Shown here: positions 1-64,000 of the stretch, piece by piece
Position numbering within the stretch: position 1 is the stretch's first letter
Layout: the number at the start of each line of letters is the position of its first letter
NCBI GenBank assembly: GCA_964502565.1
Contig: CAZCXA010000002.1
Coordinates: forward strand, 648-64,647
Length of the DNA: 64,000 nucleotides
From: an uncultured Pseudomonadales bacterium
GTDB taxonomy: Bacteria > Patescibacteriota > Microgenomatia > UBA1400 > PJMF01
Reading direction: 5' to 3'
The notes under the pieces: model-generated
The model's database searches: none
The model's input: only the letters and a program-made list of their open reading frames with translations
Told to the model about the DNA's origin: nothing
Translations under genes and position numbers: made by a program

Positions 1-7
1 TTGTCTT

Positions 8-682
8 TTAATTTGATCGAGTTGTCTTTCGAACTTGTTGGGCATTTTTATCTCCAAAATAAGGCACTCTAACTGTCATGTTAGCTCTTAATGTTTGTAA
101 AGTGATTCTATCTTGAATATTAAAGTTTATTTCCTCAACTATAAACGCTCTACGATATTGATGTAAACCTTCCACAAAATTTTTAATTGACGGATAATCT
201 CCCATGACTTGAAAAGTAAAGTATAAATCGATTCTAGTGAGTTGATCTGTGTTAAACCCTTGAGCCTTTTTTTCCTCAGGCACGGCCGATGTTTTTAAAG
301 AACTGATGATTACTCTGTGTTCTGAGGCAATCTTTTCTACAGTCTTTAATGATCTGACCAATTCTGGCTGAGAGGTGATGGCTTGATCCAGATAGATAAT
401 TTTTTCTTTGGATTGATTAAACTCTTCTTGCGCCGTGGCTAATGAGGTTATTTTTCTTTGTAGTTGTTGATCCAGCTCTTGCTTATCATCAATCTCCTTG
501 ATCAAATCAGCAATGGTTACCAGGGTGGGACGAATAACAAAAACACCAAAAAATATAATTAAAAACAAGGATAGAAAGATCTCTAAAGAGACCTTGGTGA
601 CAGGATTTTGATAAAACTTGGTTAGGGTCGTAAGAAGTTTTTTTTGTTGCGGACTCGGCATAATTATATGATTAAGAATCAA
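8..682 (-). CDS. pilO: Type IV pilus assembly protein PilO-like (single N-terminal TM + coiled coil)
   Basis: 224-aa ORF directly downstream of the pilN-like gene. N-terminal TM helix followed by a Q/E-rich coiled coil, the PilO architecture. Assigned by architecture and context, not by a recognised motif. Confidence 0.5.
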   Translation of the reverse strand: MILNHIIMPSPQQKKLLTTLTKFYQNPVTKVSLEIFLSLFLIIFFGVFVIRPTLVTIADLIKEIDDKQELDQQLQRKITSLATAQEEFNQSKEKIIYLDQAITSQPELVRSLKTVEKIASEHRVIISSLKTSAVPEEKKAQGFNTDQLTRIDLYFTFQVMGDYPSIKNFVEGLHQYRRAFIVEEINFNIQDRITLQTLRANMTVRVPYFGDKNAQQVRKTTRSN

Positions 683-763
683 AAGATAAAAATAAAAAGC
701 ATATCTGGCGATAAAACTGGTGTGGCAAATTTTTCACTATTTAATCTTGAGTTTTTACTTTTT

Positions 764-1309
764 TTATAATTTAAACTTCACACTAAAGTTAACCGCAAAC
801 CCAGCAACATTATCCTCTGTGGTTTCAATTCTATTAACCACAATATCGTGAAAGTTTGGTGACAACTGCAGGTTGCTAATAAATAAATTTAAAGCATTAT
901 TAGAAAACGCTAAACCTTCGCCAGTGATTACTCCAGGCTGAACAGTTAAAGTATTGAGAAGAAACTCGTTGGGAACTACTTTTTGCAGTAAAGGAAAAAC
1001 CTCAACCAAGTTACTCTGCTGATCAATTTCCTGATAACTTTTAATCTTGGCTTGCGCTAAACGAAACTCACTTTCAAACTGGGACTGCGACTCGATCATC
1101 AGCTGTTTTTGATAAATTTGTTTGTTGAGATCAGTAATCCGTCGGTCAAGAATAAACCGTGAGGCAAAACTAATTATAACCATCACTTGAGTAAATATCA
1201 CGATATATCGACCCGCATTAATCGACCAACCCATGATTCTACCTAAGCTGGTTTTGAAAAAAGGATCCTGAGGAAGAAGGTTTATTTTATATTTAACAGG
1301 CTTGGGCAT
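764..1309 (-). CDS. pilN: Type IV pilus assembly protein PilN
   Basis: 181 aa. N-terminal KINLLP motif typical of PilN, then a TM helix and coiled coil. Sits upstream of the pilO-like gene. Confidence 0.6.
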   Translation of the reverse strand: MPKPVKYKINLLPQDPFFKTSLGRIMGWSINAGRYIVIFTQVMVIISFASRFILDRRITDLNKQIYQKQLMIESQSQFESEFRLAQAKIKSYQEIDQQSNLVEVFPLLQKVVPNEFLLNTLTVQPGVITGEGLAFSNNALNLFISNLQLSPNFHDIVVNRIETTEDNVAGFAVNFSVKFKL

Positions 1310-1476
1310 AGGCAGAAAAGAGTGGCTAGCATTGCTATAAGTATATCGTAGAAAAACTAAAATGTAACCTAAATGTTAAATATGTCTGTCAAGTGGTAAA
1401 AACTTAATCAAGTTCTTAACTTGGTTGTAACTTTTGAGTTATCTTTTAATTTAAAGTTTAGACTTTCGAGTTTCTC

Positions 1477-3174
1477 TTATATCTCTTCCCCATCTGAGCC
1501 TGTATCAATCCATACTTCTTTGCTTTTTGACAATAATTTTTGTCCCTTGTTAAATCTTTTTAACAAAAATGTAAACATTTTTAACTCTTTTACATCCAAT
1601 AAAACAGAAAAATAAACATAAACCAACAATCCTATGGTTGTTGTAACTACGGTTAACGCAATGAGCTCGATTGTTTTACTCGTGTCAAAAATTAACTCAT
1701 CAAAAATTCTAAAGGGTAGATAAAGAAACACTGCCATTAAAAAAGAGCAACACAGAATTTTTAACTGAACAATGATAAACTCTCGGTTAAAAAATAAATT
1801 TTTTGCTTTTTTCTCTAAAAAAATAAAAAATAAAACCGTTTCCAATATGGCGGTAACGGTTGTTGCCCAAGCAACACCGATGATTGACGTTTTTAAAACA
1901 AACACCAACAGCCATGACATTAATAGATAAATCACGGTCGAGATCGCGGTAATAATAAACGGTGTTACTGTATCTTCAAGCGCATAAAATGCCCTTATCA
2001 AAAGCTGAGACATTGCTTGCAGGCTGATAGAGATCGCAATAATTGCCAGTACTCGACTTGTCATTACTGTTGCTTGCCAAGGAAAATTTTGCGCACCAAA
2101 CACTAATCTCACGATCGGAATTCTTAAGATAAGCAGTAGCACCCCGGCAGGCATCGCTAAAAAAGCAATTTGATTAATCGATTGAGTCACCAAACCCTTA
2201 AACCTTTTTATTTGTGACAAACTTGTTTCTTCTGACAAGAACGGCAGAGATGCCTGGCTAATAGGTACTCCAAATAAGCGAACTGGAATAGCCATTAACT
2301 TTAAAGCCAACCTAATCACCACAAAACTCAAGTTGCCAATGCTAGTCGCAAAAAAACCTAAAGCCAGGTTTTTTAGCTCGCTAATACCAGTCGTCATTAC
2401 TCTGGGGGGAATTAAAGAAAAAATTTCCTTAATCCCGGGATGCTTAAAATTAAATCTAAACTGGAACTTAAAACCTAAGCGAAACACAAAAGGTAGTTGA
2501 ATGAGCATGTGCAAAAATGCTCCTAAAATAACACCTAAACCTGCAGCATAGATCCCAAACTGACCTTTAAAAAGAAAAACGCCCAAAATTATGCCAAAGT
2601 TATAAAGAATCGGAGCAATCGCTGGCACGATAAAACGTTGATATGACTGCAAAATACCAGTGAGAAAATTTGAGATAGCAAAGAAAAACTGCGCAAAAAG
2701 CATCAATCTAGTTAAGTTGGTAGCAATGCGGATTTGTTCCGCAGTAAAGGCGTTTCCTGTTCTGGCAACCGTGATCGGTTCTGAAAAAATAAATACCACT
2801 ACTGAAACCAAGGCAAACACTAACAGTAAGATATTAATAACACTGGAACTAACCTTAAAAGCTTCTTGTTCATCCTTGGCTTTATATTTAGTAAAGATTG
2901 GAATAAAAGCGGCTGATAAAGCACCGATAACAATCAACTGAAAAAGCATGTCTGGTATCTGGAAAGCTACTTGTAAAGCTTCATATGCCATGCGACTCGC
3001 CTCGGTGTTAAAAAAGGCAGAAATCAAGAACCTTTCTCTGACCAATCCAGATAAAGAAGATAAAATATTAGCCGTGGTGATAATCAAGGCAGCGGACAAG
3101 ATCGAGCTTTGCTTTTTTTCTAGCCACTTAGTATTGCGAAAAAAAATCTTGGTAATCTTTTTAAAATGAAACAT
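1477..3174 (-). CDS. murJ: Lipid II flippase MurJ (MviN family)
   Basis: 565 aa, about 14 TM segments. The N-terminal region (SILSAALIITTANILSSLSGLVRERFL...) matches the MurJ/MviN pattern. Confidence 0.8.
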   Translation of the reverse strand: MFHFKKITKIFFRNTKWLEKKQSSILSAALIITTANILSSLSGLVRERFLISAFFNTEASRMAYEALQVAFQIPDMLFQLIVIGALSAAFIPIFTKYKAKDEQEAFKVSSSVINILLLVFALVSVVVFIFSEPITVARTGNAFTAEQIRIATNLTRLMLFAQFFFAISNFLTGILQSYQRFIVPAIAPILYNFGIILGVFLFKGQFGIYAAGLGVILGAFLHMLIQLPFVFRLGFKFQFRFNFKHPGIKEIFSLIPPRVMTTGISELKNLALGFFATSIGNLSFVVIRLALKLMAIPVRLFGVPISQASLPFLSEETSLSQIKRFKGLVTQSINQIAFLAMPAGVLLLILRIPIVRLVFGAQNFPWQATVMTSRVLAIIAISISLQAMSQLLIRAFYALEDTVTPFIITAISTVIYLLMSWLLVFVLKTSIIGVAWATTVTAILETVLFFIFLEKKAKNLFFNREFIIVQLKILCCSFLMAVFLYLPFRIFDELIFDTSKTIELIALTVVTTTIGLLVYVYFSVLLDVKELKMFTFLLKRFNKGQKLLSKSKEVWIDTGSDGEEI

Positions 3175-3388
3175 AGTACATGATTAAAAATGAGCTCAAA
3201 TCATAAAATGCCTCTATAGTCGATAACTTGCAATAATTTTATTTATCAAGAACAAGAATAGCATAAGTTTCAGTACCATTATCAAGAATAAAATATAGCT
3301 TAATTATAAAAAAAACACAGCTGTAATAATAGTGTTGTCCAATGAGCTAAAAGGCTGTCTCACTCATGGTATTAACCCTTGAGCTTTG

Positions 3389-4045
3389 CTAATAGTAAGC
3401 AGAATGGAGTTGTATTTCTTCATTATCAACTATTAAATATTGAGCCAGTCCATGATCAATTAAACCTGTATTGATAAATTTATTTGCTGTATCAAGCTCG
3501 GCAGCATGGGTGTGAGCGCAGATTAAAAACTCATTTTTTCTTAATCTATTTTTTATCTTGCCCTTGATCTCTTTATTATAGACTCGATAATGAAGTTTAA
3601 TATAATTGTTTTTAAAGAGAGTTAACAACCTTCTCTCATGAGTCATGAGAGCTTTTAAAACAAATAGTGGCAGTTTTATTGGGTGAAAGATCCGATTAAA
3701 AAACGGATTAAATTGATGACCGTGAACGATAACAAAAACCAACTCACCTACATATAAACGGTGACGCATTTTTTGCTCAACAGAAAACATATTTACCCTG
3801 TCATCGCTTAAATTTTTCTTGTCATGATTGCCATAAATATAAATCGTTTGCTTGGCTTTTAATAAAGGAAACAGTTGCTTCCAGTCCGAGTTAATAAAAT
3901 CATCAAACGGAAAAAGTAAGCCTTCCCAAAAATCACCATTAATAATAACTTGATCTGCCGACTGAATAATCTCTAGCAAAAACTCAAATTTTTTTAAATC
4001 AAACCGAGGCGTTAGGTGTAGATCTGAAATTATTAAGGTTTTCAT
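3389..4045 (-). CDS. Metallophosphoesterase (calcineurin-like phosphoesterase)
   Basis: Motifs DLH (ISDLHL), GDFWEG, GNHD and a second His cluster (VHGHQ; AHTHA). Confidence 0.7.
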   Translation of the reverse strand: MKTLIISDLHLTPRFDLKKFEFLLEIIQSADQVIINGDFWEGLLFPFDDFINSDWKQLFPLLKAKQTIYIYGNHDKKNLSDDRVNMFSVEQKMRHRLYVGELVFVIVHGHQFNPFFNRIFHPIKLPLFVLKALMTHERRLLTLFKNNYIKLHYRVYNKEIKGKIKNRLRKNEFLICAHTHAAELDTANKFINTGLIDHGLAQYLIVDNEEIQLHSAYY

Positions 4046-4245
4046 AAAAAAATTTAAAACAGCGATTTAAAAGATTGCATAAAGCCACACACTCATTCAA
4101 TTTTTTCTACCAGGCAAGCGGTTGCAATTTTTACCTTTGCGTTTTGTTCTCTTGCCTAGTATAATTCAACAAATCTGTTGCTTGTTTAGATGAATACAAG
4201 CCTCTAGTATAAAACATAAAATTATTATTAACCAGTGAAAATATT

Positions 4246-4488
4246 ATGCCAATCTTGGCCAATGCAAAAAAAGCTCTGCGTGCAAGTAAGAGAAAAGCTC
4301 AAGTCAACCAAAGAGTTAAATCTCGTGTAAAAACTGCTCTTAAAAAAGTAAGCGTAGAAGCAAAAGCAAAAAACATTCAGCAAGCACAGTCAGCAATTGA
4401 TAAAGCGGTTAAAAAAAATGTTTTTCACAAAAACAAGGGTGCACGTATCAAAAGTAAGATCGCAAAAAAGTTAGAAATTAAAGAATAA
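4246..4488 (+). CDS. rpsT: 30S ribosomal protein S20
   Basis: 80-aa basic protein. N-terminus ANAKKALRASKRKAQVNQRVKS... resembles S20. Confidence 0.8.
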   Translation: MPILANAKKALRASKRKAQVNQRVKSRVKTALKKVSVEAKAKNIQQAQSAIDKAVKKNVFHKNKGARIKSKIAKKLEIKE

Positions 4489-4568
4489 ATAAGGACTTAG
4501 ATTGCTAGTAAGTGTGTAACACTTTTGCGTACACCTTTAACTTTTTTTACATTTAAACCTCTCCAGCA

Positions 4569-6362
4569 ATGTCCGCAACTCAATACAACCCCTCCCAGGT
4601 GAGAAATTTTTCCATTATTGCTCACATTGATCATGGTAAAACCACCTTAACCGATCAATTTCTTAAAATCACCAAGACCGTTTCAACCAAAGATTTAACC
4701 GAAAGAATGATGGACTCTAACCCCATTGAGCAGGAAAAAGGAGTCACCATAAAACTCGCGCCTGTACGTATAAACTATAAAAACCACATCTTAAATTTAA
4801 TTGATACACCCGGACATGTGGATTTTGGCTATGAGGTAAGTCGTTCTCTACAGGCATGTGAGGGCGCGGTTTTGCTAGTGGATGCCAGCCAAGGCGTGCA
4901 GGCCCAAACCCTAGCCAATCTTGAAAAAGCAAAGGCTCAAAACTTAAAAATTATCCCTGTCATCAACAAGATTGATCTACCAATTGCTGATATAGAAACA
5001 ACCTTGTTGGAGATGATTGATAATTTTGGCATTAAAGAAGAGGATGTAATTTTTTGCTCGGCTAAAACAGGACAAGGAGTAACCGAGATTCTAGACAAAA
5101 TCATCCAGGTCGTGCCCCCACCTCAAGATACAATTAATAAACCTTTGCGTGGCTTAATTATCACCTCTCAGTATGACAATCATCAGGGCGTGGTGGCTTA
5201 TACTCGCATTTTTGATGGGTGTCTTAACCACTCTGATGCCCTAAGTTTATTTTTTAGTCAAACCGATTTTAAACCTCTGGAGATTGGTCTTTTTACACCA
5301 AAAAAAACTCCAGTAGAGCAACTTAAGGCTGGTGAGGTCGGTTATATTGCTACTGGCTTAAAAAACATTGAGTTGGTTAAAACTGGAGACACCATCACTC
5401 ATCAAAAAACTAAAAAACAGATCAGCGCTTTACCTGGATATAAAGAGCCTACTCCCATGGTATTTATGGAACTTTATCCTGTTGATAGTAATTATTTTCA
5501 TGAACTCAACTATGCGATTGACAAGCTTAAGCTACATGATGCTGCCCTCACTTATAAGCCCACTCATTCTAAAGCTCTAGGCAACGGGCTGAGGGTTGGT
5601 TTTTTAGGCATTTTTCATGCCGAGATTGTTAGGGAAAGACTAAAACGGGAGTTTGATCAAGATTTAATTGCCACCGCGCCTTCAGTAAAATACAAGATTA
5701 AAAATAAAAAAAACGAAACTGTTATTATTGAAAATCCCGGTGAGTTACCTGATCCCAGTCAAATCGATCAAGTTTTAGAACCAATGGCGCGGTTAAAGAT
5801 CTTTACTCCAGCTAAATACTTGCCTGCGATTATTGAGTTCACCGGTCGACGACGAGGGAGACTACTAAACTCTGCCAGCAGTGGCTCTCGTTCACGGCTT
5901 GATTATCTTATTCCTCTGAGTGAACTTATCTATAATTTTCATGATAACTTAAAGTCTCTTACTTCTGGATTTGCCTCTCTTGAGTACACGCCGGTTAATT
6001 TTGAACCGGTTGAGGCGGTGAAGGTCGGTGTGTTGGTTAATAAAGAACCGGTTGAGGCGTTAAGTTTTATTGCTCTAGCTGAGGATGCTGAAGAAAGGGG
6101 TCGAAAAATTGTCCAAAAGTTAAAAGAGGTTGTGCCTCGACAAATGTTTGAGATCCCGATTCAAGCCACGATTGGTGGCAAGATTATTGCTCGTGAAACT
6201 CTTAAAGCATATCGCAAAGATGTCACTGCCAAGTTGTACGGAGGCGATGTCACCAGACGCAAAAAACTACTGGCAAAGCAGGCAAAAGGTAAGAAAAGAA
6301 TGAAACAGTTTGGAGAGGTTGAGTTAAATCAAGATGCGTTTTTAGCAGTGCTGGAAAGTTAG
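4569..6362 (+). CDS. lepA: Elongation factor 4 (LepA)
   Basis: GTP-binding motif AHIDHGKTT. LepA-specific C-terminus YGGDVTRRKKLLAKQAKGKKRMKQFGEVELNQDAFLAVL. Confidence 0.95.
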   Translation: MSATQYNPSQVRNFSIIAHIDHGKTTLTDQFLKITKTVSTKDLTERMMDSNPIEQEKGVTIKLAPVRINYKNHILNLIDTPGHVDFGYEVSRSLQACEGAVLLVDASQGVQAQTLANLEKAKAQNLKIIPVINKIDLPIADIETTLLEMIDNFGIKEEDVIFCSAKTGQGVTEILDKIIQVVPPPQDTINKPLRGLIITSQYDNHQGVVAYTRIFDGCLNHSDALSLFFSQTDFKPLEIGLFTPKKTPVEQLKAGEVGYIATGLKNIELVKTGDTITHQKTKKQISALPGYKEPTPMVFMELYPVDSNYFHELNYAIDKLKLHDAALTYKPTHSKALGNGLRVGFLGIFHAEIVRERLKREFDQDLIATAPSVKYKIKNKKNETVIIENPGELPDPSQIDQVLEPMARLKIFTPAKYLPAIIEFTGRRRGRLLNSASSGSRSRLDYLIPLSELIYNFHDNLKSLTSGFASLEYTPVNFEPVEAVKVGVLVNKEPVEALSFIALAEDAEERGRKIVQKLKEVVPRQMFEIPIQATIGGKIIARETLKAYRKDVTAKLYGGDVTRRKKLLAKQAKGKKRMKQFGEVELNQDAFLAVLES

Positions 6363-6443
6363 CAAACTAAAAAAATCAAGCAATGCTATAATAAAGTTAT
6401 CATAAAATTAAAGTTCGTCATTTTTTCATTTTAAACTCTTATC

Positions 6444-7310
6444 ATGTCCATCACTATTTTTAGCCAGGATAAACAAAAAAAACAAGACAGTAATCTGGAA
6501 GAAACGACCGAGCACGCTTCTGAAAATATCTCGAACAACACCTTTCTTGAAGAAAAAACCTTGGATGATTTTAACAGTGATACAAACATTTCTACTGAGA
6601 GAACCGATGATTCCTTACCACCCGCTGAGATTATTAAAGAAACTCTTAATCTAGAAAATGAGCTGAAAGAAACCTCTGAGGCTGAGATAAGAAACAATAT
6701 TAATAAAGCCAACAGTCTTTCCCACACTATCAAACAAGAACGCTCAACTCGTAAAAACCTAGTGTCGTTTGCTCCCAAGCCAATTAGAGCCAAGTTTGAC
6801 TCTCAAATGAAGGATGAGACGATTATCTTGATGCTTAGACAGCATCCGATTACACAACTGGGCAAAGTCCTGATTATTATCATCGGAATATTTTTCCCGA
6901 TTTTTCTTTTGACAACACATATTTTAGAATTTTTACAACTAAACTATAAAATCGCAGCAATTATAGGTTGGTTTTTATTATTATCTGGTTTTACTTTAGA
7001 AACATTCTTAAACTGGTACTTCCATGTTTTTTTTATTACCGACCGCAGAGTTATTGATGTTGATTTTGAGTCAATGATTTATAAAGATGTTTCAACAGCC
7101 AAGTTAGAAAATATTCAGGATGTAAGTTTTATTACCACCGGGACTTTAGCCTCATTGGTTGATTATGGGACAGTCTTTTTACAAACAGCTGGCTCTCAAG
7201 CTAGAATAGAGTTTGAAACTGTGCCTCATCCCGCAAAGGTGGTTAAGATTATTAATGAGTTAATTGCCCAAACAAGAAGAGGAACATATCAAAAACGAAG
7301 AATGGGTTAA
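6444..7310 (+). CDS. Membrane protein with acidic disordered N-terminus and a bacterial PH-like (YdbT/bPH_2-like) domain
   Basis: Two TM helices followed by ...FFITDRRVIDVDF...TVFLQTAG, resembling membrane-proximal bPH_2 domains. Similarity judged by eye. Confidence 0.4.
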   Translation: MSITIFSQDKQKKQDSNLEETTEHASENISNNTFLEEKTLDDFNSDTNISTERTDDSLPPAEIIKETLNLENELKETSEAEIRNNINKANSLSHTIKQERSTRKNLVSFAPKPIRAKFDSQMKDETIILMLRQHPITQLGKVLIIIIGIFFPIFLLTTHILEFLQLNYKIAAIIGWFLLLSGFTLETFLNWYFHVFFITDRRVIDVDFESMIYKDVSTAKLENIQDVSFITTGTLASLVDYGTVFLQTAGSQARIEFETVPHPAKVVKIINELIAQTRRGTYQKRRMG

Positions 7311-7416
7311 AAATATTAATCAAGCAAAAAAAACTTTTACATCATTTTATTAAAGAAGATAAAAGTGAAAAAAGCTCAGGAAATAATTTGCCGGTTTTTA
7401 ATTTTCACTACTTAAT

Positions 7417-7665
7417 ATGAACGACTTTAACTCAATCCTTGTCATTGATAACTTCGACCTCGGTAAAATTATTCACTTGGTTGAAAAGTCTTTTTTTATC
7501 ATCGGGATCTTGCTTTATCTCATTTTTGCAATCGTGGTAGTGCGCCAAATATCAATCATGAAGAAAACAATTATTACTGATCTTTTGCCCACCATTACCT
7601 TACTGGGTTTAGCTCACTTAATCCTCACCGTTATTGTGCTTGTTGGCTTTTTACTGTTTTTATAA
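7417..7665 (+). CDS. Small hypothetical membrane protein (2 TM)
   Basis: 82-aa ORF, hydrophobic, no recognisable motif. Confidence 0.3.
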   Translation: MNDFNSILVIDNFDLGKIIHLVEKSFFIIGILLYLIFAIVVVRQISIMKKTIITDLLPTITLLGLAHLILTVIVLVGFLLFL

Positions 7666-7727
7666 TTTTTTTACGGTTGAAGATCCTCACCGCTAACTAA
7701 AGCCTGCCACAAAAAAAGCGCTTTATT

Positions 7728-7841
7728 CTGGCCTCGACCTATCTTCACACTCAGTCTCCCGAGTATTATTGTCAGCGCTAAGGCGTTTCAAGACTCTGTT
7801 CGGAATGGGAAGAGTTGGTTCCACCTCGCTCCAGAGACCAG
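7728..7841 (-). rRNA. rrf: 5S ribosomal RNA
   Basis: Reverse complement contains ...CCCATTCCGAACAGAG...GTGAAACGCCTTAGCGCTGA...GGGAGACTGAGTG..., matching the 5S core. Flanked by a processing-stem inverted repeat aaaagcgctttattctgg / ccagaataaaacgctttt. Confidence 0.8.
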
Positions 7842-8285
7842 AATAAAACGCTTTTAATTTTTAAAGTGAATCTTTACATTTTACAATAGCGTCCGAAGTA
7901 AGTCTTGCTTCAGCCAGACAACAAGGTAGCTATGAAAAATGTAAAAAATGTTCACTCTGTAACAAGTGAAGAAAACAAGGCTTCAATAGAACAAGTAAAT
8001 TCAATTAAATGTGTTCAGTCGACGATTAGTACAGCTAGGCTTAGTATCTCACGATACTTACACCGGCTGTCTATCAACGTGGTGGTCTACCACGTGTCTA
8101 ATGGAGATGATTAATCTTGGAGAAGGTTTCTCGCTTAGATGCTTCCAGCGATTATCCCGTAGGAATGTAGCTACCCTGCGCTGCCCTTGACAGGGACAAC
8201 AGGAACACTAGGGATTCCCTCACTTTGGTCCTCTCGTACTGAGAGCAAAACTCCTCAATCATCTAACGCTGACGGCGGATAGAGG

Positions 8286-8325
<40 letters not shown>

Positions 8326-8382
8326 GCTTTAATTGGCGAACAGACAAACCCTTGGGACCTTCTACAGCCCCAGGATGCGATG

Positions 8383-8681
8383 CACATACTCCACTATTAC
8401 TAGCGGTGTAGACTATATCATCATCCAACTTTGTTAAAAGTTGGAGTTCGGCGTATTATAAAAAGCCTTATTTTAATCATCAAATAACTGATAATTAATG
8501 CTTTCTATCTTCGTCTTTAATCAAGATTAAAGACTCCAGTCGTTACAGGGTCAATCCAGTTAATTAAATTAATAGGACGACTTCCCACGGTATTGCCCTC
8601 AAACCCAGATTTGGTGTAGGGGTTCACCGTTATAAGCCGAATTTAGCCTTTTAGATCTCTCTAAAAGGGGCCCTTCATTTG
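8383..8681 (-). other. Candidate group I intron / IVS (299 nt, no ORF) in 23S at the E. coli ~2593 site (GGCU|CAUC)
   Basis: An AT-rich block interrupts the conserved sequence GTCGGCT|CATCGCATCCTGGGGCTG. The 5' exon ends in U and the insert ends in G, as group I introns do. Without the insert the rRNA length is normal. Confidence 0.45.
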
Positions 8682-9253
8682 AGCCGACATCGAGGTAGCA
8701 AACCACGCCGACGCTAGGGACGCTTAGGCGTGATAACTCTGTTATCCCCAGGGTAGCTTTTATCCGATAAGCCCGGCACCTTCCACAAAGTGCACGGGGA
8801 TCACTATAACCTGCTTTCGCATCTGCTTGGCTCGTATGCCTCACAGTTAAGCACCCATATGCTATTGCACTTACAGCCTGATTTCCATCCAGACTAAGGG
8901 TACCATTGCGCGCTTGCGTTACCTTTTAGCAAGCAACCTCCCCAGTTAAACTATCCACCTGACATTGTTCCTGACCAAGTTTGCATTGGCCTTAGGTTAG
9001 ATGCTCTATAGAAAACGAGTGGTATTACATTGTTGAACTATGCCCAAGGCATAACTCTCCCACCTATTCTAGACAATCTTATATAAAGCACCAGTGTCAA
9101 GCTATAGTAAAGCTCCATGGGGTCTTATTGTCCTGCCGTCAGTAGACCGCATCTTTACGGCCATTTCAATTTCACCGAGTACCAGTTCAAGACAGTATTC
9201 CGCTCGTTAAACCTTTCGTGCGCGTCACCAATTAAGTGACAAGGTACTTCGCT

Positions 9254-9673
9254 CATAAATTCTATAATTTAGAATCCGGTTGTTATTTTATATTTCTATA
9301 AAAGTATGATCGATTTACATACACTCATAGTCGCCTATGAGATCGGACTATCTCTTCTCTTAATCAAGAGCTTGACGTATAGTCTCTGAGGATTTCTAAT
9401 CAAGTTAATATCCCAACTCATGTAGGTTTTATTTAAACCTTGATGAGTCTTAAATAGATCTTTCCTTGAGTAGATCTTTCCTGCTGATTGTCTGCACTTG
9501 AGTCATTTTTACGCAAAGTTATTATTGTTAATATATGTTGCTATCTAATTTATATTGCTAAACTAAACCTCAGCTTAAGCATCTTTAGCCTAAACATCTT
9601 AAATAAATTACGTAGATCAAGATTCTCAGATTTTCCAGCATATAGTCAAGTTTTACTAAGGCAACGAGTACTT
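9254..9673 (-). other. Candidate group I intron / IVS (420 nt, no ORF) in 23S at the E. coli ~1931 site (CTAAGGU|AGCGAA)
   Basis: A roughly 60%-AT insert lies between CTATAACTGTTCTAAGGT and AGCGAAGTACCTTGTC, both conserved relative to E. coli 1915-1950. The 5' exon ends in U and the insert ends in G. The longest internal ORF is 67 aa. Confidence 0.5.
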
Positions 9674-11203
9674 ACCTTAGAACAGTTATAGTTACTGCTG
9701 CCGTTCACCGGGGCTTAAGTCGCAAGCCTTAACCGAAGTTAAAACCCGCTTCCATGACCTTCCGGCACCGGGCAGGTATCAGCCCGTATACTTCCTCTTT
9801 CGAGTTTGCACAGACCTATGTTTTTGTTAAACAGTCGACGGAACATCTTTTGCTGTGCCCATCCTCTGCTTGCGCTTTGGATGGGAGGGCATCTCTCTAG
9901 ATTACGCCCAGCTATCTTGCCGAGTTCCTTAAACTGGCTTCTCTCGCTCTCCTTGGTCTACTCGACCTGTCCACCAGTGTCGGTTTTAAGTACGAATAAA
10001 CTTGATTCTCACTGCGAAAATTTTCCAGGATGCAGAACTCACGTTTAATCAGTCGCACCGAAGTTTGACTAATCCTATAACACCTCGCTTACTTCCCTTA
10101 CGGGGGGTTTGTTCAAGCGGATTTGCCTACTTGAACTAGCTGAGTGATTTGACCAAGACTTCACATCTTGATAAACGCTATCCCGCATCGTCCTTCCCCA
10201 GTTAATAATGAATCAAGCTTAGAACCGGAATGTTGACCGGTAATCCATCGGCTACCCCTGCTTTTGCAGGGCTGACCTTAGGGTCGCCTAACCCGCACAC
10301 GACGAACGTGGGTGCGGAAACCTTGGACATTCGGAGTTGAAGATTCTCACTTCAATGACGCTACTTATGCCAGCATTCTCACTTCTGATCACTCCAGCAG
10401 CTCCTTACGGGCCACCTTCAAAGCACACAGAACGCTCCCTTACCACTCATTCTAGTAAACTAGAACGAATCCTAAGCTTCGGTTAAACATTTGAGCCTCG
10501 TTAAATTTTCGGCGCATAAATCCTACGGCTAGTGAGCTGTTACGCTTTCTTTAAAGGATGGCTGCTTCTGAGCCGACCTCCTAGTTGTCTTAGGATCTAA
10601 ACTTCCTTTACCACTAAACATTTATTTAGAGACCTTAGCTGTGGGTCTGGATTGTTGCCCTGTTTGCTCACGGAACTTAGCTTCCGCGTGCTGAGTGCCA
10701 TGCCAGAATTGATGGTATTCGGAGTTTAACTAGACGCTGGAAGTTTCCTTCCGGACGCCCGATCAGTGCTCTACCCCCATCAATCTATAACATGACCCTA
10801 TACCTAAATATATTTCGGGGAGAACCAGCTAGCTCCAGGTTCGATTAGCATATTACCCCTATCCACAATTCATCCGAGACTCTTGCAGCAGTCACCGGTG
10901 CGGCCTTTCCCACATCTTTCGATATGGTGCAGCCTGATCATGGATAGCTCACCTGGATTCGGGTCGTTGAGTAACTACTTGCGCCCTATTCAGGCACGGT
11001 TCCTGTTGTTCAAAGAACAACAAAAACACTCGCTTTCACTACGGCTACGAGATGAGAATCTCTTAGCCTAGCAGTTACCCAACACTCGCCGGCTCATTCT
11101 TCAATAGGCACGAGATTACCCGCAATCCCGCAAAGCGGGACGAGGCTTTCTCTGTTTGTTAGTAGAAAGTTTCAGATACTCTTTCATCGGGTTTTCCACC
11201 CTT

Positions 11204-11243
<40 letters not shown>

Positions 11244-11995
11244 TTGTTTGGTATTTAGCCTTGGAGTGTGGTCACCCCAGCTTAAAACGGGAGTTTGCCG
11301 TCTCCCATCCTATTCAGGAATCTCTCTAGATTGTTTTGGATTTTGCGTACACGACTTTCACGCTCTTTGGTCACTAATTCCATAGTGTTCTGCTATCCGC
11401 CACTCTCACATGTGAGAGTCCTACAACCCCCCTGTAAACAGGGGTTTGGGCTGTTCCCGGTTCGCTCATCGCTTACTAAGGGAATCTCTTACGATTTTTT
11501 TTCCTCCGGGTACTAAGATATTTCAGTTCCCCGACTTACCCCCGTGCCGTAAACGGCACAGTCATCTTGCTCTCACAAGATGGGGTTTCCCCATTCGGAC
11601 ACCGACGGGTTATGTGCTTTTTGCCAGCTAACCGTCGACTTTCGCGGGCTATACGTCCTTCATCGGCCAAACAAGCCTAGGCATTCGCTTTCTACGTTAG
11701 TTCACACAAGTTTAGTTAGACCCAAGGGTCTAACAAGATATTGAATTTGAAATTGAACTATTTTGACGATGTTTTCTTCACATGTTAAAGAGCGAAAGGA
11801 TGTTTTCATCTCTCGCAGTAGCCTCGCTGTCTGATTCTGTCAGACGCGCGTTGAAAACTGTTCAAGATGTTAAACATTCCTTATATTCAGTAATCTTTTA
11901 ACCGGTTCATTTTATTTTTTTCAAGCAACTTCCAAACATTTCTGATTTGCTAACCAAAAAGCAAGGTGTTACAAGAGACAATAAAAAGAACCCTG

Positions 11996-12069
11996 TGGAC
12001 CTGGGGAGACTCGAACTCCCGGTCTCTTCGTTGCAAACGAAGCGCTTTAGCCAACTAAGCCACAGGCCC
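11996..12069 (-). tRNA. tRNA-Ala (anticodon UGC)
   Basis: Reverse complement is GGGCCTGTGGCTTAGTTGGCTAAAGCGCTTCGTTTGCAACGAAGAGACCGGGAGTTCGAGTCTCCCCAGGTCCA. It forms a cloverleaf with anticodon loop UUUGCAA and the G3:U70 Ala identity pair. No CCA is encoded. It sits in the spacer upstream of the 23S. Confidence 0.9.
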
Positions 12070-12317
12070 GAGACAATAAAACATGCCCGGATGTATAAAA
12101 ATTCTGAAATTTATTTGGAGGGAATGCTGAAAAACAGCATTGTCACTTGATGTTTTTAACTCAATAAGTTAACTATTAAGTTAAGTATTAGGTATTTTAT
12201 AAAAAAAACTTACTAAGTGCAAGTGGAGAAAAACTTAACGTAAGATAAACCGCGTAAAAAAGTTCAGGGTTCTGTAGCAGTCCTCACCATTAAAAAATGT
12301 AGTTAATCATTAAATCT

Positions 12318-12953
12318 CTATTTCACCTCTTCCACCTCATACCCGATCTTGGCCAGCATCTTTTTATTTTTTAATGCTGTTTCCTTGCCTAGAGCTCCGT
12401 CCATCTGTCCTACTAACTTTAATGAAGTTTTGCTCACGCTCTGTAAAAAATCTAGTTGAGAGTTGATCACTTTTTTTGCCAACTCTTCATTGGCTTTGCA
12501 CAACCAATCTGCAGACAACACATATTGGCCTAGGTTGTAGACTTGCTCGCCTCCACCTAAAGAAAAACAGATTTTATTCGCTAAATGCATATTTTTTGGG
12601 CGCACCATGTGGCCTTTAATACCGTGGCCGATTTCTTTAGGATCCTCAAACTTAAGTAACCCGCTATAAAGCAAGTTTTCTTTCTCAGCTAAGGCCTGTA
12701 GGTGTTGTTGTGCCATCGCGTTAATCTCATCCCAGTCAGTTAAACCAAGCCTGTCTTTCATCCAGTCACTTTGCGAGGTAGCAGCAATAACCAGTTTGCC
12801 AGGAAAAAGCTTGCTTAAAATCTTGACTACTTCGCTAAAACCCTTTAATTCATAGCCTGAGCCAACAAAACCTAAGCGGATACCGCTGTTAATCTGAGCA
12901 CCTTCATCACAATCAGTGATGACGTATCTGGAGGGGGTGTTGTTTTTGGCCAT
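12318..12953 (-). CDS. Conserved hypothetical protein (211 aa)
   Basis: Long ORF with a protein-like composition. I could not place any motif (GGGEQ, VITDCDEG). Confidence 0.45.
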   Translation of the reverse strand: MAKNNTPSRYVITDCDEGAQINSGIRLGFVGSGYELKGFSEVVKILSKLFPGKLVIAATSQSDWMKDRLGLTDWDEINAMAQQHLQALAEKENLLYSGLLKFEDPKEIGHGIKGHMVRPKNMHLANKICFSLGGGEQVYNLGQYVLSADWLCKANEELAKKVINSQLDFLQSVSKTSLKLVGQMDGALGKETALKNKKMLAKIGYEVEEVK

Positions 12954-13008
12954 AGAACACTTTCACTGACCGCGGTTGAGTTTTTAAGTAACTCAATTTT
13001 TATTTTTT

Positions 13009-13161
13009 TTACTCAACCATAGACTGGACTGCTTGCAAATACTGCTTCATTTCTTCTTCAACCTTTTCCCAGTCACCGTCAGCTTCACGAATTGCATTAA
13101 ATAAAAGATCCATGTCAATAAGAAGTTGATCGTCGGTTACGATCATACGTTGTTTTGCCAT
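13009..13161 (-). CDS. Small acidic hypothetical protein (50 aa), not in the supplied track
   Basis: ATG at 13161 to TAA at 13009 translates to MAKQRMIVTDDQLLIDMDLLFNAIREADGDWEKVEEEMKQYLQAVQSMVE. No motif recognised. Confidence 0.2.
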   Translation of the reverse strand: MAKQRMIVTDDQLLIDMDLLFNAIREADGDWEKVEEEMKQYLQAVQSMVE

Positions 13162-13272
13162 ATAGGTATTATAACACGACAAGAAGGGGAAATCTAAAGA
13201 TTAGGTTAAAAAACTGATTTTTAACTTTAAACCTGATGCTAGCCTCTAGGTTTTGATTTTTACTTTTGAGCT

Positions 13273-14787
13273 TTATTTATACTCCACTGGCACCTCGGTC
13301 ATCACTGGACTTAAACTCATCCGTCGTTTTTCTGGCTCAATCGTGTCCACATTAACCGTAACTTGATCACCTAACTTAAACTTGTATTCAGACCCCAACT
13401 TACTGATATGCACCAAACCATCTACCCCAGGAATAACATCCACAAACACACCAAAGGGCTCGATGCGAGACACCTTGCCGGTAAAGGTTGTCCCAGGTTG
13501 ATAGTCTTCACTCACTTTTTGCCAAGGATCCTTTTTGAGTCGTTTAATAGAGAGGTTAAGCTTACCTGACTGCTCATCGATCCCGAGCACTGACACGATC
13601 ACTCGATCGCCAACTCGATGATAATTTCGCGGGTGATCAACCTTTTCCCAACTAATCTCGGAAATATGGATTAAACCCTCAACATAACCAATATCTTCTT
13701 TGGGCAGAGTTGTTTTGTCTCGAAACTCCTCCTTAAGCTGTCCGTCCTCAACCTTGCCCTTAAGATCACTGCCATCGATCGGCACCTCAACCGTCATAAA
13801 CAAACCAAAACCCTTAATTCCTGAGATAACTCCTTCATAAACATGACCTTCTTTAACCACAGACAGGGCTTGTTGACGCTGACCAAGTTGTTTTTCCTCA
13901 CTCACGTGTCGCTCTGAAAAGATCAAGCGATTGCGTTCGCGGTCAACCTCAATGGCTTTAACCTCAAACTTTTTGTCTTTTAAGTCCTCGATATGATCTA
14001 GATAACGGCGACTAAATTGACTAGAAGGCACAAATCCACGTACCCCATTTACCACTACAATTAAACCGCCTTTGTTAGCCTCAATACCTTTGGCAGTAAG
14101 AGTAGTTTCATTGGTAAAAGCGTCCTCAAAATACTCCCACTTGGCATCATTGGCCGCACCCTTTAGGCTGAGCAAGATCTGTCCGCGTGAGTTTTCAACC
14201 GAGATTACTGTGGCAGAAAGTTTGTCCCCAACCTCTAACTCCTCGATGTAATCTTGAGCAAACTCAAACTCTTGCTCAGACACCACCCCATAACTTTTTG
14301 CATTGATGTCAAGCTTGAGTAGTTTGCTGGTTTTTTCAATAATGACACCCTCGATTTTTTTTCCTTTTTGCGGAGCAACAGACTCATAGCCGGTCATCTC
14401 CATTAACTCAGCCATTGTTTTAGGAGCAGGACCGGTGCGCTTAACAGCTTGCGGTTTAGCAATGACTTTCTTAACAGAAGATTCAGTTGATTTATCCGCT
14501 TCTTTTGCCTCTTTTTTTACCTTTTCTTTTACCTCTTTTCTTACAGATTTTTTTAACGAGGCTTTTGGGGTTACTTTTGAAGTTTTTGCTTGAGTTGTTT
14601 TTTGAGAAACAGTTTTTTTACTTGCTGGTTTTTTTACTGTTATTAAGGATTTTTTTTCAGTTTTTTGAACTGTTTTTTTTGCCTCTTCTTTTGTCTTGGT
14701 ACTTTTAGCTGTTGCCGTGGTCTTTTGTGCTGTTTTAGCCTTAGCTGGAGCTTGTTTTTTTTCTTTAGTTATTGATTTAGTAGCCAT
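13273..14787 (-). CDS. rpsA: 30S ribosomal protein S1 with a ~150-aa Lys/Ala/Thr-rich N-terminal extension
   Basis: Four S1-domain repeats (e.g. KGKKIEGVIIEK..., EGHVYEGVISGIKGFGLFMTV, GTTFTGKVSRIEPFGVFVDV). The N-terminus is histone-H1-like low complexity. Confidence 0.8.
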   Translation of the reverse strand: MATKSITKEKKQAPAKAKTAQKTTATAKSTKTKEEAKKTVQKTEKKSLITVKKPASKKTVSQKTTQAKTSKVTPKASLKKSVRKEVKEKVKKEAKEADKSTESSVKKVIAKPQAVKRTGPAPKTMAELMEMTGYESVAPQKGKKIEGVIIEKTSKLLKLDINAKSYGVVSEQEFEFAQDYIEELEVGDKLSATVISVENSRGQILLSLKGAANDAKWEYFEDAFTNETTLTAKGIEANKGGLIVVVNGVRGFVPSSQFSRRYLDHIEDLKDKKFEVKAIEVDRERNRLIFSERHVSEEKQLGQRQQALSVVKEGHVYEGVISGIKGFGLFMTVEVPIDGSDLKGKVEDGQLKEEFRDKTTLPKEDIGYVEGLIHISEISWEKVDHPRNYHRVGDRVIVSVLGIDEQSGKLNLSIKRLKKDPWQKVSEDYQPGTTFTGKVSRIEPFGVFVDVIPGVDGLVHISKLGSEYKFKLGDQVTVNVDTIEPEKRRMSLSPVMTEVPVEYK

Positions 14788-15250
14788 AATTATTAATTCT
14801 TACCTAAGCGGTCTGGGCTCAGATTTAAGTTCTCCTTTCATAGAGTTGGGAAAGTATAACATAAAAAAGGTAAAAGTTAAAATTATAAACTTGAAACTTA
14901 AATTAAAACTCGAAAGTTATAAGTTGTGTTTAATTAAACTGTTTTTGTCATGCCATAAGCATTGCCTAATTTGGGTGTGTAAACAAGTTTAAACCTTCTT
15001 AAAATCAATTTAAAATCAATGTCCAGCCTAATTAAACAGTGATCTTTTTTTAAAACTAACAGGAGTTGTTGATCTATTTTTTTTCTGAAGTGGTTAAACT
15101 TCTGATGCGTTTTTAATCAGGAAACTTGTTCTTTTAAGTTATATCTTTTTATTGTTATACTATTTGTGCTATTACCTATTAATTAAAAAGGCTTAATCGT
15201 CAAGCTTAGCTTTAAGTTTTGGCGTTTATAAACAACTAAATATAAATTTT

Positions 15251-15303
15251 AAAAATAGTTAATTTAATAATCATTATTAAATTTTTTCACTCAGGCTCAT
15301 ACT
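15251..15303 (+). promoter_or_regulatory. Conserved upstream element (AAAAATAGTTAA ... TCAGGCTCATACT), copy 1, upstream of pgk
   Basis: The same bipartite element recurs at 16741-16788 upstream of the PT-repeat gene. Both copies are preceded by tata(a/t)aatt. Confidence 0.35.
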
Positions 15304-15328
15304 TTTATATTTGAGCTTTTAACCTAAC

Positions 15329-16582
15329 ATGAAAACCCTCACTCCCTCTGTCATTGCTAACAAAGCAGTTTTGGTCCGCACTGACTTTAACGTGCCTCTC
15401 AAGAAAAAAAACAACAGACTGGAAGTGGTCGAAGGTAAACGAATCGAGGAATCTCTGCCTTTACTTGAATTTTTACAAAAAAATAAAGCTAAAATTGTCT
15501 TGATGTCGCACCTAGGTAGACCAAAAGGCGAACCCGATCCAGAATTAAGTCTAGAGCCGATTACTCGCTATTTTAAACAACAACACTCACTTAACATCAA
15601 GTTTCTTGGAGAGACCGTGGGTCAGGTAGCTGAGCAAGCCGTGGCCAACCTTCAGCCAGGTGAAATCTTGCTGTTAGAAAACCTTCGGTTTTATCCAGGC
15701 GAAAAAAAAAATGATACAAGTTTTGCCAAACAACTGGCGCGCTTGGCAGATGTTTATGTAAACGAGGCTTTTTCTGCCAGCCATCGTGAGCATGCCTCGA
15801 TCCATGCGGTTGCCAAGCTCCTACCCGCCTATGCTGGCTTCCATCTCCAACATGAAATTGAAAACCTCTCTCGCATCATGACCAAGCCCAAGCATCCGTT
15901 TGTGATGGTGGTGGGCGGAGCCAAGCTTTCCTCTAAAATTGAGGCTGTTTATAACCTGCATAAAATTGCTGATGTTGTGCTGGTTGGCGGTGGCGTAGCT
16001 AATAATTTTTTAAAGGCAGAGGGCATTGAAACCCATATGTCTAAGCTTGAAGAAGATGTGAAGGCTGATGACAAGGAGCTTAGCCCTATGCAGATGGCGA
16101 ATCAGGTATTAGCGGAAAACAAAACCGAGCGCATTTTGCAAGACGGCTACATTCCTCTACCGAAAATTCTAACTCCAATCGATGTGGTGGCTGCTAAAAA
16201 TATCGAGAGCAAAAAAACCAAGATCATTAACTTAACTTCAGGTATGGCTGACACTCCTGATGACGAAGCCATAATGTATCTAGACATTGGTCCACTTACA
16301 ATAAAACTGTTTACTCATTTAATCCTTCAGGCCGGCACTATTTTTTGGAGTGGACCCATGGGCGTGTTTGAGCAAAAACCATTTGAAAACGGCACTAGAG
16401 AGATTGCTCGAGCTATTGCTAAAGCCAGCGCTGAAACTCTGGTTGGTGGTGGCGATACCATCACTGCGATTCACAAATATGGTCTTGAAGGACGATTTGA
16501 CTATGAGTCCAGCGCCGGTGGTGCTGCACTGGAGTTTTTGGCAGGTAAAAAACTACCTGGAATCACAGTGTTAGAAAAATAG
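15329..16582 (+). CDS. pgk: Phosphoglycerate kinase
   Basis: N-terminal VLVRTDFNVP, MSHLGRPKG, and C-terminal GGGDT...AGKKLPG motifs. Confidence 0.95.
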   Translation: MKTLTPSVIANKAVLVRTDFNVPLKKKNNRLEVVEGKRIEESLPLLEFLQKNKAKIVLMSHLGRPKGEPDPELSLEPITRYFKQQHSLNIKFLGETVGQVAEQAVANLQPGEILLLENLRFYPGEKKNDTSFAKQLARLADVYVNEAFSASHREHASIHAVAKLLPAYAGFHLQHEIENLSRIMTKPKHPFVMVVGGAKLSSKIEAVYNLHKIADVVLVGGGVANNFLKAEGIETHMSKLEEDVKADDKELSPMQMANQVLAENKTERILQDGYIPLPKILTPIDVVAAKNIESKKTKIINLTSGMADTPDDEAIMYLDIGPLTIKLFTHLILQAGTIFWSGPMGVFEQKPFENGTREIARAIAKASAETLVGGGDTITAIHKYGLEGRFDYESSAGGAALEFLAGKKLPGITVLEK

Positions 16583-16740
16583 TAGTTAATAACTCCTGCA
16601 GAAGTGTTGTCAAAGTACTCATAATACATCAATTAAGTTATTAAGCTTGACGAAGCAGGCTTATCTGTATTATCCTAGAAAATAGTTTTAAAGTTTAGCA
16701 AAATACTTGATTTACTATTTTTTTTATTTGTATATAATTA

Positions 16741-16788
16741 AAAAATAGTTAAAATTTATTCTTAAACATTTTTAGTCAGGCTCATACT
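16741..16788 (+). promoter_or_regulatory. Conserved upstream element copy 2 (AAAAATAGTTAA ... TCAGGCTCATACT)
   Basis: Exact 12-mer and 13-mer shared with 15251-15303. A TTGACG-N15-TATTAT sigma70-like promoter lies further upstream, around 16648-16676. Confidence 0.35.
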
Positions 16789-16794
16789 CCAGAC

Positions 16795-18015
16795 ATGAAC
16801 ATTGCCCAAAAATCTTCCACCCCTGTTGCAGGCTCATCATCTACCGCAAACACTGGCTATAACCCACCCACAGGTTTTAATCAGCCTAAGCCGGCCACCA
16901 CACATGAGGCCGCCCATTTAACTCAGCCTAAAAAAAGTTTTGCTTTTCAAAGTTTAGAAGAAAGACAAGCGAGACAAGAACAAGGTGAGCAGATGCAACC
17001 AGAGCCGGTAGACAAACTGCAAGGATCTGGAACCGCATTTAATCCTCCTGGTGGAACACCTCCTAGTACTGTTCCAACTGTCGAAAACAAACCACCCATG
17101 CCAGACAAGCTTGAATCAAAAACAAAAAAAACTTCAGTAATTATGTTGGTTGTGGCGTTCGTCTTTATGCTCCTTACTGGAGCTGGATTGTTTTACATAA
17201 CTCAAATTTTACCTGAACAAGAAGTGCCAACCGCCCCGGTCTCAGAGCCAGCAGCAGCTCCAGTAACACCTGGAGCCGAGAGTGCTCAAGTTTGTTCTTT
17301 AGTATTTTCACTCCAGACACCAACTGATGGGCCAGAAACCACCCCAACGCCAACTGATGGGCCAGAAACCACCCCAACACCAACTTCTACTCCAACGCCC
17401 ACTTCTACTCCAACACCAACTTCTACTCCAACACCAACTGATGGGCCAGAAACTACTCCATCCCCAACTGATGGGCCAGAAACCACCCCAACGCCAACTT
17501 CTACTCCAACGCCAACTTCTACTCCAACGCCCACTTCTACTCCATCCCCAACTGATGGGCCAGAAACTACACCAGGAGTCACTGCAACAACAACACCAAC
17601 TGATGAACCGACCACAGCACCAGAAGTGACCGTAACAACCACATCAGCGCCTGAACAGCCGACCACAACCACGACTACCACATCACCGTCTCACACAACC
17701 ACAACTGTCTTGGCACCAACCACCCCTCCAGCTCAACCAGCCCAAACAGTTACAAAAATTGTAGATACTCAAGCTGACTGTAATCAAGCCTGTTCTACCA
17801 ATGCAGACTGTCGCAATATTAGCCATATTTGCTACAACAGTCGTTGTCGGTTAGATATCAATCCTGAAGATGACCAATGCCGTACCCCAGCTGGTGAAAC
17901 CACTGTGGAACGAGTGGTTGAACAACCGGTGGCAGGATTTAGCAACTGGATCAACTTTTTAAGAATTGGTATCGGTGCAATCGGAACTGGTTTGCTTCTA
18001 CTATTACTACTATAA
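16795..18015 (+). CDS. Pro/Thr-repeat surface protein with a Cys-rich C-terminal module and C-terminal hydrophobic anchor
   Basis: Internal TM around residues 120-140. Repeats PTDGPETTPT and PTSTPT. A 6-Cys cluster DCNQACSTNADCRNISHICYNSRCRLD. Ends in ...GTGLLLLLLL. Confidence 0.6.
   Translation: MNIAQKSSTPVAGSSSTANTGYNPPTGFNQPKPATTHEAAHLTQPKKSFAFQSLEERQARQEQGEQMQPEPVDKLQGSGTAFNPPGGTPPSTVPTVENKPPMPDKLESKTKKTSVIMLVVAFVFMLLTGAGLFYITQILPEQEVPTAPVSEPAAAPVTPGAESAQVCSLVFSLQTPTDGPETTPTPTDGPETTPTPTSTPTPTSTPTPTSTPTPTDGPETTPSPTDGPETTPTPTSTPTPTSTPTPTSTPSPTDGPETTPGVTATTTPTDEPTTAPEVTVTTTSAPEQPTTTTTTTSPSHTTTTVLAPTTPPAQPAQTVTKIVDTQADCNQACSTNADCRNISHICYNSRCRLDINPEDDQCRTPAGETTVERVVEQPVAGFSNWINFLRIGIGAIGTGLLLLLLL
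17310..17580 (+). repeat. Coding tandem repeats (30-bp PTDGPETTPT units and 18-bp PTSTPT units)
   Basis: Direct reading shows ccaactgatgggccagaaaccaccccaacg x4 and ccaacttctactccaacgcc x6. These generate the spurious antisense ORFs in the track. Confidence 0.8.
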
Positions 18016-18086
18016 AAACCTCGTCCCAAAATTAATTTCTTCTACTGATATAATATCCTGTAGACTGAGTTATTATTGTGTGATTA

Positions 18087-18160
18087 GCGCGCGTAGCTCA
18101 ATCGGTTAGAGCACCAAGCTTATACCTTGGCGGTTCTTGGTTCGAGTCCAAGCGCGCGCA
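18087..18160 (+). tRNA. tRNA-Ile (anticodon UAU)
   Basis: GCGCGCGTAGCTCAATCGGTTAGAGCACCAAGCTTATACCTTGGCGGTTCTTGGTTCGAGTCCAAGCGCGCGCA. Seven-bp acceptor stem, anticodon loop CUUAUAC (U33, anticodon UAU, A37), T-loop TTCGAGT. No CCA encoded. Confidence 0.75.
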
Positions 18161-18251
18161 CTTTTTTTGTTTTTTAGCCTAGAAAATCGCAAATTTTAGC
18201 AATAGAGACACTTTTCTAAGTAAAATCTTTTTCTCTTTGCTAAAAACAATT

Positions 18252-18326
18252 ATGGCAATGCCAATTCTAGGGATTCCCATGTCTTTATTTATAAGCCAGA
18301 AACAATCTTATTGTATAATACATTAA
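18252..18326 (+). CDS. 24-codon ORF immediately upstream of the radical SAM gene (MAMPILGIPMSLFISQKQSYCIIH); speculative leader or precursor peptide
   Basis: ATG at 18252, stop at 18324-18326, 4 nt before the rSAM ATG. There is no other support, so it may be chance. Confidence 0.1.
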   Translation: MAMPILGIPMSLFISQKQSYCIIH

Positions 18327-18330
18327 AAAT

Positions 18331-19746
18331 ATGCCAGAAAAATTTAATTATATTAAACCAGAGTCAAATCGAAAAGAAAGCGATCTCATGTTAATTAATA
18401 GTCCGCTTTCTTTTTCAAGTGATGGTCTGGAAAAAGAATTGGAGCCCTCCTTCGGTCAACTAAGAATAGTAGCAGTTTTAGAAAAACACGGATTAAAGCC
18501 TAGCCTTTTAGATCTGTGTAGACATCCTTTGAGTCCTGAAGATATCGAAAACGTACTCTTCAATGCCTCCCCTAAAATGGTTGGTTTAAATCCAACATCC
18601 ATAAACATTGGACCTAGCCAAATAATAGCCGAAATATGTAAAAAATTAAAAATCCCGTTAATTATAGGTGGTGTCCACTCCACTCTTGACCCCAAGCAGA
18701 CCCTACACGAGTACTTTCCAGATGCTCAGATCGCTGTAAGGGGTAAAGGAGAGTATGCCGTTTTGAAAATTGTGAATGATACTTTATTGGGTAAAAAACC
18801 TCAGGGAAAGGGTGTCTACTACACCGATAGTGATTTTTCTAGAACTGATTATGGTGAATGCTATCCTTTAAGGGATATTCCAACTATCGATCAATTTAGA
18901 TATATCGAAAATCCGCTAATTGAAAAAGAAATTAATTTTGATGGAAAAAGGGAAATGAAGGGTGTCTACTACACCGATAGTGATTTTTCTAGAACTGATT
19001 ATGGTGAATGCTATCCTTTAAGGGATATTCCAACTATCGATCAATTTAGATATATCGAAAATCCGCTAATTGAAAAAGAAATTAATTTTGATGGAAAAAG
19101 GGAAATGATTAGAGAAATATCGCTATATGTGACCGCAGGTTGTCCATTTGATTGTGCGTTTTGCTCAACTCCAGTTTTGGTAGGAAAAAAATATGGAGAA
19201 AGACCATTCTTTCATCCTGGAGTTGAAAAAATAATGAAGGATATCGACTATGCAGTAGCGCATGGAGCGAATGCTGTTCATTTTTTAGACGACATGGCAA
19301 TCACCAATCAGCGTCAGCTTACGGCATTTTATCATGGCATTCAAGACATGGGAATTGCTGATGATTTTTATTGGAGAGGCATGACGAGAGCACCAATTAT
19401 TGCCAATCAATTCCAAGATCAAGACTTAAAAAATCTGCATGATTCCGGATGTTGGAGGCTGGCTATGGGAGTTGAGAGCGGAAATCAAGAGATGCTTGAT
19501 AAAATTAGAAAAGGTATTACTAAAGATCAGGTTAGGATTGCTGTATATAAACTAAAAAATTCTGGGATTTCGCAAGTTAAAGCTTTTTTTATAATGGGTT
19601 TCCCAGATGAAACCAATGAGCAGCTCATTGAGACCTACAATTTTATTATGGAACTGAAAGAATTAGGTTTAACAGACATTAGTTTGTTCCAGTTCAAACC
19701 ATATCCAGGAACAGAATTGTGGGAAAAAATGAAAATGGAAAAGTAA
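18331..19746 (+). CDS. B12-binding (class B) radical SAM enzyme carrying an internal 50-aa perfect duplication
   Basis: N-terminal Rossmann-like cobalamin-binding region (...IPLIIGGVHSTLDP...). Radical SAM cluster motif CPFDCAFC. An exact in-frame 150-bp tandem duplication lies at 18808-19107. Confidence 0.75.
   Translation: MPEKFNYIKPESNRKESDLMLINSPLSFSSDGLEKELEPSFGQLRIVAVLEKHGLKPSLLDLCRHPLSPEDIENVLFNASPKMVGLNPTSINIGPSQIIAEICKKLKIPLIIGGVHSTLDPKQTLHEYFPDAQIAVRGKGEYAVLKIVNDTLLGKKPQGKGVYYTDSDFSRTDYGECYPLRDIPTIDQFRYIENPLIEKEINFDGKREMKGVYYTDSDFSRTDYGECYPLRDIPTIDQFRYIENPLIEKEINFDGKREMIREISLYVTAGCPFDCAFCSTPVLVGKKYGERPFFHPGVEKIMKDIDYAVAHGANAVHFLDDMAITNQRQLTAFYHGIQDMGIADDFYWRGMTRAPIIANQFQDQDLKNLHDSGCWRLAMGVESGNQEMLDKIRKGITKDQVRIAVYKLKNSGISQVKAFFIMGFPDETNEQLIETYNFIMELKELGLTDISLFQFKPYPGTELWEKMKMEK
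18808..19107 (+). repeat. Perfect 2 x 150-bp tandem duplication inside the radical SAM CDS
   Basis: aagggtgtctactacaccgatagtg...gatggaaaaagggaaatg is repeated identically, giving KGVYYTDSDFSRTDYGECYPLRDIPTIDQFRYIENPLIEKEINFDGKREM twice. Confidence 0.9.
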
Positions 19747-19903
19747 GATGTATTGGAAAGAGTTAATTTTTCTCATAGTTCTTACGACTCAGAGAAAGAG
19801 ATAGTTAAGCAAAAACTGGGAGTAGACGCTTCCTTACCGGAGGACTTACAAATAGCAGAAATTTCGAGTGGAGAAGTGAGAAATTTAATAATAAAAACCT
19901 TGA

Positions 19904-20305
19904 ATGATTTTTATGCCTAAAAAAGTATTCATTTCATATTCATACAAAAAAAGAGAGCAATTCCAAAATATGGATTTAGAGATTAAAAAAGCTTTAACCA
20001 GAATTGGCTTTGAAGGTTATTCTTTCGTTTTCGATCAGCATTTAAAATTCAAGAATGATCAAGAAATGATGGTTAAAGTATTGGGGAAGATTGATGAATG
20101 CGACATTCTAATTGCAGAGCTTAGTGATAAACAAGTCGGAATTGGATTGGAAGTTGGATACGCAAAAGCGAAAAATAAAAGAATTATTTATATAAAAAGG
20201 ATAGATGCGGCCTACTCAACTACAGTTGGCGGGGTGGCCGACGATATCATTGATTATAAAAATTGTACTGACTTAATTAAAAAAATTGTTACGAAGTTGC
20301 TATAG
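19904..20305 (+). CDS. Small flavodoxin-fold protein, nucleoside 2-deoxyribosyltransferase-like / TIR-like (DUF1863-like)
   Basis: N-terminal KVFISYSYKK (TIR-like start). Motif CDILIAELSDKQVGIGLEVGYAKAKNKRIIYI resembles the NDT-family catalytic-Glu motif G-x-G-x-E-x-G-Y-A. Confidence 0.5.
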   Translation: MIFMPKKVFISYSYKKREQFQNMDLEIKKALTRIGFEGYSFVFDQHLKFKNDQEMMVKVLGKIDECDILIAELSDKQVGIGLEVGYAKAKNKRIIYIKRIDAAYSTTVGGVADDIIDYKNCTDLIKKIVTKLL

Positions 20306-20329
20306 TAAAATATGTCCGAAGTTCGATCG

Positions 20330-20445
20330 CGAGCTTTCACTTTTTTTGAAACGACGAGGTTGCTAGACACTTGCTAGACACAACGAACACACTTTTTTGA
20401 AACGACGAGGTTGCTAAACACAACGCGCGCACCTTTTTATTTTTA
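20330..20445 (+). repeat. Intergenic direct repeats: two ~33-bp copies of cac(t)ttttttgaaacgacgaggttgcta(g/a)acac, plus ttgctagacac x2
   Basis: Read directly at 20338-20370 and 20388-20421. Followed by cgcgcgcacctttttatttt, which resembles the 3' end and trailer of tRNA-Ile at 18153-18175. Confidence 0.6.
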
Positions 20446-20494
20446 AACCTTAATCCATAATTGCTACTTTTGCTTATATTTCTATTTCTCAACT

Positions 20495-21580
20495 ATGCTA
20501 AACAAGCTCTCATCTTTTATCAAAAAACGCCATAAATTCATACTCCTAGCACTAATGATTGCGGTTGTTGCAATCTTTTTTGTTTGCCAAGAACACTCTC
20601 AGCAACCTGATCAAAACTTTGAACATCCTCAATATCGCGATATTGCTCAAACTTTAGATATTTCTGGTCAAGTAGATGCCAAACGTCGCGCGCGCCTGCG
20701 TTTTCTTGCCGGTGGCAAAATTACCTACCTAGGAGCTCAAGAGGGCGACTGGGTAAAACAATGGCAAACAATTGCCAATATTGATCAACGTGATTTGCAA
20801 AAAAGACTGGAAAAATCTCTTAATTTATATATGCAACAGCGCTGGGATTGGGAAGATTTACAAGACAATATTAAAGATGAGATTCTTGATACCTCAGAAC
20901 AACGCTATGTTGACAAACAACAATGGAACCTTAGTAACACTGTTCTGGATGTAGAGATTCAAGACATTGCTGTTTCTCAAGCCTCAATGTCTGCTCCCTT
21001 TGCTGGTATCTTGGTTTACCAACCGGTTAATAGCACTCACACCCAAGTCACAGCTAATGATTTTTTCGAGGTTGTTGATCCTCGGTCCTTAATCTTCAGA
21101 GCCGAGATCAATGAGGAAGATATAGCCTTAGTTTCAGTTAACCAATCGGCCAAGATTGCACTTGACGCTTACCCAAATGAAACATTATTTACTCAGGTTA
21201 GTTATATTGCTTATGTCAGCACTCAAACAACCGGTGGTAATATTTTTTATGTTGAGTTTCCGCTCGTTGTTGAAGGGGAAGGTGTGGACGCCATAGGTAA
21301 TACTGATTCTTACAATCAAGAAATCGGTAAAAACTTGCTTAATAAGTATCGCCTTGGCTTAAATGGTGAGGTTTTAATCGAGTTGGAAAGCAAATCAAAC
21401 GTCTTAACTATTCCCTTGATTGCCACCAAGTTCAGGGATGATGATGTTTTTGTAGATGTGCGCAATGACAGCGGTCTAGTTGAAGAACGAAAAGTTGAGA
21501 TTGGCCTTGAGTCAGATGAGTATGCTGAGATAATTTCTGGATTATCTGAATCAGATTTAGTGTTAATTCCAAAAATTTAA
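20495..21580 (+). CDS. HlyD-family periplasmic adaptor subunit (MacA-like)
   Basis: N-terminal TM, a long coiled coil, then a beta-rich C-terminal domain. Immediately upstream of the ABC ATPase and FtsX permease. Confidence 0.7.
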   Translation: MLNKLSSFIKKRHKFILLALMIAVVAIFFVCQEHSQQPDQNFEHPQYRDIAQTLDISGQVDAKRRARLRFLAGGKITYLGAQEGDWVKQWQTIANIDQRDLQKRLEKSLNLYMQQRWDWEDLQDNIKDEILDTSEQRYVDKQQWNLSNTVLDVEIQDIAVSQASMSAPFAGILVYQPVNSTHTQVTANDFFEVVDPRSLIFRAEINEEDIALVSVNQSAKIALDAYPNETLFTQVSYIAYVSTQTTGGNIFYVEFPLVVEGEGVDAIGNTDSYNQEIGKNLLNKYRLGLNGEVLIELESKSNVLTIPLIATKFRDDDVFVDVRNDSGLVEERKVEIGLESDEYAEIISGLSESDLVLIPKI

Positions 21581-21583
21581 GAG

Positions 21584-22348
21584 GTGCTGGCCCATTTCAG
21601 GCCCAGCCAAACTACAATGAAAAAAAAAGCTAACAAGATGGCGAACTCCCAACCCGTGCTTAAACTTGATAATGTTTGCAAAAGTTATCAACTGGGTACG
21701 CAACTCATTCGCGCCTTAGAATGCATTGACTTTACTATTAATGAAGGGGAGTTTGTGGCAGTAATCGGCCCTTCAGGCTCAGGCAAGTCAACTTTTTTGC
21801 AGGTGGCCAGCATGTTAGCTGAACCATCACAAGGTAAGATATTTCTCAAGGGTCAGGATGTGACTAGTTATAATGAAGTACAAAGAGCTCGTTTGCGCAA
21901 CCAAGAGATCGGGTTTATTTTTCAACAGTTTAACTTACTAGCTAGAACCAGCGCGCTTGACAATGTGGCCTTACCTTTGGTTTACGCTGGAGTTGAGATG
22001 TCTGAAAGGCATCAAAGAGCTGAGAGTTTGTTAAAAAAAGTTGGACTGGGAGATCGACTAAAAAACAAGCCTAACGAGCTCTCTGGCGGTCAACAACAAA
22101 GGGTGGCCATTGCTCGTGCCTTGATTAATGATCCCAGTATTATTTTTGCTGATGAGCCGACCGGTAACCTAGATTCAAAAACCAACAAGGAAGTTATGGG
22201 TTTATTACAACAGTTACATAAAGATGGTAGGACCATTATTTTGGTGACTCATGAACTTAACTTAGCAAAAACCGCACAAAGGATTATTACTTTGCGTGAT
22301 GGCCAACTATTAGCTGAATACAAGCCACCTTATAAATTTAAAGATTAA
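21584..22348 (+). CDS. ABC transporter ATP-binding protein (MacB/LolD-type); true start probably ATG 21617 or 21638
   Basis: Walker A GPSGSGKST, signature LSGGQQQRVAIARAL, Walker B IIFADEPT. Confidence 0.9.
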   Translation: MLAHFRPSQTTMKKKANKMANSQPVLKLDNVCKSYQLGTQLIRALECIDFTINEGEFVAVIGPSGSGKSTFLQVASMLAEPSQGKIFLKGQDVTSYNEVQRARLRNQEIGFIFQQFNLLARTSALDNVALPLVYAGVEMSERHQRAESLLKKVGLGDRLKNKPNELSGGQQQRVAIARALINDPSIIFADEPTGNLDSKTNKEVMGLLQQLHKDGRTIILVTHELNLAKTAQRIITLRDGQLLAEYKPPYKFKD

Positions 22349-22377
22349 AAACTAAAGGACTCCAATATCTTTCGCGC

Positions 22378-23592
22378 ATGAATTTTACCAACACTTTAGC
22401 CATCGCCATTAAAGCCATCTTTACCAATAAGGTTAGAAGCGCCTTGACAATGTTGGGGGTAATTATTGGTGTGAGTTCGGTTGTTATGTTAATTTCTTTA
22501 GGCAAGGGTTTGGAAGCCTTTGTTGTCCAATCTTTTGAAGATTTGGGCTCAAACAATATTTATATCACGCCAGGCAATCTGTTTAGTGAAGAAGGCGGTT
22601 TTAGCTCGATTCAAAACTCGGCACTGCGTGCTAAATCGTTCAGTTTTGATAAAACTGATGTTAAAGAGTTGCGCCGATTACGCCAATATGTTGAAAAGGT
22701 TGCTTATTATAATGCTCAATCTGACACGATTCGTTTTTTAACCAATACTAAACAAACCAGCATTATCGGCAGTAATGCTGACTACAATCAGGTTTTAATT
22801 ACAAGTTTAAATAAAGGACGCTGGTTTACCAACAGTGAGGATGAAAACGGAGAACGGGTGGTGGTGCTAGGTCATGAGGTTGCAGATGAGTTGTTTGGTA
22901 AAGTAGATCCTCTGAGTAAAAAAGTCAGAATCGGTGCTGTTACCTTTACCGTAGTCGGTGTGGCTGAAAAAAAGGGCGGTGGTTTTGGTGGGCCATCTTT
23001 TGATAATGTTATTTATATTCCCTTTGAAACTCTGTCTAGAATTTACAACACCAATGACATTATGGATATGACTGTTAAAAGTAGGGGTGATATAGAAATT
23101 GCCGACGCCATTACTGCTGTTGAAGCAAACATGCTAAAACGTTACAAAGATGATGAGTTTTCTGCATATGATCAAACTGAGATATTAAATGTTATTCAAG
23201 ATATACTAAGCATGATTACAATTACTCTGGGAGGGATTGCAGCCATCTCACTTTTGGTCGGAGGAATTGGTATTATGAACATTATGCTGGTGTCGGTTAC
23301 AGAGAGAACTAAAGAGATTGGTTTACGTAAAGCCCTGGGAGCAACTCCTAACCAAATCTTAATTCAATTTTTAATCGAGGCTGCTTTCTTGTCGATCCTA
23401 GGCGGTGTGATTGGTTTAGGTCTAGCCTTTGTTGGGTCTTTGGCTGTTCAGCCAATATTTCCAGCTAAAGTGACTATAGAATCTGTGTTGTTGGCGTTTG
23501 GAGTATCAACCGCGGTTGGGTTAATCTTTGGCGCTGCCCCTGCAAGCAGGGCATCGCGCTTATCACCGATCGAGGCGTTGAGATATGAATAA
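22378..23592 (+). CDS. ABC transporter permease (FtsX/MacB-type, 4 TM with a large periplasmic domain)
   Basis: MacB-like topology. C-terminal FtsX-like region ...GGIGIMNIMLVSVTERTKEIGLRKALGA... Confidence 0.85.
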   Translation: MNFTNTLAIAIKAIFTNKVRSALTMLGVIIGVSSVVMLISLGKGLEAFVVQSFEDLGSNNIYITPGNLFSEEGGFSSIQNSALRAKSFSFDKTDVKELRRLRQYVEKVAYYNAQSDTIRFLTNTKQTSIIGSNADYNQVLITSLNKGRWFTNSEDENGERVVVLGHEVADELFGKVDPLSKKVRIGAVTFTVVGVAEKKGGGFGGPSFDNVIYIPFETLSRIYNTNDIMDMTVKSRGDIEIADAITAVEANMLKRYKDDEFSAYDQTEILNVIQDILSMITITLGGIAAISLLVGGIGIMNIMLVSVTERTKEIGLRKALGATPNQILIQFLIEAAFLSILGGVIGLGLAFVGSLAVQPIFPAKVTIESVLLAFGVSTAVGLIFGAAPASRASRLSPIEALRYE

Positions 23593-23696
23593 AACAAATA
23601 AGGCAAGATAACAGGTCTGTTTTTATTATCTGTCTGTTTTCATTACCAGATCCGCGCTTTAAACTTTTAAGTTTGTAACTTATACTAGTCTTATTA

Positions 23697-24032
23697 ATGA
23701 AGTTAATTGGCAAGATTATCATCACCATCCTTGTTATTTTAGCCATACTTTACGGCATCTACTTTGCCGGCACCCAAGGCTGGCTAGTTAACACACCTCT
23801 TAAAGATCTTGATTACAACATGTTTAATTTTTTACAGCAAGAAAATTTAGAACAAACAAAGGTTTTAACCGACCGCGCAAAGGAAACTGGAGAACATGTC
23901 CAACAAATTCTTGGCGATCAAGTTGAGGTTGATGAAGATCAAGCTAAGAAACCACTTCATGAAAAAACGATTGAGTATGCTCGCTATTTGTACTGCAAGC
24001 AAGTTGTTGAGGATTGGGAAAATGAGGAATAA
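23697..24032 (+). CDS. Hypothetical membrane-anchored protein
   Basis: N-terminal TM. No motif recognised. Confidence 0.3.
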   Translation: MKLIGKIIITILVILAILYGIYFAGTQGWLVNTPLKDLDYNMFNFLQQENLEQTKVLTDRAKETGEHVQQILGDQVEVDEDQAKKPLHEKTIEYARYLYCKQVVEDWENEE

Positions 24033-24092
24033 AAATATTTACCAGTTTGTTTTCTTTTTTTAACAAGCTTGAGTCTTTAACCTTTTCTTTTT

Positions 24093-24647
24093 TTATTCTT
24101 TGCAACAATCAATTGCTTTGAGCACAAACTCGCCCATTTTTTCAAAGATACTGACTTTGCTTTTTACTTTAGGTTGATCATCCTCCGAGATCAACTCAAT
24201 CTCATCACTCGTCTCATGAGCGACATCCTTCACCTTAACTACCCCTAAATTTAATCCCCAAAATAAACTATATAGTTGATAAGATTTTTCAAACAACTCA
24301 GAAGCATCTTTTTTATCGCCTTTGGTTAAAGCCTTGGTACCAACCTCCATCACTCTCATTGAAGCAGCTAACAAATGTTTGCTAATGCACCACACCTCGC
24401 CTTCATAATCTTTAATAATGCGTTTAAGCAAGCTTTTGCGCATCTCGCGCACCTCATTTAATAAGTCTAGATATTTTTTATCTTTAGTTTTATTGTAGGT
24501 AAAAAAGAAATGCTCCTCGATAGAGATCAGGTTCATCACACCAATAGATAAATCTTCGTCAGAAGACAGATCAAGCTGATGACCTTTTTCCATTTTTTTT
24601 ACTTTATCAAGAAACTGCTGAATCTCTGACTGATTTGATTTTGACAT
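24093..24647 (-). CDS. Hypothetical protein (184 aa)
   Basis: ORF follows the CxxC-membrane gene on the same strand (13-nt gap). Confidence 0.35.
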   Translation of the reverse strand: MSKSNQSEIQQFLDKVKKMEKGHQLDLSSDEDLSIGVMNLISIEEHFFFTYNKTKDKKYLDLLNEVREMRKSLLKRIIKDYEGEVWCISKHLLAASMRVMEVGTKALTKGDKKDASELFEKSYQLYSLFWGLNLGVVKVKDVAHETSDEIELISEDDQPKVKSKVSIFEKMGEFVLKAIDCCKE

Positions 24648-24659
24648 ATTTGTAAACTA

Positions 24660-25178
24660 TTAATTGATAGAAAAATGCAAGATAAGACTGACAATCGACA
24701 GAAACAACACAGGTAAAATTACTTTTTGATAATAAATAAAAACCTGATCATTGTTAATCGACCGCAGATATAGATCAAGTTTTACAGATCCAGCAAAAAG
24801 AAAAGTTCCTATTACTATTCCAAAAATAATCTTGTCAATGCCAAAAATTTTGTTAGCTGGATCACCAACAATGCCTAAAAAGTAAAGGGTTAAAACTGAG
24901 AGCAGATACAAAAAACAGCCAGCAAACCATTCTTTTTTAAATAAGTTCCAGTTTTTGGATTTGGCCCAGTTTGCCAACCACATAGCGCTTGATAAAAACA
25001 AGCCACCAATCCATAATCCAGCAATGGTATCATCAATGCCCAGCCAACGAGTGACGCCTAATCCCGCACCAACAGCTACTGTACACGCTGGACACACCGC
25101 CCTCACCTGAGCCGGTAAAAACAAGCTGGTAAAAACTAATAAAAATAAGATTGATAATCTATTGAGTAACTTCTTCAT
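24660..25178 (-). CDS. Integral membrane protein with signal peptide and CPAC (CxxC) motif; possible membrane thiol-disulfide oxidoreductase partner
   Basis: Signal-like N-terminus, then AVCPACTVAVGAGLG and 4-5 TM helices. Overlaps the upstream thioredoxin-like gene by 20 nt. Confidence 0.4.
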   Translation of the reverse strand: MKKLLNRLSILFLLVFTSLFLPAQVRAVCPACTVAVGAGLGVTRWLGIDDTIAGLWIGGLFLSSAMWLANWAKSKNWNLFKKEWFAGCFLYLLSVLTLYFLGIVGDPANKIFGIDKIIFGIVIGTFLFAGSVKLDLYLRSINNDQVFIYYQKVILPVLFLSIVSLILHFSIN

Positions 25179-25758
25179 TTAACCCTTTTTCTTGTTCTTG
25201 TTCTTGTTCTTGGTCTTGGTCTTGTTCTTGGTCTTGTTCTTTTTCTTGGTCTTGTGTTAAGTTGATCTCTTCTTTAACAAGCTGATCTTCTTCTTGGACT
25301 AACTCAACTCGTTTTTGTAAATAATCAATAATCTCGATTTTTCCAATGTAGCATTCATCATGAACAAACAAAAAAGGAACACCAACTTGATTGGAATTAA
25401 TTCGGCAAGAAATCGCGGCTTGCTCTAGTTCTTTGGCATACTCTTTATTAAAAGTAACTTCCTTGATCTTGATGTTAATCTTTTCATCAATCGCGTTTTT
25501 TTTAATCCAGCTTTCTACTTCATGACAGAATTGACAGTTGGCAGAAAAGAAAATATTAATTTCAGACTCATTATTTTCAGCACTAATAGACTTAGATTGA
25601 TTATTAACTTGATCAACCGCGTTTTTTTGACCAAAAGAGTTGCTGGTTATCACGATCGTTCCGAGCAAGCCAACAATCACTAAAATAACTACGCCTGTAA
25701 ATAGATTTTTATTTTGCATAATGTTTGATATTATGAACAGCCGTTCATATATTTTCAA
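25159..25758 (-). CDS. Membrane-anchored thioredoxin/glutaredoxin-fold protein (CQFC active site) with a C-terminal E/Q/D repeat tail
   Basis: N-terminal TM. FFSANCQFCHEVESWIKK...VGVPFLFV resembles a glutaredoxin/NrdH-like CxxC fold. The tail is encoded by 6-bp repeats at 25192-25258. Confidence 0.55.
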   Translation of the reverse strand: MKIYERLFIISNIMQNKNLFTGVVILVIVGLLGTIVITSNSFGQKNAVDQVNNQSKSISAENNESEINIFFSANCQFCHEVESWIKKNAIDEKINIKIKEVTFNKEYAKELEQAAISCRINSNQVGVPFLFVHDECYIGKIEIIDYLQKRVELVQEEDQLVKEEINLTQDQEKEQDQEQDQDQEQEQEQEKGLNEEVTQ

Positions 25759-25793
25759 GCCTTGTTTTTTGTTTTTTTATACCGAGTTTACAA

Positions 25794-26120
25794 CTAGGTT
25801 GTGAGATCTATCTCAAAAAATAACTTCATTAACTGATCTCCGAACTTGGTGAGTCTATAATAAACCCTTTGACCATGTTTTTTATCAACCACTAGATTAG
25901 CCTCTCTTAAATCAGCTAAATGATGCGAGATTAAACTCTGCTCAAGTTTAACGATTGGTTGGAGCGCGCTTACACAAAGCTCCTGTTGACGTAGTAAACA
26001 CATTAACTTGAGTCGATTTTTTTCCGCAACTATCTTAAACAATGAAGACAACTCGTTCATTTTGTTGCAGGCGCACTCGTTTTTAGGATAAGTACAAAAG
26101 TCGCATGAATCCATATTCAT
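25794..26120 (-). CDS. ArsR/SmtB-family transcriptional regulator with a Cys-rich N-terminus
   Basis: HTH region LCVSALQPIVKLEQSLISHHLADLREANLVVDKKHGQRVYYRL. N-terminal CDFCTYPKNECAC. Confidence 0.7.
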   Translation of the reverse strand: MNMDSCDFCTYPKNECACNKMNELSSLFKIVAEKNRLKLMCLLRQQELCVSALQPIVKLEQSLISHHLADLREANLVVDKKHGQRVYYRLTKFGDQLMKLFFEIDLTT

Positions 26121-26206
26121 ATATTATAGAGAAATGACACAGAGTGTCTATAACTAAAAAAGTTCTCACTGAAAAAATGAGTTGATCTTTAATCTTAACT
26201 TATTTG

Positions 26207-28549
26207 CTACAACCTTGCTCTCACTGCCATCTCTGCCTCGATCACCTCTTTATCCTTACCATACTTTAACCGAGACAGCTCTCTAATCATCTCAGCCAAC
26301 TTCGGATTCATCTGCGCCTCGATCTTTGCAATATCTTTTTCCAAAGACACGCTAAAGGGAGTCATTGGCTCATTGTCTACAATGGTCTTCATGTACACAT
26401 GGTATTTTTCAACATTGGTGAGGTCGGTCTCGGTAAAAACAGGCGTGAACTCATGTTGCAAAAAGTTGGCATCGGTGACACCAATTCGAAACGAAACCAT
26501 GGTGCCCACGTTGCCAAAGACAGCATTTTTTACATCTTCATCAATCTGACCAATATATTGATTAGCTACAATTAAGTTAAGCTTGTACTTGCGAGCCTCT
26601 GATAAAATCACAGCAAAATCTTCTGTGGCATAGTTTTGAAACTCATCAACATATAAGAAAAAATCTTCGCGTTTTTCCATGGGCATATCAGCTCTACTCA
26701 TGGCAGCAGTCAAGATTTTAGGCACCAAGATCAAACCCAAAAACTTAGCATCTTCCTCGCCCAACACACCTTTGGATAAATTACACAGCAAGATCTTTTT
26801 TTCATCCATTGCTTTTCTAAAATTAAACGCGCTTTTGGGCTGACCAATAATATTTCGCATGGTTTTGTTGGTCACAAATCGACCAAACTTGGACACAATG
26901 TAATCCAATACCTCAGACTTATGGAAATCACTGGTTTGAGCGATTTGGTCGGTCCAGTAACGCTTTACCACCGGGTCTTTAATATAAGGCAAGGTTTCTA
27001 CAACAAAGTTTTCATCAGTTATAATACGTACCACCTCAATAAAGGTGGAGTTTTCTCGACTCATCACCGATAACATGGCATTACGAATCGCGTGCTCAAA
27101 ACGCGGACCAATAATACCGGTCCGATGCGGATCATATAACTTATACATCAAGTTAATAATCGAGCTCACCACAAAATGTTGCTCCTGTTCTGAATAAGCC
27201 TCCATAATATTTAAGCCCATGGGACGTTCTCTATCAGAAGGATTAAAATAGATCACATCCTCGGCTCTCTCAGGAGGCATCAGCTCTAAAATATCTTCAA
27301 CAAAATCACCGTGAGGATCGATCGCGGCCACACCCTTACCTTCTTCAATATCCTGCAAGATCATCTGCTTTAAAAACTCTGATTTTCCAGTACCGGTTTT
27401 ACCAACAATATACATGTGGCGTCGGCGATCATTTAACTTCATATACACCTTGCGTCGCTCGCCTCGATAATAAGACTCACCAATAAATAAACCCTCGTCA
27501 GGAATTTCTTGAGGCGCTGGGGCATTTTTAGCGGTCAGCCACTTAATGTGGTGGGTCTCAACGGTTTTGTTGGGAAAATGAAAAACGGTTGCCAACTCTG
27601 CCGTGCTTAAGATGCTTGTTTTGAACTTAAACAAAGGCATATATCGATAGATAAAATCAATCACAAACAGATGCTTGATCAAAACCTTGGTTTTTTTAAA
27701 CTTGTTGTAGGCGGAGGTAAACTGAGCAAAAGCACCGGTTATATTTCCTAAGTGAGTTTCTGCCTCGTCATTTGTAGAAGCAGATACCACTATCCTGATA
27801 GAGGTACGAAAGCCTGGATGCGACACCTGATCACTAATAGCCTCCATTTCCTTAGGATCATGGTCATAACTTGCTTTCTCTGGATCAGCCTCTTTTTTCT
27901 TTTTTTCAGTAATATAAGAACGGCCTTTTTTTTGCCACTTACCTGGCACTGGTTGAATTAAAATCTGCAAAACCCCGCCTTCTGTTTCTCGCATTTTGGA
28001 CATGGCAGTGGTGATTAAAGACATACCATCAGTGGGCAAATCTTTGTAAATCTCTGCTGGATGATAATCCGCACTATCTTTTTTTAAACTTGCAAAGGCG
28101 ACTCGACCGTCTTCATTAAAAATATTAACCTCATCAACTTCTTTAATATATGCCTGGGGATAAGCGCCGTTAATCTGCTTCTCAACATGATCTTGAATCT
28201 TGCGCGAACAACTCACATAAAAAGCAATCTCTTCTTTTAAAGCCACGATCTCGAACGCCACAATATCCTGCGATCTAGTTAAAGAAAAACCACTTTTATT
28301 AAGTGAGTAAAGCCCAGCAAACATCTGCTCGGCTGCATCGATTTTAATCTCATTATCTTTGGGCAGTTTTACTAATAAAGTGACAAAACTGAGAGCATAA
28401 TCTTGACGTTTACGATTTTTAAGCCACTGTAAAATCATGTAGGTGAAGGCTACTAAAATAGCCAACAAAACCACACCCAAGATTAAACTAAATAAAATCA
28501 CGGTGAGTTGTGAGATGAGTTGGTTAGAAGCTTCGGTGGTGATCTGCAT
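26207..28549 (-). CDS. Membrane-anchored T4SS coupling-protein-like ATPase (VirD4/TraG/TraD family) with an unusual ~330-aa N-terminal domain
   Basis: N-terminal TM. Walker A GKTGTGKS. Walker B region FFLYVDEFQNY. Overall TraG/VirD4-like C-terminal ATPase. Confidence 0.55.
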   Translation of the reverse strand: MQITTEASNQLISQLTVILFSLILGVVLLAILVAFTYMILQWLKNRKRQDYALSFVTLLVKLPKDNEIKIDAAEQMFAGLYSLNKSGFSLTRSQDIVAFEIVALKEEIAFYVSCSRKIQDHVEKQINGAYPQAYIKEVDEVNIFNEDGRVAFASLKKDSADYHPAEIYKDLPTDGMSLITTAMSKMRETEGGVLQILIQPVPGKWQKKGRSYITEKKKKEADPEKASYDHDPKEMEAISDQVSHPGFRTSIRIVVSASTNDEAETHLGNITGAFAQFTSAYNKFKKTKVLIKHLFVIDFIYRYMPLFKFKTSILSTAELATVFHFPNKTVETHHIKWLTAKNAPAPQEIPDEGLFIGESYYRGERRKVYMKLNDRRRHMYIVGKTGTGKSEFLKQMILQDIEEGKGVAAIDPHGDFVEDILELMPPERAEDVIYFNPSDRERPMGLNIMEAYSEQEQHFVVSSIINLMYKLYDPHRTGIIGPRFEHAIRNAMLSVMSRENSTFIEVVRIITDENFVVETLPYIKDPVVKRYWTDQIAQTSDFHKSEVLDYIVSKFGRFVTNKTMRNIIGQPKSAFNFRKAMDEKKILLCNLSKGVLGEEDAKFLGLILVPKILTAAMSRADMPMEKREDFFLYVDEFQNYATEDFAVILSEARKYKLNLIVANQYIGQIDEDVKNAVFGNVGTMVSFRIGVTDANFLQHEFTPVFTETDLTNVEKYHVYMKTIVDNEPMTPFSVSLEKDIAKIEAQMNPKLAEMIRELSRLKYGKDKEVIEAEMAVRARL

Positions 28550-28743
28550 AGATTAAAACTCAAAGATAATATTAAGTGTTTAGCAACGTATTTTCCAGAT
28601 AATATTTGGTAAAGTATTTTGTTAAATACATAATGTTTTGTTCAATCTATAGTAAAACAAGTTTTTAAAACATGATCAGTTAACCTCGCACTCTTTTTTA
28701 AATCTGGGTAAACACTTAATGCTAAATATTATCCTAAATATTT

Positions 28744-29466
28744 TTATACCTGCTCCTCTCGATATACTACCTTGCCTTGAAACATCTTGATAATCTTTTG
28801 ACTCCATTCTACCAACCAACGAATACTAAACTTGACACTTTTTCTTTTTCCTTTCTTTTGAATTTCTGGAGTAATAGGTAAGACTACTACTCTTTCTGAC
28901 ACGTATTGATCGTCTGATGCCATGCTGTCCTGAGCATCTGCAATAACAATCTCCTTTGGCGCGGTCTCTTCTTTTTGCACTTGTTGAATAAAACTTTCTA
29001 CTTCAGGAGACAGCTCAGGACTTTTTTCTTCTTCCACAAACTGAATACTCGGGGCTTGTTCTGTCAAGTTAAGCCCTCTTCCCTCAACCGTTTCTTTGCG
29101 TGAGGCCGGCATCGGTGCAGACTGAGTTGATTGCGCAGAGCCGTTCAAACCAGATTGATTGGTTAAATCTTGAGTTTGGTCAACTGACACTGCTTGAGCA
29201 TTTTTATCAATATTTTTATCAAGGTTTTCCCTTAAAACCGGCTCTTTTTGAGCGCTCTCAACCTCATCCATAACCTCCTCTAGTAACTTTAACTTATCGG
29301 TTGTAGTAATTTCAGATGGCGCAGTTGGGTTTAGTTGATCAGCGGAGACTTGAGAAGTTGGCTCAGGTTGTTGCTCTACGTCATGGTGAACACCTATGGC
29401 TGAGGGCGTGATTAAAAACTCTTTAATCTTTTGCTGAAATTCTTGGGCAAGGCGGTGTTGAGACAT
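28744..29466 (-). CDS. Hypothetical acidic, largely disordered protein (240 aa)
   Basis: Low-complexity E/Q/S/T-rich sequence. Immediately upstream of the coupling-protein-like gene on the same strand. Confidence 0.35.
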   Translation of the reverse strand: MSQHRLAQEFQQKIKEFLITPSAIGVHHDVEQQPEPTSQVSADQLNPTAPSEITTTDKLKLLEEVMDEVESAQKEPVLRENLDKNIDKNAQAVSVDQTQDLTNQSGLNGSAQSTQSAPMPASRKETVEGRGLNLTEQAPSIQFVEEEKSPELSPEVESFIQQVQKEETAPKEIVIADAQDSMASDDQYVSERVVVLPITPEIQKKGKRKSVKFSIRWLVEWSQKIIKMFQGKVVYREEQV

Positions 29467-29565
29467 ACTCTCTAATCATACTATACAAAAGGTTAAAAGT
29501 TAAAATTCAAAAGTTGATGCTGAGATTTTTACTGAGTGGCAAAAGTTATCATCAGGGTGAAAAAG

Positions 29566-30060
29566 TCAAGGCTGTAATAACAACAACTCGTCCCCAATTT
29601 TTATTTGATGCTGATCTACAAATCCAGCGTTAACCTCTAGTACCAGATCAACCACCTGGCCTGGTTGATAGATCTGCAGTTCTTTTGAGTCGTCCTGAGG
29701 CTTGGTAGTATTTAGTTCAAAACCAACCACCTTTTCATCAGCAATCCAGATAATATCTAACTCAAACTGCATATCTAACATCCAAAACTTATGAATATCT
29801 GGATGTTTAAAGACAAACAACATGCCATCGCTACCGATTTTATCACGCTCGCTCAATCCCTTCACAATGCTTGCGGAGGTATTTACTACCTCAACTTGAA
29901 AAACTGTCCCGCCCAGTTCTAAAAAAGTTAATGAGTGATCAGGCAAGGCTGACAGTTGAGAAACAATACTGTCTGGCTCTGATTTTGGTAAATTAACAAC
30001 CCAAAACACTCCAGCTCCTAAAACAACAATGCTTAAAACGGTCAAGATAGTTTTTAACAT
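29566..30060 (-). CDS. DUF192-family protein (COG1430) with an N-terminal TM/signal
   Basis: Core GMLFVFKHPDIHKFWMLDMQFELDIIWIADEKVVG matches the DUF192 pattern. Confidence 0.55.
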   Translation of the reverse strand: MLKTILTVLSIVVLGAGVFWVVNLPKSEPDSIVSQLSALPDHSLTFLELGGTVFQVEVVNTSASIVKGLSERDKIGSDGMLFVFKHPDIHKFWMLDMQFELDIIWIADEKVVGFELNTTKPQDDSKELQIYQPGQVVDLVLEVNAGFVDQHQIKIGDELLLLQP

Positions 30061-30090
30061 GAAAATTTTAAGCCACAGTGCTTAAATAAA

Positions 30091-30639
30091 TTATCTTAAA
30101 AAAAATAAATTTAAAAATAAAAAATAACAGATGCTAAAGATTAATACTAGGTTAATCTTCTCTTCTTGTAACTCAGTTTTTACCTGTCCCCAAAATCGCT
30201 GATTAAAATGCCGGGGGTTGCCTCGCAACTGCCACATCTCGTGTAACAAGCCAAACAATAAACCCATAATCAAGCCGATACCAAGCCAACTGCCTGTTGA
30301 GGTAACAACAAAAAATGCTAAAGGCAACAGGGTTATTAAAAATAATGTCGAGCGAGTAGCGAGAAAGGTGGGGTTGCTCGACTGGGAGGTTAAGGGTTCT
30401 TGACTACTCTCTAGTTCCAGCTCATCGGTCTCGTTGTAAAACCGGTTTAAAAAAAGCTCATCAGCGACCAGTAAACCGATTCCTAACAAGCCTCCAAGAA
30501 TAAAAAATAAATATTGAGTCCAGGGTTTAATGAAAAAAAATAAGGGCAAGAGGTAAACCGCAAAAAGAGCTAGCTTCAGCTTAAGATGTTGAAGAATTGT
30601 CGGAAAAATTTCTGGATATTGAGATTTGAGGTTAGACAT
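30091..30639 (-). CDS. Hypothetical integral membrane protein
   Basis: About 5 TM helices. No motif recognised. Confidence 0.35.
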   Translation of the reverse strand: MSNLKSQYPEIFPTILQHLKLKLALFAVYLLPLFFFIKPWTQYLFFILGGLLGIGLLVADELFLNRFYNETDELELESSQEPLTSQSSNPTFLATRSTLFLITLLPLAFFVVTSTGSWLGIGLIMGLLFGLLHEMWQLRGNPRHFNQRFWGQVKTELQEEKINLVLIFSICYFLFLNLFFLR

Positions 30640-30645
30640 TTGAGT

Positions 30646-32094
30646 TTATTCGATTTTTTTCAAACCTAACACTTTCAACACAGCCTGGTCAACCTTTTGG
30701 GCAAAGACCTCATCCTGCTCATATAACTTTGCTAGTTGAAGCTTAACTTCCTTGAGTTGCTCATACTCTACGCCTTCACCGTAAACCAAGACATGATTAC
30801 CAGCCATAAGGGCCAAATATGAAACTCGAGATAAATCATCTAACTCTTTCGAGGTTTCAAGAAAATTTTCTGAAACAACCGCTGATTGAGTGCTTTCCAA
30901 GATAGCCTCGTCGTCGGCTCGTTCTTCTGCATAAAAATTCTGTAAAGCACCCATCTCTAAAGCGTCAGAAAAAATAACAGTAGTAATGTTTTTCTTAGCT
31001 ATTTCATCTATACAATCCTGACTTAATGAACATGGCAGACCGTTAAAACGATCAACCACTTGCGCATGAGAGGTCATCAACCCGATCGTGGGATAGTGTG
31101 AAAGTAAGTTGTTAAAAATCTCTAACTCTTGATTATTAAGTGTAATTTCATCAGGAAGTTTGTGCAGATCACGAGTTGATGAACCCAAACCAGGATAATG
31201 TTTGATCACCGACATAATATTTCTCGAGCCAAAAATCTCAATATAATTACGAGAGGCAGAGATAAGGTTGCGCTCATCTGCGCAAGAACGGTTGCTTAAA
31301 ACCGAGCTGTTCAGGTCCACCACTGGCGCAAAAACAATATTGATACCCAACTCTAGGAGTTCGTGTGCTGACTCTAATAATTTTTCCTGACGCGACATTT
31401 GAGTTTCCTGACATAGTTGTCTCCAGGGTGGCAAAACAGTAAAACCATCTCCGGAGAACCGTTGAACAGAACCGCCTTCGTGATCAATAGCCAGCAAGGG
31501 TTGAATCGGGCGGTCGATGAACAACTGCTTAATCTCCTTGATTTCTTGAACCGCCAGATCCCAACTGATTTTTGAACCAAAAAAAGTAATTATTCCAGGT
31601 TGAAAATCTTGAAGTTGTAAGAATGGATTAAGATGGGCTGAAGCAGATGGGGTTGAATCTGGAGATGGGGTTAAGTTTGGTGATGAGAGTGAGTCTGGTG
31701 CTGAGGTGGAGTCGGACAAGGTGGGGTCAGACAAAGTGGAATCTTGGACCAAGCCACTCACTACTTCTGGTGTCGCTTGGGTTGCTTGGGTTGTTTGGGT
31801 TGTTTGGGTTGTTTGGATCACTGGGGTTGTTTGGGTTGTTTGGGCAGAATACTCCACAAGTGAGCCAACCTTGTGAGGAAAACTCATTATTTGAGCAATC
31901 TTTTGTTCTGCCGAAAGTTGGTTTAGGGTCCTTTTCCGAGGATCTATCAGGCTTTCTAAATCAAGCGAAGAATTATCTCCGTGTTGGGTTTCAGTTTCCT
32001 GAGTGTGATAAAAAGGTGTAGCAATATAGTTATACCCTAGTAAACCTGCAATAATGGTTAAAGCAATAATAAAAACAAGTGTGGGTTTAGGCAT
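30646..32094 (-). CDS. nagZ: Membrane-anchored glycoside hydrolase family 3 beta-N-acetylhexosaminidase (NagZ-like) with a TTQ-repeat linker
   Basis: N-terminal TM. GH3 motifs LAIDHEGGSVQRF and VIKHYPGLG. Tandem 9-bp repeats (gggttgttt) at 31776-31845 encode TTQ repeats. Confidence 0.7.
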   Translation of the reverse strand: MPKPTLVFIIALTIIAGLLGYNYIATPFYHTQETETQHGDNSSLDLESLIDPRKRTLNQLSAEQKIAQIMSFPHKVGSLVEYSAQTTQTTPVIQTTQTTQTTQATQATPEVVSGLVQDSTLSDPTLSDSTSAPDSLSSPNLTPSPDSTPSASAHLNPFLQLQDFQPGIITFFGSKISWDLAVQEIKEIKQLFIDRPIQPLLAIDHEGGSVQRFSGDGFTVLPPWRQLCQETQMSRQEKLLESAHELLELGINIVFAPVVDLNSSVLSNRSCADERNLISASRNYIEIFGSRNIMSVIKHYPGLGSSTRDLHKLPDEITLNNQELEIFNNLLSHYPTIGLMTSHAQVVDRFNGLPCSLSQDCIDEIAKKNITTVIFSDALEMGALQNFYAEERADDEAILESTQSAVVSENFLETSKELDDLSRVSYLALMAGNHVLVYGEGVEYEQLKEVKLQLAKLYEQDEVFAQKVDQAVLKVLGLKKIE

Positions 32095-32291
32095 AGAATA
32101 AAGTGAGGTGTAAAAGATTTAAGTAAGGCTTAAAAGATTAAAGGTGCATACTTCTTGATAAAATTGCCTAATAACTTTGCAAAAGTTTTACTTAATTCTA
32201 ACAGGTAACAAATTATTGCTGTTAAGTATAAAAAATGATAATTTTAATCCATCCAAAAATAATTATTAACCCTCGCAAGACTTGGATTTAA

Positions 32292-32600
32292 TTATATCTT
32301 TTGAGTTTTGTTTAACTTTTTAATTTGTTGTATTTTCCACATAAAAAGCGCTCCCTTATTTTTTGCCTGAGCATCAGACACAAATGATAAAGCCCTCTCC
32401 AACAACTCACGCTTTTCCTCCTTTGCCATTTTTATATAAAGGCTCTTATGTTCCAAGTCGTCTAGCTCTTGCGCCAAGCGATAGCCAAAATCTTGAAACT
32501 CACGGGTGATGTATTTCTGATCTTCTTTAGGCTCATATTGAACAAACAAGGACTGAGCGCTTTGAAAACCTTTTTTCGTTTTTTTCTTTTTACAAGGCAT
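32292..32600 (-). CDS. Hypothetical small basic protein
   Basis: 102-aa ORF, K/E-rich. Confidence 0.3.
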   Translation of the reverse strand: MPCKKKKTKKGFQSAQSLFVQYEPKEDQKYITREFQDFGYRLAQELDDLEHKSLYIKMAKEEKRELLERALSFVSDAQAKNKGALFMWKIQQIKKLNKTQKI

Positions 32601-32643
32601 ATAGTTTTAAATCTTCTCAACAAATAGTTTTAAGGTCTTGAGG

Positions 32644-32690
32644 CTTTACTACTCTTTACTACTCTTTTTACTACTCTTTTTTTTCTCTAA
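32644..32690. repeat. Intergenic tandem repeat (ctttactact)n
   Basis: ctttactactctttactactctttttactactctt read directly. Confidence 0.7.
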
Positions 32691-33894
32691 CCAACATACT
32701 CATCAATACCCCCAAGGCCCCCAAACCAAACAAGCCTGTCCAGTTTAATCGCAGTACTAAAAAAAAGATCAAGGATAATGTCCAAAAAACAATCGCGGCC
32801 AAAGATCGATTCACCTGTTGGTACACAAAATACGAAAAGTCCTGGCTCCCTCTGCCTCGACTAAAGATAATCTTTTCATGCACCAACCAGTAAAAATTGC
32901 CGAGCATACGATTACTCGAGTCAACAATCACGATATCCCAAGGACTGCCCACCAACATCCTCAACATGGTCATGGTGGATAGTATGCCTCCAGAAATAAT
33001 AAAAGGGAGTTTAATCTTTTTCTTTTTATCAAGCACATGACCAGTAAAAAGACTGATCAGCATTGCAAAAAAGAGAGAGATGGTATAAATATAGCCCACC
33101 TTAACGATGTCGGTCATGATTAAAAATACAAAAAGTGGCCACAATATAATGCTGATGTCATAAAAATAGTGACCCATCTGTGATAATGCAAGTCGAAAAA
33201 AAGGTTTTTCGCGCATCCAACCAAGATATTCTTTTAAGTTAACCTCATCTTTTTCATCTACCAATTCCAGTTGGATTATGCCACCAACGGCCACCAAAAC
33301 TAGCAAAATACTGGCATAAAACAAGTAGTTAAATCCAAAATAATTAACGATCATCGCGCCAACAAAGGGAGATAGCATGGTGACAAAGTTGCTTAAAAAT
33401 TTAAAACCAGCTAAACTTTTTCCCATCTCTTTTTCTAAAGAGAGGCGACATACTAGGGTGTTGTGAGACTGCCAGTAAAAGCCCATCTCAATGCCTGCCA
33501 AGATCGCTGAGGGCACAATAAGCCATGGTGTTTTTTGCACATAGGTTAAACACAACAACCACAAGGCTTTGAATAAATTGCCGATGAGCATTGATCGACC
33601 ATGACCAATTTTTAAAGTCACCGAGGCCTGAAAAAAATTCACGATCCCGCTCACCAGTCTTTGAGTTAGGTAATAAAAACTGATCATGATCATGCCCTTT
33701 TGAATATCGCTAAAGCCGGTTTCGAGGATGGGTAAAGATTGACCCACTTGATATAAAAAAACTGGTTTATAAAAATTACTCAAACTCTCGGCGGTGTTAC
33801 GAAAAAATAAACCAAAGGCTAGCCAACGCCTGTTGCGACGGCGACGGGTTACGTTAAATTTAAGACGGTGGTAAAGGTTGATAAAAATAGACAT
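32671..33894 (-). CDS. MFS-like transporter (about 12 TM)
   Basis: Arg-rich N-terminus, then 12 predicted TM helices in a 6+6 arrangement. Confidence 0.45.
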   Translation of the reverse strand: MSIFINLYHRLKFNVTRRRRNRRWLAFGLFFRNTAESLSNFYKPVFLYQVGQSLPILETGFSDIQKGMIMISFYYLTQRLVSGIVNFFQASVTLKIGHGRSMLIGNLFKALWLLCLTYVQKTPWLIVPSAILAGIEMGFYWQSHNTLVCRLSLEKEMGKSLAGFKFLSNFVTMLSPFVGAMIVNYFGFNYLFYASILLVLVAVGGIIQLELVDEKDEVNLKEYLGWMREKPFFRLALSQMGHYFYDISIILWPLFVFLIMTDIVKVGYIYTISLFFAMLISLFTGHVLDKKKKIKLPFIISGGILSTMTMLRMLVGSPWDIVIVDSSNRMLGNFYWLVHEKIIFSRGRGSQDFSYFVYQQVNRSLAAIVFWTLSLIFFLVLRLNWTGLFGLGALGVLMSMLVREKKE

Positions 33895-33981
33895 ATAAAT
33901 TCCAGATTAAAAAATAAAAAATATGCGCTGAGTGGTCAATACTATTAAAAAAACTCGCCACTCAATCAAGGCGATCATCTT

Positions 33982-34554
33982 TCAATCTTTAATTTCTGTT
34001 GTGATCTTCTCAAATACTTCTTTTATAGCGCTGAGTTGAGTCTTGGTTAACTTTTGCAAAACATATTTTTCAGAGGGCAAAACTCTTGATCCGTCTCTAT
34101 CATCAACACCAATCCTAACATGCCAAAAACCTTGAGTTCCCAAAACTTGATAAATCGACAACAAACCATTGTGTTGTTTGGGACCAACACCTTGCTGAAT
34201 TTTGTATTGACCAACCTCTAAATCCAGATCATCGTGGACTATAAAAAGATTGTTAAATAATTCTGACTGCTGAGTTGCCTGGGTAAAGTTGTCGCAAAAG
34301 TACATCAAGGTTTTTTTCACTGCTTCACCTGATAAGTTCATAAATGTTTGAGGTTTAACCAGTAAGAGGTTTGTCATCACAGACACTTTTGCTTGAATTT
34401 TTTTATTCAAAGAAAAGGCTGGTAAAGACAACCGAGTTTGTAGATAATCCAAAAACATAAACCCAGCGTTGTGGCGAGTTTGCTGATATTCTTTACCTGG
34501 ATTACCCAAGCCGATAATTATCTTTTTCATAAACAATATGAAAAAACCAATCAA
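33982..34554 (-). CDS. pth: Peptidyl-tRNA hydrolase
   Basis: IIIGLGNPGKEYQQTRHNAGFMFLDYL matches the Pth N-terminal signature. Confidence 0.85.
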   Translation of the reverse strand: MIGFFILFMKKIIIGLGNPGKEYQQTRHNAGFMFLDYLQTRLSLPAFSLNKKIQAKVSVMTNLLLVKPQTFMNLSGEAVKKTLMYFCDNFTQATQQSELFNNLFIVHDDLDLEVGQYKIQQGVGPKQHNGLLSIYQVLGTQGFWHVRIGVDDRDGSRVLPSEKYVLQKLTKTQLSAIKEVFEKITTEIKD

Positions 34555-35511
34555 GTAAGCGAAAATAGATATTTTTATTCTATCAACTCTTGGAATGTTT
34601 GCGAGCCTCTATTTTTATCTGTTATACTGCAAAATATGAACCTCATACCGTGTCAAAGTTATGCCAACCACAAGCCCATCTTCTCGATTGTTATCCCCAC
34701 CCTTAATGAGGAAAAGTATCTTCCACAACTTCTTGGTTGTTTAAAAGCTCAAACCTTTTCAGATTTTGAGATTATTCATGTTGACGCTCAATCTCAGGAT
34801 AAAACCAGAGAAATCGCAAAAGATTATTCAAAACATCTCAGCCTTAAAACATACATCTCCAAAAAAAAGAATGTCAGTTTTCAACGTAATTTAGGCGCAA
34901 AACAAGCAAAAGCTGACTGGATTATTTTTATGGATGCTGACAATATCTTGCCTAATGATTTTTTACTAGAACTTAAACATCAAGTTGAGAAAAATCCTAA
35001 AATGGATGGTTTTACTTGTTGGCTTGATGTGAGTAGCTACCCCACTCGGCATAAACCAACCGCCCAAATAATAAACTTTGGTTTAAGCACTTTAAACAAC
35101 ACTGCTTTGGGCGCCTTAATCGGCGCTAAGAAAGTCATCTTTCAGACTGTGTCTTTTAATGAAAAGATTAAGTACATTGAAGATGGTGAGTTTGTTAAAG
35201 ATTTAGAGGAGGCCGGATTTGTTTTTAAATGCCTGAGAGAGCCCAGATATACTTACAACATGAGACGCTTAGAAAAAGAAGGCACTCTTAAGATATCAAG
35301 AACTTTTTTAGAAAGTCGTCTCTATTTGCTAATAAAAGGTGATATGGAGAACTTTAACAAATATCCCATGTTAGGAGGAGATTTTTACGAAAAACATCAA
35401 CCAAATAAGTTTGCTCATTTTATTAAAAAAGCTGACTTTTTTCTCAAGCAAGCTCCAGCTAGACAGTTAAAAAAAGCAAAAAAAATATGGTCGTTGATTG
35501 ATGAAGATTAA
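34471..35511 (+). CDS. Family 2 glycosyltransferase (likely true start ATG 34636)
   Basis: FSIVIPTLNEEKYLPQLLGCLKAQTFSDFEIIHVDAQSQDKT and a DAD motif (FMDADN). The track ORF overlaps pth, so the later start is more plausible. Confidence 0.75.
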   Translation: MASLLIFFTWITQADNYLFHKQYEKTNQVSENRYFYSINSWNVCEPLFLSVILQNMNLIPCQSYANHKPIFSIVIPTLNEEKYLPQLLGCLKAQTFSDFEIIHVDAQSQDKTREIAKDYSKHLSLKTYISKKKNVSFQRNLGAKQAKADWIIFMDADNILPNDFLLELKHQVEKNPKMDGFTCWLDVSSYPTRHKPTAQIINFGLSTLNNTALGALIGAKKVIFQTVSFNEKIKYIEDGEFVKDLEEAGFVFKCLREPRYTYNMRRLEKEGTLKISRTFLESRLYLLIKGDMENFNKYPMLGGDFYEKHQPNKFAHFIKKADFFLKQAPARQLKKAKKIWSLIDED

Positions 35512-35513
35512 GT

Positions 35514-37304
35514 CTACTTTGCCTCTGCAATCCCTGCCAACTCATCCAACCCGGTTGCCTGTTCCCAATCTTTGTCTTGTCTAAACTTCACCAATCTAGG
35601 AAAACGCAAGGCTTTACCTGCTGTATGTAAGGGAGAAGCTGTTAGCTCGTCAGCCGCAATCTCTACCACGATTGCTGGAGCCACCCAGACATCAGGTTTT
35701 AACTCCTTAGGAACGTCATACTGCTGAGGCATGACCTTCGCAAAGTTATCGTCCGCCAGCTGTTTAATATGTTTAAACTCCTTGTCGGTTAAGCCGGTGC
35801 CGATTTTAGCAATAGTTTTAACCTTTTTCTCTTTGTTTAACACACCGACCAAAAATGCTCCAATACCAAACTGGGTTCTTTTACCCTTGCCTCGGTAATA
35901 CCCCATGACCACACAGTCTAGAGTGTCGTTAAGTTTACCCCGTGTGCCCTCTGCTTCTTTGATCTTTACCCAGCGCCAACCTTTGCGACCAGAGCGGTAA
36001 ACCGAGTCAACCTTTTTTATTAATGCCCCTTCTAAACCTAGTTGTAACTGACGAGCGTGATAACTCTGCACCTCTGCTGGATCAGTGGTAATCTTAAACT
36101 CGGTTAACTCGATCACATCATTGGACCGCACGGTCTGAGCTAGTACTTGCTTGCGCTTGGCTAACTTTTCATTAATCAAGGATTTGCCGTCTAAAAACAA
36201 GATGTCAAACACAAAAAACTTGATCGGTACTTTTTTAGATTGTCTACTAATGCCATATTTTCGTTTACGAGTAATGGTTTCTTGAAAAGGTAGTAACTCT
36301 TTAGTTTTTGGATCATAAGCAATCGCTTCAGCATCTAAAATGCAGTTGTTTGCTTTAATTTGCAACAAAGATTTCTCAAGCTCAGGAAACATATGGGTGA
36401 CATTGTCTAGGTTGCGCGTAAAAACTTGATAAGAATTTTTTTGATTATTTTTATCAACATGAATTTGCGTACGCAAGCCATCATACTTAGGCTCCATCAT
36501 CACTCTGCCCATCTTCTCAATAATTTCCTGAGCAGTGTTAAGTCGCTGACACAATGCAGGTAAAACCGGAATACCTAGTTGCACCTGGTAGTTGTTAAAA
36601 AACTGTTGCACCTCTTGATCGGTTTGAGTTTGCAGATAACCCTGAGCCAACTGGCCAATATCAGCTTTTTTTTGATAAGTAGCCTCAATCTTTTTACTGT
36701 CAGTCTTACTGTTCAAACGCGCCCAAGAGAGAGCATCAATCATGGTCATGGTAGAAAACCCAAGTCGCAACTTGCCAATAATAATTCGTGTCACAAACTT
36801 GATTGAGGTTAGATCAAGTTTTTGTAACAGCTGTTGCGTTTGAACAATCTTTCTCTCTTGAGAGCCCTCACCTTCCTCTTGAGCGATCCTTGATAATGCC
36901 TGATGCACCTCCAGGATAGTTAGTTGTTCTGGGTTTAAGTTTAAATCCTTTACCAGTTCCTCAATCACTAAACCCAAATCACCCAGTTCCTTGTTCTTTT
37001 GCTGAATTTTTTTTAGGTAGAGGCTGTCGTCTGATTCATTAAATAATCCTGGTGAAGACAAAGGCTCATCTTGATTTAAACAGTTTAACAGTTTGGCTAA
37101 GGCTCGCATGGTGAGTTTCTCACTCATACCAAACTCTAACGATTGGTAGCTTGGAACCAAACCACCCAACATTAAGTAGCACGCCTGAGGAGTTTCTTCT
37201 GTTTCAAGTTTTTTAAACAACTCAGCTAAAAGTGATGTCATCTCGAGTCGTGAGTTGAGTTGTTCTAGTTGATCTAAATAATGAGCAAAACTGGAAAATT
37301 GCAT
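35514..37304 (-). CDS. ATP-dependent DNA ligase
   Basis: Adenylation motif MMEPKYDGLRTQIHV (KxDG), then OB-fold-like motifs ...GLEGALIKK..., ...WVKIK.... Confidence 0.85.
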   Translation of the reverse strand: MQFSSFAHYLDQLEQLNSRLEMTSLLAELFKKLETEETPQACYLMLGGLVPSYQSLEFGMSEKLTMRALAKLLNCLNQDEPLSSPGLFNESDDSLYLKKIQQKNKELGDLGLVIEELVKDLNLNPEQLTILEVHQALSRIAQEEGEGSQERKIVQTQQLLQKLDLTSIKFVTRIIIGKLRLGFSTMTMIDALSWARLNSKTDSKKIEATYQKKADIGQLAQGYLQTQTDQEVQQFFNNYQVQLGIPVLPALCQRLNTAQEIIEKMGRVMMEPKYDGLRTQIHVDKNNQKNSYQVFTRNLDNVTHMFPELEKSLLQIKANNCILDAEAIAYDPKTKELLPFQETITRKRKYGISRQSKKVPIKFFVFDILFLDGKSLINEKLAKRKQVLAQTVRSNDVIELTEFKITTDPAEVQSYHARQLQLGLEGALIKKVDSVYRSGRKGWRWVKIKEAEGTRGKLNDTLDCVVMGYYRGKGKRTQFGIGAFLVGVLNKEKKVKTIAKIGTGLTDKEFKHIKQLADDNFAKVMPQQYDVPKELKPDVWVAPAIVVEIAADELTASPLHTAGKALRFPRLVKFRQDKDWEQATGLDELAGIAEAK

Positions 37305-37409
37305 GATTAATTAAAAAGTTAAAATATAAAAAACCAGATCTCAAAAGTCCGCATTAACAGGGAAAACCAGGTAAGCTTTACATTATTATTTTGTTTTGAC
37401 TTTTGATCT

Positions 37410-38510
37410 TTATCTGTCCATTAAACTGTATGTCACTCCCTTGGTCACACCATGCTTCTTGATCACTCCTTTTTCAATCAAGTCTTTCAGATCTCGAAGA
37501 ATTGTATCAACCGAGACATTGGGTAGCAAATCTTGAGCATCAATCGAGCTAATCTCTCCCTGCTCTTGCAACAACTCTAAAATTACAATCTGTCTTTCTG
37601 ATAAAGCCACCTGACGTCCCAACTCCTTTTTCATCTTTAAATCCTTAGAAAGCTTTAGCACTTTTTCTTTAACCTTATCAACCTCGATTGCCAGTCCATA
37701 ACAAAAATATTCCAGCCAATAAGTCATATCTGATTTTTCAGTTTGCTGAACTGACTGCAGGGCGCTGTAATAACTCTCAACATCTTCGTCAAAATACTCC
37801 TCAATTGAAAAAAACCGTTTAAAATCATAGCCTGACGCATAAAGTACGAGCGTAGTCATGGCGCGAGCAGTGCGACCGTTGCCTTCAATAAAAGGATGAA
37901 CATAAACAAGCTGATAATGTGTAATGGCAGCGCGAAAAATCGGGTGAATCTTTTTTGAATCAGAATGATTTAACCATTTAAAAAAATCCTCGATTAAATA
38001 TGGAACCTCCACTGATACAGGCGGTCTAAACACTATTTTGTTTGCGCTTTCTCCCGCGCCCTTCACTATCACTTGTTTGCGCCGATAGCGACCAATCTGA
38101 TCCTCCATTAGTAAATTATTCATGGTAAGTCCATGAAGATGACTTAGTGTTTTTTCAGAGAATAAATCTTTAGAGAGTTGAGGGTCTTGCGCATCAATCC
38201 AGTTAATGACATTGCGGTAGTTAAGAACTTCTTGCACATCGCGTTCGCGAGCAATAATGCCAGCTTTTTTAGCCACTTCCTCAGGATCATCAACCAACTC
38301 TAATCGAGTCACTCTTTGAGCTTGATCTTGAGTTAAATCATTACCCTCAATCTTTGTCCCAAAGTGAATGGTGCGCGCCATTGCATCTTTTTTAAACTTT
38401 GCCTCCCAGGCAGGAACTAGCGGAGAGTGGTCGATTAAAGCTCGAGCTGACTCAACCGCGCTCACATAAGTTAAAAGGTTGCTGGTTATCTCAAAATTAG
38501 GTTTAAACAT
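37410..38510 (-). CDS. Fic-family protein (AMPylator-type) with a C-terminal winged-helix
   Basis: Fic motif HPFIEGNGRTAR. The C-terminus (LSERQIVILELLQEQGEISSIDAQDLL...) is wHTH-like. Confidence 0.8.
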   Translation of the reverse strand: MFKPNFEITSNLLTYVSAVESARALIDHSPLVPAWEAKFKKDAMARTIHFGTKIEGNDLTQDQAQRVTRLELVDDPEEVAKKAGIIARERDVQEVLNYRNVINWIDAQDPQLSKDLFSEKTLSHLHGLTMNNLLMEDQIGRYRRKQVIVKGAGESANKIVFRPPVSVEVPYLIEDFFKWLNHSDSKKIHPIFRAAITHYQLVYVHPFIEGNGRTARAMTTLVLYASGYDFKRFFSIEEYFDEDVESYYSALQSVQQTEKSDMTYWLEYFCYGLAIEVDKVKEKVLKLSKDLKMKKELGRQVALSERQIVILELLQEQGEISSIDAQDLLPNVSVDTILRDLKDLIEKGVIKKHGVTKGVTYSLMDR

Positions 38511-38680
38511 CTTGCTTCAAGATGAAATTTTTAATTAATTACTTAATTTAATTAACTACCGTATTGTATATTATTTTTGCAAAATTTGCAGGATTAAATT
38601 TTATTAAAAATCTTGAGAGCTGAGAAAAGAACACTGACAAAGTATTGTATAATAGCTACAGTTAAAAATTAGAGAGAAAA

Positions 38681-38980
38681 ATGTCAAAAATTAAAACTCC
38701 TGATAAAATCGAGCAACTACCTTTAGCAATCATTCAAAACATGGTTGTCTTGGCAACCAGTGGCTTTAGTTTGGTGGTTGCCCTTGCCTGGAATGAGCTG
38801 ATTAAGTCCGCGATCGCACACTACCTCACTCCCATTTTAGGCGAAGGTGGAGGTATTATTTCTTTGCTGGTTTACGCAGTAGTGGTAACTGTTCTGGCTG
38901 TCCTAGTGACAATGCAGTTATCAAAAATCGAGAAAAGACTTGAGAAAACCTATGAAGAGGAAAGTAAAACTAAAAAATAG
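38681..38980 (+). CDS. Hypothetical small membrane protein (2 TM)
   Basis: 99-aa ORF. No motif recognised. Confidence 0.3.
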   Translation: MSKIKTPDKIEQLPLAIIQNMVVLATSGFSLVVALAWNELIKSAIAHYLTPILGEGGGIISLLVYAVVVTVLAVLVTMQLSKIEKRLEKTYEEESKTKK

Positions 38981-38995
38981 TTCTGGCTTAAATTT

Positions 38996-39955
38996 ATGTT
39001 GACTCCGCTGTCGCAAGCTCAAATAAATAAGTCTCTCCAAAAATTAAGATTGCCTTTATCAAGCTCGCATAAAGGGCAAAATGGCAAGTTGCTGATTATT
39101 GGAGGCTCACAGCTGTTTCACTCAGCCAGTCGCTGGAGCCTTGATATTGCTTCTAAACTTGTTGATATGGTTTTTTACTGTTCTGTGCCGGGTAATAATC
39201 AGTTAATTCAACAGGCGAAACAGTATTTTTGGAACGGTATTGTGGTAGCGCGACAAGAAGTGGAAAGTTATGCGCTGGAGGCAGACTGTATTCTGATTGG
39301 TCCTGGCATGGAGAGGCAAAAAATTAATCCTGATTTTGATAATAAGTCCGCGCAGTTTTATCTCAACAATCCTCCCAACGATCAAACCTGGCAAAGCGAT
39401 ACTCAGAAGATCGTTAATTACTTGCTAGCCAAGTTTCCTGATAAAAAATGGGTAGTTGATGCAGGTGCTTTGCAAATGGTGGATATAAAATTACTAAATG
39501 AAAACTGTATTATTACGCCTCATTATCAAGAGTTAATGATTGTGGCAGAAAAAGCTGGGGTTGTTGTTGAGACCGAGATTGAGACTAAGGCCGAGACTGA
39601 GACCGAGAAAACAATGTTAAAAAAGACAAACTCTTTGCAAAAACTAAGCCAAGAACTGAATAATGCCTCAATTTTATTAAAAGGCCAGGTTGACATTATC
39701 GTCCATCAAGAAAAAGTTTTTTTAATTAGGGGAGGAAATGCAGGTATGACTAAAGGTGGAACTGGTGATGTTTTGGCTGGATTATTGGCCGGGTTATATG
39801 CCAACAACGAGGTTTTGCCTAGTATGATTACCGCCAGTCATATTAACAAGTTGGCAGGAGATTGTTTGTTTAAAAAAACAGGACCGTTTTTTAATGCTTC
39901 AAGCTTGGTTGAGGCGATACCAGAAGTTTTGTGGACTCAAATAAAAAAACAATAA
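38996..39955 (+). CDS. nnrD: ADP-dependent NAD(P)H-hydrate dehydratase (YjeF C-terminal / Nnr2-type)
   Basis: HKGQNGKLLIIGGS... and GGTGDVLAGLLAGL motifs. Contains an ETE-repeat insertion. Confidence 0.75.
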   Translation: MLTPLSQAQINKSLQKLRLPLSSSHKGQNGKLLIIGGSQLFHSASRWSLDIASKLVDMVFYCSVPGNNQLIQQAKQYFWNGIVVARQEVESYALEADCILIGPGMERQKINPDFDNKSAQFYLNNPPNDQTWQSDTQKIVNYLLAKFPDKKWVVDAGALQMVDIKLLNENCIITPHYQELMIVAEKAGVVVETEIETKAETETEKTMLKKTNSLQKLSQELNNASILLKGQVDIIVHQEKVFLIRGGNAGMTKGGTGDVLAGLLAGLYANNEVLPSMITASHINKLAGDCLFKKTGPFFNASSLVEAIPEVLWTQIKKQ

Positions 39956-39979
39956 TTTCTACCCCTTAATAGACGATTT

Positions 39980-41122
39980 TTAATTTACCTTTGTCTTTAA
40001 CACCTTTTCCAAATCTATAACCTTCACCTCCTCAAGTTTGCTTATAATCTCGTTAATCAAATCTTCAGAAGCGGTAGTAATAATCACCTGCTCTTCCCCT
40101 ATTAACTGAAAAACTCTTGTCCGATTTTCTTTATCTAGCTCAGAAAGAATATCGTCTAACAGCAATACTGGGAGTTGCCCAGTTTTTTCTTCCAGGTAAC
40201 TCAGCTCTGCTTTCTTAAGCCAAATCACACCCATTCTTTTTTGGCCACGAGAGCCATAAGACTCGATTGGCATGTAATTTTTTGTAGAGGTTTTCTTTGT
40301 TGACACGCCCAGTAAAATCTCAAAATCATCTTTATGCGGACCAATCAAGGTAAAACCGGTGGCAATCTCAGCCTGGCGGTGATTCCAGATTCTTTTTTCA
40401 CTAATCAATGAGGGCTGGTACTCCAAGCGCATGGGTAAGGGAGGGTCAACATTAGAGTTGATAAAACTAATTAAATCACGTCTTTTTTTTTGCAAAAGTT
40501 CACCATGCTTGATCAAGGTTAAGTCCCAGTAAGTCAGAGACTCAACCGACTGCCGATTGTCTTTGATCAGCGAGAGAAGTTTGTTGCGACGGCGTAAGGC
40601 TTTGGTGTATTTATCAAGTGAGAAATCATAGTTTTTATCGATTAACTGCAAAATCTCATCTAGAAAATTGCGCCGGCGCGATGGTGAGCCTTCAACCAAG
40701 CGCATATCCTCAGGTCTAAACACGATCGTTAATAACTTTCCTGAAAAGTCACGTTTTCGTTTACGATTATCATTAACACTGAAAAGCTGTTTAAGAGTGC
40801 GACGTCCATTAACCTCTCCTCGAGTAATGAGAACTGACAGCTCTAGCTCATCTAAACCTGCCAGCTCTAGATTGTTGTTAATAGAGGAGATATCACTATA
40901 GACCTTACCTCTCACCCTACCCAACTCTCGCCCAAACTGGATCATCTCATCAGGTTTGTGTGCACGAAAACTAGTGCCGTTTGAGAGTAAGCGAATACCT
41001 TCAATAACAGAACTTTTTCCCTTGGCATTTGGCGCCTTAAACACGGTTACTTGTTGTTTGAACTCAAGAAGTAGGTTAGAAAATAAGCGAAAATGCTCAA
41101 GATAAATCTTGTGGAGGAACAT
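39980..41122 (-). CDS. recF: DNA replication and repair protein RecF
   Basis: N-terminal IYLEHFRLF...VFKAPNAKGKSSVIEGIRLL (Walker A). C-terminal LLLDDILSELD. Confidence 0.8.
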   Translation of the reverse strand: MFLHKIYLEHFRLFSNLLLEFKQQVTVFKAPNAKGKSSVIEGIRLLSNGTSFRAHKPDEMIQFGRELGRVRGKVYSDISSINNNLELAGLDELELSVLITRGEVNGRRTLKQLFSVNDNRKRKRDFSGKLLTIVFRPEDMRLVEGSPSRRRNFLDEILQLIDKNYDFSLDKYTKALRRRNKLLSLIKDNRQSVESLTYWDLTLIKHGELLQKKRRDLISFINSNVDPPLPMRLEYQPSLISEKRIWNHRQAEIATGFTLIGPHKDDFEILLGVSTKKTSTKNYMPIESYGSRGQKRMGVIWLKKAELSYLEEKTGQLPVLLLDDILSELDKENRTRVFQLIGEEQVIITTASEDLINEIISKLEEVKVIDLEKVLKTKVN

Positions 41123-41259
41123 ATGAAAAAAATAAAATAGTTAACAATTTAAAAAAACGTCAGCTCGCAACTTAACTTGCACTACCCATCATGCACTTTT
41201 CAAGTTTTTAATTTTAAGTTTTAACTTTTATTTTTCTTTATGATATTATAACTAATAAG

Positions 41260-41634
41260 ATGACAAGTTTTTTTCAAAAACACCTTCAGTTGCCTTTGGT
41301 CAATGGTGCTGACCAGCCAATGAAGCTAGGCGATCAGCTCTTATTAAGAAACAATCAAAAAGTATCAGAAGTTTATGACACTCCTGGTACGATCGTCAAC
41401 TTAGTGGTGAGTAATCTTTTTTTGTTAGCAGGTATTGTTATCCTCTTTCTTATCATCCTGGCGGGCTTGAGTTATATTAAAGATAGTGAAAAAGGTAAAG
41501 AGGAGGCAAAGAACTTGGTCACAGGTGCAGTCATTGGCTTTGTCGTGATGTTTTCTGCGTATTGGGTTATCCAAATTATCAAACTTATTACTGGGGCAGA
41601 TATACCCATCCAGATACCAAAGATACCTATCTAG
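41260..41634 (+). CDS. Pilin-like paralog 1 of 7 (two-TM hairpin with KGKEEAK loop); VirB2/TrbC-like T4SS pilin candidate
   Basis: TM - SEKGKEEAKNLVTGAVIGFVV - TM. The most divergent member and lacks an obvious signal peptide. Confidence 0.4.
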   Translation: MTSFFQKHLQLPLVNGADQPMKLGDQLLLRNNQKVSEVYDTPGTIVNLVVSNLFLLAGIVILFLIILAGLSYIKDSEKGKEEAKNLVTGAVIGFVVMFSAYWVIQIIKLITGADIPIQIPKIPI

Positions 41635-41691
41635 AAACCAAAGACACTCATTTAAATAAAGTTTAATACCAAAAATTAAAATACTGAGTTT

Positions 41692-42162
41692 ATGAAAAAA
41701 AAGTCTTCAAATTCCTTAAATAGTTGCTGGCATAAAACTTTGACTTTCTTCACCATTTTTGTGACAATCTCTTTAGCTATGCCTCAAACACTTTTAGCAG
41801 ATGATGAGACCACAAGCATCTTTGGTGAGATTGCTCCGCCTCCGGGAGTAAATAAATATCAAGCTGAGGTTGAAAAAGTGGGAGGACAAGTTGGCATCAT
41901 CCTTTTTCTTTCCAACATTATTAGGCTAATCACTGTTGCGGCTGGAATCTGGGTCATGTTTAATCTTATCTCAGCTGGTTGGCTTTATATCAACTCGTCA
42001 GGAGATTCTGGCGCAACTGAAAAGGTGTCTGCAAAAATTACCAACAGCATCATTGGTCTAGCTGTAGTAGCTCTGTCATATACTCTTGCGGGTGTGGTTG
42101 GTTACTTAATTTTTGGAGACGCCGGGTTTATTCTTAACCCAGCACTTTTTACTATTAATTAA
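41692..42162 (+). CDS. Pilin-like paralog 2 of 7 (signal peptide + two TM)
   Basis: Signal peptide ...ISLAMPQTLLADDETT. Core AGWLYINSSGDSGATEKVSAKITNSIIGLAVV. Confidence 0.5.
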   Translation: MKKKSSNSLNSCWHKTLTFFTIFVTISLAMPQTLLADDETTSIFGEIAPPPGVNKYQAEVEKVGGQVGIILFLSNIIRLITVAAGIWVMFNLISAGWLYINSSGDSGATEKVSAKITNSIIGLAVVALSYTLAGVVGYLIFGDAGFILNPALFTIN

Positions 42163-42224
42163 ACCCTAATTTTCAGAACTACGCACTTATTAAATCGTCG
42201 ATTTTAACCAACTCCAAAACCGAT

Positions 42225-42641
42225 ATGACCTCAATAAAAATCTTAACAAATTTAATACAACTTACAGGACAGTTTGGTAATGATGGGTTTCAGCCCCCCA
42301 CTGACGCTTACACCGAAGGCGCTGACACCAACCCAGGATTAATCAAGATACTAGCGACAGGTATCTCCAATGTAATTGGAATCTTAACTACTTTGGCTGG
42401 TCTGTTTTTTATTTTAAACTTTTTTTTAGGAGCGGTTGGTTGGATTACAGCAGGCGATGATACTGGCAAGGCTGAAAAGGCAAGAACTAGAATCATGAAT
42501 GCTGTTGTTGGTTTGGTCATTGTTGTGGCATCTTATGGTGTCATTGGCCTGATTGGCTCAATGATCGGTATCGACTTTATTAATATTGGAGAGATTTTAG
42601 AAAAAATACATCCAGGAAACTTAGTTGATGGATTAGGCTAA
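42225..42641 (+). CDS. Pilin-like paralog 3 of 7
   Basis: Core VGWITAGDDTGKAEKARTRIMNAVVGLVIV between two TM helices. Confidence 0.5.
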   Translation: MTSIKILTNLIQLTGQFGNDGFQPPTDAYTEGADTNPGLIKILATGISNVIGILTTLAGLFFILNFFLGAVGWITAGDDTGKAEKARTRIMNAVVGLVIVVASYGVIGLIGSMIGIDFINIGEILEKIHPGNLVDGLG

Positions 42642-42698
42642 GTTTAAAAAAATTTTTTAATAACAAATAAATTATCATCTTTAATTTACAAAAATAAT

Positions 42699-43109
42699 AT
42701 GCTTAACTCTTTTATGGATTTTTTTAATAAATTTTTTGCTTCAGCTGTTTTTGCTGATGAATCAACCAGCACCGATGGTCAGATTATTAATCCAGTTATT
42801 GGAGAGTGGGGTAAAAATCCAGAAAAGGCAACTAGTGGTGTGCTTTTTGCTGAATATGTTGTACGAATCTGGCGAATAGGCATTAGTGTTGGCGCCTTCG
42901 TCGTGGTCTTGTTTTTTATTATTGCCTCATATGAGTGGTTAACCAGTGGTGATGATACCAAAGGTGTTGAAAAGGCTAAATCTAGATTTACCAACGCCAC
43001 GATTGGCTTGGTTTTGCTCGTGGCTTCTTTTGTGATTGTTGGCTTTATTGGCGTATTATTATTTGGAGATGAGTTTGATATTCTTCACCTTACTTTTCCA
43101 ACTAATTAA
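42699..43109 (+). CDS. Pilin-like paralog 4 of 7 (signal peptide)
   Basis: Signal ...ASAVFADEST. Core YEWLTSGDDTKGVEKAKSRFTNATIGLVLL. Confidence 0.5.
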   Translation: MLNSFMDFFNKFFASAVFADESTSTDGQIINPVIGEWGKNPEKATSGVLFAEYVVRIWRIGISVGAFVVVLFFIIASYEWLTSGDDTKGVEKAKSRFTNATIGLVLLVASFVIVGFIGVLLFGDEFDILHLTFPTN

Positions 43110-43139
43110 CTCATCAAGCAACAAATTAACTCTTTTTTT

Positions 43140-43631
43140 ATGATCCAAAACTTACTCGCAGACGCAGCCGTTCAACCAGAAATTAATCTTAGGGAAGAAG
43201 GTTCAAAAGTTTTACCATTCGGAGAAAACATGAATAAACCAGGAGATAATAGCGGTGTTGTTTTTTCGATTATTAGTTCACTGCTAACCGTGGTAGCCAT
43301 TGTGGCTGGAGTGTTGCTACTTGTTAACTTGATTTACGCCGGTATTCAGTGGATAGCCGCTGGAGGAGATTCCGGCAAGCTTGAAAAGGCGCGCAATAGA
43401 ATCATGCACTCAATTGTTGGCTTTGTTATTTTTGTCTCGGCAATATCTATATTTATGCTGATCCAGAACTTGCTCAATATTGAGTTACTCAAGTTTTCAT
43501 ATAAAAAACACAAACCGAACATTACTTCCTACTCCTGCTGTACTGTGAACCAGGAGTGTGTTGGCTTTATTGGTAATGGGGAAGAGTTTGGTTGCACCAA
43601 TATAACCCGAGCCTGCGAGTCTTGTAAATAA
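43140..43631 (+). CDS. Pilin-like paralog 5 of 7 with a Cys-rich C-terminal extension
   Basis: Core IQWIAAGGDSGKLEKARNRIMHSIVGFVIF. C-terminal SYSCCTVNQECVGFIGNGEEFGCTNITRACESCK (7 Cys). Confidence 0.5.
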   Translation: MIQNLLADAAVQPEINLREEGSKVLPFGENMNKPGDNSGVVFSIISSLLTVVAIVAGVLLLVNLIYAGIQWIAAGGDSGKLEKARNRIMHSIVGFVIFVSAISIFMLIQNLLNIELLKFSYKKHKPNITSYSCCTVNQECVGFIGNGEEFGCTNITRACESCK

Positions 43632-43839
43632 ACATAATTAAAATATTTTTTTTACTATTTATATCAAGATTGCGATCAAGTTTAACCTCAATTTTTACAA
43701 AAGTTATAATGCATATTATGCTAAAAAATGTTTAATGTATTGTGCAAATTTTCAAATCTTTGACTTTTTCATTTAAAACCTGATAAAATATCAATTAGAC
43801 TAATAATTAATTAATATTTTAAAAAATTAAGGAGAAAAT

Positions 43840-44226
43840 ATGAACAGAATTTCTAAATCAATTATTGGAGTCGGGGTGTCGGTTGCCTCAACTTTTGCTT
43901 TAGCATCTCAAGTAATGGCCGACGAACTTGGTATAGAGGGCACGGTTGAGATTCCAGAAGGCTTCTTTTTTACAGATGCAGAAGGTCTTGTGTCAACAAT
44001 ACTGCGTGCCGTTATGCTAATTGCTGGTTTGCTGGTCTTTGCTTATCTTATCTGGGGTGGTATTGAGTGGATAACCTCAGGTGGTGACAAAGGCAAAACA
44101 GAAAATGCCAGAAATAAAATTACTGCTGCGGTTATCGGTTTGGTAATCTTGGCAGCTTCCTATGCAATCTTCCAGATTGTACTTTCTCTACTGGGAGTGC
44201 AGGGATATAAAGGAATCTTTGGATAA
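43840..44226 (+). CDS. Pilin-like paralog 6 of 7 (signal peptide)
   Basis: Signal ...ALASQVMADELG. Core IEWITSGGDKGKTENARNKITAAVIGLVIL. Followed by a rho-independent terminator. Confidence 0.5.
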   Translation: MNRISKSIIGVGVSVASTFALASQVMADELGIEGTVEIPEGFFFTDAEGLVSTILRAVMLIAGLLVFAYLIWGGIEWITSGGDKGKTENARNKITAAVIGLVILAASYAIFQIVLSLLGVQGYKGIFG

Positions 44227-44254
44227 TAACCACTTTAAAACCATTAAAGTATTA

Positions 44255-44281
44255 AAACCCTCGGCAACGAGGGTTTTTTTA
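44255..44281 (+). terminator. Rho-independent terminator after pilin-like gene 6
   Basis: AAACCCTCG-gcaa-CGAGGGTTT followed by TTTTTTT. Confidence 0.7.
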
Positions 44282-44395
44282 TTAATTAAAATCTTTTTAG
44301 CTGAGTCTTTACAATTCCTGTTATATAATAGATTTATTAAAAGATAGTCTTAAAGAACTACCTACTTAATTATTTATTATTTTCTGTAAATCATT

Positions 44396-44854
44396 ATGAA
44401 AAAATCAAGAGTCCTTAGTGCTTCAATGCCAATATTTTTTTTTCTTGTGATCACCAGCCTCTTTCTTCCTCAAAAAATTCAAGCTCAAGTTAGCCCTCAA
44501 GAATGGGAACCTGGTTTGTGTCAAATCGATGGCGTAGCCACTGTTCAAGGAGTTGGTTGCCTACTGGCTAACATCTTATCTGTAGCCTTAACCGCTATTG
44601 GCCTAGTTGGATTTGTGATGCTGGTTGTGGGCTCAATGAAATGGCTTTTATCTGGTGGCAATACGCAAAATGTGGAAAGTGCCAGAAAAACCATGACCTG
44701 GGCGTTTGTTGGTTTGGGCGTTGCTCTAGGCTCATTTTTAATGATTAACCTAATTGCTCAATTTACCGGCATCAATGTTATTACCGAGTTCTTTATTCCA
44801 TCTAGCGACACTGGGTTGCCAGGACAGACTCAGTGGCAAAACATTGGCCAATAG
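44396..44854 (+). CDS. Pilin-like paralog 7 of 7 (signal peptide)
   Basis: Signal ...LFLPQKIQAQVS. Core MKWLLSGGNTQNVESARKTMTWAFVGLGVA. Confidence 0.5.
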   Translation: MKKSRVLSASMPIFFFLVITSLFLPQKIQAQVSPQEWEPGLCQIDGVATVQGVGCLLANILSVALTAIGLVGFVMLVVGSMKWLLSGGNTQNVESARKTMTWAFVGLGVALGSFLMINLIAQFTGINVITEFFIPSSDTGLPGQTQWQNIGQ

Positions 44855-44924
44855 TTTGTTTACGTCAAGTCTATCTATTTACACCAAGTTTTCCAATTAT
44901 TTACCTTGAATATTTACCTTTTTA

Positions 44925-47174
44925 GTGCAAAAAACCTATAATCACCAACAACACGAAGCAAAGATTTATCAACTTTGGGAAAAAGCTGAGGCGTTTAATC
45001 CTGATAACAACCGACCATCTAGTAAATCCCCTTTTACCATCATCATGCCTCCGCCCAATGCTAACGACCCTTTGCATATTGGTCACGCTATGTTTGTCAC
45101 TATTGAGGACATTCTAGTTCGCTATCATCGCATGCTGGGTGACGACACGCTTTATCTGCCAGGCACCGACCACGCTGGTATTGAAACGCAGTTCGTGTTT
45201 GAAAAAAAACTTAAAAAAGAAGGCAAAACTCGGTTTAATTTTAATCGCAAGACTCTGTATAAAAAAATTTGGGACTATGTGCAAGAAAACTCGGATATAG
45301 CGGTAAAACAAATGAAACAGTTGGGAGCTAGCGCTGACTGGACTCGGTTTAGTTTTATGTTAGACAAGCCAATTGTGGAGATGGTGCTTCAAACTTTTAA
45401 GGATCTTCATAGTAAAAACTTGGTATATCGAGACTTAAGATTAGTCAACTTTAGCCCTTCAGCCGGAACTGCTTATAGTGAACTCGAGATAGTTCATGAG
45501 GAGAGGGTCGCGCCTTTGTATTACATTAAATACGGACCGTTTACTCTGGCTACTACTCGTCCAGAAACAAAGTTTGGTGACACAGCTGTGGCGGTTCATC
45601 CTCAAGACAAGCGCTACACACAATGGGTGGGTAAAGAGATCACTGTGCCAGGAGTGTTGGGAGAGTTCCGAGTAAAAGTAATTACAGATGAGACTGTTGA
45701 CCCCAAGTTTGGCACGGGCGCGGTAAAGGTTACTCCGTTTCATGACCATGATGATTTTGCTATCTGGCAACGACATCTAAAAGAGCTCCCCTACCCTAAA
45801 CAAGTGATTGATTTTGAAGGACGGATGATGGCGTCAGCTGGCAAATACCAAGGTATGAAGGTGGCTCAAGCTCGTGAGGCAGTTGTAAAAGATATGCAAA
45901 AGATGGGGTTAATTGAAAAAATTGACAATAACTATAAACACACGGTCGCATTATGTTACAAAACCGGTTGTGCGATCGAGCCTCTGCCATTAGCTCAATT
46001 TTTTATAAAAGTGGAGCCATTAACCAGGCCTGTCATTAAAGCCATTAAAGATAAAGAGCTTAAAATTTACGGCGCTGGCCATGACAAGATTCTTTTACAC
46101 TGGCTGACAAACTTAAAAGACTGGAACATCTCGCGTCAAATCGTGTGGGGTATTCAGATGCCGATTTGGTATCAAGTTAACGGTTATGAAGACAAGATTG
46201 TGGTTGGCTATCTGGATGACGACAAGAAGTATCACAGCGAAAAACTCAGTCAGGCATTAAAAAAACACGGTCTAAAAGCAGTTGTTGAAAATCTACAAAC
46301 CCTTCGCGCCGAGTTAGCAGTTCCCTATCAAGTGAGTAGAAACCAACCAAAAGATGGTGTCTGGGTTCAAGAAACCGACACCTTTGACACCTGGTTCTCT
46401 TCAAGCCAATGGCCAGTCAATACTCTTAAGAACGCTAAACCTGGTGATTTTGAACGCTTTTACCCTACTCAGGTAATGGAGACTGGTTATGACATTCTCC
46501 CCTTTTGGGTGATGAGAATGCTGATGATGGGGTGGTTTATGACAAACAAGTTCCCGTTTAAAACCATTTATCTTCACGGGCTGATTAGAGACTCTAAAGG
46601 GAGCAAGATGAGCAAAAGTAAGAACAATGTAGTTAACCCACAAGAAGTGACGGAAAAATACGGTACAGACGCGCTTAGAATGGCATTAGTCATCCGTTCT
46701 TCAGCCGGTTTAGACAAATCAATTGGCGATCCAGATTTTAAGGCTATGCGCAACCTAACCAACAAGTTGTGGAACGCGACCAGATATATTTTATTAAATC
46801 TTGATGAGTCAAGGTTGAATGATTATCAAGAAAAACCATTAGACTCTGAATTTTTAAAAACTCTTGAGGAAACCGTGGCCAAGATCACTCGCCAACTCAA
46901 CCAACTTCAAATCGGGTTGGCTGCAGAAACAGTTTATAATCAATTCTGGCACTGGTTTTGCGATCAAGCAATCGAGCAAGCTAAGCAAGATAAGATTTCG
47001 CAAGAAAACTTGATTAAGGGTTTGATAACATTTTTAAAGTTATTCCATCCGTTTATGCCTTTTGTCACAGAACAGATTTGGCAATTGTTAAAAAAGGAAG
47101 AGTTGTTAAAAAAGTTTATCAAGGAAGAGTTGTTAATTCAGACAAGATGGCAAGAGATCGATCAAAAGATTTAG
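44925..47174 (+). CDS. valS: Valine--tRNA ligase (short form)
   Basis: HIGH motif PPPNANDPLHIGHA. KMSKS motif. ...TGYDILPFWVMRMLMMG... matches the ValRS editing/catalytic core. No C-terminal coiled coil. Confidence 0.85.
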   Translation: MQKTYNHQQHEAKIYQLWEKAEAFNPDNNRPSSKSPFTIIMPPPNANDPLHIGHAMFVTIEDILVRYHRMLGDDTLYLPGTDHAGIETQFVFEKKLKKEGKTRFNFNRKTLYKKIWDYVQENSDIAVKQMKQLGASADWTRFSFMLDKPIVEMVLQTFKDLHSKNLVYRDLRLVNFSPSAGTAYSELEIVHEERVAPLYYIKYGPFTLATTRPETKFGDTAVAVHPQDKRYTQWVGKEITVPGVLGEFRVKVITDETVDPKFGTGAVKVTPFHDHDDFAIWQRHLKELPYPKQVIDFEGRMMASAGKYQGMKVAQAREAVVKDMQKMGLIEKIDNNYKHTVALCYKTGCAIEPLPLAQFFIKVEPLTRPVIKAIKDKELKIYGAGHDKILLHWLTNLKDWNISRQIVWGIQMPIWYQVNGYEDKIVVGYLDDDKKYHSEKLSQALKKHGLKAVVENLQTLRAELAVPYQVSRNQPKDGVWVQETDTFDTWFSSSQWPVNTLKNAKPGDFERFYPTQVMETGYDILPFWVMRMLMMGWFMTNKFPFKTIYLHGLIRDSKGSKMSKSKNNVVNPQEVTEKYGTDALRMALVIRSSAGLDKSIGDPDFKAMRNLTNKLWNATRYILLNLDESRLNDYQEKPLDSEFLKTLEETVAKITRQLNQLQIGLAAETVYNQFWHWFCDQAIEQAKQDKISQENLIKGLITFLKLFHPFMPFVTEQIWQLLKKEELLKKFIKEELLIQTRWQEIDQKI

Positions 47175-47202
47175 CCAAACACTACCGCATCTAACTTAAT
47201 AA

Positions 47203-47667
47203 ATGGAGATATTTTTTTTCAAACTTAAACTACTAGCTTCTCTTTTGTATTTTTTGGGAATTTTTTTTGTTTGTCAGATAAAAAGCCTTGTTGCAAAGTA
47301 TAAAATCCTCACCTCGTTATATATTTTTTTGTTTTTACAGTTGCTACTGGTAGTGTTTTGGCCAAAACCAGCCAAGCCGCCCCAGCCATTGCTTAACCAC
47401 GAGGATTATTTAACAGTCACAAACGCTGTTTTTAATCTTGAAAAGATTAACACCTACTCTGTGGAGTTTCAGGAAGAGGCGATTATGTTGGAGCTGGCGA
47501 GGTTTAATCAAGAGTCATCAGGAGAAACAGTGCCCCTCCCCCATCGAGATCAGTTTGTCAATCTCGCGCTGATCAAGTTAGCGCTCAACAATGAGGCAGA
47601 GTTTAGAGAGATGCTTATCAAAGCCAAACAGCTTGATCCGAACTGGACCGGCTGGAATAAAAATTAA
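47203..47667 (+). CDS. Hypothetical membrane-anchored protein
   Basis: Two N-terminal TM helices. No motif recognised. Confidence 0.3.
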   Translation: MEIFFFKLKLLASLLYFLGIFFVCQIKSLVAKYKILTSLYIFLFLQLLLVVFWPKPAKPPQPLLNHEDYLTVTNAVFNLEKINTYSVEFQEEAIMLELARFNQESSGETVPLPHRDQFVNLALIKLALNNEAEFREMLIKAKQLDPNWTGWNKN

Positions 47668-47742
47668 AATTTACGCTTTAAGAAAAAATACTGGAGCTCA
47701 AGGCATCTTTTTTACCTTGCTCTTTAAACTTTTCAAGATTTA

Positions 47743-48450
47743 TTAATTTTTTTTCTCTTCCTCGCCTTCTTTTTCGTTTTTATCCACCTCTTTTTCTTCA
47801 CCATCAGCTCCATCTTTTGCCTCAACCTCTTCACCCTCACCAATAATCTCGGTCTCGATTGGCTCCTCTGGCTCTTCAGGTTCTTCTTCCACCTCTTGAA
47901 CCAAAACAACAGCCTCTTCTAGACCATCATCCCCAAGAATAATCTCAACCTTGGAACGATCGTATACTAGATCTGCTAAAGTGATTGACTGACCAACCGC
48001 GGTTAGTTGTTCAACATCTATCACAAACTTCTCAGGTAAATCTGTGGGCAATGCCTCAACCTCAACCTCATCTTTAACTGTCACCAAAACCGCCTCTGGT
48101 AGTTCAAATTTTCCAGTTAACTCAACAGGGATCTCGGCTCTCACCTTTTCCGCTAAATCAACAACTTGAAAAGAAACATGTATCGGTTCATCTGTAACAG
48201 GATTGAGTTGAACCTCGTCAATCATTGCTGGTAGCTGTTGTGTTTTATCAACCTGTAAATAGCCAACTCCAGATTGACCAATCTCAGAATAAAGCTTTTT
48301 AAACTCTCCCAAGTCTAAAGAAATTGCCTTTGATGGCTTATGTGCCTCAAATACATTGCCCGGAAGTACGCCACTGGTTCTCAGTTGATGTAAGTTCTGA
48401 GAAATCTTTCGAGTGCTAACATTAATATTGTGTTTAGTTGCTGATGACAT
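47743..48450 (-). CDS. rplY: 50S ribosomal protein L25 (Ctc form) with an acidic C-terminal tail
   Basis: N-terminal ...RKISQNLHQLRTSGVLPGNVF... and L25/Ctc beta-barrel-like regions. C-terminal EEPEEPEEP tail. Confidence 0.7.
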   Translation of the reverse strand: MSSATKHNINVSTRKISQNLHQLRTSGVLPGNVFEAHKPSKAISLDLGEFKKLYSEIGQSGVGYLQVDKTQQLPAMIDEVQLNPVTDEPIHVSFQVVDLAEKVRAEIPVELTGKFELPEAVLVTVKDEVEVEALPTDLPEKFVIDVEQLTAVGQSITLADLVYDRSKVEIILGDDGLEEAVVLVQEVEEEPEEPEEPIETEIIGEGEEVEAKDGADGEEKEVDKNEKEGEEEKKN

Positions 48451-48647
48451 AGTCCTGATTTAATTCATGTGTGCTAATTAATTAAACTGGGAGAAAAAGT
48501 TGCATAAACTTAGTTTGAAAACTCAATCTCTCCTGACGAACAGCAATATTATAACAGAATTTTTTTTTGACGCTTAATCTGGTAATCTTCTCATCGACCA
48601 TATAATATAAAAATCTGTAATAGTAAAAAACAGTGTTAAGATATTCA

Positions 48648-48668
48648 CTGTGAAATATTATATTTCAC
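48648..48668. promoter_or_regulatory. Perfect 10-1-10 palindrome TGTGAAATATtATATTTCACA about 200 bp upstream of rplY
   Basis: Read directly. Candidate operator for a dimeric HTH regulator. Confidence 0.3.
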
Positions 48669-48912
48669 ATTTTTTTTCATAAAATTCTATACAAACTCAA
48701 TGCTGTAAAGGTTTGAGGTTTAATCTTTCACGTGATTTTTCAACGATCTATCCGCCATTTTATCATTTGCTAACTTAATTGCAGCTCTTTATATTGATTA
48801 TCTCTAAAAATTTAATCACGGATTACGTCAGCACTAATAACCAACGCAATAATAATCTCATCAATAATCTCATCTAATAGTCGGATACTTTATTTTTTTT
48901 CTTTTGGGGTTT

Positions 48913-51900
48913 TTACTCGAACTTAACCACCACAAAACCACTGCCAATATCGCTTGTTACAACCAACTGATTGTTGTTTACCTCGGCCTGGGGAGAAATT
49001 CTTGTTGCTCGCAATGTTTGTAAATGTTTTAAACTTATCACTGCTGGTCGTTTTTTTAACCCTGGCTGTAGTTGATCAAAGAAAAAGTACGACTGCCCTG
49101 GCTCAATTTGCAAAGGGTTGGAGTAATACAACCCTATCTCTAGCTCCTTACCCGTCTCCACCTCAGCAACTAAGCCAAACACCTTTCGATTATGATCAAT
49201 ATAGTTTAAAACTTGATCCTCTGGCATCCTCTCTCCATTTAACTCTATTCTATCCAGGGTAGTTTCAGGATTAACATAAAACCGTAAATAAAACTTATAT
49301 TTTCCAAGTGGCCAAATATTAGAGCGGGCTTTATTGACAAACTTAATATGTCTTTGGTGCACAATCTTGTCCTGAGCAATCTCGATAGAATGAACAATGC
49401 TTTGGTTTACATATGGATTTATCTTGTTCACTCCAATATTAGCCTCAACTTGATAAACTTGATCCACAACACACGACTCACCAAACCCGTTAGGACATTC
49501 TGGCTGAGCTAACGAGCCAGACCAGCCCAGCTGACTCACCGTGCCACTCAACTCGGTGTCGCGCAAATATAGTAAGGCTTGCTGATCACGCAATGATTGA
49601 AAAAACAGGTTAAAAAAATCAATTTTTTGAGCATCCTCAAGATTGGGGAGTTGATGCAAGATAGCCTCAAGTAAAAGCGTGTAAAAGTTTTTGTCAGAGA
49701 CTTGATTCTGTTGTTCTGACAGGGCTAACTCAAGACGGTTGCTTAGGTTCCAGGAGTTAATCACCTCTTCCTGACCCTCAATCTTAACATCCCCGATTAA
49801 AGCCAAGATGTTCTTTACCAAACTATAGTTTATGCCAATAATGCCATCCACCGGTTGATTAAGTGACTCCTTGATAAACCAACTTAACCTTTGAGATGTA
49901 AAGTTAAAGTCAGGATCCCAGTTAGCATCTCTGAAATAAAGGCTTGTCTCGCCTAAAAAAGATTGCACCTCTGGTGGGGCCGCGATTTTTCCCAACACCT
50001 TGTCGTCGATTTGGTTGGTGTTAAAAACCTGCCAATCAACCAGCTTCCCATCCTCGATCACCAGCATGACCAAACCCTCAATAAAACCACCGGTTGGTCT
50101 TAACTCGCTCTCGTCTTGAAGTAAAAGATAAAAAACCTGCTTCTGATCAACACCCATCAAGCTCGGCAAGATCTGATCGAGTTGTTGCACCATTAAATTT
50201 CTTGATCTCATTTCTTTTAACTGGCTGAGAGTCCGAGCAAACTTGTTATCAAGTTCTATTGAAAAATTATTAACCGGAAGTTCATCTAGGTCAGCGTGAA
50301 ACAGAGACAGTTTTTCAAAAATTAACCGATCTTTTGTCTCTTTAAGCTTTGTTAATTGACCGATACTTGGTTGAGTCAAACCTAAATGATCACTGTCAAC
50401 CAGATCCTGGTTGTTACTAAGTTCTATACTACTGGAAGTTTTTAAAAACAGATGGTCAAAGATTGCAATAGACAATGCGCGAGAGTTCTTGATTTCTTGA
50501 GAAAGTTCGACAAGTTGATGGTTTATCCTAACCAAGTCTCTACTTTTCTGAATTAAATGAATATCTAAAAACTTATCAAGGAACTCGGCTCGCTTTAAAA
50601 GGTTGGCATCTATTTCCTGGAATAAGAAGTTGTTATCCTGTAAAAAATAATCAATATTCTGCTCTAAAACTAACCGAGATTGACGAAAGTTAATTGACAG
50701 CGTCGCAACTAAAGTTGCAAAGACTATACCCAACACCAACAACACAAACCCGCCAGCAAAGATCGCTTTTTTTCGACCACTTTTCTTTTTAATACGATTC
50801 ATTAAAACAGCTTTTACTGAACGTCTTTCTGTCTTTTGCTCAACTCTGCGTTTAGAAAAAAGTTTGTTGACACTTTGCGTGATTTGGCTAGGAGTGATCT
50901 TATCCTCAATGGAAGGCAGGGGAGAGGTTTTCTTAAAAATCTGAGGTTGTTCTGCTCCTGGGACACGGTTAATAGCCAAGTGTGGTTTTGTTTTTTCTGT
51001 CTGACCCAAGGGCTTTTGACTAGATTTAAGACTGGATTGTTTTAACACACCGCTGTTTTTAACCCCAGCTTTTTTTAAATCTTTAGCTTGTGCAACATTG
51101 GTCAGCTCTGGCTTACTCCAGCTTGAGTTACTTAAAACCATGCTTGTTTTAAGTATTGGCTGGTTTTGAGTTAATAACTCATCTAACAGGCTGGGTTCAA
51201 CTCCTGAACTTTGAGAAGAGATTTGGGAGAGAACCTTGCGTAATATTTCTAGCTCAATCTTTTTAAGAGTAACCTCGATCACGTCTGGTTTTTTTTCTAG
51301 CCTAGTAAGGCCCCGCGCTTTTATCAATAATATTTCAAGCTCTTTTTGATAATTAGATTGATACATCAATTTAATTTCAAAACATAACTCATCACTGGTA
51401 AGCTTTCCCCCGCGTATTAAAAAATTATAGCCAGCAGGTTTGATCAACTCTTTACCAACCGCATTAAAAAAATCATCAACAGTTTGAAAATAAAACTCCT
51501 GTTGAGGATCGAGTAGGTAGCCGTTGGGAACTGCTTGTGTTAAAAACCTAAGAGGGTGGGAAATGGGTCTTGATTCATCATCCTGATAAATTAAATCCTG
51601 TCCAATAATAATCTTTTTTGAAAAAGGAGAGCTGTATAGATGGCTGATTAAACTGTCTTCTAGTGTGGTTTGTTGTTGCCATTCCTTAAACAGGGGAGAG
51701 GTGGCATCGATCTTACTTGAGATTCCAACTAGATAGACCTGAGGTGTTTGGACTGGTTGGAGAATGTCAATGATTCTTTGACAAAGACTGACCTTGTTTG
51801 AGGTTAATCTTGAAATATCAAAAATTGTTATAATCTTGTAATATTTTTCAAGAAGATTATCATTTACTATTTCTACAAGAGACTCAAGGCATTGATTATG

Positions 51901-52035
51901 GTTTAAACTCAGGAGCTCAACCTTAATCTGTTGATCTTGATAAAACTCCACCACTAAATCAGCTAGTCTTCCTGGTTGAGCAATGAGAAGAACTTGTAAA
52001 TCTTCGAGCAGGGTTTCGGTTTGGACAAAAGACAT
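48913..52035 (-). CDS. Large single-pass membrane protein (1040 aa) with a DUF4012-like extracytoplasmic C-terminal domain
   Basis: About 420-aa cytoplasmic N-terminal region, one TM, then about 600 aa containing the ...ESELRPTGGFIEGLV... motif, recalled as typical of DUF4012 (from memory). Confidence 0.45.
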   Translation of the reverse strand: MSFVQTETLLEDLQVLLIAQPGRLADLVVEFYQDQQIKVELLSLNHNQCLESLVEIVNDNLLEKYYKIITIFDISRLTSNKVSLCQRIIDILQPVQTPQVYLVGISSKIDATSPLFKEWQQQTTLEDSLISHLYSSPFSKKIIIGQDLIYQDDESRPISHPLRFLTQAVPNGYLLDPQQEFYFQTVDDFFNAVGKELIKPAGYNFLIRGGKLTSDELCFEIKLMYQSNYQKELEILLIKARGLTRLEKKPDVIEVTLKKIELEILRKVLSQISSQSSGVEPSLLDELLTQNQPILKTSMVLSNSSWSKPELTNVAQAKDLKKAGVKNSGVLKQSSLKSSQKPLGQTEKTKPHLAINRVPGAEQPQIFKKTSPLPSIEDKITPSQITQSVNKLFSKRRVEQKTERRSVKAVLMNRIKKKSGRKKAIFAGGFVLLVLGIVFATLVATLSINFRQSRLVLEQNIDYFLQDNNFLFQEIDANLLKRAEFLDKFLDIHLIQKSRDLVRINHQLVELSQEIKNSRALSIAIFDHLFLKTSSSIELSNNQDLVDSDHLGLTQPSIGQLTKLKETKDRLIFEKLSLFHADLDELPVNNFSIELDNKFARTLSQLKEMRSRNLMVQQLDQILPSLMGVDQKQVFYLLLQDESELRPTGGFIEGLVMLVIEDGKLVDWQVFNTNQIDDKVLGKIAAPPEVQSFLGETSLYFRDANWDPDFNFTSQRLSWFIKESLNQPVDGIIGINYSLVKNILALIGDVKIEGQEEVINSWNLSNRLELALSEQQNQVSDKNFYTLLLEAILHQLPNLEDAQKIDFFNLFFQSLRDQQALLYLRDTELSGTVSQLGWSGSLAQPECPNGFGESCVVDQVYQVEANIGVNKINPYVNQSIVHSIEIAQDKIVHQRHIKFVNKARSNIWPLGKYKFYLRFYVNPETTLDRIELNGERMPEDQVLNYIDHNRKVFGLVAEVETGKELEIGLYYSNPLQIEPGQSYFFFDQLQPGLKKRPAVISLKHLQTLRATRISPQAEVNNNQLVVTSDIGSGFVVVKFE

Positions 52036-52191
52036 AGTGTAGCCGTGTTTTAAGGATACACTAAAATCGGAAAATTATAAATTCAAGAATTGAAAAAAAT
52101 TAAAAATAAAAAGAACAAAGGTCTTTATCACCCAGTATTAAAAATGGTCGTTAGCCAACCACTACAACCATGTCTTTAGCTTTTTTTGCTT

Positions 52192-52719
52192 TTAACCTTT
52201 AGCCTTACACCCCAGGTCCATTGCTTGGTTGGCTAGCCAGTCAGCTTGTTGGTTTAAATCTCTTGTGATATGCATAAACTTCGCTGGCCAGGCTATCTTT
52301 TTTAAAACATCCCAACACTGATTCGCTAAGTCCTGCATTCTTTTTTCCTTAATCTTCCAGTTTCCGCTCATCTGTTGAACCACTAACAAAGAATCCATGT
52401 TAAAAACCATCTCACAGACCATTAAATCATTGTTTTTAAGCTGTTGCTCCTTGATTTGAAGAATTAGCTTCAACGCTAACAAAAGAGCTAAATATTCCGC
52501 TTCATTGTTAGTTTTAACACCAAGAAAAATCGCCAACTGTTTCTCAATGCTTAGGTTTTTATCTAAAAATCCAGTTATAACCACCCCAGCCCCAGAAATT
52601 CCAGGATTACCCCTTGAGGCACCATCACAAAAGATATTAATAATCTGGTTGGAACTTACTTGGTTCATTAAGTTGAGAATAAAAATATTTATTTTTTTTG
52701 TAAAGAGATTATTAAACAA
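52192..52719 (-). CDS. rnhA: Ribonuclease HI
   Basis: IFCDGASRGNPGISGAGVVI and NNEAEYLALLLAL motifs. Confidence 0.8.
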   Translation of the reverse strand: MFNNLFTKKINIFILNLMNQVSSNQIINIFCDGASRGNPGISGAGVVITGFLDKNLSIEKQLAIFLGVKTNNEAEYLALLLALKLILQIKEQQLKNNDLMVCEMVFNMDSLLVVQQMSGNWKIKEKRMQDLANQCWDVLKKIAWPAKFMHITRDLNQQADWLANQAMDLGCKAKG

Positions 52720-53150
52720 CGCCCATAACCCTCGTCTCTAGAAAACGTGGTGACTTGCGAAAACTTTACATCTTGATTAAGCGCAGAATGAACCACATAC
52801 CTCTCATAAGAGTTTAGACCTCGCATTACCTGATCTTCACCTGTCTCTAGCACTTTTTCTGCAAGTTGAGTTGCCTCCTTGATTAATATGGCCTCATTTT
52901 GTTTTCGATAGTTGTTAACATCGCAAATTAATCTTTTTTCCTTGATCTCTTTTCTAAAAACAAGCTTGAGTAGATACTCTAAGGATAAGATTGCCTCGCC
53001 ATCATTTTTAAAAAACTCAGACTCTTTTTCTTTAGGAACGTTTAAGTTAATCCGAAGGCGAGCGTTGTCATCATCAACTTCAATATCAACAGCATCTTCT
53101 TGAATGTTTAAAAACAAACAGGTTTTAGTAAGAAAATCTTTAATGTTCAT
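52689..53150 (-). CDS. khpB: Jag/KhpB-like RNA-binding protein (KH + R3H)
   Basis: C-terminal R3H-like LNSYERYVVHSAL. Directly downstream of yidC, the conserved synteny. Confidence 0.65.
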   Translation of the reverse strand: MNIKDFLTKTCLFLNIQEDAVDIEVDDDNARLRINLNVPKEKESEFFKNDGEAILSLEYLLKLVFRKEIKEKRLICDVNNYRKQNEAILIKEATQLAEKVLETGEDQVMRGLNSYERYVVHSALNQDVKFSQVTTFSRDEGYGRCLIISLQKK

Positions 53151-53282
53151 GTAAAAATCAGTGTTTGTAGAGTTAAAAAAATTAAATTCTGATGAAAAAT
53201 ATCTAACAAGGCTGAAGGTATTTTAAAAAAAATTAATAAATCTCATTAATCAGCAAAACTCGCTAATTAATGATTATTCTTG

Positions 53283-54038
53283 TTAATGATTGTTCTTAAT
53301 CTTCAACATCAGCCTTTGATAGTATAAACCCAAACCTCCCCAGCCAGAAACAAAATATTGCTGAACAATACCAAATAAATTAGCTACCACCCAGTAGACA
53401 GCTAAACCAGAAGGAAACTTGACAGCAATGAATGCAGTCATGATCGGCATAATAAAAATCATCTGTTGCTGCATGCTCTTGGCCATATCAGCCATATCTT
53501 CTTCTTTTTTATTCTGCTCCTGAACCTCTTTTTTCTTAGATTTATTTGGCACCATATCTCGCACCTCGGCGCCCGGTGATATCATTAGCGACATAAATAA
53601 CTGAGACACTCCTGCCACGATTGGTAATATGTAGGTGCTATCTTGCTGGGTTAGATCCATCCATAAAAAATGAGTGTTGATCACCATGCCATCAATCTCG
53701 CCATTGCCTAAAAAACTATTCAGGGAGCGATATAAACCAATTAATATCACGATCATTATTATTTGTGGTAAACATCCGGAGAGAGGATTGATGTTATATT
53801 TCTGGTACAACTCGGTCTGAGCATCTCTTAACTCTTTGGGTTTATTTTTGTATTTTTCCTTAAGTTTATCTAGTTCTGGCTTAACCTTCTCCATCTGATC
53901 TCTGGCTTTTAAACTGGGAACAGAGAGGGGGATCAAGAGAGATTTAATCAGAACTGTAAGCACGATGATTGACACCCCTAAACTTCCAAAAAAAGAATAA
54001 AGCGAGGTTAAAATAATGGTAAAAAATTGTTCTATCAT
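53283..54038 (-). CDS. yidC: Membrane protein insertase YidC (short form)
   Basis: ...LIPLSVPSLKARDQMEKVKPELDKLKEKYKN...LSGCLPQIIMIVILIGLY matches the YidC/Oxa1 core. Confidence 0.85.
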   Translation of the reverse strand: MIEQFFTIILTSLYSFFGSLGVSIIVLTVLIKSLLIPLSVPSLKARDQMEKVKPELDKLKEKYKNKPKELRDAQTELYQKYNINPLSGCLPQIIMIVILIGLYRSLNSFLGNGEIDGMVINTHFLWMDLTQQDSTYILPIVAGVSQLFMSLMISPGAEVRDMVPNKSKKKEVQEQNKKEEDMADMAKSMQQQMIFIMPIMTAFIAVKFPSGLAVYWVVANLFGIVQQYFVSGWGGLGLYYQRLMLKIKNNH

Positions 54039-54077
54039 GTTAAAAATTTAAGCTAAATAAGAATATTTTCAAGATAT

Positions 54078-54266
54078 CTAATAAACAACGCAACTTATTA
54101 CTCTTTTCAAGCCTTTGATTCCGCCTTTTATCACTCCATTTTTTTGAATCTCATTTCTTGTGTACACACTACAAGAAGGAGAGTGGCAACAAGTGCTGGA
54201 AAAACCAAAAATGCTTGTAAAAACTTGATGTTTAACCTCTCTGAAAAATAAATAAACTCTCTTCAT
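54078..54266 (-). CDS. yidD: Membrane protein insertion efficiency factor YidD
   Basis: CCHSPSCSVYTRNEIQKNGVIKGGIKGLKRVISC matches the YidD pattern (C-x-PSCS-Y...GLKRI..C). Confidence 0.7.
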   Translation of the reverse strand: MKRVYLFFREVKHQVFTSIFGFSSTCCHSPSCSVYTRNEIQKNGVIKGGIKGLKRVISCVVY

Positions 54267-54283
54267 AATTAAGAACGGATAAT

Positions 54284-54622
54284 TTAACTAAAACGCTTTA
54301 GTATTACATTAAGTTTTTCTTGAATATCTTGTTCTAGTTTTTCTTCGCTAAGCTCAAGTTGTTTATAAACCAGTAGTATTAACTCGATTGATAAATTTTT
54401 AATTAAATGTTTTTCAATAATCTGATAAATTTTTCTTCTTAATTTATTCCTGAGAAAGGCTTTGTTGTAAACCTTGGTTGGAACAACCACCGCAACCTTA
54501 AAACTATTATCATTAGCAATATCTGCAAAATACTTTATCGAGTCAGACTCGGTTATTTTTTTTCTAAATAACTCTCTATTTTGCTGTTCTTTTAAGTTTA
54601 GCCTATTTTTTTTAGGCAACAT
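54284..54622 (-). CDS. rnpA: Ribonuclease P protein component
   Basis: Basic protein with ...KAFLRNKLRRKIYQII... Positioned between rpmH and yidD. Confidence 0.75.
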   Translation of the reverse strand: MLPKKNRLNLKEQQNRELFRKKITESDSIKYFADIANDNSFKVAVVVPTKVYNKAFLRNKLRRKIYQIIEKHLIKNLSIELILLVYKQLELSEEKLEQDIQEKLNVILKRFS

Positions 54623-54663
54623 AGCATTAAGATTAAATTTACTTATACCTCTTGTTCACGGTT

Positions 54664-54789
54664 TTACTCAACTCGGTTCTTTTTTTAACTCTTCTGGCAG
54701 ATAGAATCTTTTTCTTGGTTGCTTGACGAGTTAAAAAACCATGTTTTCTAACCCTTTTGCGAGACTTTGGTTGATAGGTTTGTTTTGGC
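54664..54789 (-). CDS. rpmH: 50S ribosomal protein L34 (41 aa, not in the supplied track)
   Basis: Reverse-strand translation MPKQTYQPKSRKRVRKHGFLTRQATKKKILSARRVKKRTELS matches L34. Confidence 0.8.
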
Positions 54790-54983
54790 ATTAGGGTAAA
54801 AATTTAAAAAAATAAAAATTTTCTCTTTATCTTTAATAGTTGTTATCAATGTTAATCTCCTGTTTAATTTGTTGATTATAACTCAACAAGTCATATAACA
54901 AAAGACCCTTTAGTTGTTTATGGTAACTTAACACCTATGCTGGAGTGGTTGTGTAGCCGTGATTATATAAATAACCTCAACCA

Positions 54984-56099
54984 TCACTCATTTACCCTAA
55001 AGGGCATCACTATGTAAATATACTCACTTAACTCAGGCAGGCAAAATGCCACTGGTTTTAAACTCTCGTTAATGCAAACTTTAATAGTGCTTGGCTTAAC
55101 ACTGTTAAAAAAATCCATTAAATATCTAATGTCAAACGCCACCTCTATATCCGAGAGAAACGAACTTGATTTAATTACAGGAATTGTTCCAAGATACTCT
55201 CCAAATGAGGTAGTGATTGACTTAATCAGTAGACTCTCTTTTTTTAACTCAACCCTGACAATGTTGGATGCTTCCCGAGCAATAATGGAAGCTTTCTGGA
55301 ACTCCTGCTCGATCTCCTCGCCAGAGACCTCAAACTCCAGCTTAAAATTCTCTGGAATAATCTTTTCATATGGAGGATAATCACCCTCAACCAATCTGAT
55401 AAACATCTCGTTTTCTCCGATAACAACCTTGATTTGTTTCAGCTCTTGGGAAACTTGGAGTTTAACCTCATCCACACCTACCTGATCAACAACCCTACAA
55501 ATCTCCTCAAAAGCTTTAATCGGCATTAATATTTTTTGATTAAAATCAAGTTTTTGCTCAGGGTATTTATTAATAGCAAGACGAAAGCCATCTGTTGCTA
55601 CCACCTCCAAACCCTGCTTGCTGAAATCTAGCATAATAGTTGTAAGAATCGGTCTCACCTGATCTCTACTAGAGGCAAAACTAATTAAAGAGTTAATCTC
55701 TTGAATAGTTTCTGATGATAAGTTAATCTCTTCACCCTTAATGGCTGGAAAATCAGGGTAGTCTGAGGGAGCGTTGATCGGTAGCTTAACCCTGCTAGTT
55801 CCGGCACTCACAACAATCTCTTTTTCCTTAATCTCTAAAGCAACATCCTTTGAGCTCAGAGAGCTAATAACATCTTTAAACATTTGTCCTGGCACCGCGA
55901 TTGATTTTTTTTCATTATTTTCAATATCGATTGTGGTTCTGATTCCTAGATACAGATCGGTTGCTGATAAAACAAGCTTGTTTTTTTTAAACTCAAACAA
56001 GATAGAGGAGAGGATAGGTAACTGAGGGTTGCTCGGAACAGCTTTTGAGATACTTTTAAGTGAGTTTTGTAAGTTTTTTAGATCGAGTTTAATTTTCAT
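54984..56099 (-). CDS. dnaN: DNA polymerase III beta subunit (sliding clamp)
   Basis: 371-aa three-domain clamp. N-terminal MKIKLDLKNLQNSLKSISKAVPSNPQLPILSSILFE... Immediately downstream of dnaA. Confidence 0.85.
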   Translation of the reverse strand: MKIKLDLKNLQNSLKSISKAVPSNPQLPILSSILFEFKKNKLVLSATDLYLGIRTTIDIENNEKKSIAVPGQMFKDVISSLSSKDVALEIKEKEIVVSAGTSRVKLPINAPSDYPDFPAIKGEEINLSSETIQEINSLISFASSRDQVRPILTTIMLDFSKQGLEVVATDGFRLAINKYPEQKLDFNQKILMPIKAFEEICRVVDQVGVDEVKLQVSQELKQIKVVIGENEMFIRLVEGDYPPYEKIIPENFKLEFEVSGEEIEQEFQKASIIAREASNIVRVELKKESLLIKSITTSFGEYLGTIPVIKSSSFLSDIEVAFDIRYLMDFFNSVKPSTIKVCINESLKPVAFCLPELSEYIYIVMPFRVNE

Positions 56100-56436
56100 A
56101 ATGAGTTTTTACAAACTTATGTTTTTGATTTTACTAATAATAATTATTTATCTTTTACTCTCTATTTTAATCTTTTATATAAAACTAGTAATAGTAGTAA
56201 TAGAGGTTGTTGAAAAGTGGAAAATTACGATTATCCTATCTTTAAAAACGAGTAATTTAGCTGTGACTAAGTTATTAATTAATCTTAATTAAAACTGGAA
56301 TGAGTGTGATAATCTTTTGGAAAAATTATAGTTTACGAATTAGATATTAACATTTTAGATATTTATCAAGAATTAATTCAGAGGATATCAACATAGTTTT
56401 CCACAAAAGTGGAAAAGTGATTGTATTTTTCCTATT
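56100..56436. promoter_or_regulatory. Candidate oriC / DnaA-box cluster (dnaA-dnaN intergenic, >75% AT)
   Basis: DnaA-box-like 9-mers TTTTCCACA (56397-56405) with its inverted partner AGTGGAAAA (56408-56417), which forms a palindrome, plus AGTGGAAAA at about 56216. A TTTTTCACA box also lies upstream of dnaA at about 58311. Confidence 0.4.
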
Positions 56437-58008
56437 TTAATCTGATAACTTAAGTAATTTAGATTTTAATTCTGAAAAATCCTGCATCATTATCTCATCT
56501 TCTTCCAGCATTTTTTCAATCTTGTTTTTAGCATGCATCACCGAGGTGTGGTCTCGATTTGAAAACCATTTACCTATCTCAACATAAGATAAGTTTAGAC
56601 TATCTTTTAAAAAGTACATCGCAATATGCCTTGGATAAACCAGCTCTTTATTACGACCACGCCCTCTTACCTCTGACTGTTTAACATCAAAATGATCGCA
56701 GATTTTTTTAATTACCTTTTGAGGCTTTAGCCTGATGGTTCTGGGTCGTCCATTGGTTTTTTCTTTTTGCAGAATGTTGTCAATCAACTCATCATTAATC
56801 TCTTTACCATTAAGTTCTACCTCTGATCTAATAATCGAGATCACACCCTCAATCTTTCGCGCGCTATCAACACTAGTGGCGATCTTGGTGGCAATCTCCA
56901 TTGGTAAAGAGATTCCAACCGAGCGAGATTTAATCAACACAATGGCAATCCTAAGTTCTAAAGATGGTTGTTGAATATCAATCATAAGACCTGCCTCAAA
57001 CCTGGATTTTAAACGGTCTTCTAGAAGAGTAATGGCGTCTGGGGGTCGATCAGAGGTTAAGATAATTTGATGAGACAGCTTGGTAAGCGCATCAAAAGTG
57101 TGGAAAAACTCTTCTTGAACAGCATTTTTGCCAGCAATAAACTGAATATCATCGATTAATAATACTTGAGCACTTCGAAACTTCTTCTTAAACTTGATTG
57201 CTTTTTTACTCCGAATCGCATCAATAATCTCGTTAGTAAAATCCTCACCAGTGCAGTAGATGACGTTTTTACTTGGATCTTGCTTAATAGCATGGTGACC
57301 AATGGCGTGCATGAGATGGGTTTTGCCCACACCCACCCCACCATAAAGAAAAAGCGGGTTGTAGGCCTCTCCGGGACGTTTTGCAACCGCGGTTGCTGCA
57401 GCATGAGCCATCTCATTACTGCCAGATACGGCAAAGTTTTTAAAGGTATAATCTGGTCTTAAACCAGCGCGTCTAATAGCAGTGGTTATTCTATCTTGTT
57501 GCGTGTTGGCAATGTTTTGTTGAGAAAATAGATCCTCCACCCTAACAGACTCCAAGTCTTGAGACTCGATAACTCTAAGACCGTTGGTGGTTAGTTGGCT
57601 GTTTTGATTGAGGTTTTGTGATTGACTGGGTTGATCTTGAAACGAGCTTTTGCGTAAGTTTCGGTTGACTCTATAACCCTGTCTATTACTTTTGAATGAC
57701 ATCTCTTTTTGCTGAGATAAAATTTGAGAAGGGTCTTGAATCTTGAAATCGAGAGTAACTTTTTTGTTCAATGCGTGCTCAAGCGCAGACTTAAGTTGTA
57801 GGTAAAGGTTTTTTTTAAGATTGGTTGCATGAAAAGCGCTGGGGGTAGAGATAACACCTACCGCTTCTTGAGTGCTGTTAATCTGAACCTCGGTGAGCGG
57901 GTTGGTTAGAACCCAAGTGCTAAAGGCAGCTGGAGAGAGTTGGGGTTCCAGCTCTTTTTTAACCTGCGACCAAATGTTCTTTACTTCTTGAGGTGTAAGG
58001 GTTTGCAT
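56437..58008 (-). CDS. dnaA: Chromosomal replication initiator protein DnaA
   Basis: AAA+ Walker A GGVGVGKTHLMHAIGH, sensor motifs, C-terminal DNA-binding domain ...VYPRHIAMYFLKDSLNLSYVEIGKWF... Confidence 0.9.
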   Translation of the reverse strand: MQTLTPQEVKNIWSQVKKELEPQLSPAAFSTWVLTNPLTEVQINSTQEAVGVISTPSAFHATNLKKNLYLQLKSALEHALNKKVTLDFKIQDPSQILSQQKEMSFKSNRQGYRVNRNLRKSSFQDQPSQSQNLNQNSQLTTNGLRVIESQDLESVRVEDLFSQQNIANTQQDRITTAIRRAGLRPDYTFKNFAVSGSNEMAHAAATAVAKRPGEAYNPLFLYGGVGVGKTHLMHAIGHHAIKQDPSKNVIYCTGEDFTNEIIDAIRSKKAIKFKKKFRSAQVLLIDDIQFIAGKNAVQEEFFHTFDALTKLSHQIILTSDRPPDAITLLEDRLKSRFEAGLMIDIQQPSLELRIAIVLIKSRSVGISLPMEIATKIATSVDSARKIEGVISIIRSEVELNGKEINDELIDNILQKEKTNGRPRTIRLKPQKVIKKICDHFDVKQSEVRGRGRNKELVYPRHIAMYFLKDSLNLSYVEIGKWFSNRDHTSVMHAKNKIEKMLEEDEIMMQDFSELKSKLLKLSD

Positions 58009-58482
58009 GTAAGCTTAAAATTAAAAATAAAAAGTTAAGATTCAAAAAGCTAAAAGCTTAATGTAAAAGATAAAAATATTATCTTTTAAGCCAGTTGATA
58101 TTATCGTGGTAAAAAATAGTCTGTTAATAATTTTTTTCTATAGGAGCAGGCTTAATGCTCTTAATGCTGACGAAAAACCAGCTCGTTTAAGAGTAGTTAT
58201 TTTTTAGGGCAGAGGGCAGAAGGTAAGCTTTTAATGGTGCTTGGGGTGTGAGCCACAAACTTCAACTGAAGAGCAGTTTTTTAATTTACCGAGTATAGTT
58301 ATATACATAGTTTTTCACATTGAAAAGGGGTAGTTTAAAAAAGTTAGAACTTGAAAGAGTAAAAATATTTGGTGTATGGTGCTAATTTTTAGCTCAAATC
58401 AAATATACAGCCACGATCTATACAGTCATTGCCTTTAAGCCGTTAAACAACACCAACTGTTAAATACCTATTATTTATTATT

Positions 58483-60555
58483 TTATTCTTCTGGCTCTTG
58501 ATAATCATCAATCGAGTGTTGACCATAAACCACAGCTTGTTGACTAATATCAGTGGCTTGAGCCACATTATCTCTATTGTCTTGTAAGCCAGTTGCTTCA
58601 TCTTTAAGCTGGTTGGGTTCATCATGTGATTGACGAGCATTACCTGTAGGCAACACTTGCTCAATCTCAGCTTCATCCTCTTCTTCATAATATGGTTGAG
58701 TATTGGTGTTGTTCGTGAGTTGATCAGTGTGATACTCGGCTTCTCTTGCCTTTTTTCTTGCCAACAACTCGTTGGGATCGGTGGTAATCATGTAGTGCTC
58801 CTCTGGACTTGCAACCACGCGTAGGGCAACATGGTTTTGTCCAACAAAAAAGATGCCCTCTCCCACGTCAGCCGTTACCAAAAGTTGTCGTTCTCCGTTG
58901 GAAAGGTGAAAGGTTTCGGTTAAGGTGTTGATTGAAACCGTGGACTGTTTCATCAACAGTCTAATTGATGCATTAGACACAATGGCTTTGCCAAAATTAT
59001 TGTCTAAAAAGTCCTCTACATCTTGAGTGATGGTGGTGATAGCTAAAAAATACTTTCTAGCTCTTTTAGTCATGGCATAAATAAAACGCGCGCTATCTGG
59101 GTGTTGCATAAAATACCAAGCCTCATCAATTACCAGCAACCGTTTTTTAAAATCTTTTTTAACCTTTGTCCAGATAAAATCTAGGATAATATACATCGCA
59201 ATCGGTCTTAACTCTTCTTCCATCTCTTTAACACTAAACACGGTCAAGGGATTTTGAATATTAATGTTGGTGGGTTTATCTAAAATACCTCTAAAAGAGC
59301 CGGTGATAAACTTTTCCAAGCGCGCGACCAAGTCATCGGCTTGATCATTTTCCATACCAGCTAGGGCTTTATAAAGATCCTCCATTAAAGGTGGAATGTT
59401 TTTTTGAGTAGCTGGATCAGGGGTAATACCCTTAGCCTTATAAGAAGAGACTAGCGCGCGGTCCAAAAGCGCCTCTTGCTCAGAAGTCATCTCGCCTAGC
59501 ATAACTTTTAACAAACCATGTAAAGATAAAATTTTTTGTCCGAGCTCATTAGATCCCTCCTCATAAACCTGCGATAGATCAAAAGGGTTAATCTTTGCTT
59601 TAGAGCCAAAGGTAAAGTTAATATACTCACCACCCACGGTATCACAAAGCTCCTCATACTCTTTTTCTGGATCAAGGACAATCACCTCGGTGTCAAACAT
59701 TAGCTGGCGTAAGATCTCCACCTTAACAGCATAGGACTTACCTGCTCCTGATTTTGCTAGGATTAGCATGTTGTAGTTCTCAAGCTGGAACCTATCAAAA
59801 ATAACCAAGGACTCGTTGTGTTCGTTAATGCCGTATAGGATTCCTTGCTCAGAAGTTAGCTCAGAGGAAACAAAAGGGAAGGTGGTAGCTAAAGAAGTGG
59901 TGTCCATGTTGCGGGCAATGTTCAAGTAGTCAACTCCCATGGGCAGGGTGGTTTTGAAACCGTCTGCCATTTGCAGGGTTGCTTTTTTTGAAACGATCAG
60001 TAGTGAGCCTAGGGTGGACTGCACATTTTTAGTAACCTTCTCCAGCATCTCAACAGAATCAGCCCTGATCGTGGTATAAAGACCAAATTGATAAAACCTT
60101 TCAGCCCCAGCTGCCAACTGCTCCCTGATGTTGCGAGCATCGATCAGTTGAATCTCGGTCGTAATGTTACTAATCTTGCCAGCCCTAATATCAGACTGGA
60201 TCTCAGCCTCCATCTCAGTAATTTTTCTTTTAAGACTGTCTAAGATCTCACCACTGTCCATGGGAAAGATAAACATGGCAGTGTTAAGCTGATGAGGAAA
60301 GTTGATCAACGGTGATAGCCAGTTAGCCGGTACTGACCTAGGATAACCAGCGATAAACAAGGTTCTTGAGTATGAGGAGTTGATCTTTTGAAAAGTGAAG
60401 TCAATCTCGATCGCTTCAGGGGCAATAATATCCTCAATGGTTACCAGACCTTTTGAAAACTCCTCGATTTGTCTTAACTCCTCTTTTTTCTTAAGGTCTT
60501 GTTCTTCTTCAGCAGTTGTTTTTTTTAAAAATGGAAAAGGTAGATCAAGCTTCAT
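58483..60555 (-). CDS. virB4: Type IV secretion system ATPase VirB4 (Gram-positive/Tn916 Orf16-like)
   Basis: ...RTLFIAGYPRSVPANWL..., ...TTLPMGVDYLNIARNMDTTSLATTFPFVSSEL..., Walker A LAKSGAGKS, Walker B LLVIDEAW. Acidic C-terminal tail. Confidence 0.75.
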   Translation of the reverse strand: MKLDLPFPFLKKTTAEEEQDLKKKEELRQIEEFSKGLVTIEDIIAPEAIEIDFTFQKINSSYSRTLFIAGYPRSVPANWLSPLINFPHQLNTAMFIFPMDSGEILDSLKRKITEMEAEIQSDIRAGKISNITTEIQLIDARNIREQLAAGAERFYQFGLYTTIRADSVEMLEKVTKNVQSTLGSLLIVSKKATLQMADGFKTTLPMGVDYLNIARNMDTTSLATTFPFVSSELTSEQGILYGINEHNESLVIFDRFQLENYNMLILAKSGAGKSYAVKVEILRQLMFDTEVIVLDPEKEYEELCDTVGGEYINFTFGSKAKINPFDLSQVYEEGSNELGQKILSLHGLLKVMLGEMTSEQEALLDRALVSSYKAKGITPDPATQKNIPPLMEDLYKALAGMENDQADDLVARLEKFITGSFRGILDKPTNINIQNPLTVFSVKEMEEELRPIAMYIILDFIWTKVKKDFKKRLLVIDEAWYFMQHPDSARFIYAMTKRARKYFLAITTITQDVEDFLDNNFGKAIVSNASIRLLMKQSTVSINTLTETFHLSNGERQLLVTADVGEGIFFVGQNHVALRVVASPEEHYMITTDPNELLARKKAREAEYHTDQLTNNTNTQPYYEEEDEAEIEQVLPTGNARQSHDEPNQLKDEATGLQDNRDNVAQATDISQQAVVYGQHSIDDYQEPEE

Positions 60556-60707
60556 TGTGGGTTAAAATTAGGTGTTAAAATCGATAGATTATAAAAAAAG
60601 TTTAAAAAAAGTAGTTTTAAAGTATTGTTCTTAATGATAAATTAAATAATCATTTTTAATAGTTGATAGTAGTTTTTTAAGACCATCTTTGGTAGCAACT
60701 AGACCCC

Positions 60708-62261
60708 CTACATTATTTCTGGGATAGGTGGTGGATTATCACCTTGTGTTTTAGCAACCTCATTGGGTTGTTTAACCTGACTACTATCTGTTAACTCATT
60801 TGGTTGAACTGATAATTGAGGCTCACTTGTAGTGGCTTGCGAGTTGTCTTTTGCTGGCGTTTCCACAGTTTGTGTATCTGTTTTTTTATCAGGCTCGGGT
60901 AGATTAAAAACCCCCACCTCTCGAAGCGTGTTGTTAACTGCCTGCTGGGGATTGGGGTGAGTCTGTGATTTTCTGGGTGTAGCATCTTGTTCTTGATCAG
61001 GTTTGGGTTGGGACTGGTTGGCTGATGTGTTATTACTAAAGTTTGCTTTGAGATTTGAGAAGTCCGGCACACCTTCTTGAAAGTCTTGAGGATGGTCGGT
61101 TGTGTCTACAGGGGTGATTAACTGTTGAAACTGTTCCTGTGCTTGTTCGGGAGTAGTTCTAGAAGGTTGATCATAAATAGACTGTTCTTGATTTGTGGTC
61201 GGGAATGATGGGGCCACACCAACTGTATTATTTGCTGAACTAGTGTCAAAGGCTTGATCAAGTTGGTTGGCTTGTTGTTCAAACTGCTGGTTAAGTTCTT
61301 GATCAAGTTGATGAAGCTGGTTATGGTCTGGCAGACTTTGCTGGCTAAGTTGGCCAGCCTGATCTGTGTGATCAAGCTGGGTTGGGTTTTCATATACTGA
61401 TTGGTCAAAATATTGAGTTGAGACTGGTTTGCCAAATTGATCAAACTGCTGGGTCTGTGTTGGTTGTGGTTGGTCTACGGTCATGCTTGGTTGTTCAGGT
61501 TGGTCAAACTGATCATTTAAAGACTGCGGTATCGGTTGGTCTGTAGGTAGGGCTTGATTTAAGGGGTTGTAATCATCTATTATGCTTGCCTTGACCACTG
61601 CTGTTTGATACTCCTCGGTGTTCGTGCCTTCAAAACCCTCGCTAGCCTCAGGATTATAGTTGGTGTAAAAGACCCGAATGATTTCTTGAGTAGTGAGTTG
61701 CCAGGACACCAAACCAATTCTTGCAAACTGACTAATTAGATGATCTCTTCTGGGCTCAAGAATCGCTTGAGCCTTATCAACCAGCACGGTTTTTTCATAC
61801 TTGGTTATGTCAAAAACATCTCTACCCGGAATCACGCTCTCGGCTGAAAGTAGCTCAAGCTCTAGGGGTGTGGCAGGAATGATCACAAAAAATTTTTTAT
61901 CTAACACGTTTCTTTCTTTAATAAGATTGGCAACAAACTCTCGATAGCGAGCAATCCTCTCTCCCTGCGGAGAATGAAAGGTTTCATTCTCTTTTTCTTT
62001 AAGCAGGTTAAGATATTTAGTAACGTCCTTGGTTTGTGATTGAATTATTATCTGGATGGGGTAGTTAAGGGAGTTGAGTAGGGCTGCATAGGTGTAGATG
62101 ACTGCATCTTGTTCATCCTCTGCCAACAAGCCAAAGTTCATGGCGCTGACCCCCAAGATTAAACTTGCGGTACCGTTTTTAAGCAGTATTAAATCATTGG
62201 TGATATCATAAATCTCTAAAAACTCTTGAGTAGCAGATTTGTATTTGGACTTTTCTAACAT
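60708..62261 (-). CDS. Hypothetical T4SS-associated protein: ~230-aa globular N-terminal domain plus ~280-aa Q/P/N-rich disordered C-terminus
   Basis: Immediately upstream of virB4 on the same strand. No motif recognised. The antisense ORFs in the track are low-complexity artefacts. Confidence 0.4.
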   Translation of the reverse strand: MLEKSKYKSATQEFLEIYDITNDLILLKNGTASLILGVSAMNFGLLAEDEQDAVIYTYAALLNSLNYPIQIIIQSQTKDVTKYLNLLKEKENETFHSPQGERIARYREFVANLIKERNVLDKKFFVIIPATPLELELLSAESVIPGRDVFDITKYEKTVLVDKAQAILEPRRDHLISQFARIGLVSWQLTTQEIIRVFYTNYNPEASEGFEGTNTEEYQTAVVKASIIDDYNPLNQALPTDQPIPQSLNDQFDQPEQPSMTVDQPQPTQTQQFDQFGKPVSTQYFDQSVYENPTQLDHTDQAGQLSQQSLPDHNQLHQLDQELNQQFEQQANQLDQAFDTSSANNTVGVAPSFPTTNQEQSIYDQPSRTTPEQAQEQFQQLITPVDTTDHPQDFQEGVPDFSNLKANFSNNTSANQSQPKPDQEQDATPRKSQTHPNPQQAVNNTLREVGVFNLPEPDKKTDTQTVETPAKDNSQATTSEPQLSVQPNELTDSSQVKQPNEVAKTQGDNPPPIPEIM

Positions 62262-62407
62262 AATAATACTCTGTATTGCGATGGTGATAACTTTATTAAG
62301 TATAAACCAGTTTTGATTGATTCACAATTTAAAAAGCTGTTTTAATGCTGGGGAGTTGATGATTGACGCGGTTTGCTAATCTAAGTTTTAGAAAGAGGTA
62401 TTTTGAT

Positions 62408-63308
62408 TTAATGACGATGTGATCTAGAGTGCTTTTGAAAAAAATCCTGGGAAATACTTGGCAAAGTTGCTCCTATAAAGATCATGATGCCTCCCAAAAT
62501 CGTGGCTAAGGACAGAGCTTCTTTTAAGATAAGCCAACCGAAAAAAGAACCGAACATTATTTGTAAAGGCATAATGATTGTTCCAAGCTGGGCCTCAACT
62601 TGTCGAAAACCATAGATTGAGAGGTTGACAGTCGCAACCGTGATAAGACTAAAGAGCATGATCCACAGCCAGGGTGAGCTTGGAACTAATTGAGGAAGAG
62701 GTTCTTTAAAGCAGAGACTTAACAACAAACAGATTACAAAACATACAAAAGCATCCACAAAAGCCAGCTGAAAACTGCTGTAAAAACTTGAAAACTTTTT
62801 GGAAAGTGTGTTCCACAGACCAGAAGCCAGTCCGGCCATTAATGCAAAAAGAACAAAAACCAGTTGATTGGTTTGAACGACGCAAGAGTAGATTAAATAA
62901 ATTGCAAAAAAGATTAAGACAAGAGAGATGAGTTTGATAAGATTGATTTTTTCTTTAAACAAGATCTTGCCTGACAAAAATCCGCTAACTATTGTGGCAG
63001 AATAAAGTAAAAAATAAACCGCGCTTATGGGGAGGTTGGCATAAGCAATAAATGAAAAAAAGGACAAATATTGGGCTCAACAAGCTCCAGGGGATGAGCC
63101 ACTTGAGATGTTTTTTTTGAATCTTTTTCCAATGTGTTTTTGAGGTGAGGATAAAAACACTCAGCAGGATGCAAACCAAAACTCCTCTAACCCAGCCTTG
63201 TGAAAAATCTCCAAATCCAGTTGCGATAAATCGTGAGCAGATGCCATATAAACCATAGAGCGCAGAGGAAGTTAAGATAGCAAAAAAGCCTTTAGTTTTT
63301 TTTGGCAA
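62408..63308 (-). pseudogene. EamA/DMT-family transporter disrupted by a frameshift (two overlapping ORFs, 63308-62985 and 63067-62408)
   Basis: Both ORFs have EamA-like TM repeats and overlap by 83 nt in different frames. An A7 homopolymer lies at about 63054-63061. Either a genuine pseudogene or a sequencing indel. Confidence 0.45.
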
Positions 63309-63399
63309 CCTTGATAGATAAGTTTAAGAGTTAAAAACTAGAAGTAAAAAACCGCTTTGTGATATATATTTGATTATGTTTTATTTACTGGTTTGAGTT

Positions 63400-63540
63400 T
63401 TTAGCTAATTAAATATTATTGCCACACTTTGCGTTGATAGTCCTTTTTGTTAACAACTCCTTTTTGCTAGCAACCTCTTTTAGTTAGTAACCTCTGTTTA
63501 TCAACAACCTCTTTTAGTTAGCAACTATCTCTACTGGGTC
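63400..63540. repeat. Degenerate tandem repeats (~15-17-bp units: gttaacaactccttttt / gctagcaacctctttta / gttagtaacctctgttt / atcaacaacctctttta / gttagcaactatctcta)
   Basis: Read directly. Lies between the 63514-63894 ORF and the EamA remnant. Confidence 0.55.
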
Positions 63541-63894
63541 AAGAATAACTCCAGTGAGTTCTATCTGTTGCGGATTAAACTCAAGGCCTTCTTTTTGAAC
63601 CTGAATAAAATATCTGCCATTATTTAATCCCTGGGAGATTTGAAATTGACCTAAAGCATTGCTTTTAACAGCAGTGATGGTTTGCATCTCACTGTTTTTA
63701 AGCTCAACCAGAGCATCGCCAATCAAGTTATTGTCTAGAGTTAAGATCATGCCCACGATCTTGTTGGGCTGGGTGGGTTTATTGGGAAATGGTAAATCTT
63801 GCCTTTGGCTAGCAACCTTTACGATGGTTGCGTTGTGTGGAGTTTGTGCAACCTGATTGTCTTGAGACTGGTCACTATCTTTTTCAACAGCCAC
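63514..63894 (-). CDS. Hypothetical protein, possibly the C-terminal part of a longer gene running off the window end
   Basis: 126-aa ORF. The reading frame stays open upstream toward position 64000. Confidence 0.3.
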   Translation of the reverse strand: MAVEKDSDQSQDNQVAQTPHNATIVKVASQRQDLPFPNKPTQPNKIVGMILTLDNNLIGDALVELKNSEMQTITAVKSNALGQFQISQGLNNGRYFIQVQKEGLEFNPQQIELTGVILDPVEIVAN

Positions 63895-64000
63895 TTGTTG
63901 AGAGTTTAAAAAATCATCTTGAAGAAGATCTGTTGGTTGGTTGATATTATCTAATGTTTTTTTATCAGCGATTTCTTGTTGATAAACTAGAAAAGAATCT

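Follow-up and report, generated by a model that had tools for sequence, protein, structure and literature searches.

The 64 kb stretch of DNA analyzed here (the window) carries, beside dnaA, a VirB4 ATPase gene and a TrsD-like partner gene, a pair that represents the origin-adjacent chromosomal T4SS of ultrasmall Patescibacteria (CPR), a system that is already known. The finding holds up but is not novel: papers from 2023-2025 have described the Patescibacteria chromosomal T4SS, including work on S. epibionticum (SEML1_0006-0019; Wang et al., 2023, Cell) and a survey of 3,035 genomes (Quinonero-Coronel et al., 2025, Microb Genom). The best explanation for the locus, which we consider very likely, is a chromosomal T4SS that descended from monoderm (MPF_FATA) conjugation machinery and lost its mobile-element functions.

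A short VirB4 and its TrsD-like partner

The virB4 gene (58483-60555, minus strand) encodes a 690-aa short T4SS ATPase of the TraE/TrsE type, and the TrsD-like partner gene (60708-62261, minus strand) encodes 517 aa; the coordinates of both ORFs are exactly those given in an earlier note on this DNA. The 690-aa protein matches the NCBIfam 'VirB4-like conjugal transfer ATPase, CD1110 family' (NF045971) with 371.6 bits (cutoff 325), its residues about 30-577 aligning to model positions 177-733 of 752. Additional matches were obtained to Pfam P-loop_TraG (E 6.7e-27) and to the solved VirB4 C-terminal domain 4ag5 (E 4.7e-48). These matches place the VirB4 identity, as first proposed, far beyond chance. 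The three signatures on which the proposal had been based (FIAGYPRSV..NWL, TTLPMGVDYLNIARNMDTTSLATTFPF and VIDEAW) are all present in the translation. Walker A (AKSGAGKS, residues 267-274) fits [AG]x4GK[ST], Walker B reads LLVIDE (residues 473-478), and both motifs are invariant in an alignment of 53 homologs. The AF2 model of the full-length protein was poor (pLDDT 53).

Relatives of this VirB4 are 66-100% identical among the 120 matches listed, and the organism names in that list are almost all Patescibacteria, Microgenomates, Woesebacteria or Pacebacteria, while plasmid relatives reach 37% identity at best. One of the 120 listed matches is titled as a Pseudomonadales MAG. TraE of a B. cereus plasmid aligns over its full length (237 bits, 28% identity over 604 aa), and PrgJ of pCF10 scores 146 bits at 25% identity. 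The earlier label of a Tn916-Orf16-type ATPase is ruled out by the same comparison. Orf16 of Tn916 and Tn925, which we take to be an MPF_FA-type ATPase, is likewise an AAA_10/VirB4-superfamily ATPase of monoderm conjugative elements, but the Tn916-family Orf16 of Tn925 aligns with the present VirB4 only in the Walker B region and yields only 36.6 bits over 84 aa, far from the scores of PrgJ and TraE. These alignments indicate that the 690-aa protein is a short VirB4 of the TraE/TrsE/PrgJ type, belonging to monoderm (MPF_FATA) systems, with intact Walker motifs. In published work, 2,425 VirB4 proteins make up a Patescibacteria clade nested within MPF_FATA (PMC12102498).

The partner begins with a probable TrsD or 'TraC-like' N-domain (residues 1-230; 61572-62261, minus strand). 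The 517-aa protein falls short of the NCBIfam TrsD cutoff (25.7 bits, E 8.6e-6; cutoff 200), and a search for PF26593 with a local Pfam copy gave no match to it; a precomputed match to PF26593 ('TraC-like') is present in 112 of the 120 close homologs listed. Using hhalign, the N-domain aligned to the ORF upstream of the B. cereus plasmid traE (probability 96.9%, E 1.8e-10, 171 columns) and, at E 0.086, to the N-terminus of a Brevibacillus VirB4. When both proteins were placed on the Mbov_0397 VirB4 model, the partner N-domain covered positions 99-293 and the 690-aa protein positions 272-877, adjacent to and barely overlapping one another. The ten best Foldseek matches of the TrsD-like model (pLDDT 69.5) were all R388 TrwK/VirB4, the best of them a weak match (probability 0.99, E 3.5e-3, TM 0.35). 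In the window and in 12 related loci, the TrsD-like gene lies downstream of a VirB3/PrgI/TrsC-like gene and upstream of the short virB4, an order also found in L018, L021 and L022. These comparisons point to a TrsD/TraC-like N-domain, which would contribute the N-terminal, VirB4-like portion missing from the short VirB4. The partner had been described as unusual for a T4SS; this does not apply to the N-domain, as TrsD is a standard companion of VirB4 and its commonest T4SS companion in Patescibacteria (PMC12102498), whereas the long tail is lineage-specific.

The same split architecture, in the same order, is seen in TrsC-TrsD-TrsE of pGO1 and TraC-TraD-TraE of pIP501 (Firmicutes, MPF_FATA). 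We represent this type by the B. cereus plasmid p30102_3 (L018), in which a 216-aa TrsD-like ORF is followed by TraE and then by an endopeptidase; like the present locus, it has a separate TrsD-like protein and then a short VirB4 without the N-terminal ~180 residues. Systems of this type also include a peptidoglycan hydrolase within the cluster, but they reside on plasmids with a relaxase and a coupling protein, transfer DNA, and have neither pilins, nor long disordered tails, nor a link to dnaA. The PrgI-PrgJ pair of pCF10 shares the CD1110 family annotation and a PrgI-like membrane protein upstream; it differs in that PrgJ is a single 796-aa chain including the N-terminal domain, is encoded on a conjugative plasmid and is only 25% identical.

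Conserved location beside dnaA and the probable origin

The gene for DnaA (56437-58008, minus strand; Bac_DnaA, E 6e-64) lies directly downstream of virB4 on the same strand, across a 474 bp spacer, and is followed by dnaN (54984-56099, minus strand), in agreement with the original description of genes abutting dnaA-dnaN. The 337 bp dnaA-dnaN spacer (56100-56436, about 25% GC) is probably the origin, judging from a change of sign in GC skew and from TTTTCCAC boxes. Third-codon-position GC skew of minus-strand genes ranges from -0.06 to -0.44 left of the spacer and from -0.02 to +0.21 right of it, and three of the six TTTTCCAC boxes in the window fall inside the spacer, where two of them together make the palindrome TTTTCCACTTTTGTGGAAAA. 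The names among the listed VirB4 homologs, together with a group I intron in the 23S rRNA, mark the genome as that of a Microgenomates-type Patescibacterium.

Of 12 informative related genomes, 10 retain the order PrgI-like, TrsD-like, VirB4, dnaA, dnaN. These genomes are divergent, the DnaN of those that share the gene order being only 27-64% identical, and in nine of the ten loci VirB4 identity (69-80%) exceeds DnaA identity (50-69%). Pfam scanning of 47 ORFs in the window revealed no relaxase, integrase or transposase domains, and none were found in the three genes (6.5 kb) beyond the window end, so that the absence of a nearby relaxase or integrase noted earlier extends past the window. 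From the synteny across divergent genomes, the stronger conservation of VirB4 than of DnaA, and the lack of relaxase and integrase in the window and the adjoining 6.5 kb, we conclude that the T4SS next to dnaA, with its TrsD-like and VirB4 genes, is fixed in the chromosome and non-mobile rather than part of an integrative conjugative element (ICE), and the idea of a domesticated chromosomal T4SS is upheld. That the genes are instead part or a remnant of an ICE inserted by chance beside dnaA is highly improbable: the closest non-CPR relatives of this VirB4 do come from Firmicutes and Actinobacteria, where conjugative plasmids and ICEs carry them (25-37% identity), but the conserved order and the VirB4 conservation described above, the lack of relaxase and integrase in the scanned sequence, and a GC content of the T4SS genes (about 0.39-0.41) matching that of the surrounding genome all speak against such an insertion.

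The fixed site could also be read as a sign that VirB4 and the TrsD-like protein were recruited to replication or chromosome handling, with possible co-transcription with dnaA. The dnaA adjacency, the shared strand and a 474 bp spacer with no terminator-like site on that strand fit this explanation, which we nevertheless regard as very unlikely, given that linkage to membrane T4SS parts (PrgI-like protein, M23 membrane protein, pilins) persists, that no DNA-binding domain was found, and that the T4SS is not always beside dnaA in other Patescibacteria classes (PMC12102498).

Additional T4SS components and possible roles

The earlier note's picture of two genes is correct but incomplete, in that the TrsD-like gene and virB4 are the last two genes of an operon that extends beyond the window end. 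In order, the operon encodes a 1370-aa membrane protein with an M23 peptidoglycan peptidase at its C-terminus, a 337-aa single-pass protein, a PrgI/VirB3-like protein, the TrsD-like protein and VirB4, and it reads into dnaA; the PrgI-like, TrsD-like and M23-peptidase membrane proteins are encoded alongside VirB4 as one conserved block. The 349-aa PrgI/VirB3-like protein, whose gene has its 3' part in the window (63514-64000, minus strand) and runs off the window end, combines an N-terminal PrgI/VirB3-like two-TM domain with a C-terminal CarboxypepD_reg-like domain. It has two TM-like windows and matches the full PrgI profile with 25.2 bits (E 2.4e-5), just below the Pfam cutoff of 27, and the position of its gene upstream of the TrsD-like gene is kept in 13 of 14 loci. 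No VirB6 or VirB8 was recognizable by sequence in the present locus, and the 1370-aa and 337-aa proteins are candidates for these roles.

In the present genome, a gene of the EamA transporter family (62408-63308, minus strand) sits between the PrgI-like and TrsD-like genes, a place where it is absent in all related loci. It consists of two overlapping ORFs (62985-63308 and 62408-63067) and is apparently frameshifted, and because it interrupts the operon, co-transcription of all five operon genes is uncertain. The EamA stretch is identical in the sister contig L015, for which no gene is listed there.

Further T4SS parts lie elsewhere in the window. Seven genes for VirB2-like T4SS pilins (PF18895) stand in tandem at 41260-44854 (plus strand) and likely provide the pilus subunits of the VirB4 system; six of them pass the Pfam cutoff (26.6 bits), the seventh reaching 22.7 bits. 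S. epibionticum cannot do without a comparable array of six pilins (PMC12857230, PMC10633639). Additionally, a 780-aa VirD4/TrwB-like coupling-protein (T4CP) homolog (26207-28549, minus strand), with matches to TrwB_AAD_bind (36.1 bits, cutoff 20.5) and DUF87, is encoded 30 kb from virB4. The described Patescibacteria T4SS resembles this arrangement in having a TrsD homolog beside VirB4, a PrgI/VirB3-like protein, arrays of VirB2-like pilins and peptidase-type cell-wall hydrolases, in encoding its T4CP homolog far away, in the absence of relaxases (PMC12102498), and in a location next to dnaA and dnaN, genes that are abundant around virB4 in Microgenomatia and Paceibacteria (PMC12102498). With TrsD adjacent, VirB2-like pilins, no relaxase found and dnaA/dnaN nearby, the window displays the Microgenomatia pattern, and the present locus is one more Microgenomatia instance of this system without essential difference. 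Microgenomatia VirB3 homologs were mostly unlinked to virB4 in the genome survey (Quinonero-Coronel et al., 2025), and neither a PrgI-like/CarboxypepD_reg-like fusion directly upstream nor a head-on orientation relative to the origin was found in PMC12102498, PMC10633639 or PMC12857230.

In such a T4SS, the TrsD-like domain would complete a hexamer of VirB4 that docks at the membrane on the PrgI/VirB3-like protein. With ATP as its fuel, this hexamer would build a translocation channel and a VirB2-type pilus, both crossing the cell wall where the M23 peptidase has opened it. The apparatus would act at contact with a host cell, exchanging macromolecules required for the epibiotic lifestyle. The oriC-adjacent position might provide high gene dosage or early expression, with operon transcription running head-on to the rightward fork; the dosage explanation is doubtful in slow-growing CPR bacteria, because it assumes overlapping rounds of replication. 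Experiments on T4SS function come from one distant relative, a Saccharimonadia species, and the T4SS is essential to epibiotic growth of S. epibionticum (PMC10633639).

A role in DNA uptake or host interaction, the one suggested in the earlier note, has been put forward as a hypothesis for the Patescibacteria T4SS (PMC12102498, PMC11665869). An import machine for DNA or other nucleic acids, similar to H. pylori ComB or archaeal Ced, through which the host feeds a nucleotide-auxotrophic cell, would agree with this proposal, with the missing relaxase, with the T4CP-like ATPase and with a weak NCBIfam match to CedB. We consider this unlikely, as ComB- or Ced-specific components were not found and, in S. 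epibionticum, the T4CP homolog is dispensable while the T4SS is essential (PMC12102498) and viability is unaffected by loss of comEC (PMC12857230), a tolerance which means that natural transformation is not an essential nucleotide route in that species. Membership in the archaeal Ced system itself was rejected, the CedB match (NF041017) reaching 47.7 bits, far below the equivalog cutoff of 700. Delivery of effectors to host cells has also been speculated upon (PMC11665869; PMC10633639), and the pilin array suggests a contact device; we hold an effector translocator of this kind, which would export proteins to the surface or the interior of the host bacterium, to be rather improbable, since the operon has no coupling-protein gene and no candidate effectors or secretion signals were identified.

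Disordered tails with conserved C-terminal peptides

As the earlier note had observed, the partner carries a long Q/P-rich tail. This tail of 287 aa (residues 231-517; 60711-61571, minus strand) consists of 18% Q, 11% P and 10% T, has low hydrophobicity (18% hydrophobic residues vs 37% in the N-domain) and ends in the conserved peptide PPPIPEIM (60711-60734, minus strand). In relatives, the tails of TrsD-like proteins range from 0 to 475 aa and are unalignable, but 7 of the 12 genome loci have a C-terminal [L/M/P]PP[I/L][A/P]EI. This ending also occurs in 55 of the 120 close homologs listed, where shuffled tails would give 2.1 +/- 1.6, and in 27 of the best 50 50%-cluster representatives. VirB4 is similarly organized, with a variable, acidic, Q-rich linker (residues about 600-675) followed by the conserved C-terminal peptide GQHSIDDYQEPEE (residues 678-690; 58486-58524, minus strand). 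All 53 sequences of alignment A2 share Y685, and conservation of I682, D684 and P688 is 90% or higher, whereas ~80 columns preceding the peptide have no consensus. An ending of the I(D/E)DY..P type occurs at 11 of 14 genome loci, and two more (L011 and L014) have degenerate SY variants. Written out more fully, the VirB4 motif is G(Q/H)(H/Y)(S/T)I(D/E)DY(Q/S).P. In a more distant TrsD clade, the C-terminus reads PFVVEEL.DDYG and has the acidic 'DDY' core in common with the VirB4 motif.

Disordered tails with conserved C-terminal peptides were not found in the T4SS papers PMC12102498, PMC10633639 and PMC12857230, and the variable tails, which end in LPP(I/L)(A/P)EI (TrsD-like protein) and (S/T)I(D/E)DY..P (VirB4), may be a new feature. 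From the conserved peptides at the ends of variable linkers, and from the 'DDY' core common to VirB4 and the more distant TrsD clade, we tentatively propose, with slightly more doubt than belief, that in Microgenomatia the fast-evolving disordered linkers and end peptides of both proteins form a tethered docking system. The tails would probably be flexible tethers by which the two proteins dock to each other or to another component; if so, the docking peptides might connect the T4SS motor with itself, with cargo or adaptors, or with some other cellular machine. A precedent for tethered docking by a T4SS ATPase with a disordered extension and an end peptide is TraD of the F plasmid, whose disordered C-terminal tail binds TraM via a short acidic/aromatic docking peptide, although TraD is a coupling protein rather than a VirB4 or TrsD and its motif sequence is unrelated to those described here.

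VirB4 subtype and its TrsD-like partner

The 690-aa protein (58483-60555, minus strand) and its 517-aa partner (60708-62261, minus strand) both lie where the earlier note had placed them, and the peptide strings it quoted are present in the translation. The 690-aa protein scores 371.6 bits against the NCBIfam model 'VirB4-like conjugal transfer ATPase, CD1110 family' (curated cutoff 325), matches the Pfam families P-loop_TraG, AAA_10 and DUF87, and aligns with the solved C-terminal domain of Thermoanaerobacter VirB4 (4ag5; E 4.7e-48) more strongly than with R388 TrwK. Walker A (AKSGAGKS, residues 267-274) and Walker B (LLVIDE, residues 473-478) are both intact, and are invariant across an alignment of 53 VirB4 homologs. 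By these profile matches and motifs, the protein is a VirB4-family ATPase.

Its assignment to the Tn916-Orf16 type in the earlier note could be judged by direct comparison with the proteins of pCF10, which carries PrgJ as well as Tn925, an element of the Tn916 family. The alignment with Tn925 Orf16 reached 36.6 bits over 84 residues, compared to 146 bits over 547 residues with PrgJ and 237 bits over residues 23-596 with the 617-aa TraE of a B. cereus plasmid. The Tn916-Orf16-type label is thus ruled out, and the sequence comparisons identify the protein as a short, TraE/TrsE-type VirB4 of the MPF_FATA class, in which TrsD is encoded separately.

The partner had been regarded as an unusual T4SS component, a judgement that its N-terminal domain does not bear out. 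Residues 1-230 match NCBIfam TrsD/TraD weakly (E 8.6e-6) and align to positions 99-293 of Mbov_0397, a full-length VirB4 model of NCBIfam, of which the 690-aa protein covers positions 272-877, so that together the two would span a single long VirB4. A profile built from 36 partner homologs aligned (hhalign) with the 216-aa ORF that immediately precedes traE on the B. cereus plasmid (probability 96.9%, E 1.8e-10, 171 columns), and a precomputed match to Pfam PF26593 ('TraC-like') is carried by 112 of the 120 close partner homologs listed. The best ten PDB fold matches of an AF2 model of the N-domain (pLDDT 69.5) were all R388 TrwK/VirB4 chains, at modest strength (E 3.5e-3, TM 0.35); no significant alignment (hhalign, E 0.086) was obtained between the TrsD-like profile and the N-terminal end of a full-length VirB4 from Brevibacillus. 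From the TrsD and Mbov_0397 matches, the plasmid ORF alignment, PF26593 and the TrwK fold matches, we conclude that residues 1-230 are no orphan domain and that the partner is probably the TrsD-type companion. In a published survey, TrsD is described as a remote homolog of the N-terminal portion of VirB4 and as the T4SS component found most often beside virB4 in Patescibacteria (PMC12102498).

The T4SS operon and the probable origin of replication

As shown by two sister contigs, L015 and L016, which differ from the window by 20 mismatches over 15.5 kb, the operon runs past the window end. At the head of the conserved block lies a gene (L015 554-4666, plus strand) for a 1370-aa protein whose N-terminal part is long and hydrophilic and which has two or three TM-like segments and, at its C-terminus, an M23 peptidase (Peptidase_M23, 37.6 bits); this protein is a candidate for a fused VirB6/VirB1-like component. 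Next, still beyond the window end, comes a gene for a 337-aa protein with a single TM segment near its N-terminus, and then that of a 349-aa PrgI/VirB3-like protein, of which only the 3' end lies in the window (63514-64000, minus strand). The two-TM N-terminal domain of this protein matches the PrgI profile over its full length (25.2 bits, E 2.4e-5; cutoff 27), and its C-terminus is CarboxypepD_reg-like. In this genome only, compared with the related loci, the PrgI-like and TrsD-like genes are separated by an EamA transporter gene (62408-63308, minus strand), apparently split by a frameshift into two overlapping ORFs of 107 aa and 219 aa; the stretch is identical in the sister contig, for which no gene is listed there.

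In the 14 loci examined from related genomes, virB4 is preceded by the PrgI-like and TrsD-like genes wherever the sequence extends. The window itself adds a clear Microgenomatia case of a PrgI/VirB3-like gene directly upstream of a TrsD-like gene and virB4. On the other side, virB4 is followed on the same strand by dnaA (56437-58008, minus strand) and dnaN (54984-56099, minus strand), the adjacency that the earlier note had described. This origin-proximal location is kept in relatives: downstream of virB4, 10 of 12 informative loci carry dnaA, dnaN, rnpA, yidD, yidC, jag, an RNase H gene and a DUF4012 gene. Measured against the proteins of the window, VirB4 (69-80% identity) is better conserved than DnaA (50-69%) in nine of ten loci, and identity of DnaN falls to as low as 27%. 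The kept synteny, together with VirB4 identity that exceeds DnaA identity, argues for vertical inheritance and against a mobile element, and is the signature of a gene under strong constraint. We also considered the reading that the T4SS block belongs to an ICE. Pfam scans of 47 window ORFs and of three genes past the window end detected no relaxase, integrase or transposase, and with the conserved synteny this led us to reject the ICE reading; the earlier note had likewise seen no relaxase or integrase near virB4. The core of the earlier note, a domesticated chromosomal T4SS beside dnaA, is therefore upheld. Promoter-like and terminator-like sites, sought by simple scans, were as numerous as in shuffled sequence.

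The canonical DnaA box TTATCCACA, with one mismatch allowed, was not enriched in the window (23 occurrences, compared to 17.6 +/- 3.8 expected), and the origin call was therefore based on local clustering of TTTTCCAC boxes and on the GC skew at third codon positions (GC3 skew) of same-strand genes, the latter replacing raw GC skew, which is confounded by coding strand and the Q/P-rich tail. Of the six TTTTCCAC boxes in the window, three fall within the dnaA-dnaN spacer (56100-56436; 337 bp, ~25% GC), and two of these three form a perfect palindrome, TTTTCCACTTTTGTGGAAAA. GC3 skew of minus-strand genes ranges from -0.06 to -0.44 in seven genes left of 56.1 kb, and from -0.02 to +0.21 in seven genes from dnaA rightwards. 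This flip and the box clustering make the spacer the most likely oriC. With the origin in the spacer and transcription directed towards it (56437-64000), dnaA and the T4SS operon would be head-on to the rightward fork; evidence for a T4SS operon right of oriC and head-on to replication is a detail that this window adds.

Conserved C-terminal peptides on disordered tails

The partner's 287-aa tail (Q 18%, P 11%, T 10%; 18% hydrophobic) has counterparts of 0 to 475 aa in relatives that are not alignable. In 7 of 12 genome loci the tail ends in [L/M/P]PP[I/L][A/P]EI(x)-COOH, represented in the window by ..PPIPEI. (60711-60734, minus strand). This ending is present in 55 of the 120 close partner homologs listed, compared to an expectation of 2.1 +/- 1.6 for shuffled tails and a frequency of 2% among internal windows, and in 27 of the best 50 partner cluster representatives (50% identity). 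VirB4 likewise ends, after ~80 non-conserved residues, in G(Q/H)(H/Y)(S/T)I(D/E)DY(Q/S).P (..SIDDYQEP.. in the window; 58486-58524, minus strand). Eleven of 14 loci have this peptide, and two others have degenerate SY variants of it; in the alignment of 53 homologs Y685 never varies, and conservation is at least 90% at I682, D684 and P688. Judged from sequence, the VirB4 tail shares the design of the partner tail, with a variable linker leading to a conserved C-terminal peptide. In more distant TrsD-like proteins the ending is PFVVEEL.DDYG; the contigs bearing three members of this clade are only 1.7-3.3 kb long, and a homolog search for full-length VirB4 from the clade recovered only fragments of 106-338 aa.

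We read both conserved tail ends as putative tethered docking peptides. To ask whether the C-terminal peptide of VirB4 docks onto the ATPase, AF2 was run on the full-length protein with the 53-sequence alignment, yielding a poor model (mean pLDDT 53) in which the last 10 residues reach pLDDT 59, compared to ~30 in the linker, a signal too weak to interpret. In their relevant sections, three T4SS papers make no mention of such tails (PMC12102498, PMC10633639, PMC12857230), and conserved C-terminal peptides on disordered tails may be new. We consider them a modest lead, offering concrete handles for finding partners of the T4SS motor.

Relation to known Patescibacteria T4SSs and other genes of the window

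Seven tandem paralogous VirB2-like pilin genes (41260-44854, plus strand; 124-163 aa; Pfam T4SS_pilin PF18895) lie 14 kb from virB4, six of them above the Pfam cutoff of 26.6 bits and the seventh at 22.7 bits. Wang et al. 2023 describe an essential T4SS with a series of pilins in S. epibionticum (SEML1_0006-0019), whose cluster is without a recognisable relaxase or coupling protein (PMC10633639), and the six-gene pilin array itself is essential there (PMC12857230, PMC10633639). In Quinonero-Coronel et al. 2025, a survey of 3,035 genomes, Patescibacteria VirB4 proteins form a monophyletic clade nested in MPF_FATA, with TrsD, PrgI/VirB3, VirB6 and VirB2-like partners and no relaxase, and dnaA, dnaN, rnpA and rpmH are explicitly reported near virB4 in Microgenomatia and Paceibacteria (PMC12102498), a picture restated in a 2025 T4SS review (PMC12857230). 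The window has in common with S. epibionticum and the survey genomes the pilin array, a TrsD-like gene beside virB4, and the lack of a relaxase, here among the genes scanned. Its VirB4 identity, operon content and location beside dnaA match published work, and the finding is correct but already known; the interpretation in the earlier note, reached independently, coincides with that of these papers (PMC10633639, PMC12102498). What the window offers is a further, unexceptional instance of a pattern already published, plus modest detail.

From established T4SS biology, the TrsD-like N-domain would complete the VirB4 hexamer, which the VirB3/PrgI-like protein would anchor, and the motor would power assembly of a channel and VirB2-type pilus that cross the cell wall where the M23 peptidase has opened it; the machine would act at contact with a host cell. 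To our knowledge, the Patescibacteria T4SS is the sole T4SS known to be essential for growth of its owner. As for cargo and direction, import of nucleic acid and export of effectors appear about equally probable, the survey having proposed an import function and a gene-dosage benefit (PMC12102498); the question is already recognised in the literature, a 2024 perspective calling the role of the T4SS 'completely unknown' (PMC11665869).

A 780-aa TrwB/VirD4-like coupling-protein homolog (26207-28549, minus strand; TrwB_AAD_bind 36.1 bits, and DUF87) is followed by an ArsR-type HTH gene and is unlinked to the T4SS operon. PilO-like (weak, 19 bits) and PilN-like (43.8 bits) type IV pilus assembly genes at the window start (8-1309, minus strand) place T4P and T4SS parts both within 64 kb of the origin.

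The 120 VirB4 homologs listed are 66-100% identical, and the named organisms among them are nearly all Patescibacteria, Microgenomates, Woesebacteria or Pacebacteria; together with a group I intron in the 23S rRNA gene, these homologs identify the genome as Microgenomates-type Patescibacteria (CPR). The records of related loci L001-L008, L010 and L013 are titled 'uncultured Pseudomonadales bacterium' despite Patescibacteria gene content and protein neighbours, and these titles of public MAG records are probably mislabelled. In the rRNA region (7726-12069, minus strand), the 23S rRNA match covers 3705 nt compared to a 2925-nt model, with the intron at 8390-8691; 5S lies downstream and tRNA-Ala upstream. 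As no 16S rRNA gene is adjacent, the rRNA genes are unlinked, a common arrangement among CPR bacteria. A 596-aa ATP-dependent DNA ligase (archaeal/eukaryotic-type) adjoins a Fic/DOC protein with a DeoR-type HTH (35514-38510, minus strand). Finally, a putative 406-aa ORF of uncertain coding status (16795-18015, plus strand), with no Pfam match, occupies a locally GC-rich stretch (0.42-0.44); it is overlapped by ORFs of either strand, with tRNA-Ile(TAT) just downstream.
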